Assembly (NCBI GenBank): GCA_943788175.1 | Contig: CALSPG010000005.1 | Coordinates: 352,001 to 416,000 of the forward strand | Direction: 5' to 3' | Origin: an uncultured bacterium | GTDB taxonomy: Bacteria; Fidelibacterota; Marinisomatia; Marinisomatales; UBA1611 | Length of the DNA stretch: 64,000 nt | In this document: positions 1 through 64,000 of the stretch, one piece after another | Layout: each line of letters opens with the position of its first letter | Numbering within the stretch: position 1 is the first letter of the stretch | The notes under the pieces: model-generated | What the model saw: the letters and a program-made list of their open reading frames with translations, nothing else | What the model was told of the DNA's origin: nothing | The model's database searches: none | Translations under genes and position numbers: made by a program

Positions 1-1
1 T

Positions 2-241
2 ACTGAATTATTTTCTTCTGATACAAAGTATGATTCTGGATGCGGTTGGCCTGCGTTTTATGAAGCTCTGCCTGACAAAATTGAAGAGACAGCGGATAAT
101 ACATTTGGTATGAAGCGTATAGAAATTACATGTGAAAACTGTGGGGGGCATTTAGGACATGTATTTAATGATGGCCCTCAGCCTTCTGGATTAAGGTACT
201 GCGTAAATTCAATCTCTTTAGATTTTAATTCAGAAAAGTAA
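2..241 (+). CDS. msrB: Peptide-methionine (R)-S-oxide reductase MsrB, 5'-truncated by window edge
   Basis: Hand translation of frame 2: [19 protein letters not shown]...[35 protein letters not shown]; stop TAA at 239-241. Confidence 0.95.
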
Positions 242-302
242 TTAAATAATTAAGTCACGACCATTCTAAAATTGATTTTTTATCGAGTCATAGCTTTAAA
301 TC

Positions 303-968
303 TTATCTATTTTTTTCATAATCCTTCATTCTGTTTTCAAAGTCATTTTTATCCTTGGCTTGTAGTAGTGGACTAATTTCAATATTTTTTCGAATGCTAA
401 TGCTTGGTACTTTGCCATAGTTATGGCCTGGATAGATAATCGTACTTTGAGGTAAGGTGAGTATGGTTTTATAAATTGAATTATATAAATCCTTCACATT
501 GCTGCCATTGCTTACCGTTCTTCCAGTCCTTCCAACAAACATTGTATCTCCTGTAAAAATTATATTTTCTAAATGAAAGCAGATAGAATCAAAGTAGTGC
601 CCAGGGGTGTGCAATATTTTAATATTTAATTTTCCTACTTTGACCGCTGAATTATGCATTGAAGGAAAATAATTATTTCCACTAATATTAAATTTTGATT
701 CAGGGTGGCCGACTATTTTTATCTCGGGATAGAGATCAATAAAATTTTTAATGTATTTTACATGATCATGATGCGAATGTGTTATAAAAATGGCTGATGG
801 TTTATCGCCTTGAGAAAGTTCTAAAATGCTTGGGTGTAAACTAGCATCAATAATTATTGACTTCGTAGTCTTTAAGCAAGTAAGTATATAAGAAAAGTTT
901 TTATCATATCCACCTTCGAAAGATTGGATCGAAAAGGTTGCTTTAAGTTTATTTATATTTTTACGCAT
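303..968 (-). CDS. MBL-fold metallo-hydrolase (glyoxalase II-like)
   Basis: THSHHDH, HTPGH, FTGD and YPGH metal-binding motifs. Confidence 0.9.
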   Translation of the reverse strand: MRKNINKLKATFSIQSFEGGYDKNFSYILTCLKTTKSIIIDASLHPSILELSQGDKPSAIFITHSHHDHVKYIKNFIDLYPEIKIVGHPESKFNISGNNYFPSMHNSAVKVGKLNIKILHTPGHYFDSICFHLENIIFTGDTMFVGRTGRTVSNGSNVKDLYNSIYKTILTLPQSTIIYPGHNYGKVPSISIRKNIEISPLLQAKDKNDFENRMKDYEKNR

Positions 969-1034
969 TCTTTAACTTATTTAAACTAATTTATTATACT
1001 AATTTGTCATATAATAAATTTACAAAATGAAAAT

Positions 1035-1208
1035 ATGAGTGATTATAATGAAAAACTTCCGTGGATATTAATCCTAGGGGGATGTGCAATCTTGGCTTTA
1101 CGCCTAATTGTAGCTTTATTTTCCAGTTTGAGTCTAATTGATTGGCTTGCCATTATTATAGTTTTTGCGGGATTAATTATGCTAATTCTGAACAATAACA
1201 ATAAATAA
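1035..1208 (+). CDS. Small two-TM membrane protein, 57 aa (not in ORF track)
   Basis: Hand translation MSDYNEKLPWILILGGCAILALRLIVALFSSLSLIDWLAIIIVFAGLIMLILNNNNK; fills the gap before the PPIase. Confidence 0.6.
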   Translation: MSDYNEKLPWILILGGCAILALRLIVALFSSLSLIDWLAIIIVFAGLIMLILNNNNK

Positions 1209-1256
1209 TTAATAGTTCATTTTTAAAAAAATAAACTCCTTAACAGAAAGAATCCA

Positions 1257-1985
1257 ATGAAAAATAAATTTTACATGAATCCATTTATTTTAATGACTTT
1301 TTTGATATTTTATACATCATGTAGTAGTGGTGGTGTTGACCAAAATCAAGATATTGCAATAAACATCGTTGATAGTGTTGATTCAATAAGCTACTCCATT
1401 GGAGCAGATATTGGAGATAACTTAATTACTCAAGGTATAGATATTAACTATGATGCTTTCTTAGGAGGATTTAAAAAGGGTTATGAAAAGAAAACACATC
1501 TATTAACTACCAATGAAAGAAAGCAACTTTTTAAAACAATGCAAGATCGTATGCGAGTAAAACAGCAAGCTGAATCTAAAAAAGCATTAGAAAAAGCAGA
1601 AAATTTTTTGAAGGATAATAAAGATCAAAATAAGGATATATTAGAAACAAAATCAGGACTTCAATATCGAATCGTAAGAAAAGGAGAGGGTAAGTCTCCA
1701 GACTCTTCTTCTGATCAAGTAAGAGTCAATTATGAAGGGAAATTAGTGGACGGTACAATTTTTGACAGCTCTTATGAAAAAGGGGAACCTTTCGTTACTA
1801 GATTGAACAGGGTTATCAAGGGATGGACAGAAGGTATCCAATTAATGAATGAAGGCTCTGAGTATGAGTTTTTTATCCACCCTAGACTAGCGTATGGTCC
1901 AAGACCAAATAATAATATTCCGGCAAATAGTGTTTTGATTTTTAAAGTGGAATTACAAAAAGTATTTGAGAAGAATATAAAATAA
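1257..1985 (+). CDS. FKBP-type peptidyl-prolyl isomerase (FkpA/Mip-like, possible lipoprotein)
   Basis: SYSIG N-domain; SGLQY, VNYEGKLVDGTIFDSS, VIKGWTEG, LAYG, IPANSVLIFKVEL. Confidence 0.93.
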   Translation: MKNKFYMNPFILMTFLIFYTSCSSGGVDQNQDIAINIVDSVDSISYSIGADIGDNLITQGIDINYDAFLGGFKKGYEKKTHLLTTNERKQLFKTMQDRMRVKQQAESKKALEKAENFLKDNKDQNKDILETKSGLQYRIVRKGEGKSPDSSSDQVRVNYEGKLVDGTIFDSSYEKGEPFVTRLNRVIKGWTEGIQLMNEGSEYEFFIHPRLAYGPRPNNNIPANSVLIFKVELQKVFEKNIK

Positions 1986-2002
1986 AAAGTCTTTTTAGAT
2001 AG

Positions 2003-2076
2003 TACCCCGGACAGGATTCGAACCTGTGGCCTCCGGATTAGAAATCCGATGCTCTATCCAGCTGAGCTACCGGGGC
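2003..2076 (-). tRNA. tRNA-Arg(TCT); CCA not encoded
   Basis: Reverse complement GCCCCGGTAGCTCAGCTGGATAGAGCATCGGATTTCTAATCCGGAGGCCACAGGTTCGAATCCTGTCCGGGGTA folds as a cloverleaf; anticodon TCT. Confidence 0.95.
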
Positions 2077-2178
2077 ATAATATCGAAAAAATTTGATGCC
2101 TTAAATTACTTTATGAATTAGACTTTTTCGAATGAAATATTAGCTTATTTTCTCGACGAGGTCTCCTCGATAAAAATC

Positions 2179-2208
2179 TTGACATGAACCTTTAAAATTT
2201 CGTACTAT
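2179..2208 (+). promoter_or_regulatory. Sigma70-like promoter for the 76-aa gene
   Basis: TTGACA (2179-2184), 18-nt spacer, TACTAT (2203-2208); GGAGG at 2274-2278 before ATG 2284. Confidence 0.7.
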
Positions 2209-2283
2209 TAATAGGCAGATGGAGTGAGATTTTACTCTAACCACTACCATAAAAAACAAATCAAATAATAATCGGAGGCTTTA

Positions 2284-2514
2284 ATGGCTGAAAAAGTAAA
2301 AAATACAGGTGTATCTAAAGAAAAAGGATACCTATACTATCTTGATAAAGAAGGCGATGTATCTCGTTCGCAAATGGCTCGTGCTGGTAAGGGCGGTGGG
2401 AATGCTGAAAAAGTTTCTACAGCTGGTGTTACCAGAGAGTCTGGTTTTCTATATTTTATTGATAAAGATGGTGATGTCTCAAGATCACCAATGGCCAGAG
2501 GTCGTAAGAAATAG
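2284..2514 (+). CDS. Small basic protein built from two 39-aa repeats, function unknown
   Basis: AEKVxxxGVxxExGxLYxxDKxGDVSRSxMAR occurs twice, 117 nt apart; has its own promoter, SD and terminator. Confidence 0.88.
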   Translation: MAEKVKNTGVSKEKGYLYYLDKEGDVSRSQMARAGKGGGNAEKVSTAGVTRESGFLYFIDKDGDVSRSPMARGRKK

Positions 2515-2525
2515 AATATGTTCTT

Positions 2526-2557
2526 AAAAAAAGCCCTCATATGAGGGCTTTTTTTTT
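2526..2557. terminator. Intrinsic terminator (symmetric palindrome)
   Basis: AAAAAAAGCCCTCATATGAGGGCTTTTTTTTT. Confidence 0.88.
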
Positions 2558-2619
2558 GTCTTTGCGTATTCATTAAATGTTTTAAATTCTGTGAAGAAAT
2601 TTATTAGATATATAAAATA

Positions 2620-3426
2620 ATGAAATTAAAACATAAAATATTCATACTAACCGCTTCTGCATTACTTTTGTATCCTTTTTCTTCTTTAAAGGCAGAAGAC
2701 CAATTGTTTGGTGGTAAGGAAAAAGATTCTGATTCTAAGAATAAAGCATCCAAACAGATGGTCCAGGAAGAAGCTCCAATTATGGAGATGCCTAAAATTT
2801 TACCACCCATTAGTCGCAATAAGATAGAGTCAGTCATACCTGTAAAAAGGTTACCTGATGGCTGGGTTTTTAGGGACGAGTTGCTTGCTCCGTGGTCAAC
2901 AAGTTTGCCGGCAGTATTAACGATTGTTCCAGACACCACTGTTGAAGTTGTCTATACGGATGAATCTCGTACGACAAAAGATGGTATAGTCTTACCAATC
3001 AAGAGAGCGACTGTTGAGTTTAACTATGTGACGCGTTTAACAATAGAAAGAATTACTCTCGGTTTTGTTAATATTGATTATGTGTACAGTACAACTAACA
3101 ATAGTGATTCGCATTACATACTTGAAAGTGTTGTTAAAAAAATAAAATTGAAAGATACTGGTTTCCCGCAGCTTACAGCTGAAGATGTTATTAAACATAA
3201 AGTCCTCATGGAATATGGTACCCCAAAGGAATATGACGGAGTTTGGCATAATTATGGAGATGAAAATTCAATCTTTAGAGTAAGAAAACTAGATGAACGA
3301 AATGTTAAAGTCGAGGTTGATGGTTTAACCATTGCGGATAAGCTTAATAAAGCGATTGAAGATGTTTATTCTCAGCAGGGTATCGAATATAAGAAGCGTT
3401 TAATGATGGATGGTATTGACCTGTAA
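2620..3426 (+). CDS. Hypothetical exported protein
   Basis: 268-aa ORF with signal peptide (MKLKHKIFILTASALLLYPFSSLKA); no family recognised. Confidence 0.75.
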   Translation: MKLKHKIFILTASALLLYPFSSLKAEDQLFGGKEKDSDSKNKASKQMVQEEAPIMEMPKILPPISRNKIESVIPVKRLPDGWVFRDELLAPWSTSLPAVLTIVPDTTVEVVYTDESRTTKDGIVLPIKRATVEFNYVTRLTIERITLGFVNIDYVYSTTNNSDSHYILESVVKKIKLKDTGFPQLTAEDVIKHKVLMEYGTPKEYDGVWHNYGDENSIFRVRKLDERNVKVEVDGLTIADKLNKAIEDVYSQQGIEYKKRLMMDGIDL

Positions 3427-3455
3427 ATTTTTGAAATTTAGAAATGATTATACTG

Positions 3456-3483
3456 AAAGGCCTGCGATGACAGGCCTTTTTTT
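3456..3483 (+). terminator. Terminator-like hairpin containing the next gene's probable ATG
   Basis: AAAGGCCTG-CGATGA-CAGGCCTTT followed by a T run. Confidence 0.65.
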
Positions 3484-4714
3484 ATTATTATATTTAATAC
3501 TTAGCTCAATTGTTTTTTCTGCTAATTATAAACCAAAAATAACAAATATTGATGTTATTGGTTTGGATAAAACTTTGCAATATGTTGTGGAGAGGGAAAT
3601 CCATCATTCTTTGGATGTCCACATAGATTCAAGCATTGCAAACCTCGATAGGAATCGAATATTTAATTTGGGGCTTTTTGAAGATGTCGCTTGGCGTTTA
3701 GTTCCTCTTGAAAATGGTGATGCAGTCTTACAGTATATTATGGTTGAATCAATAAATAAAACTCCGCCACTATTATTTCCTAGTTATGATGAAGAAAAAG
3801 GATGGTCATTAAATTCTCTATTAATGATTAAAAACTTGCAAGGTAGAAATCGAACTCTTGAAGTTTTTGCAGGTTTTGGTGGTCAACAAAAAATCCAATT
3901 ATTATTCAGTGATCCATGGTTGTTTGGTGATCATATTTCAATATCCACTTATTTAGAAAAAAATTCATATGATCACCTTTTTTTAGATAGAAGTATAAAT
4001 ATAAGTAGCATAAAAATAAGCATTGGGAAATGGTACGGAGAAAAAATAAAGCTAAGGTTTTCTCCTGCTTTGATTAATAAAAGTTTTACAAACAGTATAA
4101 ATACATTGACCTACAAGTTCTTTATCCCAGAGTTAAAAATAGAGATAGATACTAGAGACATTTTTTGGAACCCAACAAAAGGTTCTAGAATTATACAATC
4201 AATTATTCCAATGTTAGGCAATAATAAGTTTATTGTATGGAATCAATCTTATAGTTTTTTCCTACCTGCACTTAAAAATATAGTTTTAGGAATGAACACA
4301 ACAATACAAAGAAAAATTGGTCATAAAAATGATGTATGGTTAAACTATTTTGGTAATTCTTATAATATTAGAGGTTGGAATCTGCCTGATAAAAATGAAT
4401 CTTTTAATAATTATCGTTTTGGGCATGAGTTCCTATTTTCAAGTTTTGAATTAAGAAAGCTTTTTTTTAATAAGAATGGAGCTTGGTTTGGCTTCAAAAA
4501 GGGCATAGGTATTGTTGCATTTACTGATATCGGAGCTATTAACAAGAATTGGAAATCTATATCCAGAGATACTATGCTTGGAGGAGCAGGGTTTGGAATT
4601 AGATTACCGGTACCGATTCTTCAATCTGTTAGAATAGATTTAGGTTGGGGATTTAAAAATAAGAAATTTAATAAGAATTTTAACTTGCATTTTGCAGTTC
4701 AACAAAAATTCTAA
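3467..4714 (+). CDS. Omp85 (BamA/TamA-like) outer-membrane protein, one POTRA plus barrel
   Basis: POTRA-like ITNIDVIGLDKTLQYVVEREI...RIFNLGLF; IRGW loop motif; GAGFGIR...VRIDLGWG; C-terminal F; start moved from 3410 to ATG 3467 to give a signal peptide. Confidence 0.82.
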   Translation: MTGLFLLLYLILSSIVFSANYKPKITNIDVIGLDKTLQYVVEREIHHSLDVHIDSSIANLDRNRIFNLGLFEDVAWRLVPLENGDAVLQYIMVESINKTPPLLFPSYDEEKGWSLNSLLMIKNLQGRNRTLEVFAGFGGQQKIQLLFSDPWLFGDHISISTYLEKNSYDHLFLDRSINISSIKISIGKWYGEKIKLRFSPALINKSFTNSINTLTYKFFIPELKIEIDTRDIFWNPTKGSRIIQSIIPMLGNNKFIVWNQSYSFFLPALKNIVLGMNTTIQRKIGHKNDVWLNYFGNSYNIRGWNLPDKNESFNNYRFGHEFLFSSFELRKLFFNKNGAWFGFKKGIGIVAFTDIGAINKNWKSISRDTMLGGAGFGIRLPVPILQSVRIDLGWGFKNKKFNKNFNLHFAVQQKF

Positions 4715-4814
4715 CACGATATATTATTAGAATTATAAATTACGTTAAATAGGAAAGCTTGTGGCGTATAAAAAAAGGCTAAGAGATTTATGAAGTTGGT
4801 TAGCGGTTGTCGTT

Positions 4815-5738
4815 TTAAGACTTCGGTTGCATATAAACTACAATTAGACTTGCAACAAATATACTAGAATAAGTTCCAACCAGCACTCCAATAATCAATG
4901 CAAAGGAGAAAGAGTGTATTACTTCACCGCCAAAGAAATAAAGTACAAGGACCACAAATAAGGTAGTCATAGAAGTGACAATAGTACGACTTAAAGATTC
5001 ATTGATACTTCTGTTGACAGTATCAATAATGGATCCTCTTTTTAGAGTTTTTAGGTTCTCTCGGATTCTATCAAATATCACAATTGTGTCATTGAGTGAA
5101 TAGCCAACAATTGTAAGAAAAGCTGCAATAACTGATAGTGAAATTTCATAACCAAGTATTGAAAAAATGCCCAGAGTAATAATTACATCATGAGCTATTG
5201 CAGCTATAGCTCCAATAGCAAAAATGAATTCAAATCTCAAGGATATATATATAAGTATTAAAGACAGAGCGTAAATAATTGCCATAATTGCTTTCGCGCT
5301 AAGCTCAGAACCGACTTTAGGACTAATTTTATCTTTTGATAAGACGAAGTCTTTTTTGTCTTCTGGAAGTGAATTTGGGTAGATTGTTTTTAAAACTTCA
5401 ATTACATCTCTAGAAAAATTTTCTGGCTCGTTTTCAAGTTCAGCAATTCGCAAAGCGACGCTAGAAGTGTTACCAAAGTGTTTTATTTCAGATGAGCCAA
5501 AATCAAATTTTTGGCCATTAATATTAATATCACTTAATTTAGACCTGAATTCGTTAATATTGACTGGTTTGGTATATTTAACTGCTATTAATGTCCCTCC
5601 TTTAAAGTCGATACTTAACTTTGGTCCATTATTTATTATTAATGAAAAAATTCCTGCTAAAACTAATGCACTAGAAAGTAAAACAGTTAATTTTGAATTA
5701 TTGATGAAATCAATATTTGAGTTTTTAATAATCTGCAT
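4815..5738 (-). CDS. secF: Protein translocase subunit SecF
   Basis: SIDFKGG, HDVIIT, VGYSLNDTIVIFDRIRE, GTYSSIFVA. Confidence 0.97.
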   Translation of the reverse strand: MQIIKNSNIDFINNSKLTVLLSSALVLAGIFSLIINNGPKLSIDFKGGTLIAVKYTKPVNINEFRSKLSDININGQKFDFGSSEIKHFGNTSSVALRIAELENEPENFSRDVIEVLKTIYPNSLPEDKKDFVLSKDKISPKVGSELSAKAIMAIIYALSLILIYISLRFEFIFAIGAIAAIAHDVIITLGIFSILGYEISLSVIAAFLTIVGYSLNDTIVIFDRIRENLKTLKRGSIIDTVNRSINESLSRTIVTSMTTLFVVLVLYFFGGEVIHSFSFALIIGVLVGTYSSIFVASLIVVYMQPKS

Positions 5739-7634
5739 TTATATACTTAAAGTTTTGATTGATTTTTTGGTTATTGTATAAAAAATAGTTCGTGTAACAT
5801 AAACAGCAGTAAACATACTTATTAATATCCCCCAGAAAAGTACCGTAGCAAATCCTTTAATGGGACCAGTTCCGAATTGGTATAATACTAATGAAGCAAT
5901 AACAGTAGTTAAGTTTGCATCAATTATAGTTGTAATAGCTCTATTATATCCCGCTTCTATAGCTGACTTAGGTGTCTTACCTTTGCGTAGTTCTTCGCGT
6001 ATTCTTTCAAAAATAATAACATTAGAATCAATGCACATTCCTACTGTAAGGATTAATCCTGCAATGCCAGGTAAAGTTAATGTCGCGCCTAATGATGCTA
6101 ATACAGCTAAAATAAGAACAATATTCCAAATCAATGCGAAATTTGCAATCGCCCCTGCCGCTCTATAGTAAATGAGCATAAAAATAAAAACGACTCCAAG
6201 GCCAATGAGAATAGATTTTTGACCTCTAGCAATAGAGTCTGCTCCTAGACTTGGGCCGACAGTTCTTTCTTCAATAATGTTGACGGGTGCTGGCAGAGCA
6301 CCAGCTCTTAAAATAATTGCTATATCCTTAGCTTCATTTATGTCAGCAAACCCTTCAATTTGAGTTCTCCCTCCAGGGATTTTTTCTCTAATGTTTGGAG
6401 CCATATGAACTTTGTTATCAAGTACTATGGCAATGCGCTGTCCAATATTTGCACCTGTTACTCTGGACCAAGTTTTTGAACCTTCACTATTCATATCGAG
6501 TGATACTACAGGTAAACCTGCGCTTCCGCCACCAAGACTACCCAAGTTTGCCTTTGCTTTTTCCACAACACCGCCAGTTAGTTCTGGAACAGTTTCTAAG
6601 TAATAAAGTCTGAAATATTCTCCTGAGGCTCCTAGCGATTCAGAGTCATTACCAAAAACAAACTGTCCTGAAGATGATTTAAGCTTTAGTTTGGCTGTCT
6701 CTTCAGATAATAACTTTTTTAAAGCGTAAACATTTTTTGATTTCACAACCAGATCGCCTTGAACAAATTCTATTAATGACTGCAACGGTGAATCAAGTGA
6801 AAGGTCAGATTCTCCGCCCAAATTGTCAGAGTTAGAGTCAGTTGTTTCTCCAAAAATCTCATCAACTGTTGTAACATTGTTTTCTGATTGGTTGGAGTCC
6901 TTGGTTGGCTTTTTGTCAAGTTTAGATTCAGAGATAAGTATCTCTAATTCTTCTTCGCTAACTGACTTTTTCAAAATATTGTCTAGCTGAGAAATTATTT
7001 CATTTGTAGAAGCAATGTTTTTAACTAAATAAAATTCAAGTAAAGCGGTACTCTGTAACAGTGCTCTAGCTCTTTCAGAATCTTGAATACCCGCCAGTTC
7101 AACTAAAATTCTATATTTACCTTGCTTTTGGATTGTAGGTTCAGAAACACCAAACTGATCTATTCTGTTTTGTAATATTTCTAATACTCTGTTAATTGAA
7201 TCTTCTGTCTCATCTTCAATTGCTGCAATGATATCTTCGAGGTTGGAACCATATTCATGATAATACCGGACCACCTTAATATCACTATTGGCAATTTTTT
7301 CACGAAAAATATTAAAAAAGTTTTCTCCCCTATTTAATTTAAACTCATTTGTTATTTCTTCAATTAGGTTATCAAATTTTTCATTACGATTTGAAGCAAG
7401 ACTTTTAACTAATGTGGGAATATCTGTTTCTAATAGAATATACATGCCGCCTTTAAGGTCAAGTCCTTGACGTATGATACGAGATTCTATTTGAGCTAAG
7501 TTTCCTTGCTCTCTTAACAACTCTTTTTCTTCTGCATCTAAATTTTGGTATTTTATAGATGGCCATAGAGAGTAAAAAGACCAGCCAAGAAGGACCATGA
7601 TGACTATGTATCTGGGTGTTAAACTATTTTTCAA
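5739..7634 (-). CDS. secD: Protein translocase subunit SecD (TTG start)
   Basis: GLDLKGG, RIDQFGVSEP, GALPAP, VGPSLG, IDSNVIIFERIREE, GPIKGFA. Confidence 0.97.
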   Translation of the reverse strand: MKNSLTPRYIVIMVLLGWSFYSLWPSIKYQNLDAEEKELLREQGNLAQIESRIIRQGLDLKGGMYILLETDIPTLVKSLASNRNEKFDNLIEEITNEFKLNRGENFFNIFREKIANSDIKVVRYYHEYGSNLEDIIAAIEDETEDSINRVLEILQNRIDQFGVSEPTIQKQGKYRILVELAGIQDSERARALLQSTALLEFYLVKNIASTNEIISQLDNILKKSVSEEELEILISESKLDKKPTKDSNQSENNVTTVDEIFGETTDSNSDNLGGESDLSLDSPLQSLIEFVQGDLVVKSKNVYALKKLLSEETAKLKLKSSSGQFVFGNDSESLGASGEYFRLYYLETVPELTGGVVEKAKANLGSLGGGSAGLPVVSLDMNSEGSKTWSRVTGANIGQRIAIVLDNKVHMAPNIREKIPGGRTQIEGFADINEAKDIAIILRAGALPAPVNIIEERTVGPSLGADSIARGQKSILIGLGVVFIFMLIYYRAAGAIANFALIWNIVLILAVLASLGATLTLPGIAGLILTVGMCIDSNVIIFERIREELRKGKTPKSAIEAGYNRAITTIIDANLTTVIASLVLYQFGTGPIKGFATVLFWGILISMFTAVYVTRTIFYTITKKSIKTLSI

Positions 7635-7796
7635 TTTTTATCTATATTTGTTTAAATGTTGATTTAAGAGCGGAAATTTAACTTTGGACAAGGCTTAGAG
7701 CAACATAACATATTCATTTTTATTTAGCGGTATACTTTCTTAAATACATTTTTTTGCAAATTAATAAGAATTAATTTAGACGCTATCTATTTAATC

Positions 7797-8561
7797 ATGG
7801 GAAAAGTTTTATCATTTATAAATCAAAAAGGTGGAGTTGGAAAAACAACTTCGGCTGTCAATGTTGGGCTTAGTCTAGCTGTATCAGAAATAAAAACGCT
7901 GATAGTAGATTTAGACCCTCAAGCAAATGCTACGATTGGTTTATCTGATTTAACTAAAAAATCAGATAAAAACATTTATGATGTTTTGATAAATGAAACT
8001 GATATTACTGATGCAATTGTAAAAACGACATTTCCTTGCTTAGATGTTGTGCCCTCTACAAATGATTTAGTTGGCGCTGAGATAGAACTGGTAAATATTA
8101 TGGCTAGGGAGTATCAATTAAAAACAGCGTTAAAAAAAATTGTACGTAAATATGATGTCATAATTTTAGACTGTCCCCCATCCCTGGGGTTGTTAACTAT
8201 TAATGCTTTGACCTCCTCTCATGCTATTATTATTCCAATACAGTGTGAGTACTATGCCTTAGAGGGATTAAGTCAACTTTTAAACACCTTTAGATTAGTA
8301 CAGCGACACCTAAATAAAAAACTTGTAATCGGTGGTGTTTTAATGACAATGTATGATAGTAGATTGAATTTGTCTAAACAAGTAGTTCAAGAAGTTAAAA
8401 GCTATTTTAAAGAAAAATTATTTAAAACATTAATTTACCGTAATGTAAAATTAAGTGAAGCGCCCAGTTTTGGAAAGCCTGCGTTACTTTATGACGCGAG
8501 CTCAAATGGAGCAAAAAACTATCTAAGTCTTACAGAGGAGATATTACAGCGTGTCATCTAA
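7797..8561 (+). CDS. parA: ParA/Soj ATPase
   Basis: NQKGGVGKTT, DLDPQAN, DCPPSLG, EAPSFG. Confidence 0.96.
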   Translation: MGKVLSFINQKGGVGKTTSAVNVGLSLAVSEIKTLIVDLDPQANATIGLSDLTKKSDKNIYDVLINETDITDAIVKTTFPCLDVVPSTNDLVGAEIELVNIMAREYQLKTALKKIVRKYDVIILDCPPSLGLLTINALTSSHAIIIPIQCEYYALEGLSQLLNTFRLVQRHLNKKLVIGGVLMTMYDSRLNLSKQVVQEVKSYFKEKLFKTLIYRNVKLSEAPSFGKPALLYDASSNGAKNYLSLTEEILQRVI

Positions 8562-9408
8562 AAGATTAGGAAAAGGTATTAATGCAATAATTAATACGAA
8601 CTCTAAAAAAGGTGAAAAAACCATCAGTGCACCAGGTGTAAGTAAAATACAACTAAAAGATATTAAGCCAAATCCTGACCAACCAAGACGAGACTTTAAT
8701 GAAAAGTCTTTAGATGAATTATGCTCTTCTATTAAAGAGAAAGGTATTATCACCCCGATTACAGTTAGAGAGCATGCCGGGACTTATGAAATCATTGCTG
8801 GAGAAAGAAGGTGGCGAGCAGCAAAAAAGGCAAAGCTTCGCTCTGTTCCTGCGTATGTTATTAATATTAAAAATGCGTCTGAAATGATGGAAGTTGCTCT
8901 CATTGAAAACATTCAAAGAGAGAATTTAAACCCTATTGAAGAAGCTGAAGGTTATGCGATTTTGAATAGTCAGCATAATTTATCCCATGATGACATCGCT
9001 AAAACAATTGGTAAAAAGCGAACTACTGTTTCTAATGCTCTTCGCCTACTTAAGCTCCCGCCAGAAATTCGTAAAAGCATACGGAATGGAAAGATTTCTG
9101 CTGGCCATGGTAGGGCTATACTTCAGAAAAAATCTGTTCCAGCTATGGAAAATTTATGGAAAAAAATTATTAATGATTCGTTAAGTGTTAGAGCAGCTGA
9201 AGCACTTGTAAAACCTAAGCTTAAAACAAGAGTTGTAAAAAAAATAAAAATTCATAAGGCTCCTGCTCGCGCAATTGAAAATCAGTTGGTCGAGATTTTT
9301 GGAACAAAAGTAAAATTGAAGCCCGCTCAGGTTGGAGGGTCGATAGAAATAACCTACTTTTCAGATGATGATTTGGAGAGAATTATTGATCTTCTTCAGT
9401 CACTATAA
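8551..9408 (+). CDS. parB: ParB/Spo0J partition protein
   Basis: RLGKG N-terminal peptide, PNPDQPR, IIAGERRWRA, ENIQRENLNPIEEA, HTH. Confidence 0.96.
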   Translation: MSSKRLGKGINAIINTNSKKGEKTISAPGVSKIQLKDIKPNPDQPRRDFNEKSLDELCSSIKEKGIITPITVREHAGTYEIIAGERRWRAAKKAKLRSVPAYVINIKNASEMMEVALIENIQRENLNPIEEAEGYAILNSQHNLSHDDIAKTIGKKRTTVSNALRLLKLPPEIRKSIRNGKISAGHGRAILQKKSVPAMENLWKKIINDSLSVRAAEALVKPKLKTRVVKKIKIHKAPARAIENQLVEIFGTKVKLKPAQVGGSIEITYFSDDDLERIIDLLQSL

Positions 9409-9413
9409 TTTTT

Positions 9414-10193
9414 ATGGCTAAAAAATTCACTCTTGTTGTTATACCTGACGATGATTCTGAAACAAGGTCCTATAGCTTCAACAAGTTTTTTTTAAACTTT
9501 TCATTAGTTGTATTAGTTGTATTCTTTTTCACGAGTGCATTAATATTATTCTTTTCTATTCCGCGAATTGCTAATTATGAAGAATTAGATAATAAATATA
9601 GCGTTTTAGTAAATGAACGAATGAAAGTTCTTAAACTAGCAGAGAACTTGGAACGATTAAACCAAATGGATGAATTTGTTAGAAATTCTTTGGGCTCAGA
9701 GTTTAATTTTTCTGAAAAACCTGAAATTATTGATAGTGTCTTAATGATCATCCCTGATGACCAGTTAATTTCTTTCTCTGATAATATTCCATCTGTTATT
9801 CCGATAGAAGGGTTTGTAAGCAAGCGGATGGAAGGTGCTTTTTCAAATGTTGATAACTTGCATGGTGGAATTGATATAGTTGCAAAGCAAGGAACTCCTA
9901 TTAAATCTACTTCTGCTGGTGTGGTAGTTTTTTCAGGTTGGACTTATAAAATGGGAAATCTAATAATAATTTACCATGGCGATGATTACTTAACTCATTA
10001 TGGGCATAACCAACAAAACATCGTTTCAAGGCTTGATATGGTCAAAAAAGGAGATGTGATAGGATTAGTCGGTAATACAGGCATTTCATCTGGGCCTCAT
10101 TTGCATTTCGAAATTTGGAAAGGCGGAAGGTCGATTGACCCGCTGATATATTTTCCAGAATTGATTAAAAAAGACTTAACTTTAAAAAAGTGA
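9414..10193 (+). CDS. Membrane-anchored M23 peptidase
   Basis: N-terminal TM, coiled coil, HGGID, YGH, SSGPHLHFE. Confidence 0.92.
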   Translation: MAKKFTLVVIPDDDSETRSYSFNKFFLNFSLVVLVVFFFTSALILFFSIPRIANYEELDNKYSVLVNERMKVLKLAENLERLNQMDEFVRNSLGSEFNFSEKPEIIDSVLMIIPDDQLISFSDNIPSVIPIEGFVSKRMEGAFSNVDNLHGGIDIVAKQGTPIKSTSAGVVVFSGWTYKMGNLIIIYHGDDYLTHYGHNQQNIVSRLDMVKKGDVIGLVGNTGISSGPHLHFEIWKGGRSIDPLIYFPELIKKDLTLKK

Positions 10194-10564
10194 TGATTAA
10201 ATCTAAATTTAAAAATGTTCACACGATGATAGGTCCGGATGCCGTACTAAAAGGCTCTATTAAGCTTGAGCAAGGATTAATTGTTTATGGACAAGTATTT
10301 GGGGACGTTCAAACTAGAGGATCTATTAGAATAGCTCGTGGGGCAATGGTTGACGGCAATGTAACAGGCGCCAGTATTGTGCTTGGTGGGAAAGTTGTAG
10401 GACATTTGAAATCTGAGGGATCTGTTATATTAAAAAAAACAAGCGAGTTAAAAGGGAATATTAGTTACAGAAAATTGCATATTGAAGATGGCGCTCAATT
10501 TGAGGGGCAATGCGACTTGGTCTTGGATTCTTCAGGCCCATCAACACCGAACAAAGTGGTTTAA
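10190..10564 (+). CDS. Bactofilin (polymer-forming cytoskeletal protein)
   Basis: Beta-helix repeats from TMIGPDAVLKGSI to LHIEDGAQFEGQC. Confidence 0.9.
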   Translation: MMIKSKFKNVHTMIGPDAVLKGSIKLEQGLIVYGQVFGDVQTRGSIRIARGAMVDGNVTGASIVLGGKVVGHLKSEGSVILKKTSELKGNISYRKLHIEDGAQFEGQCDLVLDSSGPSTPNKVV

Positions 10565-10591
10565 AATAAGAGTTTATTAAAAAAACTTATT

Positions 10592-10807
10592 TTGAATTTT
10601 TTTCAAAAAGTTTTGCAAAAAGCTGTTCCAGTTATGTCTGCAGTTCATTCTTTGTTTTCTTACGTTATTATTTTATCAATCTTTGGGTATTTTTTAGATA
10701 ATAGTTTTAATACGTTTCCACTGCTGTTTTTAATTGCTCTTTTCATGGGCTTAATAATCGGTTTTTATCAATTATCACGAGCAACAAATTTTAAAAAAAA
10801 GAGTTGA
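10592..10807 (+). CDS. AtpZ/AtpI-family small membrane protein (TTG start)
   Basis: GYFLDNSFNTFPLLFLIALFMGLIIGFY pattern; lies just before the atp genes. Confidence 0.8.
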   Translation: MNFFQKVLQKAVPVMSAVHSLFSYVIILSIFGYFLDNSFNTFPLLFLIALFMGLIIGFYQLSRATNFKKKS

Positions 10808-10835
10808 TATCACTTATTTGGTTGTCTGTCAAGAT

Positions 10836-10844
10836 TGTTATAAT
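10836..10844 (+). promoter_or_regulatory. Possible extended -10 element upstream of atpB
   Basis: TGTTATAAT (TGnTATAAT) in the 207-nt gap; the AT-rich background weakens this. Confidence 0.3.
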
Positions 10845-11014
10845 TCTCAGTTTTATGATAAGGCATAGCACATTATTTAAAAAAGTATTTAAATAATCAA
10901 TGATATTTATTTTAAACCCACAGCTTTTATGCTTACCTTTGCGACCTTAAATGTAGTATTTATTTAGTCTTTAACTATAAAACTAATAATTAACGATTAC
11001 GGATTTATATTAAA

Positions 11015-11932
11015 ATGGTAGCTGCCAACTCCAGTCATAGTAATCAGACTGTCCTAGAACAGGTTGGTCCTAATATTATCCATCATGTTTCTAATTCAGA
11101 TATAACTCACCCAATAATACAGTTGCCTTCATTTTTTGGTATTGATTTTTCAGTTACGAAACATGTTCTAATGTTATGGCTTGTAGCGTTTATAGTTTCA
11201 ATCGTAGTGATTCTGCCAATAAGAAAATATTTATCTAGTAATGGTAAAAAGAAGTCTAATTGGGTTTCTCTAATAGAGTATATAGTTGAGTTTGTGAAAG
11301 ATACAATTGCTGCGCCAAATGTTGGTCCTAATTGGGTCATGACATGGACGCCTCTTTTTTTAACATTTTTCTTTTTTATTCTTTTTGCAAACGGTATCGG
11401 CATGATTCCAATATTTGATACCATAGGTTTACTAGATAGGTTCCTTTTAAAGACTGATTCGCATTCAACAATTAATAATTTGCTTCATGGCGGTGTAACG
11501 GCAACTGGAAACTTTAATGTAACAGCTGGCCTTGCGGCAGTCACTTTTTTCTCTATCATAATCGCAGGTGTCAAAAAACATGGTTTTATCAAGCATTGGG
11601 CAAATCTTGTCCCTCATGGCTTAGCTTGGCCAGTATATATTATTTTGATTCCGATTGAACTAATGGGGCTCTTTGTAAAACCATTTGCTCTAACCATGAG
11701 ACTTGCAGCAAATATGACAGGAGGGCATATTGCAATATTAGCTCTTTTATCGCTTATGGCTATAATTGGAGAAATGTTTTCAGCCGCGGCCGGAATAGGT
11801 GTAGCATTTGTATCTATACCAATGGCTGCTGCAATATCAGGTTTGGAAATTATAGTAGTGCTTGTTCAAGCATATGTTTTTACTTTATTATCGGCTGTGT
11901 TTGTTGGCATGGCTATCAATGTACATCATTAA
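11015..11932 (+). CDS. atpB: F0 ATP synthase subunit a
   Basis: KPFALTMRLAANMTGGH, LVQAYVFTLLS. Confidence 0.96.
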   Translation: MVAANSSHSNQTVLEQVGPNIIHHVSNSDITHPIIQLPSFFGIDFSVTKHVLMLWLVAFIVSIVVILPIRKYLSSNGKKKSNWVSLIEYIVEFVKDTIAAPNVGPNWVMTWTPLFLTFFFFILFANGIGMIPIFDTIGLLDRFLLKTDSHSTINNLLHGGVTATGNFNVTAGLAAVTFFSIIIAGVKKHGFIKHWANLVPHGLAWPVYIILIPIELMGLFVKPFALTMRLAANMTGGHIAILALLSLMAIIGEMFSAAAGIGVAFVSIPMAAAISGLEIIVVLVQAYVFTLLSAVFVGMAINVHH

Positions 11933-11956
11933 CAAAATAAAAAAAGGAAGTATATA

Positions 11957-12172
11957 ATGGATGGAACTTTATTAGTACCTATTGGATTAGGAATAGTTGT
12001 AATAGGCGCAGCGCTTGGAATATCAAAATTTGCAGCAGCAGCAGCAGAAGCTATTGCTCGGCAGCCTGAAGCTGCTGATAAGATTAGTGGGGTAGTTCAA
12101 TTGCCGCTTTTCTTATTAGAGGGTGTGGCTATTCTTGCTGAAGTATTCATATTCTTAATGCTGATTCTGTAA
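11957..12172 (+). CDS. atpE: F0 ATP synthase subunit c
   Basis: ARQPE loop, catalytic Glu in LLEGV. Confidence 0.95.
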   Translation: MDGTLLVPIGLGIVVIGAALGISKFAAAAAEAIARQPEAADKISGVVQLPLFLLEGVAILAEVFIFLMLIL

Positions 12173-12175
12173 ACG

Positions 12176-12751
12176 ATGAATCAATATTGGACTATTCCAG
12201 GGGATAATGCGCTCCATGAGTCAACTGGTACTCATGGAGCACAATCTGAGCAAAATCCTTTAGTCAAATTAGATCCGGGTCTTTTTATTTGGACGGTTTT
12301 AACATTTGTTTTATTGCTCACTGTTTTAGCCAAATTTGCTTGGAAACCTTTACTCTTAATGCTTGATGAGAGGAATAAGAGTATTGAAGAATCACTCCTA
12401 TCCGCTGAAAAAGCTAGAAAGGAGCTCGAAAACATAAATCAAGAGTCTGAATCAATTTTAATGAAAGCAAGAACAGAGGCTCAGTCTATTGTTGGGGAAG
12501 CAAAATCAGCTGCTGATAATATGAAAGAGGATATTGTCTCGAAAGCAAGGTCTGAAGCAGAGGGTCAACTTGAAAAAGCAAAAATACAAATTAATGTTGA
12601 AAAAGATAAAGCTATGGCTGAAATCCGTGAAGAGGTTGTGAACCTCTCTATTCATGTTGCAGAAAAAATAATTAAAAAAAACATATCAAAAGAAGACAAT
12701 GTTGAATTAATTAAAAAGTCCTTAGATAGTATGGAAGGTTATGAAGCATAA
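12176..12751 (+). CDS. atpF: F0 ATP synthase subunit b
   Basis: TM followed by FAWKPLL..LDER and a long coiled coil; operon position. Confidence 0.95.
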   Translation: MNQYWTIPGDNALHESTGTHGAQSEQNPLVKLDPGLFIWTVLTFVLLLTVLAKFAWKPLLLMLDERNKSIEESLLSAEKARKELENINQESESILMKARTEAQSIVGEAKSAADNMKEDIVSKARSEAEGQLEKAKIQINVEKDKAMAEIREEVVNLSIHVAEKIIKKNISKEDNVELIKKSLDSMEGYEA

Positions 12752-13280
12752 GTTTTCCGCAAAAAGGTTAGCAGATGTTCTTTTCGAATCTGCAAAATCC
12801 AACGGCAGTCTTGATTCGGCAAGGGATTCGATTACTGAGTTTGATAGAATTTTAAGAATAAATAATGACTTAAAAAGTTTTGTTCAATCAAAAAGGTTCT
12901 CTCAAACTGAAAAACAAGCAATATTAATTGATTCTTTAGGAGTTTCTTTTAATGGGCTTGTATTGGGCGTTGTGTCTTATGTCGATGGCATGTTAGCCCA
13001 TAGAACTATTAATCAAATCAAAAAATCGTTTGTAGAAAAGTATAAACATGCCAAAAATATAGTTTCTGTTCATGCAATTTTTAGTGATCGAATCGGCGTT
13101 GACGATTTGAAGTTCATGGAAAAAAAAATAGGCAATCTCTTAAAAAAAGAAACAGAATTAACTACTGAAGTTGATGAGTCTTTGATTGGTGGCGCTAAAT
13201 TTAGAATTGAAAACACATTTTTAGACGCATCTATTAAAAGCCAATTGAAAAATATTAAATCAGATTTAATGAAAATATAA
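12741..13280 (+). CDS. atpH: F1 ATP synthase subunit delta
   Basis: VDESLIGG...LDASIKSQL; operon position. Confidence 0.92.
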   Translation: MKHKFSAKRLADVLFESAKSNGSLDSARDSITEFDRILRINNDLKSFVQSKRFSQTEKQAILIDSLGVSFNGLVLGVVSYVDGMLAHRTINQIKKSFVEKYKHAKNIVSVHAIFSDRIGVDDLKFMEKKIGNLLKKETELTTEVDESLIGGAKFRIENTFLDASIKSQLKNIKSDLMKI

Positions 13281-13291
13281 GTTAGGAAATT

Positions 13292-14816
13292 ATGGAAATT
13301 AAAACAGATCAAATAACAGAGTTGCTCAAAAAGCAATTAGAAAAATATGATAATGATATTGATGTCTCTGAAGTTGGTGAAATTATAGAGGTTGGAGACG
13401 GGGGTAGCAAGGGCTTCAGGCCTAGAAAACGTAATGAGTTCAGAATTGGTTGAGCTTCCCAATGGCGTTTTTGGTATGGCACTGAACCTTGAAGAGGACA
13501 ATGTCGGACTTGTTTTATTTGGAGATACTAGATTAGTCAAAGAAGGTGATATCGCAAAAAGAACTGGGAAAGTTGTTGAAGTACCGGTTGGTAAAGAAAT
13601 GCTTGGTAGAATAGTTAACCCTCTAGGTCAACCTATTGATGGTAAAGGGCCTATTAACACGAGTGAGTCATTACCTGTTGAGCGAAAAGCGCTCGGAGTT
13701 ATGGCAAGAAGTCCTGTGAATCAACCATTACAGACTGGGATCAAAGCAATCGATAGTATGGTTCCAATTGGAAGAGGGCAGCGAGAACTAATCATTGGAG
13801 ATAGGCAGACAGGTAAAACTGCTGTTGCTATTGATGCTATTATTAATCAAAAACATTCTCATTCGACTGATGCACCAGTTTATTGTGTTTATGTAGCGAT
13901 TGGACAGAAGGCATCAACTGTTGCTAGTTTGGTTTCAGAACTTGAAGCACAGGGTGCAATGGAATACACTGTTGTAGTGGCTGCTAATGCTTCTGATCCT
14001 GCGCCTATGCAGTATATTGCGCCTTATGCCGGTTGTTCTATGGGAGAATATTTTAGGGATAAAGGACAACATGCCCTGATTGTTTATGATGACTTATCTA
14101 AACAAGCGGTTGCATATAGACAGATGTCATTGGTTTTAAGAAGGCCTCCTGGAAGAGAAGCTTTTCCAGGTGATGTTTTCTATTTGCATAGCCGCCTTTT
14201 AGAGAGGGCCTCTAAATTGTCAGAAGATCTCGGCGGTGGTTCTCTAACAGCTCTTCCGATAATTGAAACGCAAGAAGGTGATGTTTCAGCATATATTCCA
14301 ACAAATGTTATTTCAATTACAGATGGTCAGATTTTTCTAGAAACAAATTTATTTAATTCAGGAATTCGTCCAGCTATTGATGTGGGTCTATCTGTATCAC
14401 GTGTAGGTGGTAATGCTCAAATTAAAGCAATGAAGAAGGTTGCTGGTACTTTAAGACTTGACTTAGCTCAATTTAGAGAACTAGAAGCTTTTGCTAAATT
14501 TGGATCAGATCTAGATAAATCTACTCTATCGCAACTGGCAAGAGGTGAAAGAATGGTCGAAATTCTGAAGCAAAACCAGTACGTGCCTATGACTGTTGAG
14601 AGGCAAATAGCTATCATATTTGCTGCTTCAAAAGGACATCTTGATGATATTGCGATAGAGCAAGTAGCTAATTTTGAAAGCAGTCTTTTTGACTACCTTG
14701 ATGCAAATGCGGCTGCACAGCTTAAAGCAATAAGTGACGCTGGTGATCTTAATGACGAGCAAGGTAAAGATCTCGAAAAAGTTATTATTGATTTTAAAAA
14801 TAGTTTCATATCATAA
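13292..14816 (+). CDS. atpA: F1 ATP synthase subunit alpha; one extra G at 13400-13404 breaks the frame (507 aa if corrected)
   Basis: ATG 13292 gives [37 protein letters not shown], which joins VARASGL in the 13392 ORF if G5 is read as G4; GDRQTGKT. Confidence 0.95.
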
Positions 14817-14819
14817 TTA

Positions 14820-15674
14820 GTGGCTAGTCTAAAAGACATCCGGGACAGAATAAAATCTGTCAAAAGTATCCAAAAAGTTACCAGTGCTATGAAGATGGTT
14901 GCTGCTGCAAAAGTTCGGAAAGCACAAGAGAAAATGGAGCAGGCTAGGCCTTATACATATGCTCTGGAAGAGACGATAAATCATATCTTGCCAGATGTTA
15001 GTAGAGGGGATTTGGATTTATTAAATGTCCGGGAAATTAGACGAAAAGCATATGTCATTGTTTCGGCTGATAGAGGACTAGCTGGTGGATTTAATTCTAA
15101 CATAATAAAAGTTGCTGAAAAAGAAATTGCAGAATTCGGAAAAGAAAATGTAGACTTGTTCTGTATTGGAAAGAAAGCTAGAGATCATTTTAAAAGAAGA
15201 GACTATAATATTATAGAAAGCCATATTGATTTTTGGAGCGAACTAAATTTCGATAATGCTATGATGATTGGTAGAAGTGCTATTGAGCATTTCACAAGTG
15301 GTAAGGTTGATGAAATACACGTTATCTATAATTATTTTGTAAATATGGCTCAACAAGAAATAAAGTCAGAAGTATTACTTCCTCTATCTTATCACGATGA
15401 GGGTTTTGAAGAAAAAGACAGATTATATGAACCATCGAAAGAGGTATTAGTCAGTTCATTAGTACCTAGGCATTTGAATATCCAAATATGGAAGTATCTC
15501 CTTGAGTCATATGCAAGTGAGCAAGCAGCCAGAATGATGGCGATGGAGAATGCAACAACAAATGCAGGGGATATGATAAAAAGTTTAACATTGGAGTTTA
15601 ATAAGGCAAGGCAAGCGGCTATCACAACAGAAATGCTTGAAATAGTCAGTGGTGCTGAAGCTTTAAAAGAGTAA
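14820..15674 (+). CDS. atpG: F1 ATP synthase subunit gamma
   Basis: VTSAMKMVAAAK, DRGLAGGFN, NKARQAAITTE. Confidence 0.97.
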   Translation: MASLKDIRDRIKSVKSIQKVTSAMKMVAAAKVRKAQEKMEQARPYTYALEETINHILPDVSRGDLDLLNVREIRRKAYVIVSADRGLAGGFNSNIIKVAEKEIAEFGKENVDLFCIGKKARDHFKRRDYNIIESHIDFWSELNFDNAMMIGRSAIEHFTSGKVDEIHVIYNYFVNMAQQEIKSEVLLPLSYHDEGFEEKDRLYEPSKEVLVSSLVPRHLNIQIWKYLLESYASEQAARMMAMENATTNAGDMIKSLTLEFNKARQAAITTEMLEIVSGAEALKE

Positions 15675-17092
<1,418 letters not shown>

Positions 17093-17093
<1 letters not shown>

Positions 17094-17491
17094 TGGACTC
17101 TTTTGTTGTTGAAATTGTAACGCCTATTAGGGTTGTTAATCAAGAAAATGTAAAGTATTTAAGGTGCCCTGGCATTGATGGGTCCTTTGGTGTGATGAAA
17201 AACCATAGAAACGGTGTCATTGCTCTTGATGTTGGAGAAATTAAAGTTGAGACTAAAGATGATGTTGAATGGTACGCTACTAGTGGTGGCTTTGTTGAGA
17301 TTTTGGATAATAAAGTTGAATTATTATTAGAATCAGTCGAGCGATCTAACGAGATAGATGTTAAAAGAGCTTCTGGCGCTCTGGAAAGAGCAAGCCAGAG
17401 AAAAAAAAATACCAAAGAGCCTATTGACAATATGCGTTTAGAGGCATCACTATTAAGAGCAGTGAATAGGCTGAGAGTATCCAAAAAATAA
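17093..17491 (+). CDS. atpC: F1 ATP synthase subunit epsilon
   Basis: EIVTP, GSFGVMKNH, SGGFVEI, C-terminal helical hairpin. Confidence 0.95.
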
Positions 17492-17562
17492 TCTTAATTG
17501 AATTCACCTGTAAATCCTCTTTTTATTTTTAATGCATTTTCTTTTTACTTTATATTCTTATA

Positions 17563-19314
17563 ATGTATAAACGAACACATACCTGCGGAGAGTTAGACAA
17601 ATCTTACATAGGTGAAAAAGTCATATTAAATGGCTGGGTCAACACATCAAGGTTGCATGGTAAAGTTGTTTTTATCGATTTAAGAGATAGGTATGGTAAA
17701 ACGCAACTAGTTCTTGATGAAACTACTTTTATTAATGAATTCGATAGCATTAAAAAACTGTCCAGTGAAGATGTTATTTCTGTAGAGGGAATAGTTAAAA
17801 TCAGAGATGGTGGCGCTGAAAATACCAAAATGAAAACGGGCGCAATAGAAATAGCTGTATCTAAATTTTTATTGTTGAATAAAGCTTCCACATTGCCCTT
17901 TGTGCTAACTGATCGCAATAGTTCTGAAGAGCAGCTTAGATTAAAATATCGTTATCTCGAGTTGCGATTTGATGAACTTCAAAATAACATTATTACTAGA
18001 CACGAAACATATCAGGCTGTAAGGAAATATCTTTCAAAAAATAATTTTCTTGAAATTGAGACTCCTATTTTAATGAAATCAACTCCAGAAGGTGCTCGAG
18101 ATTTTCTGGTACCTAGTCGCGTTCAAAAAGGTAAATTTTATGCATTGCCTCAATCCCCACAAATATATAAACAAATTTTAATGATATCAGGGTACGATAG
18201 ATATTTTCAAGTTGTAAAGTGTTTTAGAGATGAAGACCTCAGAGCAGATAGACAACCAGAATTCACTCAAATAGATATTGAAATGTCTTTTGTGGATGAA
18301 GAAACTATTTTCTCGCACATGGAAAACTTAACTAGACATATTTTTAAATCAGTGAAGAACATAGATCTGCCCGATACGTTTCCTAGAATTACGTATAAAG
18401 AAGCGATGGAGAGATATGGTTCGGATAAGCCAGACACGAGGTATGGTATGGAACTTATTGATATCAAGCCGTTTACTGATAAATCTGAATTTAAAGCTTT
18501 TAGTAATGTTGAATTTGTCAAGGCTATCGTTGTTGATTCGGGAGCTAAGTTTTCACGGAAAGTAATAGATGAGTTAACTGATATTGCTAAAAAAAGCGGC
18601 GCTAAAGGACTTGCGTGGATGAAATTTCAAGATGGAAGCCTTAGTGGCGGTATATCAAAGTTTTTTTCTGAAGTTTTACAAAAAAATATGGTTAAAAGTT
18701 TAAACCTTAAAAATGATGAGATAATATTAATCGTTGGAGATCAGCAAAATATTGTATGTAAAACACTAGGAAAACTTCGTACTTTGATAGCTTCTAGAGA
18801 AAAATTAACAGATAAAAATTTATTTAACCCTATTTGGGTTACTGAGTTTCCTATGTTTGATTTTGATGAAAAAAGCGACCGTTATGTGGCCATGCACCAC
18901 CCGTTCACAGCTCCTAGAGAGTCTGACATTGATAAACTTAATAGTGAACCAGCTACCGCTCTTAGTCGCGGTTATGATTTAACAATGAATGGCCATGAAA
19001 TTGCTGGTGGTTCTATTCGTATACATTCTCCAGAAATTCAAGAAAAAGTTTTTTCTCTTTTAGGGTTAACTCAAAAAGAGGCTGTAGAAAAATTTGGGTT
19101 TTTGGTGGAAGCGCTACGATATGGTGCTCCTCCACATGGAGGAATTGCATTTGGGTTTGATAGGTTAGTAATGCTGTTAGCTGGAACTGAAAATATTCGC
19201 GATGTCATTGCATTTCCAAAAACTACATCAGCTACATCTTTAATGGATGAAAGCCCAAGTTATGTCGATAATAATCAGCTTAAGGATCTAGGGCTTAAGC
19301 TAGATAGTAACTAA
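17563..19314 (+). CDS. aspS: Aspartate-tRNA ligase, probably non-discriminating (Asp/Asn)
   Basis: RTHTCGEL, FIDLRD, STPEGARDF, FRDEDLRADRQPEF, GAPPHGG. Confidence 0.97.
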   Translation: MYKRTHTCGELDKSYIGEKVILNGWVNTSRLHGKVVFIDLRDRYGKTQLVLDETTFINEFDSIKKLSSEDVISVEGIVKIRDGGAENTKMKTGAIEIAVSKFLLLNKASTLPFVLTDRNSSEEQLRLKYRYLELRFDELQNNIITRHETYQAVRKYLSKNNFLEIETPILMKSTPEGARDFLVPSRVQKGKFYALPQSPQIYKQILMISGYDRYFQVVKCFRDEDLRADRQPEFTQIDIEMSFVDEETIFSHMENLTRHIFKSVKNIDLPDTFPRITYKEAMERYGSDKPDTRYGMELIDIKPFTDKSEFKAFSNVEFVKAIVVDSGAKFSRKVIDELTDIAKKSGAKGLAWMKFQDGSLSGGISKFFSEVLQKNMVKSLNLKNDEIILIVGDQQNIVCKTLGKLRTLIASREKLTDKNLFNPIWVTEFPMFDFDEKSDRYVAMHHPFTAPRESDIDKLNSEPATALSRGYDLTMNGHEIAGGSIRIHSPEIQEKVFSLLGLTQKEAVEKFGFLVEALRYGAPPHGGIAFGFDRLVMLLAGTENIRDVIAFPKTTSATSLMDESPSYVDNNQLKDLGLKLDSN

Positions 19315-19956
19315 TTAATTATTAAATAGTTTACTTATTAAACCGACGGAATTTTTTGCACATATTTGTGTTGTGCTTGATAGTTCTATACCACTATACC
19401 AATAAGAATGAGTCCAAACTAAAAGTCCGGTGTCTTCATCTTTGATTTTTAGTATTACTCCAACTCTCGCTTGCGTATATTCAATTTTTCCGCTTTCTTG
19501 GATCGAGCCACCGTCTGTAGTGGTGGTGGTAGATGTTGTCGCAATAGCATTTTTTTCACTGCCGCTGGAAGCCGACGATTGAGTGATTGTAGTTTCAATC
19601 GTCCCTTTATCTTCAAGTCGATAGGGGATTAGAATGGTCTCTCTATCTGTATAATCTGTTAATGTGCACGACAATGTAAGTGTCTTTTTACCTTTGTTAT
19701 TTAGGTTAATCACTGTTTTATTATTGTTAAGCTGAGATACGTTGAAACCATTTTTCATGAACATAAACGATATGTTGTCTTCCATTATTTGTCCTGAACC
19801 AGGCCTATTTACATGGTCAGCTATTTTATCAAGATTTATAACACTTACTAGGTCAAAATTATAGCTTTCATTTATTGCGGGAGCATCAAAGCAACTTACA
19901 TTTAAAGATATTATTACAAAAAATATTAATTTGTTTTTGAACAAGTTAAAACCCAT
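19315..19956 (-). CDS. Hypothetical lipoprotein with Ser/Thr-rich insert
   Basis: Lipobox-like LNVSC; C-terminal ARVGVILKIKDEDTGLLVW resembles CsgG/LpoB-like folds. Confidence 0.65.
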   Translation of the reverse strand: MGFNLFKNKLIFFVIISLNVSCFDAPAINESYNFDLVSVINLDKIADHVNRPGSGQIMEDNISFMFMKNGFNVSQLNNNKTVINLNNKGKKTLTLSCTLTDYTDRETILIPYRLEDKGTIETTITQSSASSGSEKNAIATTSTTTTTDGGSIQESGKIEYTQARVGVILKIKDEDTGLLVWTHSYWYSGIELSSTTQICAKNSVGLISKLFNN

Positions 19957-20275
19957 TTAAGTATTCTAAATGTATATTGGCTTCATTGATTATTTCTTGA
20001 TCTTTTGAATAACGAATACAATCTTTCCAAGCAAGAATTGAATTTTCATCTTCTGATAAGGCTTCGTAAAGAAGAGCTTTTAATTTATAAATTTGGGCAT
20101 TTTTCGGTTCATTTTTAAGTGCATTATTAAGCTGCTTTAATGATTCTTCAAATAAGCCGACTTCCATTGCTGATATTGCTCGTTTTAAGTAGTTATCTGA
20201 CTGACCAGACAAAGGGGATGAAAAGGTTAACAGAACCATTAGGGTAAATAATTTTATTATTGATGTTTTTATCAT
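19946..20275 (-). CDS. Exported TPR protein
   Basis: Signal peptide; ALKNEPKNAQIYKLKALLY TPR pattern. Confidence 0.75.
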   Translation of the reverse strand: MIKTSIIKLFTLMVLLTFSSPLSGQSDNYLKRAISAMEVGLFEESLKQLNNALKNEPKNAQIYKLKALLYEALSEDENSILAWKDCIRYSKDQEIINEANIHLEYLNGF

Positions 20276-20291
20276 TTTCTAGTTACCCCGT

Positions 20292-21167
20292 TTATTCAAA
20301 TAAAGTGTCTTGCTGCCTGAGCAGTAATTTGGCTCTTTCTTGGTAAAACATGTTTTCTGCCATTATTTCAGGATAAATAGACGCATCAAGTTTTATTACT
20401 GATTTCAGTAGTGTTAAAAAGGATGATTTGTCTTCAGCTTTTTGATAATAAAATTCTGATTTTTGAACTTTATTACCAAAATAATTTTCAGATGATGTAA
20501 TCGCTTTTTCAAAATAAATTTTTGACTGATTTAACTCTACACCAGGTATTCGACTATAAAAGACCCCAAAAAATCTATATGCCCCCCCTTGCTCATATTC
20601 AGGTTCAAGCGAAATTATTCTATGCATAATTACCTCTAGTAATTCTCTGTGGTGTATACGTTCAATAGCTGCTTTATTATTTAGGTACCATAACTTATTT
20701 GTGGCCCACCAATACATTGCAGGAATTAGCTCTTTGGGCGCTTCTGAAAGTGTAGATAAAATTTTAAAACTTGAATCACCAATCATATTGTTTAATTTTT
20801 GTTTGAATGCGAAATTACTTAAAACCGCTGTTTTTGAAATTTCAGATCCTTTTAAAAACAGACTATCTTTTATTTTATTATCTTCTTCTAAGAACATACC
20901 TTGAAAAAAAAGAGATTTGCTGTATAGCTCTAAAATTTCAGGATTGTCTTGTTCAACATCATATGCAAGACCTAGAATGTGATTTGCATTTTTCAAAGCA
21001 GTCGAATCAGATCTTTGTTCCCAAAGCATTTTAGCTTGCTCAATAAGAAAATCTATATTTTGGGACTGAGCATGATCTAATTCTATTTTTTGGCTGCTAC
21101 ATTGCCATGACTTAAATACGCAGAGTATTAATATTAGGAGTCTAGAAAGGGAAAAGATGAATTTCAT
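20292..21167 (-). CDS. TRAP-T TatT-like TPR lipoprotein
   Basis: YWWA, LEPEYEQGGAYRFFGVFYSRIPG, YFEKAI, ENMFYQERAKLLL...LF match my recollection of TatT. Confidence 0.7.
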   Translation of the reverse strand: MKFIFSLSRLLILILCVFKSWQCSSQKIELDHAQSQNIDFLIEQAKMLWEQRSDSTALKNANHILGLAYDVEQDNPEILELYSKSLFFQGMFLEEDNKIKDSLFLKGSEISKTAVLSNFAFKQKLNNMIGDSSFKILSTLSEAPKELIPAMYWWATNKLWYLNNKAAIERIHHRELLEVIMHRIISLEPEYEQGGAYRFFGVFYSRIPGVELNQSKIYFEKAITSSENYFGNKVQKSEFYYQKAEDKSSFLTLLKSVIKLDASIYPEIMAENMFYQERAKLLLRQQDTLFE

Positions 21168-21203
21168 TATTGAGTATTAGACCATTGGAATGTGTAAATT
21201 TAT

Positions 21204-22190
21204 ATGTATAAAATTACGATGTTATTCCTAGATATGGAAAAAATTATAGAACTAAAATCAATTGAATTAGCGGATATGCTTGGCATTGGAGATCAGCACA
21301 TTAAGCTAATAGAGTCAAGTATTCCTGTCTCTATCTCAGCTAGAGGTGGTCGTTTATCTATTAATGGAAATGATGATGACATTCAAAAAGTTGATAGCCT
21401 TTTTAAAGAGATGAGTGGAACCTTTTCCAGTAAAGGAGCTCTGCATTCTACTGATGTAAGCAATTTAATTAAGCTTATTAAAACAAATAGTACAAGCTCA
21501 AATGGAACAATAAATAAAAATAACATTGTTTATAAAAGTCGGAAGGGAGTGATTGGCCCTCGCACAAAAGGTCAAGTCTCTTTTTTAGAAAACGTTATTC
21601 AAAATGATATAGCTTTTGGTATAGGCCCAGCGGGAACTGGTAAAACATTTCTGTCGATGGCTTTTGCACTCTCTTCATTAGAAGAGAATGAAGTTGATAG
21701 AATAATTCTTTGCCGCCCCGCAGTTGAAGCGGGAGAAAACCTAGGCTTTTTGCCCGGCGATTTGAAAGAAAAAGTAGATCCCTATCTATCTCCTCTTTAT
21801 GACGCATTGGATGCCTTGTTACCGAAAAAAAAATTAGGAGCATTGATTGAAAATAAAAATATTGAAATCGTTCCTTTGGCTTATATGAGAGGTCGGACTC
21901 TTGATAATGCATTTATAATTCTTGATGAAGCTCAGAATAGTACGGCAATGCAAATGAAGATGTTTCTTACAAGATTAGGCATGGGGTCTAAAGCAATTAT
22001 TAATGGTGACACAACCCAAATAGATTTAGCTGGAAATAAACTTTCTGGATTAATTCAAGCTAAAAACATTTTACAAGATGTTGAAGGTATCGGTTTTACA
22101 TATTTTGATGAATCTGATATTGTCAGACATCCATTAGTTAAAAAAATCATAGTTGCCTATGATGAGAATGATCAAAAAAACAGGGATTAA
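21204..22190 (+). CDS. PhoH-family ATPase
   Basis: GPAGTGKT, RPAVEAGENLGFLPGD, AYMRGRT, DEAQN, VRHPLV. Confidence 0.95.
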   Translation: MYKITMLFLDMEKIIELKSIELADMLGIGDQHIKLIESSIPVSISARGGRLSINGNDDDIQKVDSLFKEMSGTFSSKGALHSTDVSNLIKLIKTNSTSSNGTINKNNIVYKSRKGVIGPRTKGQVSFLENVIQNDIAFGIGPAGTGKTFLSMAFALSSLEENEVDRIILCRPAVEAGENLGFLPGDLKEKVDPYLSPLYDALDALLPKKKLGALIENKNIEIVPLAYMRGRTLDNAFIILDEAQNSTAMQMKMFLTRLGMGSKAIINGDTTQIDLAGNKLSGLIQAKNILQDVEGIGFTYFDESDIVRHPLVKKIIVAYDENDQKNRD

Positions 22191-22193
22191 GAT

Positions 22194-23342
22194 ATGAAGA
22201 ATGAATCTTACATCGTAAGTGCGCTAAGAACGCCGATTGGCTCTTTTGGTGGGCAATTATCATCATTTTCTGCGCCTAAACTAGGCGCTGAGGTTATAAA
22301 AGCGCTGACGAATAGTGAAGAAATTGGAAAAAATAAATATGACGAAGTCATAATGGGTAACGTTCTATCTGCTGGACTAGGCCAAGCTCCAGCCAGACAA
22401 GCCGCTTTATTATCCGGCTTGAATCAAAATATTGAATGTTTAACTATAAATAAAATGTGTGGTTCTGGATTAAAAGCGGTAATGCTAGCAGATGGTGCCA
22501 TTAAATCCCATGGTGCTAATGCAATCATAGCCGGTGGCATGGAGAGCATGTCAAACGCGCCGCTTCTTATGACAAAGAATCCTACTAAAATTGGTCATAA
22601 TAAAATGTTAGACAGCATGGTTCATGATGGATTATGGGATGCATACAACGATATGCACATGGGTAGTTGCGCTGAAATGCTAGCTTCAAAAAAAGGTTAT
22701 TCGCGAGAAGAGCAAGATAATTTTGCGGTACGATCTTATGAGCGTGCACAAAATGCGATTTCCAATGGTTCTTTTGAAAGTGAATTGGTTTCGATTGATT
22801 TAGTAGAAAAAGATGAAGAACCAGGAAGAGCTAAGTTTGAAAAAATACCTAAAATAAAGCCTGTTTTCGATAAAAACGGCACTATTACAGCTGCAAATGC
22901 ATCAAAGCTAAATGATGGTGCGGCTGCGATAACTTTAATGTCTAAAGAAAATGTAAAAAAATACAACTTAAAACCCCTGGCGAAAATTGTCGCTCATTGT
23001 TCTTTTGCGCATGAGCCAGAATGGTTCACAACTGCTCCGAGTCAAGTTATTAAAAAAATATTAAGCTTATCAGGTTTAACGAAAAATGATATAGATATAT
23101 GGGAAATAAATGAAGCTTTTTCAGCTGTTGCAATGTCAGCGATTGAAGACTTTGAACTAGATGAAACTAGAGTTAACATTCACGGCGGTGCAGTGGCATT
23201 GGGCCATCCAATTGGTGCTTCAGGAGCAAGAATATTGACAACTCTCGTTCATTCTTTAGGTAAGTATGATAAAAATCTTGGTTTGGCAACGCTCTGTATC
23301 GGTGGCGGAGAAGCATCTGCTATGATAGTTGAAAAATTATGA
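22194..23342 (+). CDS. Acetyl-CoA C-acetyltransferase (thiolase)
   Basis: NKMCGSG, NEAF, GHPIGASG, LCIGGG. Confidence 0.95.
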   Translation: MKNESYIVSALRTPIGSFGGQLSSFSAPKLGAEVIKALTNSEEIGKNKYDEVIMGNVLSAGLGQAPARQAALLSGLNQNIECLTINKMCGSGLKAVMLADGAIKSHGANAIIAGGMESMSNAPLLMTKNPTKIGHNKMLDSMVHDGLWDAYNDMHMGSCAEMLASKKGYSREEQDNFAVRSYERAQNAISNGSFESELVSIDLVEKDEEPGRAKFEKIPKIKPVFDKNGTITAANASKLNDGAAAITLMSKENVKKYNLKPLAKIVAHCSFAHEPEWFTTAPSQVIKKILSLSGLTKNDIDIWEINEAFSAVAMSAIEDFELDETRVNIHGGAVALGHPIGASGARILTTLVHSLGKYDKNLGLATLCIGGGEASAMIVEKL

Positions 23343-24364
23343 TGAACAAAAAAGACATAGATTGGGATAACCTTGGTTTTTATGCTCATGAAACCAAAAG
23401 TATGTTTAAGGCTATTTATACAGCCGAAAAAAAATGGCAGGTCGAAGGATTAATTCCATATGGTAATGTAAGTATGTCCCCGGCATCTACAATATTAAAC
23501 TACGGTCAAGGGATTTTTGAAGGAACCAAAGCATATCGAACTTCAAAAGATAGAGTAGCCGGTTTTAGAATTGAAGAAAATGCCGCAAGATTTGCTTCAT
23601 CCTCAGAACGCCTATGTATTCCTCAATTACCTGAGGGCCTGTTTTTAAATGCAGTGCAAGAAGTTGTAAAAGACAATTCTGATTTTTTACCAACTCAAGA
23701 GCAAGGGAGTCTTTACATTAGACCTCTAGCCTATGGAGATGGGCCTATGTTAGGCGTAAAAGCTTCAGATGATTATACTTTCTTGGTTTATGCTACCCCT
23801 GTAGGCTCATATTTTAAATCAGGCTTAAAAATGTTAGATACTATTTTAACAGATAAATATCACAGAATTGCAACAAAAAGCATTGGTTTTGCAAAAGCCG
23901 TTGGTAATTATGCGGGCACATTGCTACCCTACAAAGAAATTACATTGGAAGGATTTGATGAGGTTATATTTTTAAATTCTTCAGATGAAAATATTATTGA
24001 TGAGGCGAGATCGGCAAATGTTTTTGTTCTTAAGGGGAATGTTTTAAAAACACCCGCTTTACAAGGATCTATTCTTCCTGGGATTACTAGAGATTCAACC
24101 ATTAAGGTAGCTCGTGAATTATTTGATTTAGAAGTTTATGAGGAAGATGTCACCGTTGAAGATTTATTAAATGCTGATGAGGTTTTTTTTACTGGAACAG
24201 CTGCTGTTGTTGCACCAGCTGGGAGCATTAATTATAAAAATAATAAAGTTCAATTTGAGACCAGTTATAATGCATCTATGACAAAAAAAATCAGAGAAAA
24301 ACTTATCGATATACAATATGAAAATATCGAAGACCCGTTTGGGTGGGTTGTCCCATTAGGATGA
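23339..24364 (+). CDS. ilvE: Branched-chain amino acid aminotransferase
   Basis: YGQGIFEG, LYIRP, KAVGNY, ILPGITR, GTAAVV. Confidence 0.93.
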   Translation: MMNKKDIDWDNLGFYAHETKSMFKAIYTAEKKWQVEGLIPYGNVSMSPASTILNYGQGIFEGTKAYRTSKDRVAGFRIEENAARFASSSERLCIPQLPEGLFLNAVQEVVKDNSDFLPTQEQGSLYIRPLAYGDGPMLGVKASDDYTFLVYATPVGSYFKSGLKMLDTILTDKYHRIATKSIGFAKAVGNYAGTLLPYKEITLEGFDEVIFLNSSDENIIDEARSANVFVLKGNVLKTPALQGSILPGITRDSTIKVARELFDLEVYEEDVTVEDLLNADEVFFTGTAAVVAPAGSINYKNNKVQFETSYNASMTKKIREKLIDIQYENIEDPFGWVVPLG

Positions 24365-24798
24365 ATATGATTGAAAAAACCATTGAAAAACATCCCAGGC
24401 GTAAAGCAAGGGAGTACACCATGCAGGCACTATATGCTCTTGAAATAAATAATGGTTATCCGACTGATATTCTTGAATTATATGATCAGTCATTTAATGA
24501 GTCGGAAGATGATGAGTATATGAAGGAATTATTTCATTGTGTTGTTGAAAAAAAATCATGGGCTGATGATTTAATTACAGAGTGTCTCCAAAACTGGGAA
24601 TATGGAAGAGTAGCCATTCTTGATAAAATACTCCTCAGAATGGGTGTAAGTGAAATTTATCACATTAGCGACGTACCGCCTAAAGTGACCATAAGTGAAA
24701 TGGTTGAAATAGCAAAAGAATATAGTACTGAAGAGAGCTCAAGCTTCGTCAACGGTATTTTAGATACGATCTATAAAAATTATAGCAAAGAGAATTAA
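24361..24798 (+). CDS. nusB: Transcription antitermination factor NusB
   Basis: RRKAREYTMQALY, VPPKVTISEMVEIAKEY, FVNGILD; start codon uncertain (ATG 24361 overlaps the ilvE stop). Confidence 0.93.
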   Translation: MNMIEKTIEKHPRRKAREYTMQALYALEINNGYPTDILELYDQSFNESEDDEYMKELFHCVVEKKSWADDLITECLQNWEYGRVAILDKILLRMGVSEIYHISDVPPKVTISEMVEIAKEYSTEESSSFVNGILDTIYKNYSKEN

Positions 24799-27700
24799 AT
24801 GTTTTTAAAGAAGATTTTTGGAACCAGTTCCACCCGGTATATAAAAAAAATATTTCCAATTGTTCAAAATATCAATGATTTTTATGGCGGGCTTGAATCT
24901 AAGTCTGATCAAGATCTTGTAGATAGGACATTAGAGCTAAAAACTTTAGTTAATCAGGCCAGAGAAGAGGCTAAAGTGAAATATGAAAATGATCTAGAGG
25001 GCAATGAATTAAAGAAGAAAATATTAGAAGCAGAACAAAAAGCTTTAGATGATGTTATGGTGGAAGCTTTTGCAATGGTTAAAGAGACCTGCCGTAGAAT
25101 GGTTGGGCAAACTTTTAGGGTTTCAGGCCAGAACGAAGAATGGAATATGATACCATATGATGTCCAACTGTTAGGTGCAATGGTACTTCATAATGGTAAG
25201 GTTTCTGAAATGAAAACAGGTGAAGGAAAAACGCTTGTTGCTACAATGCCAATCTATCTAAATGCACTTACGGGAAGAGGCGTGCACGTTATTACTGTAA
25301 ATGATTATTTAGCGCAAAGAGATGCTGAATGGATGGGCGAGGTTTATAGAAGACTAGGCCTAACAGTCGGGTTTATTTTGAACTCAATGGATAATGTTAA
25401 GCGTCGCGAAATGTATGCCTGCGATATAACGTACGGAACAAATAACGAATTTGGTTTTGATTATCTTCGAAACAATATGGCGCTTCACCCAGATGAGTTG
25501 TGTCAAAGAGATTACGCCTTTGCTGTAGTAGATGAGGTGGATAGTGTTTTAATCGATGAAGCTAGGACTCCCTTAATTATTTCAGGGGCTGTTGATGCGC
25601 CAGTTGATGACACGTTTGTTAAGTTAAAACCCGATGTCCAAGACCTTGTTAGAAAACAAAATATTTTAGTATCAGAATTAATTAAAGACGTAAAAGAATT
25701 ATTAGAATCGGATAAAGACAAAGCAGGGTTAAAATTATTACAGGCTAAGCGGGCCCTGCCTAAGCATCCACAGGTTATGAAGATTTTTCAAGAACCAGGC
25801 ACGCTGAAATTATCTCAGAGCGTAGAATCGGAATACATAAGAGATAAAAAATTACATGAAGTAGATGACGATTTATATTTTTCTGTTGATGAAAAATCGC
25901 ATGTTATGGATATTACTGAAAAAGGAAGAAATGTTTTAGCTCCCAATAGCCCTGAGACTTTTATCATTCCTGACATAGGAGAACTCCTTCTAGAAATAGA
26001 TGAAAAACAAGATTTGGACAGTAGTGCAAAAGAAATAGAAAAAGAGAAGGCTCATCAATTCCATGCTCAAAGGAGCGGGCAAATCCATAATTTTAATCAG
26101 CTTCTTAGAGCTTATACAATGTATGAAAAAGACGTTGAATATGTTGTCCAAGAAGGTAAAGTGTTGATTGTAGATGAGTTTACTGGGAGAATATTAGCGG
26201 GACGCAGATACTCCGATGGCTTGCATCAAGCTCTCGAGGCAAAAGAAAGCGTAAAAATTGAGAGGGAAACGCAAACATTAGCAACGATTACAATTCAAAA
26301 CTATTTTAGGCTTTATGACAAAATCTCTGGTATGACGGGTACCGCGGAGACTGAGGCCGAAGAGTTAGGGTCAATATATGGATTAGAGGTCGTTGTCATT
26401 CCAACTCACCGTGACATCTCAAGAGACGATAGAGATGATTTAGTTTATAAGACTAAAAGAGAAAAATATAATGCTGTTGTAGATGAAATAGTCGCCGCGC
26501 ACCATCGGGGGCAGCCAGTACTTGTTGGTACGATAGCTGTTGAGACGTCTGAGCTTATAGCCAGGATGTTAAAAAGAAAAAACATTCCGCACAGTGTTTT
26601 AAATGCCAAACAGCATGAAAAAGAAGCTGAAGTTGTAGCTAGAGCTGGTCAAAAAAGTGCAGTGACTATTGCTACGAATATGGCAGGGAGAGGTACAGAT
26701 ATTAAACTCGGTGACGGCGTTAAAGAAGCAGGTGGCTTACATATACTTGGAACCGAGCGGCATGATTCTCGAAGAATCGATTTGCAATTAAGGGGTAGGT
26801 CAGGTAGACAAGGTGATGCAGGTTCGTCGGTGTTTTATTTATCTCTTGAAGATGATTTGATGCGATTATTTGGTTCAGATAAAGTAGCGAGCATCATGGA
26901 TAGAATGGGGATTGAAGAAGGTGAGGTAATTACGGCTGGGATGATTACTCGAGCTATCGGAAATGCTCAGAAAAAAGTTGAAGTAAGAAATTTTGGCGTA
27001 AGAAAACATTTGCTCGAATATGATGATGTAATGAATCAACAGAGGCAAGTCGTTTATGACTTGAGAAGTCAGGCTCTTTCTGGAAAGAATATGAGAGAGA
27101 CAGTCATGCAGGTTATTGAAGACTATATCATTGACGAGATTGAGTCCCATGCGGGAATTGATTCTATGGCTGATTGGGATTGGGATTTAATACGCAATAA
27201 TTTTGCTACTCATTTATTAGTTGATGTTAGTCATCAAAAATTAGTTTCAGAACTAGGCAAAGAAGATATTAGTTCGGATGAACTCATTGATTGGGTCACT
27301 AGCGAAGCAGAGTCTGTCTACAAAGTGAGAGAGTCGTTAGTTTCTCCAGAAGTAATCAGGGGTTTTGAAAGATTTGTTATTTTAAGGACGATAGATGAAA
27401 AATGGAAGGACCATTTATATGCTATGGATCAATTACGAGAAGGTATAAATCTTAGAGCCTATGGACAAAAAAACCCTTTATTAGAGTATAAATCTGAGGG
27501 TTTTGGAATGTTTCAAGAGATGATGAAAGACATGAATGCTGTTACGGCTCAAAGAATTTTCCGTACTCAATTACAGGGGATGGATCAAGCGCCATCATTA
27601 TCGTCAAATAGTGTAAGAAATATTAAAACAGAACACCAAGACACCACGGGAATGGGGTTTGTTGGGCAACCGTCAAGAAGTGCGAGTCAAAAAAAACCAA

Positions 27701-27834
27701 CGACTCCAGTTACTGTTGATAAAAAAATTGGAAGAAATGAGAAAATAAATGTTCAATCTCCTAGTGGAGAAAAGATTCAAATTAAATATAAAAAATTACA
27801 GCAATATTTAAATCAAGGTTATACTGAGGTGTAA
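24799..27834 (+). CDS. secA: Preprotein translocase ATPase SecA
   Basis: MKTGEGKT, DEVDSVLIDEARTPLIISG, ATNMAGRGTDI, QLRGRSGRQGD. Confidence 0.98.
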   Translation: MFLKKIFGTSSTRYIKKIFPIVQNINDFYGGLESKSDQDLVDRTLELKTLVNQAREEAKVKYENDLEGNELKKKILEAEQKALDDVMVEAFAMVKETCRRMVGQTFRVSGQNEEWNMIPYDVQLLGAMVLHNGKVSEMKTGEGKTLVATMPIYLNALTGRGVHVITVNDYLAQRDAEWMGEVYRRLGLTVGFILNSMDNVKRREMYACDITYGTNNEFGFDYLRNNMALHPDELCQRDYAFAVVDEVDSVLIDEARTPLIISGAVDAPVDDTFVKLKPDVQDLVRKQNILVSELIKDVKELLESDKDKAGLKLLQAKRALPKHPQVMKIFQEPGTLKLSQSVESEYIRDKKLHEVDDDLYFSVDEKSHVMDITEKGRNVLAPNSPETFIIPDIGELLLEIDEKQDLDSSAKEIEKEKAHQFHAQRSGQIHNFNQLLRAYTMYEKDVEYVVQEGKVLIVDEFTGRILAGRRYSDGLHQALEAKESVKIERETQTLATITIQNYFRLYDKISGMTGTAETEAEELGSIYGLEVVVIPTHRDISRDDRDDLVYKTKREKYNAVVDEIVAAHHRGQPVLVGTIAVETSELIARMLKRKNIPHSVLNAKQHEKEAEVVARAGQKSAVTIATNMAGRGTDIKLGDGVKEAGGLHILGTERHDSRRIDLQLRGRSGRQGDAGSSVFYLSLEDDLMRLFGSDKVASIMDRMGIEEGEVITAGMITRAIGNAQKKVEVRNFGVRKHLLEYDDVMNQQRQVVYDLRSQALSGKNMRETVMQVIEDYIIDEIESHAGIDSMADWDWDLIRNNFATHLLVDVSHQKLVSELGKEDISSDELIDWVTSEAESVYKVRESLVSPEVIRGFERFVILRTIDEKWKDHLYAMDQLREGINLRAYGQKNPLLEYKSEGFGMFQEMMKDMNAVTAQRIFRTQLQGMDQAPSLSSNSVRNIKTEHQDTTGMGFVGQPSRSASQKKPTTPVTVDKKIGRNEKINVQSPSGEKIQIKYKKLQQYLNQGYTEV

Positions 27835-27837
27835 ATT

Positions 27838-29001
27838 ATGTCAAAAGAAAATAAATTTGAAACCAATGCCATTCATGTAGGCAATAAGCCCGATCCTTCA
27901 ACCGGGTCTATTTCCCCACCAATTCACCTAACCTCTACTTATGTTCAAGATGGAATCGGGAAAAATAAAGGCTTTGATTATTCAAGAGGCACTAATCCAA
28001 CTCGTGAAAGGCTAGAGAAAAATATAGCTTCTTTAGAGGGTGGCTATGATGCAATTGCATTCTCAAGTGGTATGGCTGCAACCACGGCACTATTACAACA
28101 TCTAAAGCAAGGTGACCATATAATAATTTCTAGAAATGTTTATGGTGGTACCTATCGAATGACCACTCAAGTATTGAGTAACCATGGTTTGAAATTTGAT
28201 TTTGTTGATACAACGGATGTGCAAAATATTAAAAAAGCAATCAAGCCAGAAACCAAGTGGGTTTTTATTGAAACGCCTACAAATCCTATGCTTGAAGTAA
28301 CTGATATTGCTGCGGTTTCAAAAATATGTAAAGAGGGTAATATAAAATTTGCTGTTGATAATACCTTTATGAGTCCTTTTGGGCAACGTCCAATTGAGCA
28401 TGGTGCAGATTGTGTTATGCACAGTACAACAAAATTCATTGGTGGGCATAGCGATGTGCTTGGTGGCGTTTTGGTGGCCAAAGATAAAGAGTTGGCAGAT
28501 AAATTACATTTCATCCAAAAATCGGGAGGAGCTATTCCAAGTCCTTTTGATGCTTGGCTCCTTTTAAGGTCTGTTAAAACATTAGGGATGCGAGTTCAAA
28601 AAGCGTCAGATAATGCTATGGTGATTGCAAAGTATTTTGATTCCAATTCAAAAATTGCTAAAACAATTTATCCAGGCTTGGAATCTCACCCCCAAAATAG
28701 TATATCCAAAAAGCAGCAAATTACGCCTCATGGAGATATCATATTCGGCAGCATGGTTTCTATCGTTTTTCATTCTAAGATTGAGATGGAAGCCTTTATC
28801 AAGAAAATAAATCTATTTTCACTAGCAGAAAGTCTGGGTGGGGTAGAGAGTCTTATGTCTGTTCCGTATTTTATGACTCATGCTGATGTCCCAGCGGATG
28901 TTAAAGCTGAGATGGACTTAGTTCCAGAGTTGTTAAGACTTGCTGTAGGAATTGAGCATATCGATGATTTAATTGAAGATATAGAGAATGCTTTATCTTA
29001 A
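27838..29001 (+). CDS. Cys/Met metabolism PLP enzyme (cystathionine gamma-lyase/synthase)
   Basis: YSRGTNPTR, ETPTNP, VDNTF, HSTTKFIGGHSD, AESLGGVESL. Confidence 0.93.
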   Translation: MSKENKFETNAIHVGNKPDPSTGSISPPIHLTSTYVQDGIGKNKGFDYSRGTNPTRERLEKNIASLEGGYDAIAFSSGMAATTALLQHLKQGDHIIISRNVYGGTYRMTTQVLSNHGLKFDFVDTTDVQNIKKAIKPETKWVFIETPTNPMLEVTDIAAVSKICKEGNIKFAVDNTFMSPFGQRPIEHGADCVMHSTTKFIGGHSDVLGGVLVAKDKELADKLHFIQKSGGAIPSPFDAWLLLRSVKTLGMRVQKASDNAMVIAKYFDSNSKIAKTIYPGLESHPQNSISKKQQITPHGDIIFGSMVSIVFHSKIEMEAFIKKINLFSLAESLGGVESLMSVPYFMTHADVPADVKAEMDLVPELLRLAVGIEHIDDLIEDIENALS

Positions 29002-29127
29002 TTAATTAGTGGCAAGTTTTACCATTTAATACTTATTATTTTTCGGTACAGAGTCTTAGATTATAACCTTTGCTGATAGAATTGTATTTTATGTGCAATC
29101 AAAAATTTCATTTTGGAGGTAGTTTTA

Positions 29128-32100
29128 ATGTTTAAATATTTAAATAATGCGTTTTTGTCTCTTGCGCTTGTCTTCTCCTTTATTGGGGCGCAGGATGTTG
29201 AGCTTACAATAGTAGACACTTCGTTTGCTGGTTACACGGATGAAATCATTGTGCCTATTTTAATCTCAAACCCGAACAATAATGTCGGTGGAGTTCAATT
29301 TGATGTATCAGTAAGTCCTAACATGGTGAGTTTAACAGGTGTTTCATCCGTGGGTAATGCTTCTAGTTTTTCTGCTGCTTACAATGCGTTAAGTGATGGT
29401 AGTTCAAGAGTAGTATTTTATAATGGGAGTGATCCAAGTGGCCTAAACCCTGGTACAGATGCTAGAGTTCTAAATCTCCATTTTGGAGGCACAGACGTGT
29501 TGTCTGCTGTTCTTGAAATTAAATTAAACAATTTAATTGTAAGTGATGGAGAGGGTGGAGTTCTTACTTCTCAATCGTCATCTGGAAATCTTACAATTGG
29601 TGATGTAGTATACTTAAGCGGATCAACTTCTACTGGGGATGTTGGTGAAACCGTTTCTATTGACTTTAGTATTAGTAATACAGGCGCAGTCGGAGGAGTT
29701 CAATTCGATGTTAAAGATAGCCCAAACTATTTAAGTTTAGTCTCAGTTGCTACAACAGCTAGGACTGCAGAATTTTCTGCTGATTTTAATAATATTAATG
29801 ATGGTGACACTTCACGAATTATTCTTTTTAGCTCTGATAATGTTAACCTAGCACCAGGTACAGGTCCGGTACTTTCAGCAACTTTTGAAATTGTAAATAA
29901 TGCCTATGCTGATTCTGTTTCTGTTTTTATGGAAAACATCCTGGTTACAGATGGTGTTGGTGGTAGTTATTGGATAGCAGCGGCTGACTCTGGTACTGTA
30001 GCAGTTTACCCCGGGTATATCGAAGAGCCTTCTAACTTGCAAGCTATTGATGGTCAAGATGCCTATGTTGCATTGTCATGGAACCCGCCATCAGGCCCTA
30101 TACCAGATAACATAACTGAAGATTTTGAAGATGGGATTCCAGACGATTGGACACTTACAACTAGTTCTGCGCAAGGGTGGTATTTAACTACAGATTGCAC
30201 GAGTGAATGGTGGACAGTTCCTGCACACACAAACTATATGTGTTCTAATGATGACCAGGCAAACGATGACGGAGCGCTGGATTATATGGTTACTCCAATG
30301 CTAAACGTTAGCGGAGCTGCAAGTGTCATACTAAACTTTGATTCATATTTTGATGGGGCCTATGGTCAAACTGCTTCTATTGGTGTAAGTGATAATGGAG
30401 TAGATTTTACAGAGGTGTATCCGTTAGTTGCTGGAACAGAGTGGATTAATGAGACAGTAGATTTAACGCCTTTTATTACTGGCGATAATTTGTATATTTT
30501 ATTTCATTCAAATGATAATGCAGCTTGGGCGTCTGGATGGGCGGTTGATGATATTTCAATTTCTTTTGAAACTCGAGTAATTCCTGAGAGATTAGTACAT
30601 TATAATTTAACAGATCTGGGTGAGTGGGTAGTCAGCGCTCCTAAAGAGGATGTCATGAACAAGTACGGAGGCGGAATTCCTTTTGCAGATAGAATTGATT
30701 TAGACAACCCAGTTAATCTTAATAACCAACGTCCTGTAGCTATTGATGCCTATAAAGTTTACAAATCACTAAGTGAGACGTCTGATTTTGAAGAAATTGT
30801 TGAGCTAGAAGCCAGTGTGACTTCTTATACAGACGAAGATGTCGTAAATAATACTGCCTACTATTATTATGTGACAGCTATATATCCTGATGGTTCTGAA
30901 TCTGTACCGACAAGTACTGTATCAGCAACCCCGGTTGAATGGATAGAGTGTTACATTAGTGATGGTGGCTCTTTGACTGGCATAGCCGATACAATAGATA
31001 TCTCCGTTAATAATGAAAGTTTATTGGGTGGTTTATTTTTTGAAATTGAAGATTTCCCAGATGTCCTTGTTGGAGAGAGTGTTTTGCCAGCTGAAAGAAC
31101 GACTGGAACAAATGGACAACCTTCATGGACCTTTTCATTATTAGATGATAATGGAAAAATTTCAATTGCAGGCTTTGGACCTCTAGCGGGTGCAGCTGCT
31201 CTTGAGCCAGGTAATGGCCCTGTATGTAGAGTCGTCGTTCGACCTCAAGGAGACCAAGCTCAGACTTTAACACTTACAATGACAGATGTTCAGATTCAAG
31301 ACACTAGTAACCCACCAGTACAATTAAACTGGACAGCAGAAACTGCAGCTTATGAAGTGGGAATTGAAACGCAATATATTATGTTAACTGATGGAAACGC
31401 AGCGCCTGGTGCTCAGCTAAGCTCATCAATGTGCTTAGTAAATACACAAGATGTTTATGGAATTCAAGTTGAATTTGTTGCTGATCCGCCATTCGTAAGC
31501 GGGTCGGGTCTACAAGTAACTGATTTACTAGACTTAAGCACTTGGTCAGTTTCTTCTCAACAACTTGGTAATACATTTACACTATTACTTTTTGATAACA
31601 CTCTTAGTAATCCTGTACCTCCAGGATACTGGTACTTAGGCGAGGTTTTAATAGATGTCCTTCCTGGATCTCCTGAAGATTTTATTGTTGATGTTGAATA
31701 TGGAGAGATGATTTTGTCCGATGCTTATAATCAGCCTATGATATCTGTTGGTTTACCTTCAGAAGTTTATATAGGTGCGCCTCCAGTTTCTTACAGTATC
31801 CACAACGTAGAAGGTCTACTAACTCCAGGGGGTGAGGGCTCTTTTGAAGTTCACATGACGAATACAGAAACAGTTGGTACTATGTCTTTTGAAATTGAAG
31901 ATGCTCCAGAGTATCTAACGGTTACTTCTGTAGAAGCCGTTGGTAGATTTGCAAATGGAATTATTGACGGAAGCACGGGTGAAGACTCTAATAATGAGAA
32001 CTTTTATTTTCTTGGATATGACTTTACTGGTGGAATTCCTGAAGGTGACGGTCCAATAATAAAAGTAAATGTTCAAATGTCTCAAAATATAAATAACCCA

Positions 32101-32508
32101 AATGTTATGCTACTTTTTGAAGAAGTAAGTGGAGGAGATGCTGGTGCGAATTCGATAACGGCCGCTTCTCAGGGTCTGGGCTTATTTACTAACAGTACTC
32201 TTTCAGCTAATGGAGAAACAAGTTTGCCTTCGGAGTATACGTTGCATGCAAATTATCCGAACCCATTTAACCCTTCAACTGTTATCACCTATGATTTAGC
32301 CGGTCAGGGTCATGTAGACCTTTCGATTTACAACGTTGTTGGTAAAAAAGTAAAAACGATTGTAAATAAAAATGAAACCGCCGGTAGGAAAGTAGCTGTC
32401 TGGTACGGTGTCGATGATAGTGGTAATTCATTGAGTGCTGGTATGTATTTTTACAGACTTACAGCTGGAGCTAAAGTATTTACAAAGAAGATGGTATTAA
32501 TGAAATAG
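29128..32508 (+). CDS. Large secreted protein: about five cohesin-like domains, FN3 with nested adhesin-like domain, C-terminal T9SS-type/FlgD-Ig sorting domain
   Basis: GGAGGT at 29115 before ATG 29128; signal peptide; repeated N...VGGVQFDV / PGxGPV beta-sandwich units; EDFEDG...WAVDDI; YYYYVTA; NYPNPFNP...KKMVLMK. Confidence 0.8.
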   Translation: MFKYLNNAFLSLALVFSFIGAQDVELTIVDTSFAGYTDEIIVPILISNPNNNVGGVQFDVSVSPNMVSLTGVSSVGNASSFSAAYNALSDGSSRVVFYNGSDPSGLNPGTDARVLNLHFGGTDVLSAVLEIKLNNLIVSDGEGGVLTSQSSSGNLTIGDVVYLSGSTSTGDVGETVSIDFSISNTGAVGGVQFDVKDSPNYLSLVSVATTARTAEFSADFNNINDGDTSRIILFSSDNVNLAPGTGPVLSATFEIVNNAYADSVSVFMENILVTDGVGGSYWIAAADSGTVAVYPGYIEEPSNLQAIDGQDAYVALSWNPPSGPIPDNITEDFEDGIPDDWTLTTSSAQGWYLTTDCTSEWWTVPAHTNYMCSNDDQANDDGALDYMVTPMLNVSGAASVILNFDSYFDGAYGQTASIGVSDNGVDFTEVYPLVAGTEWINETVDLTPFITGDNLYILFHSNDNAAWASGWAVDDISISFETRVIPERLVHYNLTDLGEWVVSAPKEDVMNKYGGGIPFADRIDLDNPVNLNNQRPVAIDAYKVYKSLSETSDFEEIVELEASVTSYTDEDVVNNTAYYYYVTAIYPDGSESVPTSTVSATPVEWIECYISDGGSLTGIADTIDISVNNESLLGGLFFEIEDFPDVLVGESVLPAERTTGTNGQPSWTFSLLDDNGKISIAGFGPLAGAAALEPGNGPVCRVVVRPQGDQAQTLTLTMTDVQIQDTSNPPVQLNWTAETAAYEVGIETQYIMLTDGNAAPGAQLSSSMCLVNTQDVYGIQVEFVADPPFVSGSGLQVTDLLDLSTWSVSSQQLGNTFTLLLFDNTLSNPVPPGYWYLGEVLIDVLPGSPEDFIVDVEYGEMILSDAYNQPMISVGLPSEVYIGAPPVSYSIHNVEGLLTPGGEGSFEVHMTNTETVGTMSFEIEDAPEYLTVTSVEAVGRFANGIIDGSTGEDSNNENFYFLGYDFTGGIPEGDGPIIKVNVQMSQNINNPNVMLLFEEVSGGDAGANSITAASQGLGLFTNSTLSANGETSLPSEYTLHANYPNPFNPSTVITYDLAGQGHVDLSIYNVVGKKVKTIVNKNETAGRKVAVWYGVDDSGNSLSAGMYFYRLTAGAKVFTKKMVLMK

Positions 32509-32527
32509 TACTTAAGATTTTTTAAAT

Positions 32528-32557
32528 AAAAAGGGCACATGATAGTGCCCTTTTTTT
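32528..32557 (+). terminator. Intrinsic terminator
   Basis: AAAAAGGGCAC-ATGATA-GTGCCCTTTTTTT. Confidence 0.85.
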
Positions 32558-32572
32558 ATAATTTTAGTGTAT

Positions 32573-32655
32573 GCCGCGGTGGTGGAATTGGTAGACACGC
32601 TAGATTTAGGATCTAGTGCACATTGTGCGTGAAGGTTCGAGCCCTTTCCGCGGTA
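32573..32655 (+). tRNA. tRNA-Leu(TAG); CCA not encoded
   Basis: GCCGCGGTGGTGGAATTGGTAGACACG-CTAGA-TTTAGGA-TCTAG, long variable arm, GGTTCGAGCCC T-arm. Confidence 0.95.
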
Positions 32656-32663
32656 CTTTTCGA

Positions 32664-32689
32664 GAGACCTCACTTTTAGTGGGGTTTTT
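32664..32689 (+). terminator. Intrinsic terminator after tRNA-Leu
   Basis: GAGACCTCAC-TTTTA-GTGGGGTTTTT. Confidence 0.7.
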
Positions 32690-32758
32690 TACTGGATAAA
32701 AATAACTTTAAACCAATCTATAACTATATAACAATGAGCTAGTAAACAAAGGACAGTT

Positions 32759-34978
32759 ATGTACAAAATCAAACCAAATTTATTCATTTTTACTTTTCTG
32801 GCTATATGCTTTGGTGCTGATATTTATGCTCCAAAATCTTTCAGTTCGATAATGTCGGATGCGACTAATAAGCTATGGACTCCAGTTTCAGTAACTGCTG
32901 TTGAAAACAGAGCTCATGTTATTATGATTGATAATACCGGATCATACTGCTTAAAAGTAGGCTCAGATATCAAAGGTAGTTTAGCTGTAGGTAATGTAAG
33001 CTATTTAAAAGATGGAACTGCTACTTATGGAGATGCGCTGCAATCTATGTTTCAAATTCTAGATATGAATACTTCTTCACTTGCCACAAGCAGCCTCTCT
33101 GGTACTTACACAATTCATCCTGAACTTGCCTCTTATTACGCTGTCGATGCTGATGGAATCTCGTTGACTATTCGAGACAAATCTTCTTTTTATCAATCGG
33201 GAGAGGCTATTTCTGCTTATTTAGTATTTACGATAACTGATGCTGGTCAATCTTCTGTTTCTTATACCATTAAAGCATCTTCAAGATATGTTTACAATGC
33301 AAGTACAAGTGCATTTGCAATTGATAATAGCTGGAACCAAAGTCAATGGATAAAACTAAATACAGATATGACGGTTGTGCTGACGTCTGTTGAATCTGAG
33401 GCGACAGCTTGGACGTTGGCTAGCGCAAGGGACTTAATTGATATTGGCGTTGATCAAGCTAGTGAATTTAATCCTGGTAGTACATCATGGCAGACAAACT
33501 CGTTCGCTGCTTATCCAGTGGATCAAAACACTGGCGATCTTGCTGTATGGAACTACGATGATAGTCCTCTTAAAACAAACCAATTTTATAATAATGTTGA
33601 TGATGATTATCAAAATCAGCTTGGGCATTCCACAACAGCTGATGCAGCGGCTAGCGCCGTATTAAGCGTTATTGATCAAAATTTATCTAACATGGGAGAA
33701 TCGCTTCGCTATTCGAAAGAAACGTATATCGCTTTTAGGAGTGCTTTACTTGAAAATGATTTTAGCAGTGTAGATGTATATAACGCTAAGCTTGGTGAAA
33801 GAGCAGTTGAGCATGTTTATTTTACAAGCTCTTATGATGATGACGGGGTTTATCATCCTTTTATGGTGATTGCAACCCATAATGCTCCTTCAGGTCCTCA
33901 GTTTTTAATTGATGTTGCTAGGCCTCCGGGAGACGGAACACCAGGTACTAACTATGACCAGCAAACGGTTACTAGAAATGCTGTTTTAGAACAAAAGTTG
34001 GTCAAGATTCCGTTAAAAGATTATGGTTTAGTCTCCACGTTATTGGATAATGATTTAACTCCTTATGGAACGCTTGGATCAGATGCAAACCTTTCGCAGT
34101 CCGATTGGGATGTTGATAATTATACGAGCCTTTCTTCCACAGGTATTGCAGTCGATGGGGTAATTATTTATCCTTCATCAAACAACGTTCTGATCTACGC
34201 ATCCTTAGCTGCGGAGATAACATCCACAGGTATTCATGTTGGTAGAGGTATGGGGTTTCACTATCATGCAGATGGACACGGATTCAATGGGAATGGGATT
34301 AATCTCTACAACGCGAGCGATTATGATGGGCATAGTCATCCTCCGTTAATTGGTTTTGTTTTTGATGGAATTGCGCTATTTGGGAAAAATGATGAGGGGA
34401 CTACTCAGCTAGATGGAGTATCAGAAACTCTTGATGAATATGGTGGCCATGCTCATGATGATTATGGCTATCACTATCATGCTCATTCGGGTACAACAAC
34501 TCAGCAAAATGGTCCAAATACGCACACCTTTAATCAGAATTTTTTACAAAAAGGAGCATTCAAAGGATTGATAAATGATGTTCCTGGATTTTTAAATGTA
34601 AACACAAATCAGTTTATGGATAATGATATCAAGCGTTATGTTGGTGGTTCTGGGACGTCTGTTTTAGAGCATGATATTAATTCTGATCAATTAATACCTA
34701 GTAAGGTTACAATTTATCAAAACTATCCAAACCCATTTAATCCTATCACGTCTTTGCGATATGATTTACCAGAGGATGGCTTAGTTAACGTTACAATCTA
34801 TGACATGATGGGTAGAATCGTAAAAACAGTTATAAATAGTTCACAAAGAGCAGGGTATAATTCAGTTCAGTGGAATGCTACAAATGACCTAGCACAATCA
34901 GTTTCTGCGGGTTTGTATATTTATAGAATTCAAGTTGGAGCGTTTAGCGAGACCAAGAAGATGGTGCTCTTAAAGTAG
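32759..34978 (+). CDS. Secreted YHYH-domain protein with C-terminal T9SS-type/FlgD-Ig sorting domain
   Basis: GIAVDGVIIY, GFHYHADG, HPPLIGFVFDGIALFG, LDEYGGH, YHYH; NYPNPFNP...KKMVLLK. Confidence 0.82.
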   Translation: MYKIKPNLFIFTFLAICFGADIYAPKSFSSIMSDATNKLWTPVSVTAVENRAHVIMIDNTGSYCLKVGSDIKGSLAVGNVSYLKDGTATYGDALQSMFQILDMNTSSLATSSLSGTYTIHPELASYYAVDADGISLTIRDKSSFYQSGEAISAYLVFTITDAGQSSVSYTIKASSRYVYNASTSAFAIDNSWNQSQWIKLNTDMTVVLTSVESEATAWTLASARDLIDIGVDQASEFNPGSTSWQTNSFAAYPVDQNTGDLAVWNYDDSPLKTNQFYNNVDDDYQNQLGHSTTADAAASAVLSVIDQNLSNMGESLRYSKETYIAFRSALLENDFSSVDVYNAKLGERAVEHVYFTSSYDDDGVYHPFMVIATHNAPSGPQFLIDVARPPGDGTPGTNYDQQTVTRNAVLEQKLVKIPLKDYGLVSTLLDNDLTPYGTLGSDANLSQSDWDVDNYTSLSSTGIAVDGVIIYPSSNNVLIYASLAAEITSTGIHVGRGMGFHYHADGHGFNGNGINLYNASDYDGHSHPPLIGFVFDGIALFGKNDEGTTQLDGVSETLDEYGGHAHDDYGYHYHAHSGTTTQQNGPNTHTFNQNFLQKGAFKGLINDVPGFLNVNTNQFMDNDIKRYVGGSGTSVLEHDINSDQLIPSKVTIYQNYPNPFNPITSLRYDLPEDGLVNVTIYDMMGRIVKTVINSSQRAGYNSVQWNATNDLAQSVSAGLYIYRIQVGAFSETKKMVLLK

Positions 34979-34997
34979 ATAATTTTTTTCAAAATCA

Positions 34998-35023
34998 AGC
35001 CTCGCTTTTTGCGGGGCTTTTTT
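34998..35023 (+). terminator. Intrinsic terminator
   Basis: AAGCCTCGC-TTTTT-GCGGGGCTTTTTT. Confidence 0.78.
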
Positions 35024-35082
35024 GTTTATGATATAACCTTGTTATTTCAGATCATATTAGTACAGAATATTTATTTTTGTGT

Positions 35083-35601
35083 TTACGTATACAGCATAAT
35101 AAATATTATAATTCCTGTTACAGAGACATACATCCAAATAGGGAAAGTAATTTTTGCGATTTTTTTATGTTGTTGGATTTGCAATACCATACCTCTATAA
35201 ACGCTAATCATGGCTAAGGGTAAAATAGACATTGCAAGAATAATGTGTGTTAAGAGTACCGGATAATAAATAAAAGTTAGATCTCCAGTGTATGGTTTAG
35301 GACCGCTTTTAAACCAGTGGTAGACAACATAGCTAACAAGGAATAAAGCCGAAGTAAAAAAAGCAGAAAGCATTACGCTTCTATGCTTCTCACGTTTTTT
35401 TTGTCGTATTAAGACGTAACCAATAATGAGCAATATAGTTGTAATTAAATTCAATAAGGCGTTTAAGTATGGCAGTGAGGAAACATCTATAGAACCCTCG
35501 ATTCCTTCCGGCCTAGGACCTAGTATCAAAAAGGCTACTGCCAGACTCAAGACAGCGGATAAAATATAAATTATTTTTAACCAAAAATTTTCTTTTTCCA
35601 T
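35083..35601 (-). CDS. DUF420 (CtaM-like) oxidase-assembly membrane protein
   Basis: LPYLNALLN, HRSVM, FLVSYVVYH, HIILA, HKKIAK..FPIWMYVSVTG. Confidence 0.88.
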   Translation of the reverse strand: MEKENFWLKIIYILSAVLSLAVAFLILGPRPEGIEGSIDVSSLPYLNALLNLITTILLIIGYVLIRQKKREKHRSVMLSAFFTSALFLVSYVVYHWFKSGPKPYTGDLTFIYYPVLLTHIILAMSILPLAMISVYRGMVLQIQQHKKIAKITFPIWMYVSVTGIIIFIMLYT

Positions 35602-35606
35602 AATTA

Positions 35607-36488
35607 TTATCTATTTAAGTCAATGAAGATTATGATTAGAAGTGCTGGAAGATAAATAACCGAAGTTTTTAGAAGGAGTTTTGCGTTATCGATCGTTGTA
35701 TCTCTTAAAAGAGGTATTCCAGAAATCAGATAGGCAATTCCTAATGCCAATGCTCCCCAGAAATAAAAATTACCTAAAATTCCAGTTACAACAAAAAACA
35801 GGGAGACTGGGATTAGTAAAAATGCGTGCCATAATATTTGCCGATTTGTTCTAAAGTTTTCTTTTTCAATAACAGGAAGCATTTTAAATCCTGCTTTTGC
35901 ATAATCCTTTTTGCACATTAATGCGATTGCATAAAAATGAGGATGTTGCCATAAAAATAAAATTGAAAAAAGGATCCAAGCATTAGGATCTAATTGATTT
36001 GCTGACGCAGCCCAACCGCCCAAAGCAGGCATCGCTCCTGGAATAGCACCAATTGTGGTATTGAGCCATGTAATTCTTTTGAGCGGAGTGTAAACAAAAA
36101 TATATAACAATACAGTAAATAGGCCAAGTATTCCGCTTAGTAAATTTATTGCAAAGCAAAGAATTAATAGTCCAAAGATAGACAGAATCAATCCAAAGTA
36201 AAGTGCAGTTGAAGCCATTATTAATCCAGACGGGATTGGTCTAGATTTAGTTCTATCCATTAATTTATCAAGGTCTCTTTCTACATAATGGTTAATTGCA
36301 CCAGCTCCGCCAGACAAAAGTGCAGTTCCAAACATTGTTAGAAAGAAATTGTAAATATTTGTGTTTCCCGTGTTTCCTAAGTAGTAGCCTAGGGCTGTAG
36401 AAACAAGTATGAGCATGGTTATTCTAGGTTTTGTCAGCTCGAAAAATGCACTAAATTGATTTTGTGCTTGTAGTGGTTTTCTTTTCAT
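35607..36488 (-). CDS. ctaB: Heme o synthase (protoheme IX farnesyltransferase)
   Basis: LTKPRI, DKLMDRTKSRP, YTPLKR, GAIPGAMP, WQHPHF. Confidence 0.96.
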   Translation of the reverse strand: MKRKPLQAQNQFSAFFELTKPRITMLILVSTALGYYLGNTGNTNIYNFFLTMFGTALLSGGAGAINHYVERDLDKLMDRTKSRPIPSGLIMASTALYFGLILSIFGLLILCFAINLLSGILGLFTVLLYIFVYTPLKRITWLNTTIGAIPGAMPALGGWAASANQLDPNAWILFSILFLWQHPHFYAIALMCKKDYAKAGFKMLPVIEKENFRTNRQILWHAFLLIPVSLFFVVTGILGNFYFWGALALGIAYLISGIPLLRDTTIDNAKLLLKTSVIYLPALLIIIFIDLNR

Positions 36489-37090
36489 GCATTTTTACTA
36501 AAGTTTTTTAAAAAAGAATTTATATGATTTCTAAGTATTGATATGCTACCTTTATCTGTTCCATTATAATACTGTCTAATATTGCCTTCTTCATCAATCA
36601 ATACAAATTTTACTGAATGGCCTGCTGGCAAGCTCTCGGACATAAACATAAATCCTTCTTTGTTCAGTTTTTTAACACTCTCCATATCTGTTCTTAGAAA
36701 TTTCCAGCGTTCATCGTCCACGCCGTTGGCATCAGCATATAATTTTAAAACATCTTGAGTATCGTATTCTGGGTCTACTGATATGGATATAAATTGCAAA
36801 TTTGGATGGAGCTTATATTGTTTATAGAGTGTGCGCATGTTACTTGACATAATAGGGCAAGGGCCAGGGCAACTAGTAAAAATAAAATCAAGAACAGAAA
36901 TTTTATTTTTTAAACTATCTTGATTAAACGGTGTTCCAGTATGGCTGGTCATTGAGAAGTCAGGTACTTTTTTTATAATTGATGGAAGTTCTTCTATTGA
37001 ATCATTCGCCTTTGATATAACCCAAGTCGCACTAATGCCAAGAAAGCTGATGATAGTGACAACGAAAATGATATAGCTTTTCTTGATCAT
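36485..37090 (-). CDS. SCO1/SenC copper chaperone
   Basis: FIFTSCPGPCP, SVDPEYDT, HS..FVLID; probable start is ATG 37090 (MIKKSY). Confidence 0.92.
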   Translation of the reverse strand: MIKKSYIIFVVTIISFLGISATWVISKANDSIEELPSIIKKVPDFSMTSHTGTPFNQDSLKNKISVLDFIFTSCPGPCPIMSSNMRTLYKQYKLHPNLQFISISVDPEYDTQDVLKLYADANGVDDERWKFLRTDMESVKKLNKEGFMFMSESLPAGHSVKFVLIDEEGNIRQYYNGTDKGSISILRNHINSFLKNFSKNA

Positions 37091-38016
37091 GGTTCCAGTG
37101 AAATTTTCCAAAAAGTAAATACAGATACAGTTAACCCAATTAAAAGGGATGAAAACCACATGTGAAATAATTGCATGAGCGGTTTCACATCAAAAAAGAC
37201 TAATGATTCTCCAAGTAGTATTTGAGTTACAATCAATATCATTATAGAGTTAACTGAATTTATCATAAATGGTGATGACCTAAATTTAATATCGTAAACA
37301 ATTTTTCTTAAGTAAAGTGTAAGGCCCAATAGTGAAAATCCTAAAATAGTATGGATGTATTTAAATGGTCCTAACATTTTTAGTAAAATAATACTTTCAA
37401 TAAGTGGATTGTCTTTTCTGCTCATATCAAGACCACCTCTAATTTCTGTTCCAATGATTATTTCAATAAAAAGACAAACTAATATTCCTACTATTACACT
37501 TTTTAAGTGAGGGTGATAATTACTGGATTTTTCAAAATTACCAACAATAAGATAATATGATTGTATAGAGCTGTAAATGATAAGTCCGATAATTATGAGT
37601 GCAAGTAGTAAATGAATAGTTATTGTTATTGGGTCAAGTACTGTATCGACCAATTTAGCTCCAACCCAGCCTTCAAGAAGGGTCAAGAAAAAAGCAACAG
37701 ATATAGATAACAAAACATGTTTAGATTTTTTAAAATGTAGATACCCCAGTACAAATGTTATCAAAATAATGAAACCTACTAAAGCGCCAAAAAGTCTATT
37801 GAGGTATTCGACCCATGCAAGCACTAAATTGAATTTTTCCGGGTCAATGTAATCCGGTAATTGACTTAAGCTTGTTGGTGGAATCCATCTTCCGAAACAT
37901 CTCGGCCAATCAGGACAACCCATTCCTGCGCCAGACACTCGTACGAGTCCACCTATGAAAATAAGTAGATATGTAAATACCATTGATAAAATTGAAAATT
38001 GAAAATATCTTTGCAT
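37087..38016 (-). CDS. ctaA: Heme a synthase (COX15/CtaA)
   Basis: GGLVRVSGAGMGCPDWPRC, WVEYLNRL, conserved TM His residues; probable start ATG 38016. Confidence 0.92.
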   Translation of the reverse strand: MQRYFQFSILSMVFTYLLIFIGGLVRVSGAGMGCPDWPRCFGRWIPPTSLSQLPDYIDPEKFNLVLAWVEYLNRLFGALVGFIILITFVLGYLHFKKSKHVLLSISVAFFLTLLEGWVGAKLVDTVLDPITITIHLLLALIIIGLIIYSSIQSYYLIVGNFEKSSNYHPHLKSVIVGILVCLFIEIIIGTEIRGGLDMSRKDNPLIESIILLKMLGPFKYIHTILGFSLLGLTLYLRKIVYDIKFRSSPFMINSVNSIMILIVTQILLGESLVFFDVKPLMQLFHMWFSSLLIGLTVSVFTFWKISLEP

Positions 38017-38142
38017 ATTAAGGTTATAAATTATGTACCAAACGCCCAATAAATCTTAGTACTTTTATTATCGTTTTATAATTGACCTTTATGGTAATAT
38101 TATGACTAATATTTTGTGTCAATAAAATAAATTAATTAAATA

Positions 38143-39645
38143 ATGTCGAAACCTTTAAACCAAATTGAACTTGGGACTTCTTGTTTTGTGAAAGAGTCAG
38201 GACAACCAGGCACTTTGCAAAGGATTTTCTATTATCCTACTAAATATTTAGTCAAAACTGATGATGGTGAATTCCAATATTATTCAACCCATGAAATTAC
38301 ATTTGAGGGCTATGATCGACCAAAAACCAGTTTAAGTATACCAGATGTTCCCTATGATGGGGTTGGTTCCAATTATGCTGTGTGGGTACCTTTTCAAGCG
38401 GAAAGTCAGGTCGAGCATCACTTCTTGAGCAGTAAGCAGATTGTATGGGAAATGATTACTTCACTAGAATTATATAATGTTTGGTTTGATGGCATTCAGA
38501 GAGCTATCCCAGACGTTACCTCTGAACGATATGTCCATAAATTTTCTTTTGATAAGTTACCTTTAAAACCAGGGGCTTATTTTAAAATAAGACCAGCTAC
38601 TTTAGCTCCTTGGTTTAGATGTAGAATTATTACAATAGAGAAAGAAAAAGAATTTGGTTTTGATTTTCAGATGAATCCTTTTTATAGTGAATACGTTTCT
38701 TTTAAGATTGAAGAGTCTAAAAATGGTGTTTTTGTTATTTGTAATAGATTTAGTAAAGGGCCATTGTCATTTCTAGCACTGTTTAATTGGAACAAGGGAA
38801 AATCAAAAATTTTACAGAAACTTGCCGAAATTACGCCCACTGTTGAATTAAAAGAGGATGATAGTTCTAACGTTTTAGATAGTTCAGCAAAAGAACCTCA
38901 ACTTAATAGAGAACAAACTATTGCTTTTGTTGTGAACAAATCCTTAGATGGTGATAATGATCCTTTAAATGCTTTATCCGATAAAGTAACCAGAGGAAAA
39001 GCAAAAGCATTTTTAGTTAAAATTAAAAGAGGCTCAGCTGAAAGGCCGGCTATGCCGGACCTAAGCCAAGCTGCACCTGCTTCGGTGCAAAGTAATACCG
39101 AATTATCGCAAGAACAGACGATTGCTCTAGTAGTCAATAATTCTTTAGACGGTAATAATGACCCTCTAAATGCAATTGAGGATAAAGTAACCAGAGGTAA
39201 AGCTAAGGCTTTATTAGTTAAAATTAAGCGTGGTACTGCTGAGAGGCCTCCAATGCCAGATCTCTCTTCATCGGTCGAACCTAGCAATGCTCCAGAAGGA
39301 GCTGAGCTTTCGCCAGATCAGGTTTTTGCTATTGCTGTAAACAAAGGTGCAGATGGTGATATGGAAGCAGTCAATGCAATTGAGGATAGAGTAACCAGAG
39401 GTAAAGCTAAAGCCTTGTTAGTTAAAATTAAAAGAGGTTCTGCCGAAGTTCCTCCGATGCCAAATATTTTATCGTCTGAAAAAGCCCCAGTTAATGAAAA
39501 AAAATCAGAAAGTGAAGACGAAATGATAGATAGGCTAGTAGCTGCTGGTGTGGGAGGAGATATGGAAGAAATTAACAGTTTAGAAAGCAGGGTCTTGAGA
39601 GGCAAAATAAAAGCTGCTATTGTAAAGGCAAAGAGAAAGAAATAA
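38143..39645 (+). CDS. Unknown protein: small N-terminal domain, SRPBCC/START-like domain and four basic helical repeats
   Basis: VWEMITSLELYNVWFDGI is START-like; repeat core DKVTRGKAKA.LVKIKRG. Confidence 0.75.
   Translation: MSKPLNQIELGTSCFVKESGQPGTLQRIFYYPTKYLVKTDDGEFQYYSTHEITFEGYDRPKTSLSIPDVPYDGVGSNYAVWVPFQAESQVEHHFLSSKQIVWEMITSLELYNVWFDGIQRAIPDVTSERYVHKFSFDKLPLKPGAYFKIRPATLAPWFRCRIITIEKEKEFGFDFQMNPFYSEYVSFKIEESKNGVFVICNRFSKGPLSFLALFNWNKGKSKILQKLAEITPTVELKEDDSSNVLDSSAKEPQLNREQTIAFVVNKSLDGDNDPLNALSDKVTRGKAKAFLVKIKRGSAERPAMPDLSQAAPASVQSNTELSQEQTIALVVNNSLDGNNDPLNAIEDKVTRGKAKALLVKIKRGTAERPPMPDLSSSVEPSNAPEGAELSPDQVFAIAVNKGADGDMEAVNAIEDRVTRGKAKALLVKIKRGSAEVPPMPNILSSEKAPVNEKKSESEDEMIDRLVAAGVGGDMEEINSLESRVLRGKIKAAIVKAKRKK
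38899..39642 (+). repeat. Four intragenic repeats with a 67-68 aa period
   Basis: GATA(A/G)AGTAACCAGAGG at 38980, 39181 and 39385; degenerate copy at 39586. Confidence 0.9.
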
Positions 39646-39650
39646 TCGTT

Positions 39651-39758
39651 ATGGATGACGAAAAGTATTATCGCATGTCTTTCTCTCAACTTTTTTCCCT
39701 TGTAATTTGTACGTTACTACTTATCATTTATGTCTCTCTAGTCACATGGGTATTATAA
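39651..39758 (+). CDS. Single-TM microprotein, 35 aa
   Basis: MDDEKYYRMSFSQLFSLVICTLLLIIYVSLVTWVL; starts 5 nt after the previous stop. Confidence 0.5.
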   Translation: MDDEKYYRMSFSQLFSLVICTLLLIIYVSLVTWVL

Positions 39759-39782
39759 CAATTGAATTTTGATTGGTTTACA

Positions 39783-39906
39783 ATGTCTTGGTTGCAGCAA
39801 AATCTTGAATGGGCAGTAGGGCTTTTATTAGTAAGTATTATTATTTTGTTTTTTTTTCCCACTTTTGTTAGGTCATCAGCTTAAAGAAGAAGAAGATAAA
39901 AAATGA
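39783..39906 (+). CDS. Single-TM microprotein, about 40 aa, probable extra T in T9 run
   Basis: MSWLQQNLEWAVGLLLVSIIILFFF; with T8 at 39849-39857 it continues PLLLGHQLKEEEDKK and its stop overlaps the next ATG (ATGA); as written it stops at 39884. Confidence 0.5.
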
Positions 39907-40073
39907 TTAGTACGAATGGCTCTCTACCAATAATATCGATTCTAATTTTAATTTTTTCTATGCTCCTTATATCAGAAGTTTTTAAGTTGAAAAAGATTCA
40001 GAGAAGGTTGGTTAAAAAATTTGATATCCTTCGTAAAGATCTCGACGTTTTGAAAGATAAAAAAGAAGATTAG
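39903..40073 (+). CDS. Single-TM protein with charged tail, 56 aa
   Basis: MISTNGSLPIISILILIFSMLLISEVFKLKKIQRRLVKKFDILRKDLDVLKDKKED. Confidence 0.55.
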   Translation: MISTNGSLPIISILILIFSMLLISEVFKLKKIQRRLVKKFDILRKDLDVLKDKKED

Positions 40074-40112
40074 ACTATTGAGTTTTTTTAGTATTTCTCA
40101 GTAATATAATGA

Positions 40113-40997
40113 ATGGATGATATAAAAACAGATCAACAAAAGAAGAGCGAAAATAGCAGGATATATGTCCTATTTTACTCTTTCTTTTTAATACCTTTTA
40201 TGATAGCTGTTTTTGGAGCGGTATTTTTCTTGCTATTCAAATTTGTTACTTACGAAACAAACGATGTTGAAAAATTATTAAACCAAGTAAAAATTGGATC
40301 TGCATCTAAGAGGTGGCAGTCCGCATTTGAGCTTGCTAAGGTTTTAAATAATCCTGATAAAGATCCACTCTCTGCTTCTTTTAAGGATCAGCTTTCTTCG
40401 GCTTACACAAGATCTATTCACGACGATCCGCTAGTTAGGTCTTATTTAGCAATGGCCATGGGAGCGACGCAAGATACGATATTTGGACAGGATTTGATAT
40501 TGGGATTAAAGGATGAAAGCATTGAAACGAGAATCGCGGCGGTTCAAGCGCTGGGTATGATTCAGTATGCTCCTGCCGTTGATCCTATTAATAAATTAAT
40601 TCAATCTACAGATACTGAAACTGAAAGGTTGTCAGCTACAATATCGTTAGGTATGATTGGAGATAGTAAGGCGATTCCCTTCTTGGAAGTTTTGCTTGAG
40701 GATGAGGAGGCAAATATTCGATGGGATGCCGCAATCGCTCTAGCTAAAATGGGGAATAATAGCGGCGCTTATATAATTGAAGGTCTCTTAGACAGAGAGT
40801 ATTTAAATAAATTTAGTCAGATTGATCCTATTGAGCAGAAAAAAGTTCTAATGGTTGCAATAAAAACAGCTTCTATTTTGTTTGATAAAAGGTTCGAAGA
40901 TGATTTAATTTCATTATCTAAAAATGATGCAGATCTCAAAATTAGAGATGCTGCAATTAAAGCTTTGAAAAATAATTATAGTAATGGAACCAATTAA
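40113..40997 (+). CDS. Membrane-anchored HEAT-repeat protein
   Basis: N-terminal TM; repeats RWQSAFEL, RIAAVQALG, IRWDAAIALAKMG, IRDAAIKAL. Confidence 0.85.
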   Translation: MDDIKTDQQKKSENSRIYVLFYSFFLIPFMIAVFGAVFFLLFKFVTYETNDVEKLLNQVKIGSASKRWQSAFELAKVLNNPDKDPLSASFKDQLSSAYTRSIHDDPLVRSYLAMAMGATQDTIFGQDLILGLKDESIETRIAAVQALGMIQYAPAVDPINKLIQSTDTETERLSATISLGMIGDSKAIPFLEVLLEDEEANIRWDAAIALAKMGNNSGAYIIEGLLDREYLNKFSQIDPIEQKKVLMVAIKTASILFDKRFEDDLISLSKNDADLKIRDAAIKALKNNYSNGTN

Positions 40998-40999
40998 TT

Positions 41000-41554
41000 A
41001 TGAGTGAGCCTAAAAATAATATTGCACCTAGGGCAGCCGTAGGCGCTGTGAGTAAGGGTCGTAAGACAACAATGGAAAGGCGTAGCTTTTTTAGCTGGCT
41101 TGCTGTTGGCTGGATAGGTTTTGCGGGAGTTACTGGAGGGTTTTTTACAATTATTCTTCGCTATCTCTATCCAAATGTGCTTTTTGAGCCGCCTCAATCT
41201 TTTAAAATAGGATTTGCAGATAAGTTTGCTCCAAACTCCGTAGACATAAGTTATAAAAAAGAGTTTAACGCTTGGATTGTTAGAGATGATGAATCAATCT
41301 TTGCGCTCTCTACAGTATGTACTCATCTAGGTTGCACGCCAAATTGGTTGGCTACTGATAATAAATTTAAATGCCCCTGTCATGGAAGTGGCTTTAGAAT
41401 GACTGGAATACATTTTGAAGGTCCAGCTCCACGTCCTCTTGAGAGGTTTAAAATAGGGGTTGCTGATGATGGTCAAATTCTTGTTGATAAAACTAAAAGT
41501 TATAAATGGGAAAAAGGTGAATGGGAGAATAAAGATTCTTTCTTAAAGGTTTAG
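41000..41554 (+). CDS. Rieske [2Fe-2S] subunit of a Rieske/cytochrome b complex
   Basis: Tat-like RRSFF plus TM; CTHLGC and CPCHGS; GPAPRPL. Confidence 0.95.
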   Translation: MSEPKNNIAPRAAVGAVSKGRKTTMERRSFFSWLAVGWIGFAGVTGGFFTIILRYLYPNVLFEPPQSFKIGFADKFAPNSVDISYKKEFNAWIVRDDESIFALSTVCTHLGCTPNWLATDNKFKCPCHGSGFRMTGIHFEGPAPRPLERFKIGVADDGQILVDKTKSYKWEKGEWENKDSFLKV

Positions 41555-41556
41555 AA

Positions 41557-42348
41557 ATGAGCGATAAAAACGACAAATCATTATTAGAAAAAATGGAAGA
41601 GTCCCAGGTTTGGAAGTCCATCATAAGATCTGGTATTCCTCGAACAAGAAGGCAACGTATGCACGCAATTCTTGGCAGCGTTTTCCTTCACTTGCATCCT
41701 GCCCGCTTGCCCAAGCATGCTGTTAAAGTTGGGTATACCTGGTGCATGGGTGGATTATCTTTCTTCCTTTTTGTTAATCTAACAATTACCGGCATATTGC
41801 TTATGTTTTATTATCGGCCCACAGTAGAATATGCATTCACTGATATAATTGATTTATCCGAGCAAGTTCCATTAGGTATAATGAGAGAACTGCACCGCTG
41901 GGCAGCTCATTCAATGGTTTTAATTGTGTGGCTTCACATGGTAAGAGTATTTATGACTGGTTCTTACAAGCCTCCTAGAGAATTTAATTGGGGTATTGGT
42001 GTTATTTTAATGGTACTAACGATGTTACTCTCATTTACAGGCTATTTACTTCCATGGGATCAATTAGCAATTTGGGCTGTAACTGTTGGTTCAAATATGG
42101 CGAGAGCAACCCCTTTTCTTGGTAATGAAGGTCCTGGTGCTGCTCTTCTAGCAATCGGTGATATTAATTTAATTCATGTAGGTTCAGATGTGAGGTTCGC
42201 ACTGCTGGGTGGCCGTTTTGTTGGAGAAGCAACTCTCTTGAGATTCTATGTTCTTCATTGTATAGCAATCCCCTTCGTTGCGATGATTTTTATGGCTGTT
42301 CATTTTTGGAGGATTAGAAAAGATGGAGGTATCTCTGGTCCTTTGTAA
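41557..42348 (+). CDS. Cytochrome b, N-terminal (b6-like) subunit
   Basis: WCMGG, ELHRWAAH...WLHM, GYLLPWDQ, RFYVLH...VHF..IRKDGGISGPL. Confidence 0.95.
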   Translation: MSDKNDKSLLEKMEESQVWKSIIRSGIPRTRRQRMHAILGSVFLHLHPARLPKHAVKVGYTWCMGGLSFFLFVNLTITGILLMFYYRPTVEYAFTDIIDLSEQVPLGIMRELHRWAAHSMVLIVWLHMVRVFMTGSYKPPREFNWGIGVILMVLTMLLSFTGYLLPWDQLAIWAVTVGSNMARATPFLGNEGPGAALLAIGDINLIHVGSDVRFALLGGRFVGEATLLRFYVLHCIAIPFVAMIFMAVHFWRIRKDGGISGPL

Positions 42349-42372
42349 AAGGTTTTTGAGTTTTTAGATACA

Positions 42373-43494
42373 ATGAACATAACCGCATTAAAATCATTAA
42401 TTGATGCCCTTTCTGCACCGACAATTAGTTTTACAATATTAACCGTAATATTTCCTTTTATTTTTCCGCCATCAGACTGGTTTGAAAAAATTCATAGAAA
42501 GTCAGGGTTGTGGAGAATCTGGACAAAGTTAGGTGGCGTTATAGGAATGATTCTAATCACTGCATTTTTTGTGATTGGTTATTTTGATCCATATTTTAAT
42601 AAGACTTTAACGAAAGCCGATAACTTCCCAATAGTTTTAATGATTTATTCAATGTGGTTTTACATATGGTTAGGTATGTTTAAAGCTTACAGGAATGATA
42701 TTAGGTTAGATCAAGGCCTCAAGCCGAATGAATATAATGACCCTGATGACAAAGTGTTGGTTTGGCCTGACTTAGTTTATATCGAGTTTATTGCTTTAAT
42801 ATTATTTCAAGTTTTTTTGATCGTCTGGTCTATAATAGTAGCTGCTCCAATTGAAGAACCTGCTAACCCTGCTGCTACTCCGAATCCTTCAAAAGCGCCA
42901 TGGTACTTTTTAGGTTTGCAAGAAATGTTAGTTTACTATGATCCATGGATTGCAGGTGTCTTACTTCCAACATTCATTATTGTGGGATTAATGGCAATAC
43001 CTTACGTTGACATTAATAAGAAAGGTGATGGTTATTACTCTTTTAGAGAAAGAAGGGTAGGGATGTTTATTTTTATGTATGGCTGGGTTGTATTGTGGCT
43101 ATTCCTTATCATCATTGGAACTTTCTTCAGAGGTCCAAATTGGAACTTCTTTGGGCCATTTGAATATTGGGATATCCATAAAGTAGAAGCGCTAACTAAT
43201 GTGAATCTATCTGAACTATTGTGGGTGAAATGGTTTAATCAGGGACTCCCATCGAATATTCTTATCAGAGAAGGTCTGGGTTTTGTAATTACTGGGTTGT
43301 ACTTATTTATTTTACCTGTTGTATTAGCAAAGACGTATTTAAAAGATATGTACGCAGCTTATGGCCCTACCAGGTTTGTAACTATAATGATGCTGGGGCT
43401 CGTTATGCTTGCGCTACCAATTAAAATGTATCTGCGTTGGGTTTTTAATCTCCAATATATAATCGCCATACCAGAATGGTTTTTTAATATTTAA
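42373..43494 (+). CDS. Cytochrome b subunit IV-like protein with extra TM helices
   Basis: VWPDL, PANPAATPNPSKAPWYFLGLQE, IPYVD. Confidence 0.88.
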   Translation: MNITALKSLIDALSAPTISFTILTVIFPFIFPPSDWFEKIHRKSGLWRIWTKLGGVIGMILITAFFVIGYFDPYFNKTLTKADNFPIVLMIYSMWFYIWLGMFKAYRNDIRLDQGLKPNEYNDPDDKVLVWPDLVYIEFIALILFQVFLIVWSIIVAAPIEEPANPAATPNPSKAPWYFLGLQEMLVYYDPWIAGVLLPTFIIVGLMAIPYVDINKKGDGYYSFRERRVGMFIFMYGWVVLWLFLIIIGTFFRGPNWNFFGPFEYWDIHKVEALTNVNLSELLWVKWFNQGLPSNILIREGLGFVITGLYLFILPVVLAKTYLKDMYAAYGPTRFVTIMMLGLVMLALPIKMYLRWVFNLQYIIAIPEWFFNI

Positions 43495-43509
43495 TGTTGA
43501 GTATAGAAA

Positions 43510-46491
43510 ATGTTTAAGAACGACGAACGATATTGGGACATTAATTTATTAAATAAATGGTTTGCCATCTCATCCCTAGTTTTCCTTGCTGTAATTGTTT
43601 GGATGTTTATCGACGATAATGACGATGAATTCAAAGAATATCAAAAGGAGTTTAGAAAACTACAAGTTGATATTACCAAAAGTAAATTAGAAGAAGAACA
43701 GTCTCTAGTTGAGGGTAAAGCCGAAGAGTTTGAAGCAGCACTAGCTGAAGCTGTAAAAATATTTGATCAAAAGTCTGAAAAAGTAAAAAATATAAATAGT
43801 GAATTAGGCGAGCTTAGAGCAGGATTCTATAATACCAATCTTACTTATTCTGCGAAAAAAGCGAAGCTAGATGTCTTAAAATTTGAATTAGAGAGTGCTA
43901 ATCTTAAAAGTGGCAATGAAGCTGATGAAATAAGACAAAACTATGAACAAAAATTAGCTTCTTTTGATGAAATCAAACTAAATAAAGAGCAATATGAGCT
44001 TGACATTGCAGCTCTAGAAACACAACTCAAAGGCCTTAAAGCTGATATTAAGTCTGCTCAAAGTGATAGAGATAAAGTGCTTAAGCAGGTTGATCTTGCG
44101 CAAAATAAACTTTCGCTGTTAGACCGGTCGGAAATGTCATTCATGAATAAGTTGGGGGACATCGTAAGAGATCTTCCTATTTTAGATTTTATGGATCCTT
44201 ATTATAAAGTAAAGCAAACGGTTGTAAAAGACGTATTATATGACGTTAACTTTACTGCCATGCCTGCTGTAGACCGCTGTACTAGTTGTCATTTAGGTAT
44301 AGCAAACCCTGATTTTAAAGACGCTGAGCAGCCTTACACAACACATCCTGACTTAGATCTATATTTGACCAGCAAATCACCGCATCCTGAAGAGTCGTTT
44401 GGTTGTACATCATGCCATTCAGGTAGAAGTAGAGGTACATCATTTATTTCATCAGCTCATACGCCAAATACTCCTCAACAGAAAAAGGAGTGGAAAGATA
44501 AGTATCATTGGAAACCCGTAAAGCATTGGTTGCAACCAATGTTACCAACTAGATACACTCAAGCTAGTTGTTTTAAGTGTCACCAAAATACAAGCGATTT
44601 AGCTGGTGCAGAAAAAATTAACTTAGGGCTTACACTGATCGATCGATCGGGTTGTAACGGTTGTCATGTTTCGGGCAACTGGGAGGCAAAGGGAAAATCG
44701 GGGCCAGATTTAAGAAAATTACATGAAAAGTCTCATCCTGAGTGGGTATCAAAATGGATTAAAAATCCGCGTAGCTTTAGATATAATACTCGTATGCCTC
44801 ATATTTTTGAGCAAGCAAATCAAGAAAAACCTAACATTGCTAAACGTAACATAACTGAAATAGCTTCAATTACTCATTATTTATTTGAAGATAAAGAAGT
44901 GAAAAAATCCATGAATCCCTCAAAGTATTTAGGGAATCCTGCTAATGGTCAAAATTTATTTTCTGCCATTGGATGTATGGGTTGTCATGTTAAAGAACAA
45001 GACCCTTCTCTTGCTCCGTCTCCTTCTACATTTAAAGAGCTTACAAAGCTTCAAGGCCCAAATCTGATTGGGATGGGTTCAAAAGTCACACCAGAATGGT
45101 TATTTAATTGGCTTAAAAAACCTCATGAATATATGCCATCTACAAGAATGCCAGACTTACGTTTGAGTGACAGTGATGCTAGAGACATTACTGCTTACCT
45201 TTATGATAATAAAAATTATGATTTTGACCAATTAGATGCTCCAGTGGCAAATGATGAGGTGCTCGATGAGCTTACTTTAGATTGGTTGATGAAAATGAAT
45301 CCTGAAAAATACGCGATTGAAAAAGCATCAAAGATGAGTAAAAATGATAAAATGTCATTTGTTGGTGAAAAAAGCATTAGACATTATGGTTGTTATGGCT
45401 GTCATAATATAGATGGTTTTATGGATGCGAAGCCCATCGGTGTTGAAATAACGCAAGAAGGTTCCAAACCTGTGGATAAATTTGATTTTGGCCTTTATCA
45501 TGATATACCCCACACTATCCATGATTGGATTGAAAACAAATTACGCACTCCTAGAATATATGATCGAGGTAAAGAGAGTGGGCCTCTAGATTTATTAAGG
45601 ATGCCTAATTTCCATTTTTCAGAAGAAGAGATTGAAGCAGTTACTATGGCAGTACTTTCTTTTAACACTGACAAAGTTGGAGAACCCTTATTAGCTCATA
45701 AAAAAGTACCTGAAAGCAATAAAGAAGGTCATCGATTAGTTAAAAAGTATAATTGCCAAGGATGTCACCTAATTGAAAATAGAGGAGGGCAACTAGTTGA
45801 GCAGATTGGCTCTCCTGAATATGGGCCTCCAAACTTGCATTCTCAAGGTAGAAAAACAAATCCTAATTGGTTGATTAAATTTTTTAATAATCCAATGACT
45901 GTCAGGCCTAATCTCCAAGTTAGGATGCCTAGCTTTCATCAAATTGATGATCAAGAATGGGATACTATCATTAAATACTTTCAGAGCATTGACGACGAAA
46001 ATACTGGTTATAGAGCACCGCATCAATATGCAGAGAGCAGTAGCTAAATTTAAAGCGGGTGAAAAAGTTCATGAGATAGGTGCTTGTAACAACTGTCACT
46101 TCTATGGCACAGAAATTTCCGACACAAGTTGCTTCGACTTGGGCTCCTAATCTTGCTCTTACAAAAGAGCGTCTTAACCCAGAATGGGTTGTTGATTGGC
46201 TTAGAAACCCTCAAGAAATTATGCCTGGGACAAAAATGCCGGCTCCTTATCTTACCTACTCCTGATGTTCTTGAAACCAGTGATGCTATAGATGTTTGGG
46301 GCAAAGACCTTGTTAAACTTAAAGGAAACCAAGAAGCTATGCTTGAAGGTCTTAGAGATTACATGTGGAATATCAAAGGCAAAGCAGATATTAGTGATGA
46401 GGTAAAAGATTACTTTGATGAAAATGGTTATGACTTTTCAGATGGAAACGATGAAGAAGATGATGAAGACTGGGGCGATGATGATTGGTAA
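43510..46491 (+). CDS. Membrane-anchored multiheme cytochrome c (8 CxxCH), broken by three +1 insertions near the 3' end (about 992 aa if corrected)
   Basis: CTSCH x2, CFKCH, CNGCH, CMGCH, CYGCH, CQGCH in the main ORF plus CNNCH in the 45944 fragment; fragments join at about 46045, 46115 and 46254. Confidence 0.88.
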
Positions 46492-46496
46492 AATAA

Positions 46497-47342
46497 TTAT
46501 TTCATAAATTTTACATAATTATTTAATTCTTTTCCTACCTCGCCAGCTAACCATTCATCACCTTTCCAAACTTTAAGAGTTTTCTGTCTGGTCCAATTAA
46601 TACGGATCTTAAGATTGTGTCCAATGTTGTTTTCTTCTATACCCCAGTATGAAGCTCCCACCTCAGAGGTTAGAGTATATAAATCGCTAGTGTTTTTTAC
46701 GCTAGACCATACCATCCAATTAGGATAATCCTTTATTATGTTTCCATAATATGAATCGAGTATTGTCTGGTGTGTCATAAATATAGTCAAAACTAACCAT
46801 GATAAATTTCAGCTTACTAGAATCTTTGAATTTTCGAGCTAATACACCATTTTTTATTACGACTGCTGGGCACATATTTGGAACAGGACATCTTTGTAAA
46901 AATAAATGAAATAAAAATATAATTATCTCTGAATTGATTTAAACTGGTTAAATCTCCTTTAGTATCGATAAAGTTAACTTCGCTCAATTTTGGCCAATTT
47001 CTTTTTGTTGGTATTCATCTTCATCCCAAAATTCGTCTTCTTCAAATGTTAAAGAACTCTTTCCGAGTTTCTTAAAATTTTCTGCATAACTAGTTCTTTC
47101 TGTTATAATAAAGTCAAAACTGATGCTATCATGTTTTGTTATATTTTTTAAAATAGTTTTGTTTTTAATTTTGAATGGCATGACCATTGGCATCATAAAT
47201 CCACTGATAGAATCGTGGTCTACTAAAATTGACTTTGCATTTTCATCTATATCGAGCACAACACCTGTGACTTCATATACTTTATATGCTTCTGAGCATG
47301 AGAAAAGTAATGGAATAAATAAGTATATAATTTTTTTTTCAT
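46497..47342 (-). pseudogene. CusF-like copper-binding domain/SCO fusion lipoprotein with about six indels (errors or decay; about 281 aa if corrected)
   Basis: Reconstructed MKKKIIYLFIPLLFSC...VDHDSISGFMMPMVMPF...FIFTRCPVPNMCP...SFDYIYDTP...GHNLRSVLIGPD..KVWKGDEW. Confidence 0.8.
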
Positions 47343-47343
47343 T

Positions 47344-47375
47344 AAAAAAAAAGGCGAACTAATTGTTCGCCTTTT
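47344..47375 (-). terminator. Intrinsic terminator after the cupredoxin gene
   Basis: AAAAAAAAAAGGCGAAC-TAATT-GTTCGCCTTTT; gives a T10 tract on the minus strand. Confidence 0.8.
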
Positions 47376-47394
47376 AGATTCTATCAGTAGATAT

Positions 47395-48102
47395 TTATTT
47401 TTTCTTAGGTCTTGAAAAAGTAAAGTCTTTTGTTACCGAACCAGATCCAACCGTAACCTTGTCTACAATAGCTTTTTTCTTAAATTTTTCTTGCCAACAG
47501 ACTACTTCGTACGTTCCTGCTGGTACATTCTTAATTTGATAATTACCGTTTTTATCTGTGACTGAGTAATATGGATGATCAGAAACTAAGACCCAAGTTT
47601 TCATCCATGGATGAACATCACATTTAATGTAGAATGGATCTTCGGACTTATCAAATTTTGCTTTCTTCTGTTTTACAACTTTTGGCATAGCGAAGTTGAA
47701 CTCTTTATTTTTTTTCGGTATTGAGTGAATGTTATGTAATGTGGCATCACTGTTTTTGATAAGTAATTCTTGGCCTGCTTGTATTCCAAAAACATGTGGA
47801 GTATAAACACATCCTTTTTGGTCTAGCTCTACAACTTCTTTAGGTATGCTACCATTGTATTTAACATTTCTAAGGTATACAATGCTTTCAGCTAGTTCTC
47901 CATTTGAATTGACCTTGAAACTTTCAGAAAATACTTTGCCTGAATGTGAAGAACCACAAACTGGATCAGCATCCATTCGAAGAGGTCTTTTTTTTGGTGG
48001 TTTCCCATCATATTTAACTTTACCAACTATATCTCCGGCATTTGCATCTATCATAAAACAAAAAAGTATGAGAAATGTTAGTATACTTTTGAATATATTC
48101 AT
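47395..48102 (-). CDS. Exported, Lys-rich cupredoxin-domain protein (type-1 Cu ligands) within a carboxypeptidase-regulatory-like beta-sandwich
   Basis: Signal peptide; HNIH and CDVHPWM (amicyanin-like C-x2-H-x2-M); TDKNGNYQIKNVPAGTYEV. Confidence 0.8.
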   Translation of the reverse strand: MNIFKSILTFLILFCFMIDANAGDIVGKVKYDGKPPKKRPLRMDADPVCGSSHSGKVFSESFKVNSNGELAESIVYLRNVKYNGSIPKEVVELDQKGCVYTPHVFGIQAGQELLIKNSDATLHNIHSIPKKNKEFNFAMPKVVKQKKAKFDKSEDPFYIKCDVHPWMKTWVLVSDHPYYSVTDKNGNYQIKNVPAGTYEVVCWQEKFKKKAIVDKVTVGSGSVTKDFTFSRPKKK

Positions 48103-48226
48103 GTTAAGAATTCCTTTTATTGCGTTAATTATGTATATAATCTATTACAAACTAGATAATGACTTCAATACTATTAACGCTATTGCAGAACATATCAATA
48201 CTTATTGATTTTTGAGGTTTTAGATT

Positions 48227-48724
48227 ATGTATTCTTTTATGATTATATGTTATTTGCTGATGGTAATTAATTTTGTTGCTATCACTGTTTGTGGTTTAAT
48301 GGGTATCTATGACATGTCATTTTTTGGAGCCAACCATGCTCAGTTTGGGCTTCTTGCAATTTTATTATTTGTATTTACTGAAACTATTGTCATGTATTTT
48401 TTTATTGCGACAGCAAAAAGTATAAAAAATATTTTAATAGAAAGTAATAGTTCAATGTCTGAAGAGCTCTGGAGCCGAATTAAAAATATTAAAAATATTA
48501 TTTTTCCTCAAACAATGCTGACAATTACATTAATTGGATCATTGTACATCTTCTATTTTGGATATGTATCCTCGAATTCAAACAATTCTGATTTTGCATA
48601 TTCTTGGATTTCTCTACCTTTTTTTATTTTATGTTACTTTCATCATCTCTGGACCCTTAAGGTGAAAAATGATTCTTTTAAAATGCAAGTTGGCGTCATC
48701 AAGGATTTACCAAATAACTCTTAA
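48227..48724 (+). CDS. Hypothetical four-TM membrane protein
   Basis: Four hydrophobic segments; His at the edges of TMs. Confidence 0.7.
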   Translation: MYSFMIICYLLMVINFVAITVCGLMGIYDMSFFGANHAQFGLLAILLFVFTETIVMYFFIATAKSIKNILIESNSSMSEELWSRIKNIKNIIFPQTMLTITLIGSLYIFYFGYVSSNSNNSDFAYSWISLPFFILCYFHHLWTLKVKNDSFKMQVGVIKDLPNNS

Positions 48725-48728
48725 AAAA

Positions 48729-48887
48729 ATGTATTACATGGCAAAATCACTTCAACTCCTTGGCATTTTTTCTATACCTATTGGAGTGGTAGTTAAATAC
48801 CCTAAATTAATGGACCCTAAACTGTTGTTGGCGGCTGTAATTATATTTGGCTCGGGAATGGCTATTGAAAAATATTTACTTAAATAA
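48729..48887 (+). CDS. Small two-TM membrane protein
   Basis: MAKSLQLLGIFSIPIGVVV...LLLAAVIIFGSGMAIEKYLLK; start at 48729 or 48738. Confidence 0.6.
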   Translation: MYYMAKSLQLLGIFSIPIGVVVKYPKLMDPKLLLAAVIIFGSGMAIEKYLLK

Positions 48888-48955
48888 GTAATTATTTTAT
48901 GTGATTTTTTTGCCGTAGGGTGATAAATTTACTTCAGATAATAATTGTAATATAC

Positions 48956-49279
48956 ATGGCTAAATATAATCACTTAAAAGGTATTCCTGAGTTACCTGAC
49001 TCTCCGAACATTAAAAAGAAGAGGCCTAAATCTGTAGCTGTCGTTGATGAAGACAATTGCACGGGCTGCCAGGCATGCGTTCCGTTCTGTCCAGTAGATT
49101 GTATTGAATCAGTTCCAAAAGAAAAGTATGGTATACCTATTCCACCCGTTCAAATACGATTTGACGAGTGTATTGGTTGTGTTGTTTGTGCTAGGGTTTG
49201 TACGAAAATGACCTGGGATGCAATAAGAATGATTGATACAGATACTTTTGAAGATTTGTACGGAATGAAAATAAATTAA
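48956..49279 (+). CDS. 2x[4Fe-4S] ferredoxin
   Basis: CTGCQACVPFCP and CIGCVVCARVC; probable start ATG 48956. Confidence 0.9.
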   Translation: MAKYNHLKGIPELPDSPNIKKKRPKSVAVVDEDNCTGCQACVPFCPVDCIESVPKEKYGIPIPPVQIRFDECIGCVVCARVCTKMTWDAIRMIDTDTFEDLYGMKIN

Positions 49280-49302
49280 ATCAAAGTTATCGGAGCAATA
49301 AA

Positions 49303-51024
49303 TTGTATTCAAATTCTAATAATCACGATCATCATGAAGAAAATTTCATTCAGAAATATATATTTTCTGTTGACCACAAAGTAATAGGTATACAGTATGG
49401 TATAACTTCTTTATTATTTTTATTGTTTGGTTTTTCACTGATGGCAATAATGCGCTGGCAGTTAGCTTATCCCGGAACAGAAATTCCTATTGTCGGTTTT
49501 ATTTTTGGCGAGGGTGGTGTTTTAGCATCTGAACAGTACAACTCTCTTGGTGCTATGCATGGTACTATTATGATTTTTCTTGGAATTGTTCCACTAGCAG
49601 TTGGAGCATTTGGTAATTATTTAGTTCCTCTTCAAATCGGTGCTATTGATATGGCCTTCCCCAAATTAAATGCTGCTAGTTACTGGACATATTTTGTTGG
49701 TGGCGTGATCATGATTTCTAGCTTTTTTATGCCTGAAGGAGCCGCAAGATCTGGTTGGACTTCTTATCCACCACTTTCTGTCTTTGAAAATGGTCAAACA
49801 ATATGGCTTATCTCAATGATTTTTCTAATAACCTCATCTTTATTGGGGTCAATGAATATTATTGTTACAATTGTTCAGTTGAGAGTACCAGGTTTAACTT
49901 GGATGCGTCTTCCTCTTTTTACCTGGGCGCAGTTTGTAACCTCTTTTCTTTTAGTTCTTGCTTTTCCACCTTTAGAGGCTGCGGCAGTATTGCAATTAAT
50001 GGATCGAGTAGCAGGTACAAGTTTCTTTCTCCCGAGTGGTTTGGTTATGTCTGGTGAAATAGTTGATGTCGCGGGCGGCGGATCTCCATTGCTCTGGCAA
50101 CATTTATTTTGGTTTTTAGCACACCCAGAGGTTTATGTTTTAATATTACCGGCACTTGGTATTGTTGGCGAAATACTTGCCAATAATACAAGAAAGCCAA
50201 TTTGGGGTTTTAAGTCTATTGTATACTCAATGGTTTTCCTCGGCTTTTGTTCTTTTATCGTTTGGGCGCATCATATGTTTTTAACAGGTATGGGACAGGC
50301 AATGAGTGCATTTTTTCAAACCACTACTATGATAATTTCAATACCTTCTGTAGTTATTCTTACTTCCTATTTTTTATCCCTATGGGGAGGGTCAATTCGA
50401 TTTAATACTCCGATGCTATTTGCTCTAGCATTTTTGCCTATGTTTGGTATAGGTGGTCTTACTGGATTACCGCTTGGACTAGCTGCTAGTGATATTTATC
50501 TTCATGACACATATTACGTAATTGGTCACTTCCACTATGTTGTTGCCCCTGGAACTATTTTTGCTTTATTTGCGGGAATATATTATTGGTTTCCAAAGAT
50601 TACTGGAAAGCGAATGAGTGAAACTTTAGGCAAACTACACTTTTGGCCATCGTTAATATTTATGAACGGAATTTTTATGCCGATGTTCATACAAGGCCTT
50701 GCTGGTGTTTCACGAAGATTAGCCGATGGTGGTGTGTCTTATGCACATGCAAGTGGAGTATTGCAATGGAATGAGTTTATGTCTATCTCTGCTTTTTGTC
50801 TAGGACTATCCCAGATTCCATTTATTGTTAATATCTTTATGTCATTATTTACTGGAGTCAAATCAGATAGAAACCCTTGGAAGTCAACTACAATTGAATG
50901 GGCTGCGCCATCTCCACCATTAGCGCATGTTAATTTTGACTCTGAAATCACTGTTCATCGAACTGCTTACGAATACAGTGTACCTGGAGCTAAAGAGGAT
51001 TTCATTCCTCAAACAGAAAGTTAG
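49303..51024 (+). CDS. ctaD: Cytochrome c oxidase subunit I, A1 type (TTG start)
   Basis: DHKVIG, MHGTIMIF, WFLAHPEVY, WAHHM, HDTYYVIGHFHY. Confidence 0.97.
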   Translation: MYSNSNNHDHHEENFIQKYIFSVDHKVIGIQYGITSLLFLLFGFSLMAIMRWQLAYPGTEIPIVGFIFGEGGVLASEQYNSLGAMHGTIMIFLGIVPLAVGAFGNYLVPLQIGAIDMAFPKLNAASYWTYFVGGVIMISSFFMPEGAARSGWTSYPPLSVFENGQTIWLISMIFLITSSLLGSMNIIVTIVQLRVPGLTWMRLPLFTWAQFVTSFLLVLAFPPLEAAAVLQLMDRVAGTSFFLPSGLVMSGEIVDVAGGGSPLLWQHLFWFLAHPEVYVLILPALGIVGEILANNTRKPIWGFKSIVYSMVFLGFCSFIVWAHHMFLTGMGQAMSAFFQTTTMIISIPSVVILTSYFLSLWGGSIRFNTPMLFALAFLPMFGIGGLTGLPLGLAASDIYLHDTYYVIGHFHYVVAPGTIFALFAGIYYWFPKITGKRMSETLGKLHFWPSLIFMNGIFMPMFIQGLAGVSRRLADGGVSYAHASGVLQWNEFMSISAFCLGLSQIPFIVNIFMSLFTGVKSDRNPWKSTTIEWAAPSPPLAHVNFDSEITVHRTAYEYSVPGAKEDFIPQTES

Positions 51025-51030
51025 ATTAAA

Positions 51031-51630
51031 ATGGAAATACCTTACGTAGTAGAAGAACGAGAAGACACTGGTCTCATTAACTCAAAATTAGGCATCTGGA
51101 TTTTTTTAGCCTCAGAGGTTATGTTATTTGGTGGTTTATTCTCTGCTTATATTTTTTTACGGATGGCTGCACTTCCAGGTGATTTTGAGCGATGGGCAAG
51201 TGAACTTAGTGTGCCGATGGCTACTGTTAATACTGTGGTTTTAATATCCTCTAGTGTATCAATGGTAATGGCTTGGGCTTCATTAAAAATGAAAGATTTT
51301 TCAAAGTATAAAATGTACTTAGGCATTACAATTTTTTGCTCTTTTGTTTTTTTAACCATTAAATATTTTGAATATTCAGGAAAATTTGCTCATGATATCT
51401 ACCCGTCGAGTAATACCTTCATGGCAATATATTTTACTCTTACTGGTTTACACGTGCTACACATTATTGGTGGCGTAGTAGTCATGCTTTATTTCTACCT
51501 TCCAATAAGTCATAAAATGTGGAATCAACAACCAGAACAATTCACGAATAGAATAGAAGTTTTTGGCTTATATTGGCATTTTGTTGATCTGGTCTGGATT
51601 TTCTTATTCCCTGTATTATATTTACTGTAA
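51031..51630 (+). CDS. ctaE: Cytochrome c oxidase subunit III
   Basis: WIFLASEVMLFGGLF, TGLHVLH, LYWHFVDLVWIFLFP. Confidence 0.95.
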   Translation: MEIPYVVEEREDTGLINSKLGIWIFLASEVMLFGGLFSAYIFLRMAALPGDFERWASELSVPMATVNTVVLISSSVSMVMAWASLKMKDFSKYKMYLGITIFCSFVFLTIKYFEYSGKFAHDIYPSSNTFMAIYFTLTGLHVLHIIGGVVVMLYFYLPISHKMWNQQPEQFTNRIEVFGLYWHFVDLVWIFLFPVLYLL

Positions 51631-51640
51631 GGATTGAATT

Positions 51641-51970
51641 ATGAGTGATAATCACGATACAGCATCAATGCAAGATCATATTAGAGTTTATCTAATGGTT
51701 TTTGGAGCGCTTGGTGTTTTAACAATAGTTACTGTTTTAGCATCATACTTAACCTTAAGTACTTCTGAAGCAATATTTCTTGCTCTCATAATAGCTTCTG
51801 TAAAAGCGTCGTTAGTTTTAGGTTACTTTATGCACCTTATTACTGAAAGAAAAATGATTATTTGGATTCTTCTAATGACAGTATTTTTCTTTTTTATTAT
51901 GATATTTTTGCCTCTAATCTCTAATATTGATCATGCTGGAGACCCAGCTCAATGGTGGAAGGTTCTTTAA
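51641..51970 (+). CDS. Cytochrome c oxidase subunit IV (prokaryotic)
   Basis: YLMVFGALGVLT, IASVKASLVLGYFMHL. Confidence 0.9.
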   Translation: MSDNHDTASMQDHIRVYLMVFGALGVLTIVTVLASYLTLSTSEAIFLALIIASVKASLVLGYFMHLITERKMIIWILLMTVFFFFIMIFLPLISNIDHAGDPAQWWKVL

Positions 51971-52168
51971 ATGATTGGGATTAAGACATTTCACCTTTTT
52001 TTTATAGGCTTATCTATACTTTTAACTGGGTGGTATAGTTATTTTGAAATAACAACACCAACAAATCCTGGAAACATTTCAACATTCCTTGGAATTGCTT
52101 CTTTATTATCAATGTTAGCATTAAGCTATTATGGATATAACGTTTACAATAAATTTAAAAAATTATAA
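51971..52168 (+). CDS. Small two-TM protein in the cox operon
   Basis: 65-aa ORF, KTFHLFFI; abuts its neighbours. Confidence 0.7.
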   Translation: MIGIKTFHLFFIGLSILLTGWYSYFEITTPTNPGNISTFLGIASLLSMLALSYYGYNVYNKFKKL

Positions 52169-52171
52169 ATA

Positions 52172-52396
52172 ATGCATTACTTTAAAATAATAATTGTTAT
52201 AATCGCTTTTTTTTCGAGTTCTCTGTATGCATGCGGGACGTGTTATGGTGATCCTAATTCTGCAGCCGTGGAGGGTATGAACTGGGCAATTATCTCCCTA
52301 CTCATTACAACTGGAGGAGTGATGTCGGGTATAAGTTTTTCTATTTTTAGTATTGCCAAAAAGTCAAAGAATTATAATAAATCTAAGGAATTTTAA
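52172..52396 (+). CDS. Small membrane protein with CxxC directly after a signal peptide
   Basis: SSLYA-CGTCYGDP then a TM and basic tail. Confidence 0.72.
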   Translation: MHYFKIIIVIIAFFSSSLYACGTCYGDPNSAAVEGMNWAIISLLITTGGVMSGISFSIFSIAKKSKNYNKSKEF

Positions 52397-52399
52397 GTT

Positions 52400-53242
52400 T
52401 TGCTAGAGTTTTTACAAAGTTTAGGTTTACCTCAAAACCTATCAATTCAGGGCGAATACATTGACAATGCAAATGTATTAATGCACTGGCTTATGTTATA
52501 TTTATTCCTAGGCTGGGGTGCATTTTTTATTGTCAGTCTTTACAAATTTCGTGAATCAAAAAATAAAAAAGCAGATTATTATGGAGTTAAATCACATCTT
52601 TCTTCTGTCCTAGAAGGGGCAGTAGCTATAGTGGAAATTATAGCCTTATTTGGATTTTCTTATCCAATATGGGCTTACAGGGTTAATGACGTTCCTGACA
52701 GTAGGGATGCTGTAAATATTAGAGTTATTGCTCAACAATTTGCATGGAATTTTCATTATCCAGGAGCTGATGGTGTTTTTGGAAGGACGGATATTAATTT
52801 AGTAGATGAGTCTGAACAAAATTTTATTGGTATTGATAGGTCAGATGCTTTTGCTAAAGATGATATTATTCTCCAGAATCAAATGCATATCCCCGTAAAT
52901 AAAAAAATTAGAGTGGACTTATCTTCAAAGGATGTTATTCACAACTTTAAACTTCCTGAGTTAAGAGTATCTCAAGATGCGATTCCAGGGATGACAATAC
53001 CTGTTCACTTTACCGCAAAAACTACGTCTAATGAATTCTTAGAAAGTGTTAAAGGAACTCCTCGAGAGGGCAAGGGACTTGAAATAGCTTGTGCTCAATT
53101 ATGTGGTATTACCCACTACAGGATGCGTGGATATTTAACAGTTGATACTGAAGAAGAATACAGTGATTGGCTTGCTAGTGAGGCTGAGTATTTAGATTTT
53201 GGTGACGATGAAGATGAGTGGGGTGATGATGAAGACTGGTAA
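52400..53242 (+). CDS. ctaC: Cytochrome c oxidase subunit II (CuA), no fused cyt c (TTG start)
   Basis: QQFAWNFHYPG, DVIH, DAIPG, CAQLCGITHYRM. Confidence 0.95.
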   Translation: MLEFLQSLGLPQNLSIQGEYIDNANVLMHWLMLYLFLGWGAFFIVSLYKFRESKNKKADYYGVKSHLSSVLEGAVAIVEIIALFGFSYPIWAYRVNDVPDSRDAVNIRVIAQQFAWNFHYPGADGVFGRTDINLVDESEQNFIGIDRSDAFAKDDIILQNQMHIPVNKKIRVDLSSKDVIHNFKLPELRVSQDAIPGMTIPVHFTAKTTSNEFLESVKGTPREGKGLEIACAQLCGITHYRMRGYLTVDTEEEYSDWLASEAEYLDFGDDEDEWGDDEDW

Positions 53243-53262
53243 ATGGATTGTTTAAAAATGTT

Positions 53263-53297
53263 AAAAAAAGCCTTATTACATATAAGGCTTTTTTTTT
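53263..53297. terminator. Bidirectional intrinsic terminator between convergent genes
   Basis: AAAAAAAGCCTTAT-TACAT-ATAAGGCTTTTTTTTT. Confidence 0.88.
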
Positions 53298-53410
53298 ATC
53301 CAGTTTATACAACAAATAGTTCTATTAGCAGTCAGTAAAGTAGTAAACAATCATTTTTCATAGATTGCTAAATCAATTAAATACTTATTGCTGAAATCAT
53401 GTTTTACTTT

Positions 53411-56400
53411 TTATAATTTTTTTACTAGACCTCCAAAGCTCTGATCAATTTTAAACCCTTGCTTGTAAAAAAAACTTTCATGGTAAAAACCAACTGTTAT
53501 TATACTGTGGCCATTTTGAATCATTCTATTAAAGAAATCATTCATTAGTTTTTTACTCAAATTTCTTTGTTGATATTTATTCATTATAACAACCCATTCA
53601 AGATGTACTCTTAAATTGCTTTTAATTATATAATAAAGGCCACCAATCACTTTGTTTCTACTATTTACTAAAAATAAAAAATTGTGGTTCACATTAAATG
53701 TCACAGAAAGATTTTCTTTTGATATAATCGTTTGAAATTTGGCAATTTCTTTTGGTTGAAAGGGTGGGCGAATTGTATAAATATTACCTTCAGAATCCTC
53801 TGTTTTAAATGCTAGGTCTATATTTTTTTTATCACCTTTTCTTATTTTTGCTAGCTCCACATAATCAGCTGCATCTATATGAGGATAAAGCATTCTTGCT
53901 AAGAAAAATTTCTCATTTTCTTTCAATTTAGTGTTTAATAAAATATCTTCAATTTTATCTTTTAGATTCCATGGGCTTAAAGAATCTCGTCTCATATCTT
54001 TAATAATAGATTGAAAATAGGTATTTAAGCGGTCTCCCGAATTTTTTAAACAAGTCATCATGAAAAACCTTACTCTTGTTTCGGGGTATTCATCTAATAA
54101 TGTATTTAAGTTGTAATCATGATACAACTCTTTTAAAATTGATGCTTTTGCCTCATTTGTTGCGTTCCTGTTTAAATCAAGCCATCTTTCATATCTTAAA
54201 GAAGCAAAAACAACTGGTTTCGTTAGAACTCCAAAATTATTAAAATCAGTTAAAAAATTAGTTATTCTACTTTCTGTGAGTCCAAATTTTGAAAATTTAT
54301 TTTTAACTTCTTTTGTCGATAAATCATCTCTAAGCCTCTTAAGTATTGGGATGCCTTTTTTTACTTTCATTGCTTCTAAAGTAGCAGTAAATATAAGTTC
54401 CCAGTCTGCCATATGCTTTAAGCCAGGGTATCTTTTTTCCGTATCTAGAATATAATGTATGTAGAGGTCCAAATAAAATTGCCAAATAGAATCAACTTCT
54501 TTTCTATCAGATATAGATATAATCTTATTCCCCGTGTTATAATCATGTGGGGGTATTATTAAATTGTCTGGTATAGGAGGGTATATTGCTAGCTTATATT
54601 GCGTGCGATGCCAAAAATCAATATAGGCTTGGGCCCCATTCCATATATAATGAAGCCAACGCATTTGCCAGCGATCTTTCTTTGAATTAGAACTTATTTC
54701 TTCTTTAAATCTATTTAGCTGAACATTTACAGTATCATTTGTTATATATTCTTCAGTATAAATCGATTCTTCAGGCCAGTATCCACCAAATTTTTCTACT
54801 AATTGATTTAAACTTGAACTTGTTGAGCCCATCAGAATTAACCATTGTATTTCTTCTTCAAAAAAATCTTTTTCTAAATTCTGATTAAGATTTAAAACAA
54901 TATTATATGTTCCGTAACTAATCGTTTTTACAAGAACTCGGAATGAGCTTTTATGATTATTTGTGGTTAAGTGTTTTATCCAAACCCCATTTCTTGGAAT
55001 GTCAGAAAGTTGAAGTATTGTGTCATTTGAAAATAAGAAAATTGATTCTTTAATTAGAGCCGTTGAACTTATTGCTTTTAGTAAAACTATTTTATGGTTA
55101 TTGCTCACACTATCATCGAATGTTAAAACATCACTCCAAGTATATTCTTCTTTTGTATCTCTATCTATAGTTATAGATGAATTAGGTCCTATCCATAGTC
55201 TGAATCCATTTATTAAATTATAATATTCTTTCTGAGCTGACGATTGAACTTGAGATGGTGATTCGGATAGTTGCCACCAGATAAGTTCTGATCTAGCTAA
55301 AATAAACTGAGTCGGGTGAATTTTTCCATATTCGCAGATGATTGATAATGCTTTTTGAATGAAATTCATATCAACTGTGTCTATTTCATCAATTTTGCTA
55401 TGTATAATTTTGAGGAGATTAATTAGTTCATGAAATTGCTTACTATTTATTTTTTTAATATCAAAAATAAAGTCATCTTCTTTATTAACCATATGGTATC
55501 TATGAATGGCTTTTAATTGATCTACAAAAAACCTTTCAGATAATAAAGGGCATATAGTCTCTAATAATTTTAATCTAAAAATTGGCTTTGGATGCTCCAA
55601 GTATTGCATAAAAGTTTCAACGATGACGTCAGACCATTCATTGTTTTTAATTTTTATGATTTCATTAAGGTGGCTACTAAACGAAATATTATTATTACGA
55701 TATAGTAATAATGATTTATGAATCATAGATAATTGTAGATCATTTTCTTTAAAAGTAATTTTTTGCTCAATGTCATAAAAATTTTTACTATCAATAACCA
55801 ATGTGATCTCATTATAATTTATTGATTCTTTTATTCTAAATGTTGTGTTTGCACAGAAAACAATAAACTCTTGATTGCCGAGCCATAGTCTTGGTGTGTT
55901 TATAAACATAGCTAAATCAAATGTTTGCTTATCTATATCATAAGATAGTTCACCAATATGAACTTTATTTTCGTACCATCGAAATGTTAGCATTATATTT
56001 TTATCAGCAATAATAATTTCATTTCCATTCCATTTTATATTTGATTTGATGGTCCCTATCTCTCGGATAAGCCAATTTGGAAATTTTATTTCTTTATCGT
56101 CATTGTATAAACTGACATAGTCTTTTTTATACATTGATTCTATTTCTAAATCAAAATTTTGTAAAATATTTTTACGTTTATAAGTTCCTTTTTGCGTTAA
56201 TTCATTACTTTCATTGCTGAAGTCTCTATTGATTATTGTAAAATTAACAATTCGTTCAAATGGAGATAAAAAACCGTTTATTGATATCAGCATAGCACTA
56301 AAAATATTTTGTACTTGCTTTTCATTCATATTTTGAAGGTTAAAATCAATGTTTTCTTTATTCGGATATATAAGCACTGTATTATATTCCTTTCCATCAC

Positions 56401-57979
56401 CGACAAGGAACACAGATTTTACAAGATCAAAATCTTGGAATAAATTTTCTATTTTTTGAGGAGCTATTGTTTGTCCTCTACTATTCTTGTATATATCTTT
56501 TTTCCGATCAATTATAAAATAATAACCATTTTCTTCTTTAAAAATATCACCGCTATAGAACCATCCATTTTTAAAAGATTTTGAGTCATCATCTTTATAA
56601 AATCCCTTAGATATATATGGTCCTTTCATACAAAGTTCACCATCTTCTTCAATTTTTAGATTAATACCAGGAAGAGCTTTCCCAACAGTATCTTCAACAT
56701 ATTCGTTTGGCGGAGTCATGGTTATTCCGCCTGTAGCTTCTGTCATCCCATAACCGCTCATTAAATTAATTTTGTTATCGTGAAAAAATATAAAAATATC
56801 AGGGTCTAAATAACCCGCGGCAGAAAGTCCCCATTTTAAACTGCCTCCTGTAATATCTTTTAATTTGGTATTGATTTCTTCTTTGTTTGATAAATCTAAA
56901 TCTATTGAACTATTCATTAATTCATATATCTGCACCCATCTTTTTGGTATACTTATAAAGATAGTAGGAGATATTATTTTAAAATCTTTTAATAACGAAT
57001 TAAACGATGGGGATTGAGCAAAAGTATAGGTAGCTCCCCAAAATATTGAACCCATAAGCTCAAAATACCTTCCAAAAGTATGAAAAAGAGGTAAGTAACA
57101 TAAAAACTTATCTTTGTTACTTATGTCAGGTAACGCTAATGCTCTTGAAAATCTTTTAGAAATAATATTTAATTGTGAAAATTTTACACCCTTTGGGTTA
57201 CTTGTAGATCCAGATGTGTACATAATGGTAATAGTTGAATTCATATCCTGATCAGATAATTCATTTATATCATCATATTTTTGATACTGGGAAAATTTAT
57301 CATGGAATGCTTCCCAGGAAATTGAATTGCTTTGTAATGAACCAATATCGTTAACATCAATAACTATTAGTTCTTCATCATATTTTGTTGAATTCCATAA
57401 TTGAATTGCTCTTTCACCACCAAGGAATAAATGCGTGATATTTGCTTCTTTTATTATAAATATAAGGTGGTCTTTATTGGCATTAAGTGGGATAGGAATG
57501 ATACTTATACCTGATGATAAACATGCTAAATCTACAACCGCGCTTTTATATTGATTATGTGATAGTATACCGATTGTTGCTTTTTGATTATTAGATGCTT
57601 TTTTTATTGCCAGAGATGTCTTTAAAACATCGTTCCAAAGCTTGGAGTATGTAATGTCTATTTTATTATCACCGTCAATAGTATGAATTGCTACTTTATC
57701 CCTATATCTTTTTTCTCGTTGTAATAGTAATTGTCCAGTATGGAAATTATACTTTTCAATAACCTGGGCAATTTTCATAGCCCATTGATTAGTATCATGA
57801 GATGAAATAGTTTTTGAGATTGACGATAAATGCAGTAGGTCTAAAAATGAAAAAGCATCATTTTTAGAAACATCATTATTAAGAATATAGTCTAGGGTTT
57901 CTTCAAGATATTCATATCGAACATTCCCAGTTTCAAAGCTTTTTAGCAGGTTGGTAATTTTATGTTTAATTTCAGTCAC
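53411..57979 (-). CDS. 1522-aa fusion: long-chain acyl-CoA ligase-like domain, unknown and kinase-like middle region, C-terminal GNAT-like domain
   Basis: MYTSGSTSNPKG, LPLFH, GYGMTE, GWFYSGD, IDRKKD; C-terminal VHLEWVVIMNKYQQRNLSKKLM...FFYKQGF. Confidence 0.85.
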   Translation of the reverse strand: MTEIKHKITNLLKSFETGNVRYEYLEETLDYILNNDVSKNDAFSFLDLLHLSSISKTISSHDTNQWAMKIAQVIEKYNFHTGQLLLQREKRYRDKVAIHTIDGDNKIDITYSKLWNDVLKTSLAIKKASNNQKATIGILSHNQYKSAVVDLACLSSGISIIPIPLNANKDHLIFIIKEANITHLFLGGERAIQLWNSTKYDEELIVIDVNDIGSLQSNSISWEAFHDKFSQYQKYDDINELSDQDMNSTITIMYTSGSTSNPKGVKFSQLNIISKRFSRALALPDISNKDKFLCYLPLFHTFGRYFELMGSIFWGATYTFAQSPSFNSLLKDFKIISPTIFISIPKRWVQIYELMNSSIDLDLSNKEEINTKLKDITGGSLKWGLSAAGYLDPDIFIFFHDNKINLMSGYGMTEATGGITMTPPNEYVEDTVGKALPGINLKIEEDGELCMKGPYISKGFYKDDDSKSFKNGWFYSGDIFKEENGYYFIIDRKKDIYKNSRGQTIAPQKIENLFQDFDLVKSVFLVGDGKEYNTVLIYPNKENIDFNLQNMNEKQVQNIFSAMLISINGFLSPFERIVNFTIINRDFSNESNELTQKGTYKRKNILQNFDLEIESMYKKDYVSLYNDDKEIKFPNWLIREIGTIKSNIKWNGNEIIIADKNIMLTFRWYENKVHIGELSYDIDKQTFDLAMFINTPRLWLGNQEFIVFCANTTFRIKESINYNEITLVIDSKNFYDIEQKITFKENDLQLSMIHKSLLLYRNNNISFSSHLNEIIKIKNNEWSDVIVETFMQYLEHPKPIFRLKLLETICPLLSERFFVDQLKAIHRYHMVNKEDDFIFDIKKINSKQFHELINLLKIIHSKIDEIDTVDMNFIQKALSIICEYGKIHPTQFILARSELIWWQLSESPSQVQSSAQKEYYNLINGFRLWIGPNSSITIDRDTKEEYTWSDVLTFDDSVSNNHKIVLLKAISSTALIKESIFLFSNDTILQLSDIPRNGVWIKHLTTNNHKSSFRVLVKTISYGTYNIVLNLNQNLEKDFFEEEIQWLILMGSTSSSLNQLVEKFGGYWPEESIYTEEYITNDTVNVQLNRFKEEISSNSKKDRWQMRWLHYIWNGAQAYIDFWHRTQYKLAIYPPIPDNLIIPPHDYNTGNKIISISDRKEVDSIWQFYLDLYIHYILDTEKRYPGLKHMADWELIFTATLEAMKVKKGIPILKRLRDDLSTKEVKNKFSKFGLTESRITNFLTDFNNFGVLTKPVVFASLRYERWLDLNRNATNEAKASILKELYHDYNLNTLLDEYPETRVRFFMMTCLKNSGDRLNTYFQSIIKDMRRDSLSPWNLKDKIEDILLNTKLKENEKFFLARMLYPHIDAADYVELAKIRKGDKKNIDLAFKTEDSEGNIYTIRPPFQPKEIAKFQTIISKENLSVTFNVNHNFLFLVNSRNKVIGGLYYIIKSNLRVHLEWVVIMNKYQQRNLSKKLMNDFFNRMIQNGHSIITVGFYHESFFYKQGFKIDQSFGGLVKKL

Positions 57980-58087
57980 GAATAGCTAATAGTTACTAGT
58001 CAATTTTCGAAAGAAGCATTGCTGTATAGTTTTCTAATATGTACATTCATTTGCTTTCTAAAATTTTACTAATAAAAAATCAATAAA

Positions 58088-59692
58088 ATGAACGATAAAC
58101 AAAAAATAAAATATCTAGAAAATAGAATTCATAGGCTTAATGAAATTGGGATGGCACTATCCACAGAATCTGATTCAAATAAATTATTTGAAATGATTTT
58201 AGAAGAAGCAAGAAATATTACAAATGCTGATGGTAGGACACTTTACAGCAAAGGCAAACAAGGAAATTTGAAGTTTGAAATTTTAAGAAACGATTCAATG
58301 AATACAACAATGGGGGGGAGCTCCAATGTTGAAATACCTTTTGACCCTGTTAAACTTTGGGTTGATGAATCGACACCAAACCAGAGTAATGTTTCTGCAT
58401 ATGTAGCGCTAACTGGTGAAACTGTAAATATTAAGGACGCATATCAAGAAGAGGGGTTTGATTTTAGTGGTACTAAGTCGTATGATCAAAAAACTGGTTA
58501 TCATTCTGAATCTTTTTTAACGGTACCTTTAAAAAACCATGAAGATGAAATTATTGGTGTAATGCAATTAATAAATGCTAGGGATGAAAAAAACGAGGTC
58601 ATTGCATTTGATAAAGATATGCAAGAACAGGTTGAATCTCTAGCCTCTCAAGGTGCTGTCGCACTAACAAATAAAAAGTTGGTTGGAGAATTAAAAACAC
58701 TTTTTGAGGCATTTATACAGTTAATTGCAACTGCTATAGACAAAAAATCTGAATATACAGGAGGGCATTGTTCAAGAGTTCCTGTTATTACAATGATGCT
58801 TGCTGATGCTGTTGCAAAGACTAAATCTGGTAAATACAAAGATTTTAGTATGACGGAAGATGAAAGATATGAACTTTATATTGCTGCTTGGCTACATGAT
58901 TGTGGAAAGGTTGCAACGCCGCCTCACGTGGTTGATAAGGGCACCAAATTAGAAACTATTTTTGATAGGATTGAACTTATAAAAACTAGAATGGAAATTC
59001 TAAAAAGGGATGTTGAAATAGATTTTTTAAAAAGACAATTAAATGGTTCTCTTCCAGTTTTTGACGAAGAATACAAAAATACGATTAAGAAGATTGATGA
59101 AAATATTAAATTTATTGAATCTTGTAATGTGGGTGGTGAGTTCATGAAACCTGAGTTGCAGGAAAGAATAATATCTATTTCTGAACAAAAACTGATTCTA
59201 AATAATAAAGAGATGAATATTTTGACAAAAGAAGAAGTTCGTAACTTAAATATTACAAAAGGCACTCTTTTGCCAGAGGAGAGAGATATTATAAATGATC
59301 ATATTTCTATCACTATTGATATGCTAGATCAATTACCTTATCCTAAAAATCTTAAAAATATTCCTGAATTTGCTGGAGGGCATCATGAAAAGATGGATGG
59401 GACAGGGTATCCAAAAGGTCTAAAAGCTGATCAGATGTCCCCGCAGGCAAAGATAATGGCAATTGCCGATATTTATGAAGCTTTAACTGCGGCTGACAGG
59501 CCATATAAAGATGGTAAGAAATTATCACAAGCTATGCGTATTATGGGTTTTATGAAAAATGACTACCATATTGATGATGACCTTTTTGAAATTTTTGTTA
59601 GTTCCGGTGTTTACAAAGAGTATGCAGATGAACATGTATCAATAAATCAAATAGATAAAGTTGATGAAAAATCTGTTCTGGGTAAAAGATGA
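58088..59692 (+). CDS. GAF + HD-GYP cyclic-dinucleotide phosphodiesterase
   Basis: GAF (FLTVPL..GVMQLIN); YTGGHCSRV, WLHDCGK, HHEKMDGTGYP, IADIYEALTAADRPYK. Confidence 0.93.
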   Translation: MNDKQKIKYLENRIHRLNEIGMALSTESDSNKLFEMILEEARNITNADGRTLYSKGKQGNLKFEILRNDSMNTTMGGSSNVEIPFDPVKLWVDESTPNQSNVSAYVALTGETVNIKDAYQEEGFDFSGTKSYDQKTGYHSESFLTVPLKNHEDEIIGVMQLINARDEKNEVIAFDKDMQEQVESLASQGAVALTNKKLVGELKTLFEAFIQLIATAIDKKSEYTGGHCSRVPVITMMLADAVAKTKSGKYKDFSMTEDERYELYIAAWLHDCGKVATPPHVVDKGTKLETIFDRIELIKTRMEILKRDVEIDFLKRQLNGSLPVFDEEYKNTIKKIDENIKFIESCNVGGEFMKPELQERIISISEQKLILNNKEMNILTKEEVRNLNITKGTLLPEERDIINDHISITIDMLDQLPYPKNLKNIPEFAGGHHEKMDGTGYPKGLKADQMSPQAKIMAIADIYEALTAADRPYKDGKKLSQAMRIMGFMKNDYHIDDDLFEIFVSSGVYKEYADEHVSINQIDKVDEKSVLGKR

Positions 59693-59991
59693 GTGCATTA
59701 GAGCAAAGGGAGATATTAAAAGAGAAAATATTTTCTCTGCAAGCTGAAGTCTCTAAGATTCTTAGTGTTGATAATGATGTTGATAAATTTTTGGATAACA
59801 GCACAATTTTAGATGAATGGGAAAAAATTATCCCTGACGCAGAGTATGGAATATTCGTAATTGCTATTTTGAATAATATCAAAAGAGAAATAATTATAGA
59901 CAAAATAGTGGACTCAATATTAAATGTTAGTAGCCCAAAGGATAGGGTGGAAAGAAAAAATAATCAAATCAAACATCACCCGTTTTGTTAA
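59689..59991 (+). CDS. Hypothetical protein, translationally coupled to the HD-GYP gene
   Basis: ATGA overlap; 100 aa; no family recognised. Confidence 0.65.
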   Translation: MSALEQREILKEKIFSLQAEVSKILSVDNDVDKFLDNSTILDEWEKIIPDAEYGIFVIAILNNIKREIIIDKIVDSILNVSSPKDRVERKNNQIKHHPFC

Positions 59992-60023
59992 TTGCAAACC
60001 GGTTTTAGATAAAATAATCATAT

Positions 60024-61817
60024 ATGAATATTGAAATAATTATTGTAATCGGAATACTTAGTGTTGGATTTTTTCTTTTTATAAAAGAATATTTCAGTAT
60101 TGACGTTACAGCTTTAATCATCCTTTCTTGTTTTTTTGGATTAGGATATTTAACGCCAACAGAAGCAGTTTCTGGATTTTCTAATCCGGCTGTAATTACA
60201 ATTGGGTTGTTATTTGTTCTTAGTAGTGCTATTCAAAAAACTGGTCTTTTAGAATATCTTGTCGTTACAATAAATAAATTATTGCAATCTTCAAGAACTG
60301 TTGGAATGGCAGCCTATTATTTTACAATTAGTATTACATCATCATTAATTAACAATACTGCTATTGTTGCAATCTTTATGCCTATTACAATTCGATTGGC
60401 CCATAGTTATAAAGTGAGTCCATCAAAAATGCTCATTCCATTAAGCTATGCTGCTATTTTAGGGGGTACTTTAACTCTAGTTGGTACATCTACTAATTTA
60501 TTGGTCAATTCAATTTACATGGGTTATGAGGGTGCAGAACCTTTAGGAATGTTCGAATTTTTCAAATATGGAATTTTTATTTTAATTATAGGTACAGCTT
60601 ATTTACTATTTATAGCACCAAAATTAATCCCTTCTAGAACATCGACATCGAGTTTAACCAAGAGTTATCATTTAGGTGGGTATTTAACTGAGATGAAAGT
60701 TAGAAAAAGATCTGTTTTAATTGGCAAGTCTTGTATAGATAGGTCAATTAACCAGAATTATGATGTTACTGTACTAGATATTATTCGAGATCAAAAACAT
60801 ATAGCCAATAATATTAGACAAACTATATTGAAAGAAAATGACATTCTTTTTGTGAGAGGGACATTAGAAAATTTCATTCGAATGAAAGAAGTTGAGGGCG
60901 TTACACTATTAACGGATGAGAAACTAACGCAATCAGAGCTGGAGCAAGAAGATAATGAACTGGTTGAATGTTTACTCACAGATGATTCTGACCTCGTTGG
61001 TAAAAGTTTAATGTCCACAAATTTTAGACAAATTTTTGGTGCATTCATTCTAGCTATAAGACGTGAAGGGGGTATCTTTAGAAAAAAAATTGCTCATATG
61101 AAACTTCATGCTTTTGATACACTGCTAGTTTATGGTCCATCAAAAAAAATATCTAACTTGTCTGAGCGAGGTGATTTTATTGTTTTAGGAAAAGTTCAAG
61201 CGAGGTTAATTAAAGAAAAATTTTGGTGGGTCAGCATATATGTGGTCCTAATATCTATTTTTTTTGCGGCTATTGGATTTATACCAATAATGAAGGGTGC
61301 TTTTATTAGCGTTGTTATTTTGTTGAGCTTAAAAATTATTTCTGCTCAAGAAAGTTATCAGTCTATTCATTGGCAAGTTATTGTGCTTATTGCTGCATTA
61401 ATACCAATTGGTATAGTCATTCAAAAAACAGGAACAGCACATTGGATTGGTAATAATATTTCAGATTTTATTTATTTATTTTCTGATGAAATTCAGCCTT
61501 ATGCTTTGATTGCGACCATTTATTTTATAACGATGATTTTAACAGAGATTTCATCAAACGTTGCCACTGCGATCATCATGGTCCCAATAGCGATTTCTGT
61601 TTCAACTCAATTAGGTTTTGAACCTAGACCATTTGTGTTTACAGTCGCATTTGCAGCTAGCTCATCCTTTATTACTCCCATTGGATATCAAACCAATTTG
61701 ATGGTCTATGGGCCGGGTGGTTATAAGTTTAGCGATTACATTAGAGTAGGGTTGCCATTATCGATTATTCTTTTTATAACAGCTATCATAGTTATTCCAA
61801 AGATTTGGCAATATTAG
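60024..61817 (+). CDS. SLC13/DASS-family permease with two TrkA-C (RCK_C) domains
   Basis: SGFSNPAV, LINNTAIV, GGTLTLVGTSTN, TPIGYQTNLMVYGPGGY. Confidence 0.92.
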   Translation: MNIEIIIVIGILSVGFFLFIKEYFSIDVTALIILSCFFGLGYLTPTEAVSGFSNPAVITIGLLFVLSSAIQKTGLLEYLVVTINKLLQSSRTVGMAAYYFTISITSSLINNTAIVAIFMPITIRLAHSYKVSPSKMLIPLSYAAILGGTLTLVGTSTNLLVNSIYMGYEGAEPLGMFEFFKYGIFILIIGTAYLLFIAPKLIPSRTSTSSLTKSYHLGGYLTEMKVRKRSVLIGKSCIDRSINQNYDVTVLDIIRDQKHIANNIRQTILKENDILFVRGTLENFIRMKEVEGVTLLTDEKLTQSELEQEDNELVECLLTDDSDLVGKSLMSTNFRQIFGAFILAIRREGGIFRKKIAHMKLHAFDTLLVYGPSKKISNLSERGDFIVLGKVQARLIKEKFWWVSIYVVLISIFFAAIGFIPIMKGAFISVVILLSLKIISAQESYQSIHWQVIVLIAALIPIGIVIQKTGTAHWIGNNISDFIYLFSDEIQPYALIATIYFITMILTEISSNVATAIIMVPIAISVSTQLGFEPRPFVFTVAFAASSSFITPIGYQTNLMVYGPGGYKFSDYIRVGLPLSIILFITAIIVIPKIWQY

Positions 61818-61823
61818 CTTTTT

Positions 61824-62955
61824 ATGAAAAATCTTTTTTTACTTGATCCAAATATCACGTATTTAAATCATGGTTCTTACGGATCCTGCCCTTCCTCAGT
61901 TTTCAATGATTATCAAAAATTGCAAAAAAGATTGGAGCAGCAACCCGTTCAATTCATGACTAAATATTTATGGAAGTATTTAAAAGAGTCTAGAGATACA
62001 CTTGGCACTTTTTTAAATTGTGATGGCGATGATTTATTGTTGTTTGCAAATCCTACGACGGCAATAAATAATGTAATTGAAAATTTAAATTTAAATAAAG
62101 GTGACGAAGTTTTGATGACTCAGCATGAATACGGTGCATTAGTTAGAGCTTGGTCAAGGTCATCAAAAAGAAATAATTTTTCGATAGTTCAGCAACCTGT
62201 AAATGTCCCTGTCAGTTCAAAGAAAGAACTTTATAAAACAATTTTTAGCTGGAATTACCGTGAATACGAAAGTTGTTTTCATATCACAGATAACTAGTCA
62301 AACTGGACTAATTTTTCCTATCAAAGAAATATGCGAATACGCAACAAAAAAAGGTATCGTTACAATTGTAGATGGTGCTCATGTCCCAGGACATATTGAC
62401 CTAAATATTAGTAATCTCGAATGTGATTTTTATACCGGTACATGCCATAAATGGCTATGTGCTCCGAAAGGTTCATCATTTTTGTATGTTAGAAAATCAT
62501 TTCAAGCGAACATAAAGCCTCAGGTAGTGAGTTGGGGAGAAGAAGGGGATGACCCTGGGCCTTCACAATTCCAAATGGACTTTCAATGGCAAGGAACCAA
62601 AGATATGAGCTCATTTTTATCTATACCGTCTGCTATTCATTTTATTGAAAGTAATAATTGGAAAGAGAATCATAAAATAAGTAAGGAACTAATTTTAGAA
62701 GTCTCAGAAGATTTAAAGAATTTATTTGGAACAAATCCACTTTTTAAAAGTGAAGATTGGGTAGGGCAAATGGTCAGCCATCCATTGCCTTCAAACACCC
62801 CGGAAAATTTAAAAGAAATGTTATGGGAAAAATTTTTGATAGAAGTACCTGTTTTTGAATGGAAAAAACAAAAATATATAAGAGTTTCTGCACATTTTTA
62901 TAACGATAGAAATGATATGAAAACTTTAATAAATGCATTGAAAATTATATTTTAA
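61824..62955 (+). CDS. Class V PLP enzyme (isopenicillin N epimerase/Egt2/cysteine desulfhydrase-like), one +1 frameshift near 62226 (about 376 aa if corrected)
   Basis: YLNHGSYGSCP and HEYGA in the first ORF; VDGAHVPG, CHKWLCAPKG, QGTKD and RVSAHFYN in the second. Confidence 0.87.
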
Positions 62956-62956
62956 A

Positions 62957-63631
62957 ATGATTTTTAAAAAAAAAGTCATCGTTTTAATACTACCTTTTGT
63001 TTGTCTATTTCAAAATAATATTCAGTCACAATCGATATCTATTTACCCTAAAGGCGAAAAAAAAATAAAGCTATATAATACTCATGATATAGTAAATGGA
63101 AGTGTTATTGTAAGTGATAGTGGCTTGATTAAAAAAGTAATACCCTTAAAGTCTATTAAGAAGATTAAATATTCTCAAAAATCTTATAAGCCCATTGGTG
63201 ATATTTTATTATCTTCTGGCAAATGGTTATTGAATTGCTCGTTATTTCCAGCGGTGATAGGATATCCGACGCTTTTTTATAGTTATGGAGTGGTTAGCTC
63301 AGCAATGATTGCTTCGGGTGTTTTAATAAATGAGGTTGGGTCTAGAATAGGCCGTAAAGTAATTACATATAAATTTAATGGACTTAATTATATCAATAGA
63401 GAATTGATATTTTCTTCGATTTTTGCTGATATGAAATTGTATGACAAAACTGATTCTAGCCTATCAGGTGAATATTATTATAAGCCAAATGGTAAAAAAA
63501 TCAATCTTCCAAGAGCAGATTGGTTTTTTGATTTCTCTGCAAAAAAAGAACCAGTAGGGATAGAAGCTTGGATAATAAAACATAAGTTGCGAGAAAAGAA
63601 ATTCTTGGAATTTGCAGGACCTAAAAAGTAA
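62957..63631 (+). CDS. Hypothetical exported/membrane protein
   Basis: 224-aa ORF with signal peptide and two hydrophobic segments. Confidence 0.6.
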   Translation: MIFKKKVIVLILPFVCLFQNNIQSQSISIYPKGEKKIKLYNTHDIVNGSVIVSDSGLIKKVIPLKSIKKIKYSQKSYKPIGDILLSSGKWLLNCSLFPAVIGYPTLFYSYGVVSSAMIASGVLINEVGSRIGRKVITYKFNGLNYINRELIFSSIFADMKLYDKTDSSLSGEYYYKPNGKKINLPRADWFFDFSAKKEPVGIEAWIIKHKLREKKFLEFAGPKK

Positions 63632-63638
63632 TTCTACA

Positions 63639-64000
63639 ATGAAGGTTATACTGTCAGCTCTTAAAGCGGAAGCTTTTCCATTAATTAATTATTATAAACT
63701 AATACCCAGTAATTCTATTGGCCTTCAAATGTACAGGAATGATTTGTTTACAATGCTAATCACTGGCGTAGGTAAAAAAAATGTCAACAAAACATTGAAA
63801 GAGTATTTAAAAAAAACTAAGAATATTGAAGAGGCTAAATTTATAAATATTGGGATTGCGGGAGGAGTGAAAGGAAATTGTAAAATTGGAGAAATGTTTT
63901 TCATAGATAAAGTTTTTGATGATTATTTAGAAGTTAATTACAATATTAAATCTGGGAACAGATCTAATCTTTTAGAAAATCGTGTCACAACTGTTTTTGA
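63639..64000 (+). CDS. Nucleoside phosphorylase (PNP_UDP) family protein, 3'-truncated by window edge
   Basis: Hand translation MKVILSALKAEAFPLI...LITGVGK...FINIGIAGG...KIGEMF. Confidence 0.75.
   Translation, partial: MKVILSALKAEAFPLINYYKLIPSNSIGLQMYRNDLFTMLITGVGKKNVNKTLKEYLKKTKNIEEAKFINIGIAGGVKGNCKIGEMFFIDKVFDDYLEVNYNIKSGNRSNLLENRVTTVF

Follow-up and report, generated by a model that had tools for sequence, protein, structure and literature searches.

Acidic, tryptophan-ended C-terminal tails on an octahaem cytochrome c and the CuA oxidase subunit of Marinimicrobia, and a candidate copper-protein carrier

Introduction

The Marinimicrobia are abundant uncultured bacteria of the ocean whose complex III appears to reach the terminal oxidase without a small cytochrome c. 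The question of what carries the electrons, and of how the carrier finds its partners, is raised by a locus within the 64,000-nucleotide stretch of DNA analysed here (the window), where a Rieske/cytochrome b operon lies close to an oxidase cluster, two unrelated respiratory subunits end in nearly the same acidic tail and a gene for an exported cupredoxin lies between them. In a preliminary description of this DNA the tails were taken to be docking peptides that capture the cupredoxin, possibly also during copper loading. The reading we favour, tentatively and at somewhat less than even chances, is that of a widespread copper shuttle which in Marinimicrobia may have been supplemented by two capture tethers resembling the mitochondrial QCR6 hinge, the partner of the tethers being suggested by genomics alone.

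The respiratory cluster

The features of the cluster are collected in Table 1. The Rieske protein, the split cytochrome b and the adjoining eight-haem cytochrome c are the components of a b6f-like complex. The octahaem protein contains class I cytochrome c domains and an SMC-like coiled-coil stalk (approximately residues 41–211). In the window its gene is split, leaving an 845-residue open reading frame (ORF) that stops at 46047, and the CusF-SCO gene is likewise broken by assembly indels. In the orthologous locus L031 (93% DNA identity) the cytochrome is intact with all eight CxxCH motifs, and the extra bases at approximately 46044, 46112 and 46250 are missing from contigs of public runs (X1, X3 and X17, with X15 also lacking that at 46250). 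The frameshifts are single-base assembly errors, three one-base insertions having broken the cytochrome gene, and a true pseudogene was rejected on these two grounds. Contigs from RNA runs span parts of the cluster; such contigs say nothing on transcription or its level.

Table 1. Coordinates of the features discussed, in window positions.
Feature	Position	Strand	Basis
HEAT-repeat protein, first gene of Rieske/cytochrome b operon	40113..40997	+	Pfam HEAT_2, 7e-30
Rieske [2Fe-2S] protein	41000..41554	+	Pfam Rieske
Cytochrome b6-like N-terminal half of split cytochrome b	41557..42348	+	Pfam Cytochrome_B
Subunit IV-like C-terminal half of cytochrome b	42373..43494	+	Pfam Cytochrom_B_C
Octahaem cytochrome c, membrane-anchored, ~992 residues in intact ortholog	43510..46491	+	8 CxxCH in L031
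Cytochrome c tail, acidic, Trp-ended	46429..46491	+	YDFSDGNDEEDDEDWGDDDW, then stop; kept in 23/31 Marinimicrobia rows
CusF-SCO fusion, copper delivery	46497..47342	-	Pfam CusF_Ec and SCO1-SenC on intact L031 ortholog
Acidic aromatic CusF/SCO linker	47011..47046	-	FEEDEFWDEDEY; related in composition, not the terminal motif
Exported type-1 cupredoxin, ends RPKKK	47395..48102	-	AF2 pLDDT 96, fold matches, ligands 67/67
2x[4Fe-4S] ferredoxin	48956..49279	+	Pfam Fer4
CoxA, haem-copper oxidase subunit I	49303..51024	+	Pfam COX1
CoxC and CoxD, subunits III and IV	51031..51970	+	Pfam COX3, COX4_pro
CoxB, CuA subunit II	52400..53242	+	Pfam COX2; CAQLCGITHYRM motif
CoxB tail, acidic, Trp-ended	53189..53242	+	YLDFGDDEDEWGDDEDW, then stop; kept in 25/26 closed orthologs

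Of the oxidase subunits, CoxA has TIGR02891 as its top NCBIfam match, below the cut-off of that family, and CoxB scores 113.6 bits with TIGR02866 (cut-off 147.7). CoxB carries the CuA motif C-x3-C-x3-H-x2-M, seen as CAQLCGITHYRM, and an upstream histidine, the residues H88, C138, C142, H146 and M149 being invariant over 64 aligned rows. CoxB had been said to have no fused cytochrome c and the cluster no small soluble one. Both statements were borne out: CoxB has no CxxCH and is not of the caa3 type, in which subunit II carries a cytochrome c domain, and when the 92%-complete genome was searched for Pfam class I cytochrome c, only the octahaem protein matched.

Two tails of one kind

The tails YDFSDGNDEEDDEDWGDDDW and YLDFGDDEDEWGDDEDW, whose stop codons end at 46491 and 53242, are nearly identical, as first described, and share the pattern (D/E)n-W-G-D-D-(E)-D-W; the last 18 residues of CoxB have a net charge of -11. 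They sit on the last protein of complex III and the first of complex IV. The two use different synonymous codons, which indicates maintenance at the level of the protein and rules out that one tail was recently copied from the other as DNA, by duplication or by gene conversion. The genome-wide scan that had been proposed was run with [DE][DE]W.?[DE][DE] in six frames and gave 11 matches, of which only the two tails lie within three residues of a stop. Among 1999 ORFs of genome G000 there are 10 acidic C-termini, and only that of CoxB ends in tryptophan, the ORF with the cytochrome c tail falling below the length cut.

Conservation within the phylum is high, in line with what docking peptides would require: the CoxB tail is kept in 25/26 and 28/28 closed orthologs and that of cytochrome c in 23/31 rows, while none of 27 outgroup homologs of the cytochrome has it. 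Most Marinimicrobia have acquired, at both end-points, a flexible Asp/Glu tail at the C-terminus with one or two tryptophans. The terminal tryptophan after acidic residues persists down to approximately 40–55% ortholog identity on two unrelated proteins. Tail length varies among orthologs, and in some (L013, L038, L165 and L376) the unit is repeated in tandem. Family f22 lacks the cytochrome tail (3/3), the CoxB tail (7/7) and a basic cupredoxin end (3/3). Family f21 has lost the cytochrome tail and retained a cupredoxin that is mostly basic-ended; a quick cytochrome c tree without bootstrap gives one gain and one loss of the tail.

Occurrence on many unrelated proteins had been named as evidence against a docking role, and here the answer depends on how strictly the tail is defined. 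The strict DNA pattern occurs 80 times in 54 of 251 genomes of the phylum, never more than twice per genome, and its reversed-pattern control gave no match in the same genomes. The 54 rows examined out of these 80 matches (7 being duplicates) comprise 47 distinct matches, 46 of them on cytochrome c or CoxB. In metagenomes 114 of 119 strict-tail ORFs, about 96%, are one of the two (108 assigned by BLAST and 6 fragments by eye); the tail otherwise ends five unrelated metagenome proteins, one of which is TatT, and it was also found on one unknown lipoprotein. Strict tails are therefore nearly confined to cytochrome c and CoxB, whereas relaxed acidic-Trp stretches are common elsewhere: a six-residue motif gave 241 matches in 149/251 genomes (control 21), and 49 of the 59 examined are on proteins without a respiratory look. 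In G000 15 ORFs have acidic-Trp windows, among them two for neighbouring exported proteins that carry E..FW[SG]DDE stretches. Similar stretches directly precede the C-terminus of a second CoxB paralog and of three of four Nar-linked trihaem cytochromes. The motif is absent from Nar-linked dihaem cytochromes (3/3), from NosZ in the three genomes having NosZ along with tails and cupredoxin (3/3) and from NosZ of a further 25 genomes (0/25), which lie outside the strict-tail set and so carry no weight here, and no tail was seen elsewhere among the cuproproteins and c-type cytochromes of these genomes. One of six search seeds, and a whole-protein query, contained tail residues, which may have biased the recovery. 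As had been supposed, no earlier description of the motif was found in the literature searched, a coverage that lay outside subscription journals.

The cupredoxin

The middle gene encodes a true type-1 cupredoxin with a plastocyanin fold, for which copper binding is predicted. The ligands His101, Cys139, His142 and Met145 (mature numbering), which give the His...Cys-x-His-x-Met pattern, are invariant in 67/67 aligned rows. An AF2 model made with an alignment has a pLDDT of 96, as against 36 from the single sequence alone, and in it residues 66–153 form a Greek-key fold matching plastocyanin, amicyanin and pseudoazurin (1kdi: Z 11.8, rmsd 1.5 Å over 83 residues). This domain sits inside a sandwich of the transthyretin/carboxypeptidase-regulatory kind (Z 11.1 to 1qmu and 10.9 to 5aq0). 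A PDB sequence search gave no significant relative (best E 0.08), and the amicyanin model TIGR02657 scored 24.1 bits, below its cut-off of 110.2. The family is annotated in databases either as 'rhamnogalacturonan lyase domain', which wrongly makes it a polysaccharide-lyase domain protein, or as 'plastocyanin'.

The hand count of 38 K/R and 24 D/E was exact, and the mature chain, encoded at 47398–48036 on the minus strand, has a pI of 9.5. The description of the protein as very basic holds in this genus and fails elsewhere, net charge ranging from -12 to +14 over 51 cupredoxins of tail lineages, 11 of which are net negative. It is the basic C-terminus, rather than overall basicity, that tracks the tail-bearing lineages: it is found in 28/30 Marinimicrobia pairs and 1/35 pairs from other phyla, and K/R occupies position 213 in 92% as against 6%, position 209 in 90% as against 19% and position 124 in 71% as against 6%. 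Since both the tail and the basic end fall in what is essentially a single lineage, this covariation is not replicated. The co-occurrence of tail and cupredoxin, which had been offered as a test, does not discriminate. The cupredoxin is present in 52/54 strict-tail genomes, a figure that lends no support given operon linkage and the presence of the protein in 50/50 outgroup genomes with this CoxB clade, tailed or not and most of them tail-less. A complex predicted for the CoxB soluble domain and tail with the cupredoxin scored 0.25 (mark 0.32) in a run whose controls were not folded, and it weighs neither for nor against docking.

A proposed route and its alternatives

On the reading we favour, the b6f-like complex would oxidise quinol and, judging by the operon type, pass electrons to the octahaem cytochrome c, from which the soluble periplasmic cupredoxin may ferry them to CuA of the aa3-type oxidase. 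The carrier is suggested by its fold and ligand set, by the failure to find a class I cytochrome c outside the octahaem protein and by gene linkage across phyla. We infer that the tails dock this protein, each acting as a capture tether whose acidic residues would draw the Lys/Arg cluster of the cupredoxin (RPKKK, K12, K122, K124 and K146) and whose tryptophan may provide a hydrophobic or cation-pi anchor; the tether could then keep the carrier close to both complexes under seawater-level charge screening. It would improve capture without being essential, since the same chain occurs without tails in other phyla. In favour of this reading, beside the conservation and near-confinement of the strict tails, are family f22, in which tails and basic end are missing together, and the similar stretches on the second CoxB paralog and the trihaem cytochromes. 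Against it count the unreplicated covariation, family f21, the net acidic cupredoxins, the tail-less NosZ and dihaem cytochromes, the commonness of the relaxed motif and two tail-bearing genomes, G065 and G237, that gave no cupredoxin match. The HEAT-repeat protein was also considered as a partner and rejected: its net charge is -9 beyond the N-terminal hydrophobic stretch, and a net acidic protein is a poor partner for an acidic tail. A broader version, which we think unlikely, has Marinimicrobia attaching the Trp-capped acidic tail to periplasmic redox complexes as a modular address tag, so that one two-domain cupredoxin is passed among them. The tagged proteins would be the complex III cytochrome c, two different CoxB proteins and the nitrate-reductase-linked trihaem cytochrome, and the sandwich domain and Lys-rich end of the cupredoxin would read the tag; if true, this would be a peptide-coded routing of respiratory electrons.

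The tails may instead stabilise a III–IV supercomplex, or attach to a basic patch of some other membrane subunit, with the octahaem cytochrome passing electrons directly to CuA and the cupredoxin having a side role. This seems improbable to us, although the stalk and class I domains mean that the octahaem protein could reach the oxidase, some tail lineages have a net acidic cupredoxin and no cupredoxin match was obtained in two tail-bearing genomes, G065 (100% complete, 120 contigs) and G237 (85%). Two tails of like charge cannot bind each other and a third, basic partner would be required, a role to which the net acidic HEAT protein is ill suited; moreover the cytochrome and oxidase operons are often unlinked, and the cupredoxin goes with this CoxB clade even in the outgroup genomes. 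It is equally doubtful that the tails are acidic low-complexity extensions in the style of the lineage (serving solubility, spacing or salt adaptation, or arising by GAT/GAA slippage), alike by compositional convergence and with no single partner. The frequency of acidic-Trp stretches on unrelated exported proteins, as in the 15 ORFs of G000, the variable length and duplicated units and the loss of the f21 cytochrome tail would all fit such extensions, but the near-confinement of the strict form to two proteins, the retention of the terminal tryptophan on both at such distances and its restriction to CoxB among the acidic C-termini scored in G000 tell against them.

More improbable still is that the tails are biogenesis or quality-control tags, read by a periplasmic protease or by a maturation factor for copper or haem, or that they bind a metal ion. 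CusF-SCO adjoins the cytochrome, CtaA, CtaB and SCO genes lie within the cluster and the CusF-SCO linker is acidic and aromatic in the 10/10 orthologs seen, with tryptophan replaced by phenylalanine in four. However, the cytochrome needs no copper, CusF-SCO is missing from many tail-bearing loci (e.g. L043–L045, L050 and L059) and the tail is missing from these genomes' other cuproproteins and c-type cytochromes. The linker stretch FEEDEFWDEDEY is present as originally described, and is internal and of an FW/FF type distinct from the tails, one that unrelated exported proteins here often carry; the suggested role of the tails in copper loading therefore has little support.

Comparison with known systems

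By sequence the tails resemble a short linear docking motif, in that two unrelated proteins keep the key residues in a fixed position at the C-terminus, binding being putative. The SSB-Ct likewise has an acidic run and an aromatic cap at a free C-terminus. There one tail serves many cytoplasmic partners, whereas here the tail is common to two periplasmic proteins with one proposed partner. The cupredoxin shares its fold and His-Cys-His-Met ligands, the set of type-1 blue copper carriers (PMC11638306, in the part used here), with plastocyanin, amicyanin and pseudoazurin, and differs from them in being inserted in a transthyretin/carboxypeptidase-D-like sandwich. A two-domain protein that accompanies the present oxidase clade across many phyla, it is now a named candidate carrier.

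A b6f-like operon with Rieske protein, split cytochrome b and adjacent octahaem cytochrome c, to which the present one is likened by operon type, has been described in Nitrospina gracilis, Ca. Kuenenia and Ca. Methylomirabilis, and it was suggested there that cupredoxin-like proteins might carry electrons to the oxidase or to the bc complex (PMC3578206); the sections of that account drawn on here make no mention of acidic tails. A functional parallel may be the QCR6/UQCRH hinge of mitochondrial complex III, a disordered negative segment guiding the movement of a basic soluble carrier between complexes III and IV and reported to promote redox-carrier binding and surface diffusion (PMC13031426). 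QCR6 is a separate small acidic subunit, is confined to complex III and has cytochrome c as its carrier, whereas in Marinimicrobia the acidic segments are fused tails on donor and acceptor, are Trp-ended and have a copper protein as candidate carrier. Should the proposed binding hold, the tails would be a bacterial equivalent of the mitochondrial hinge, fused to both partners of the carrier, and might serve as a portable tether in electron-transfer engineering.

Gene organisation of the locus

The source genome, G000, is 2.27 Mb in size and 92% complete; the window is its stretch C5:352001-416000. The cluster in the window encodes a HEAT protein, a Rieske protein, a split cytochrome b, a multihaem cytochrome c, a CusF-SCO fusion, a cupredoxin, a ferredoxin and CoxACD with CoxB, with haem A synthase, a UbiA-family prenyltransferase and an SCO protein upstream. 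One-base indels clustered within approximately 1.4 kb break the cytochrome c and CusF-SCO genes; these are assembly errors, since the cytochrome c orthologue in L031 is unbroken (992 aa, eight CxxCH) and the extra bases are missing from the public contigs.

Immediately upstream of the HEAT/Rieske operon, a 500-aa protein carries three near-identical repeats (approximately DGDNDPLNALSDKVTRGKAKAFLVKIKRG) and a degenerate fourth, with no Pfam match above cut-off; similar C-termini occur at the same position in L149, L150 and L159. Adjoining coxB is a gene for a 1522-aa protein in which an AMP-binding enzyme is fused to a GNAT domain at its C-terminus; in L152 and L154, long ORFs close to the oxidase have a similar C-terminus.

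Coordinates of features in the window, in comparison loci (L) and elsewhere in G000
Feature	Location	Strand
500-aa repeat protein	window 38143-39645	+
Respiratory cluster, HEAT protein to coxB	window 40113-53242	
Indel cluster	window 46040-47400	
AMP-binding/GNAT fusion	window 53411-57979	-
Second-oxidase CoxB	L152:18083-18880	-
Second-oxidase CoxB	L160:2762-3637	-
Second-oxidase CoxB	L390:9070-9930	+
Trihaem cytochrome c, C-terminal hydrophobic anchor, encoded immediately 5' of narGH in some Marinimicrobia	L373:9857-11056	-
Trihaem cytochrome c, as above	L374:1063-2307	-
Trihaem cytochrome c, as above	L513:5159-6346	+
MxNDxKSG membrane family	L191, L193-L194, L196-L200, L211, L213, L215	
MxNDxKSG membrane family	G000:C7:145239-145913	
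Exported proteins of no known family, N-terminal acidic stretches with FW or W	L508:4053-4988 and 4985-5818 (G000:C3)	+
Exported protein, as above	L509:2901-3359	-

Conservation and specificity of the tails

The acidic, tryptophan-ended tails that the preliminary description reported on the octahaem cytochrome c and CoxB are both present, and the pair is a real, specific and conserved feature for which the cupredoxin is the candidate partner. Among CoxB orthologues the tail was found in 25 of 26 closed ORFs (two open-ended ORFs skipped), the sole exception placing the Trp four residues before the end, and in 28 of 28 closed Marinimicrobia-like loci in an overlapping set (two skipped). In 50 loci of other phyla one CoxB C-terminus combined acidic residues with Trp, 11 combined them with Phe or Tyr (FEDDYY in Binatia/Myxococcota, for example) and 38 did neither. 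The cytochrome c tail was present in 23 of 31 rows, gathered by neighbourhood and not by tail and with one gene counted twice among the eight tail-less rows, and in none of 27 closed outgroup homologues. On a quick cytochrome c tree (midpoint root, no bootstrap) the distribution of the tail takes two changes, and the simplest account is that the Marinimicrobia clade gained it once and family f21 lost it. In the window the cytochrome c and CoxB tails are encoded with synonymous differences, and third codon positions of the tail vary between genomes.

Short conserved CoxB tails are also seen as lineage-specific features elsewhere, of FEDDYY type in Binatia/Myxococcota and KGFFD type in Spirochaetia (C-termini in L060, L066, L076, L078, L080, L082; L064, L065, L067, L070). 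The cupredoxins accompanying the KGFFD type are strongly acidic (net -13 to -19).

A strict DNA pattern for the full tail gave 80 matches, spread over 54 of 251 phylum genomes with no genome having more than two, against none in the control; 46 of the 47 distinct matches looked at were CoxB or cytochrome c and one was an unknown lipoprotein. JGI metagenomes contain at least 122 loci, and among the matches listed 119 had a closed ORF: 108 were CoxB or cytochrome c by BLAST, six were short fragments assigned by eye to one or other of these two proteins, and five, one of them TatT, were unrelated. Specificity is lost with the relaxed six-residue motif, which had 241 matches, in 149 of 251 genomes, and 21 in the control. 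From 60 hand-picked regions of 150 listed, 59 yielded an ORF: eight CoxB, two trihaem cytochromes, 11 of one membrane-protein family whose acidic tails are long, and 38 miscellaneous. Members of an acidic-tailed membrane family (200-230 aa, no Pfam match) start MxNDxKSG and have a YAYPP that leads into a long tail of Asp/Glu. A genome-wide scan, as had been proposed, gave 11 six-frame matches to [DE][DE]W.?[DE][DE] in G000, and only the two tails were terminal.

Many Marinimicrobia have a second aa3-type oxidase, whose CoxB closes with DDWGDDEDE-like stretches and then a conserved WGWxWKE; neighbourhood or profile search found this paralogue in L152, L154, L160, L390, L386 and L523, and the motif five more. 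An acidic-Trp interdomain linker occurs in three of four orthologues of a trihaem cytochrome c encoded just upstream of narG, and was not found in a further 26 loci, which encode dihaem or more distant homologues. Of the two nar operons in G205, one includes a trihaem cytochrome and the other a dihaem cytochrome. The motif was found neither in three Nar-linked dihaem cytochromes nor in NosZ of three genomes having tails and cupredoxin, and it is therefore not a universal tag on periplasmic acceptors.

The cupredoxin

In an AlphaFold2 model (pLDDT 96; 67 aligned rows), residues ~66-153 find their matches in plastocyanin, amicyanin and pseudoazurin; the segments on either side make up a sandwich that is transthyretin/carboxypeptidase-D-like. 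His101, Cys139, His142 and Met145 are invariant across the 67 rows; Cys27 is present in 64 of them and Cys76 in all, and the two are probably disulfide-bonded. The sandwich also matches chain Y of 6hif, the hydrazine dehydrogenase complex of Kuenenia (Z 9.4); in that structure a small protein of sandwich fold is attached to a multihaem enzyme, and the likeness is one of fold alone.

G000 has one cupredoxin copy, and no class I cytochrome c was found there besides the octahaem protein; two acidic proteins with a single CxxCH, one matching PSCyt1, are its other exported haem candidates. The cupredoxin family is present in all 50 outgroup genomes with this CoxB clade, and 38 of these genomes encode the multihaem cytochrome c as well. 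This supports a widespread copper shuttle, and for the same reason the co-occurrence of tail and cupredoxin, suggested earlier as a check, is lost as evidence for the tails.

A recount reproduced the 38 K/R and 24 D/E reported for the cupredoxin. Its description as very basic holds within this genus (net +10 to +14) but not across 51 tail-lineage rows (-12 to +14). Of 30 Marinimicrobia pairs, 28 have a basic C-terminus (at least three K/R in seven residues), compared with one of 35 others, and K/R are enriched with tails at positions 12, 122, 124, 146, 209, 212 and 213. It is this local basic cluster, not net charge, that follows the tails, in what is one lineage contrast and not a set of independent repeats. 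The deep family f22 lacks both tails and the basic end.

Possible role of the tails

Two conserved terminal motifs are established, as is a type-1 cupredoxin whose basic end is specific to the lineage. The cupredoxin probably shuttles electrons from the octahaem cytochrome c to CuA; given that role, it is rather likely that the tails would capture it by charge and Trp anchoring. Taken jointly, shuttle and capture make a tentative reading, a little on the doubtful side. The tails may instead serve a supercomplex or some other basic partner, which we consider unlikely; no cupredoxin match was found in tail-bearing G065 (100% complete) or G237 (85%).

Compositional convergence, by which the tails would resemble each other through composition, is improbable to a similar degree. 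Acidic C-termini occur in 10 of 1999 G000 ORFs of at least 100 aa, CoxB alone among them being Trp-ended (the cytochrome c tail fragment falls below the length cut and so outside this count). That the tails are a biogenesis tag is very unlikely. The related stretch noticed earlier in the CusF-SCO linker does exist, but it belongs with the loose motif class, being internal, with FW or FF, and having its Trp replaced in four of ten orthologues.

Comparison with known systems

No description of the paired tails was found among the papers listed by the literature searches. The complexes and the copper-carrier idea are already known from two papers: the window operon resembles a type described in Nitrospina, Kuenenia and Methylomirabilis, in which an octahaem cytochrome c lies beside a b6f-like complex (PMC3578206, where cupredoxin-like genes are also considered as sources of a carrier), and a plastocyanin carrier has been proposed in Caldithrix (PMC5317091). 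For the tails themselves the nearest working model comes from yeast complex III, whose QCR6 hinge is disordered and acidic (PMC13031426).
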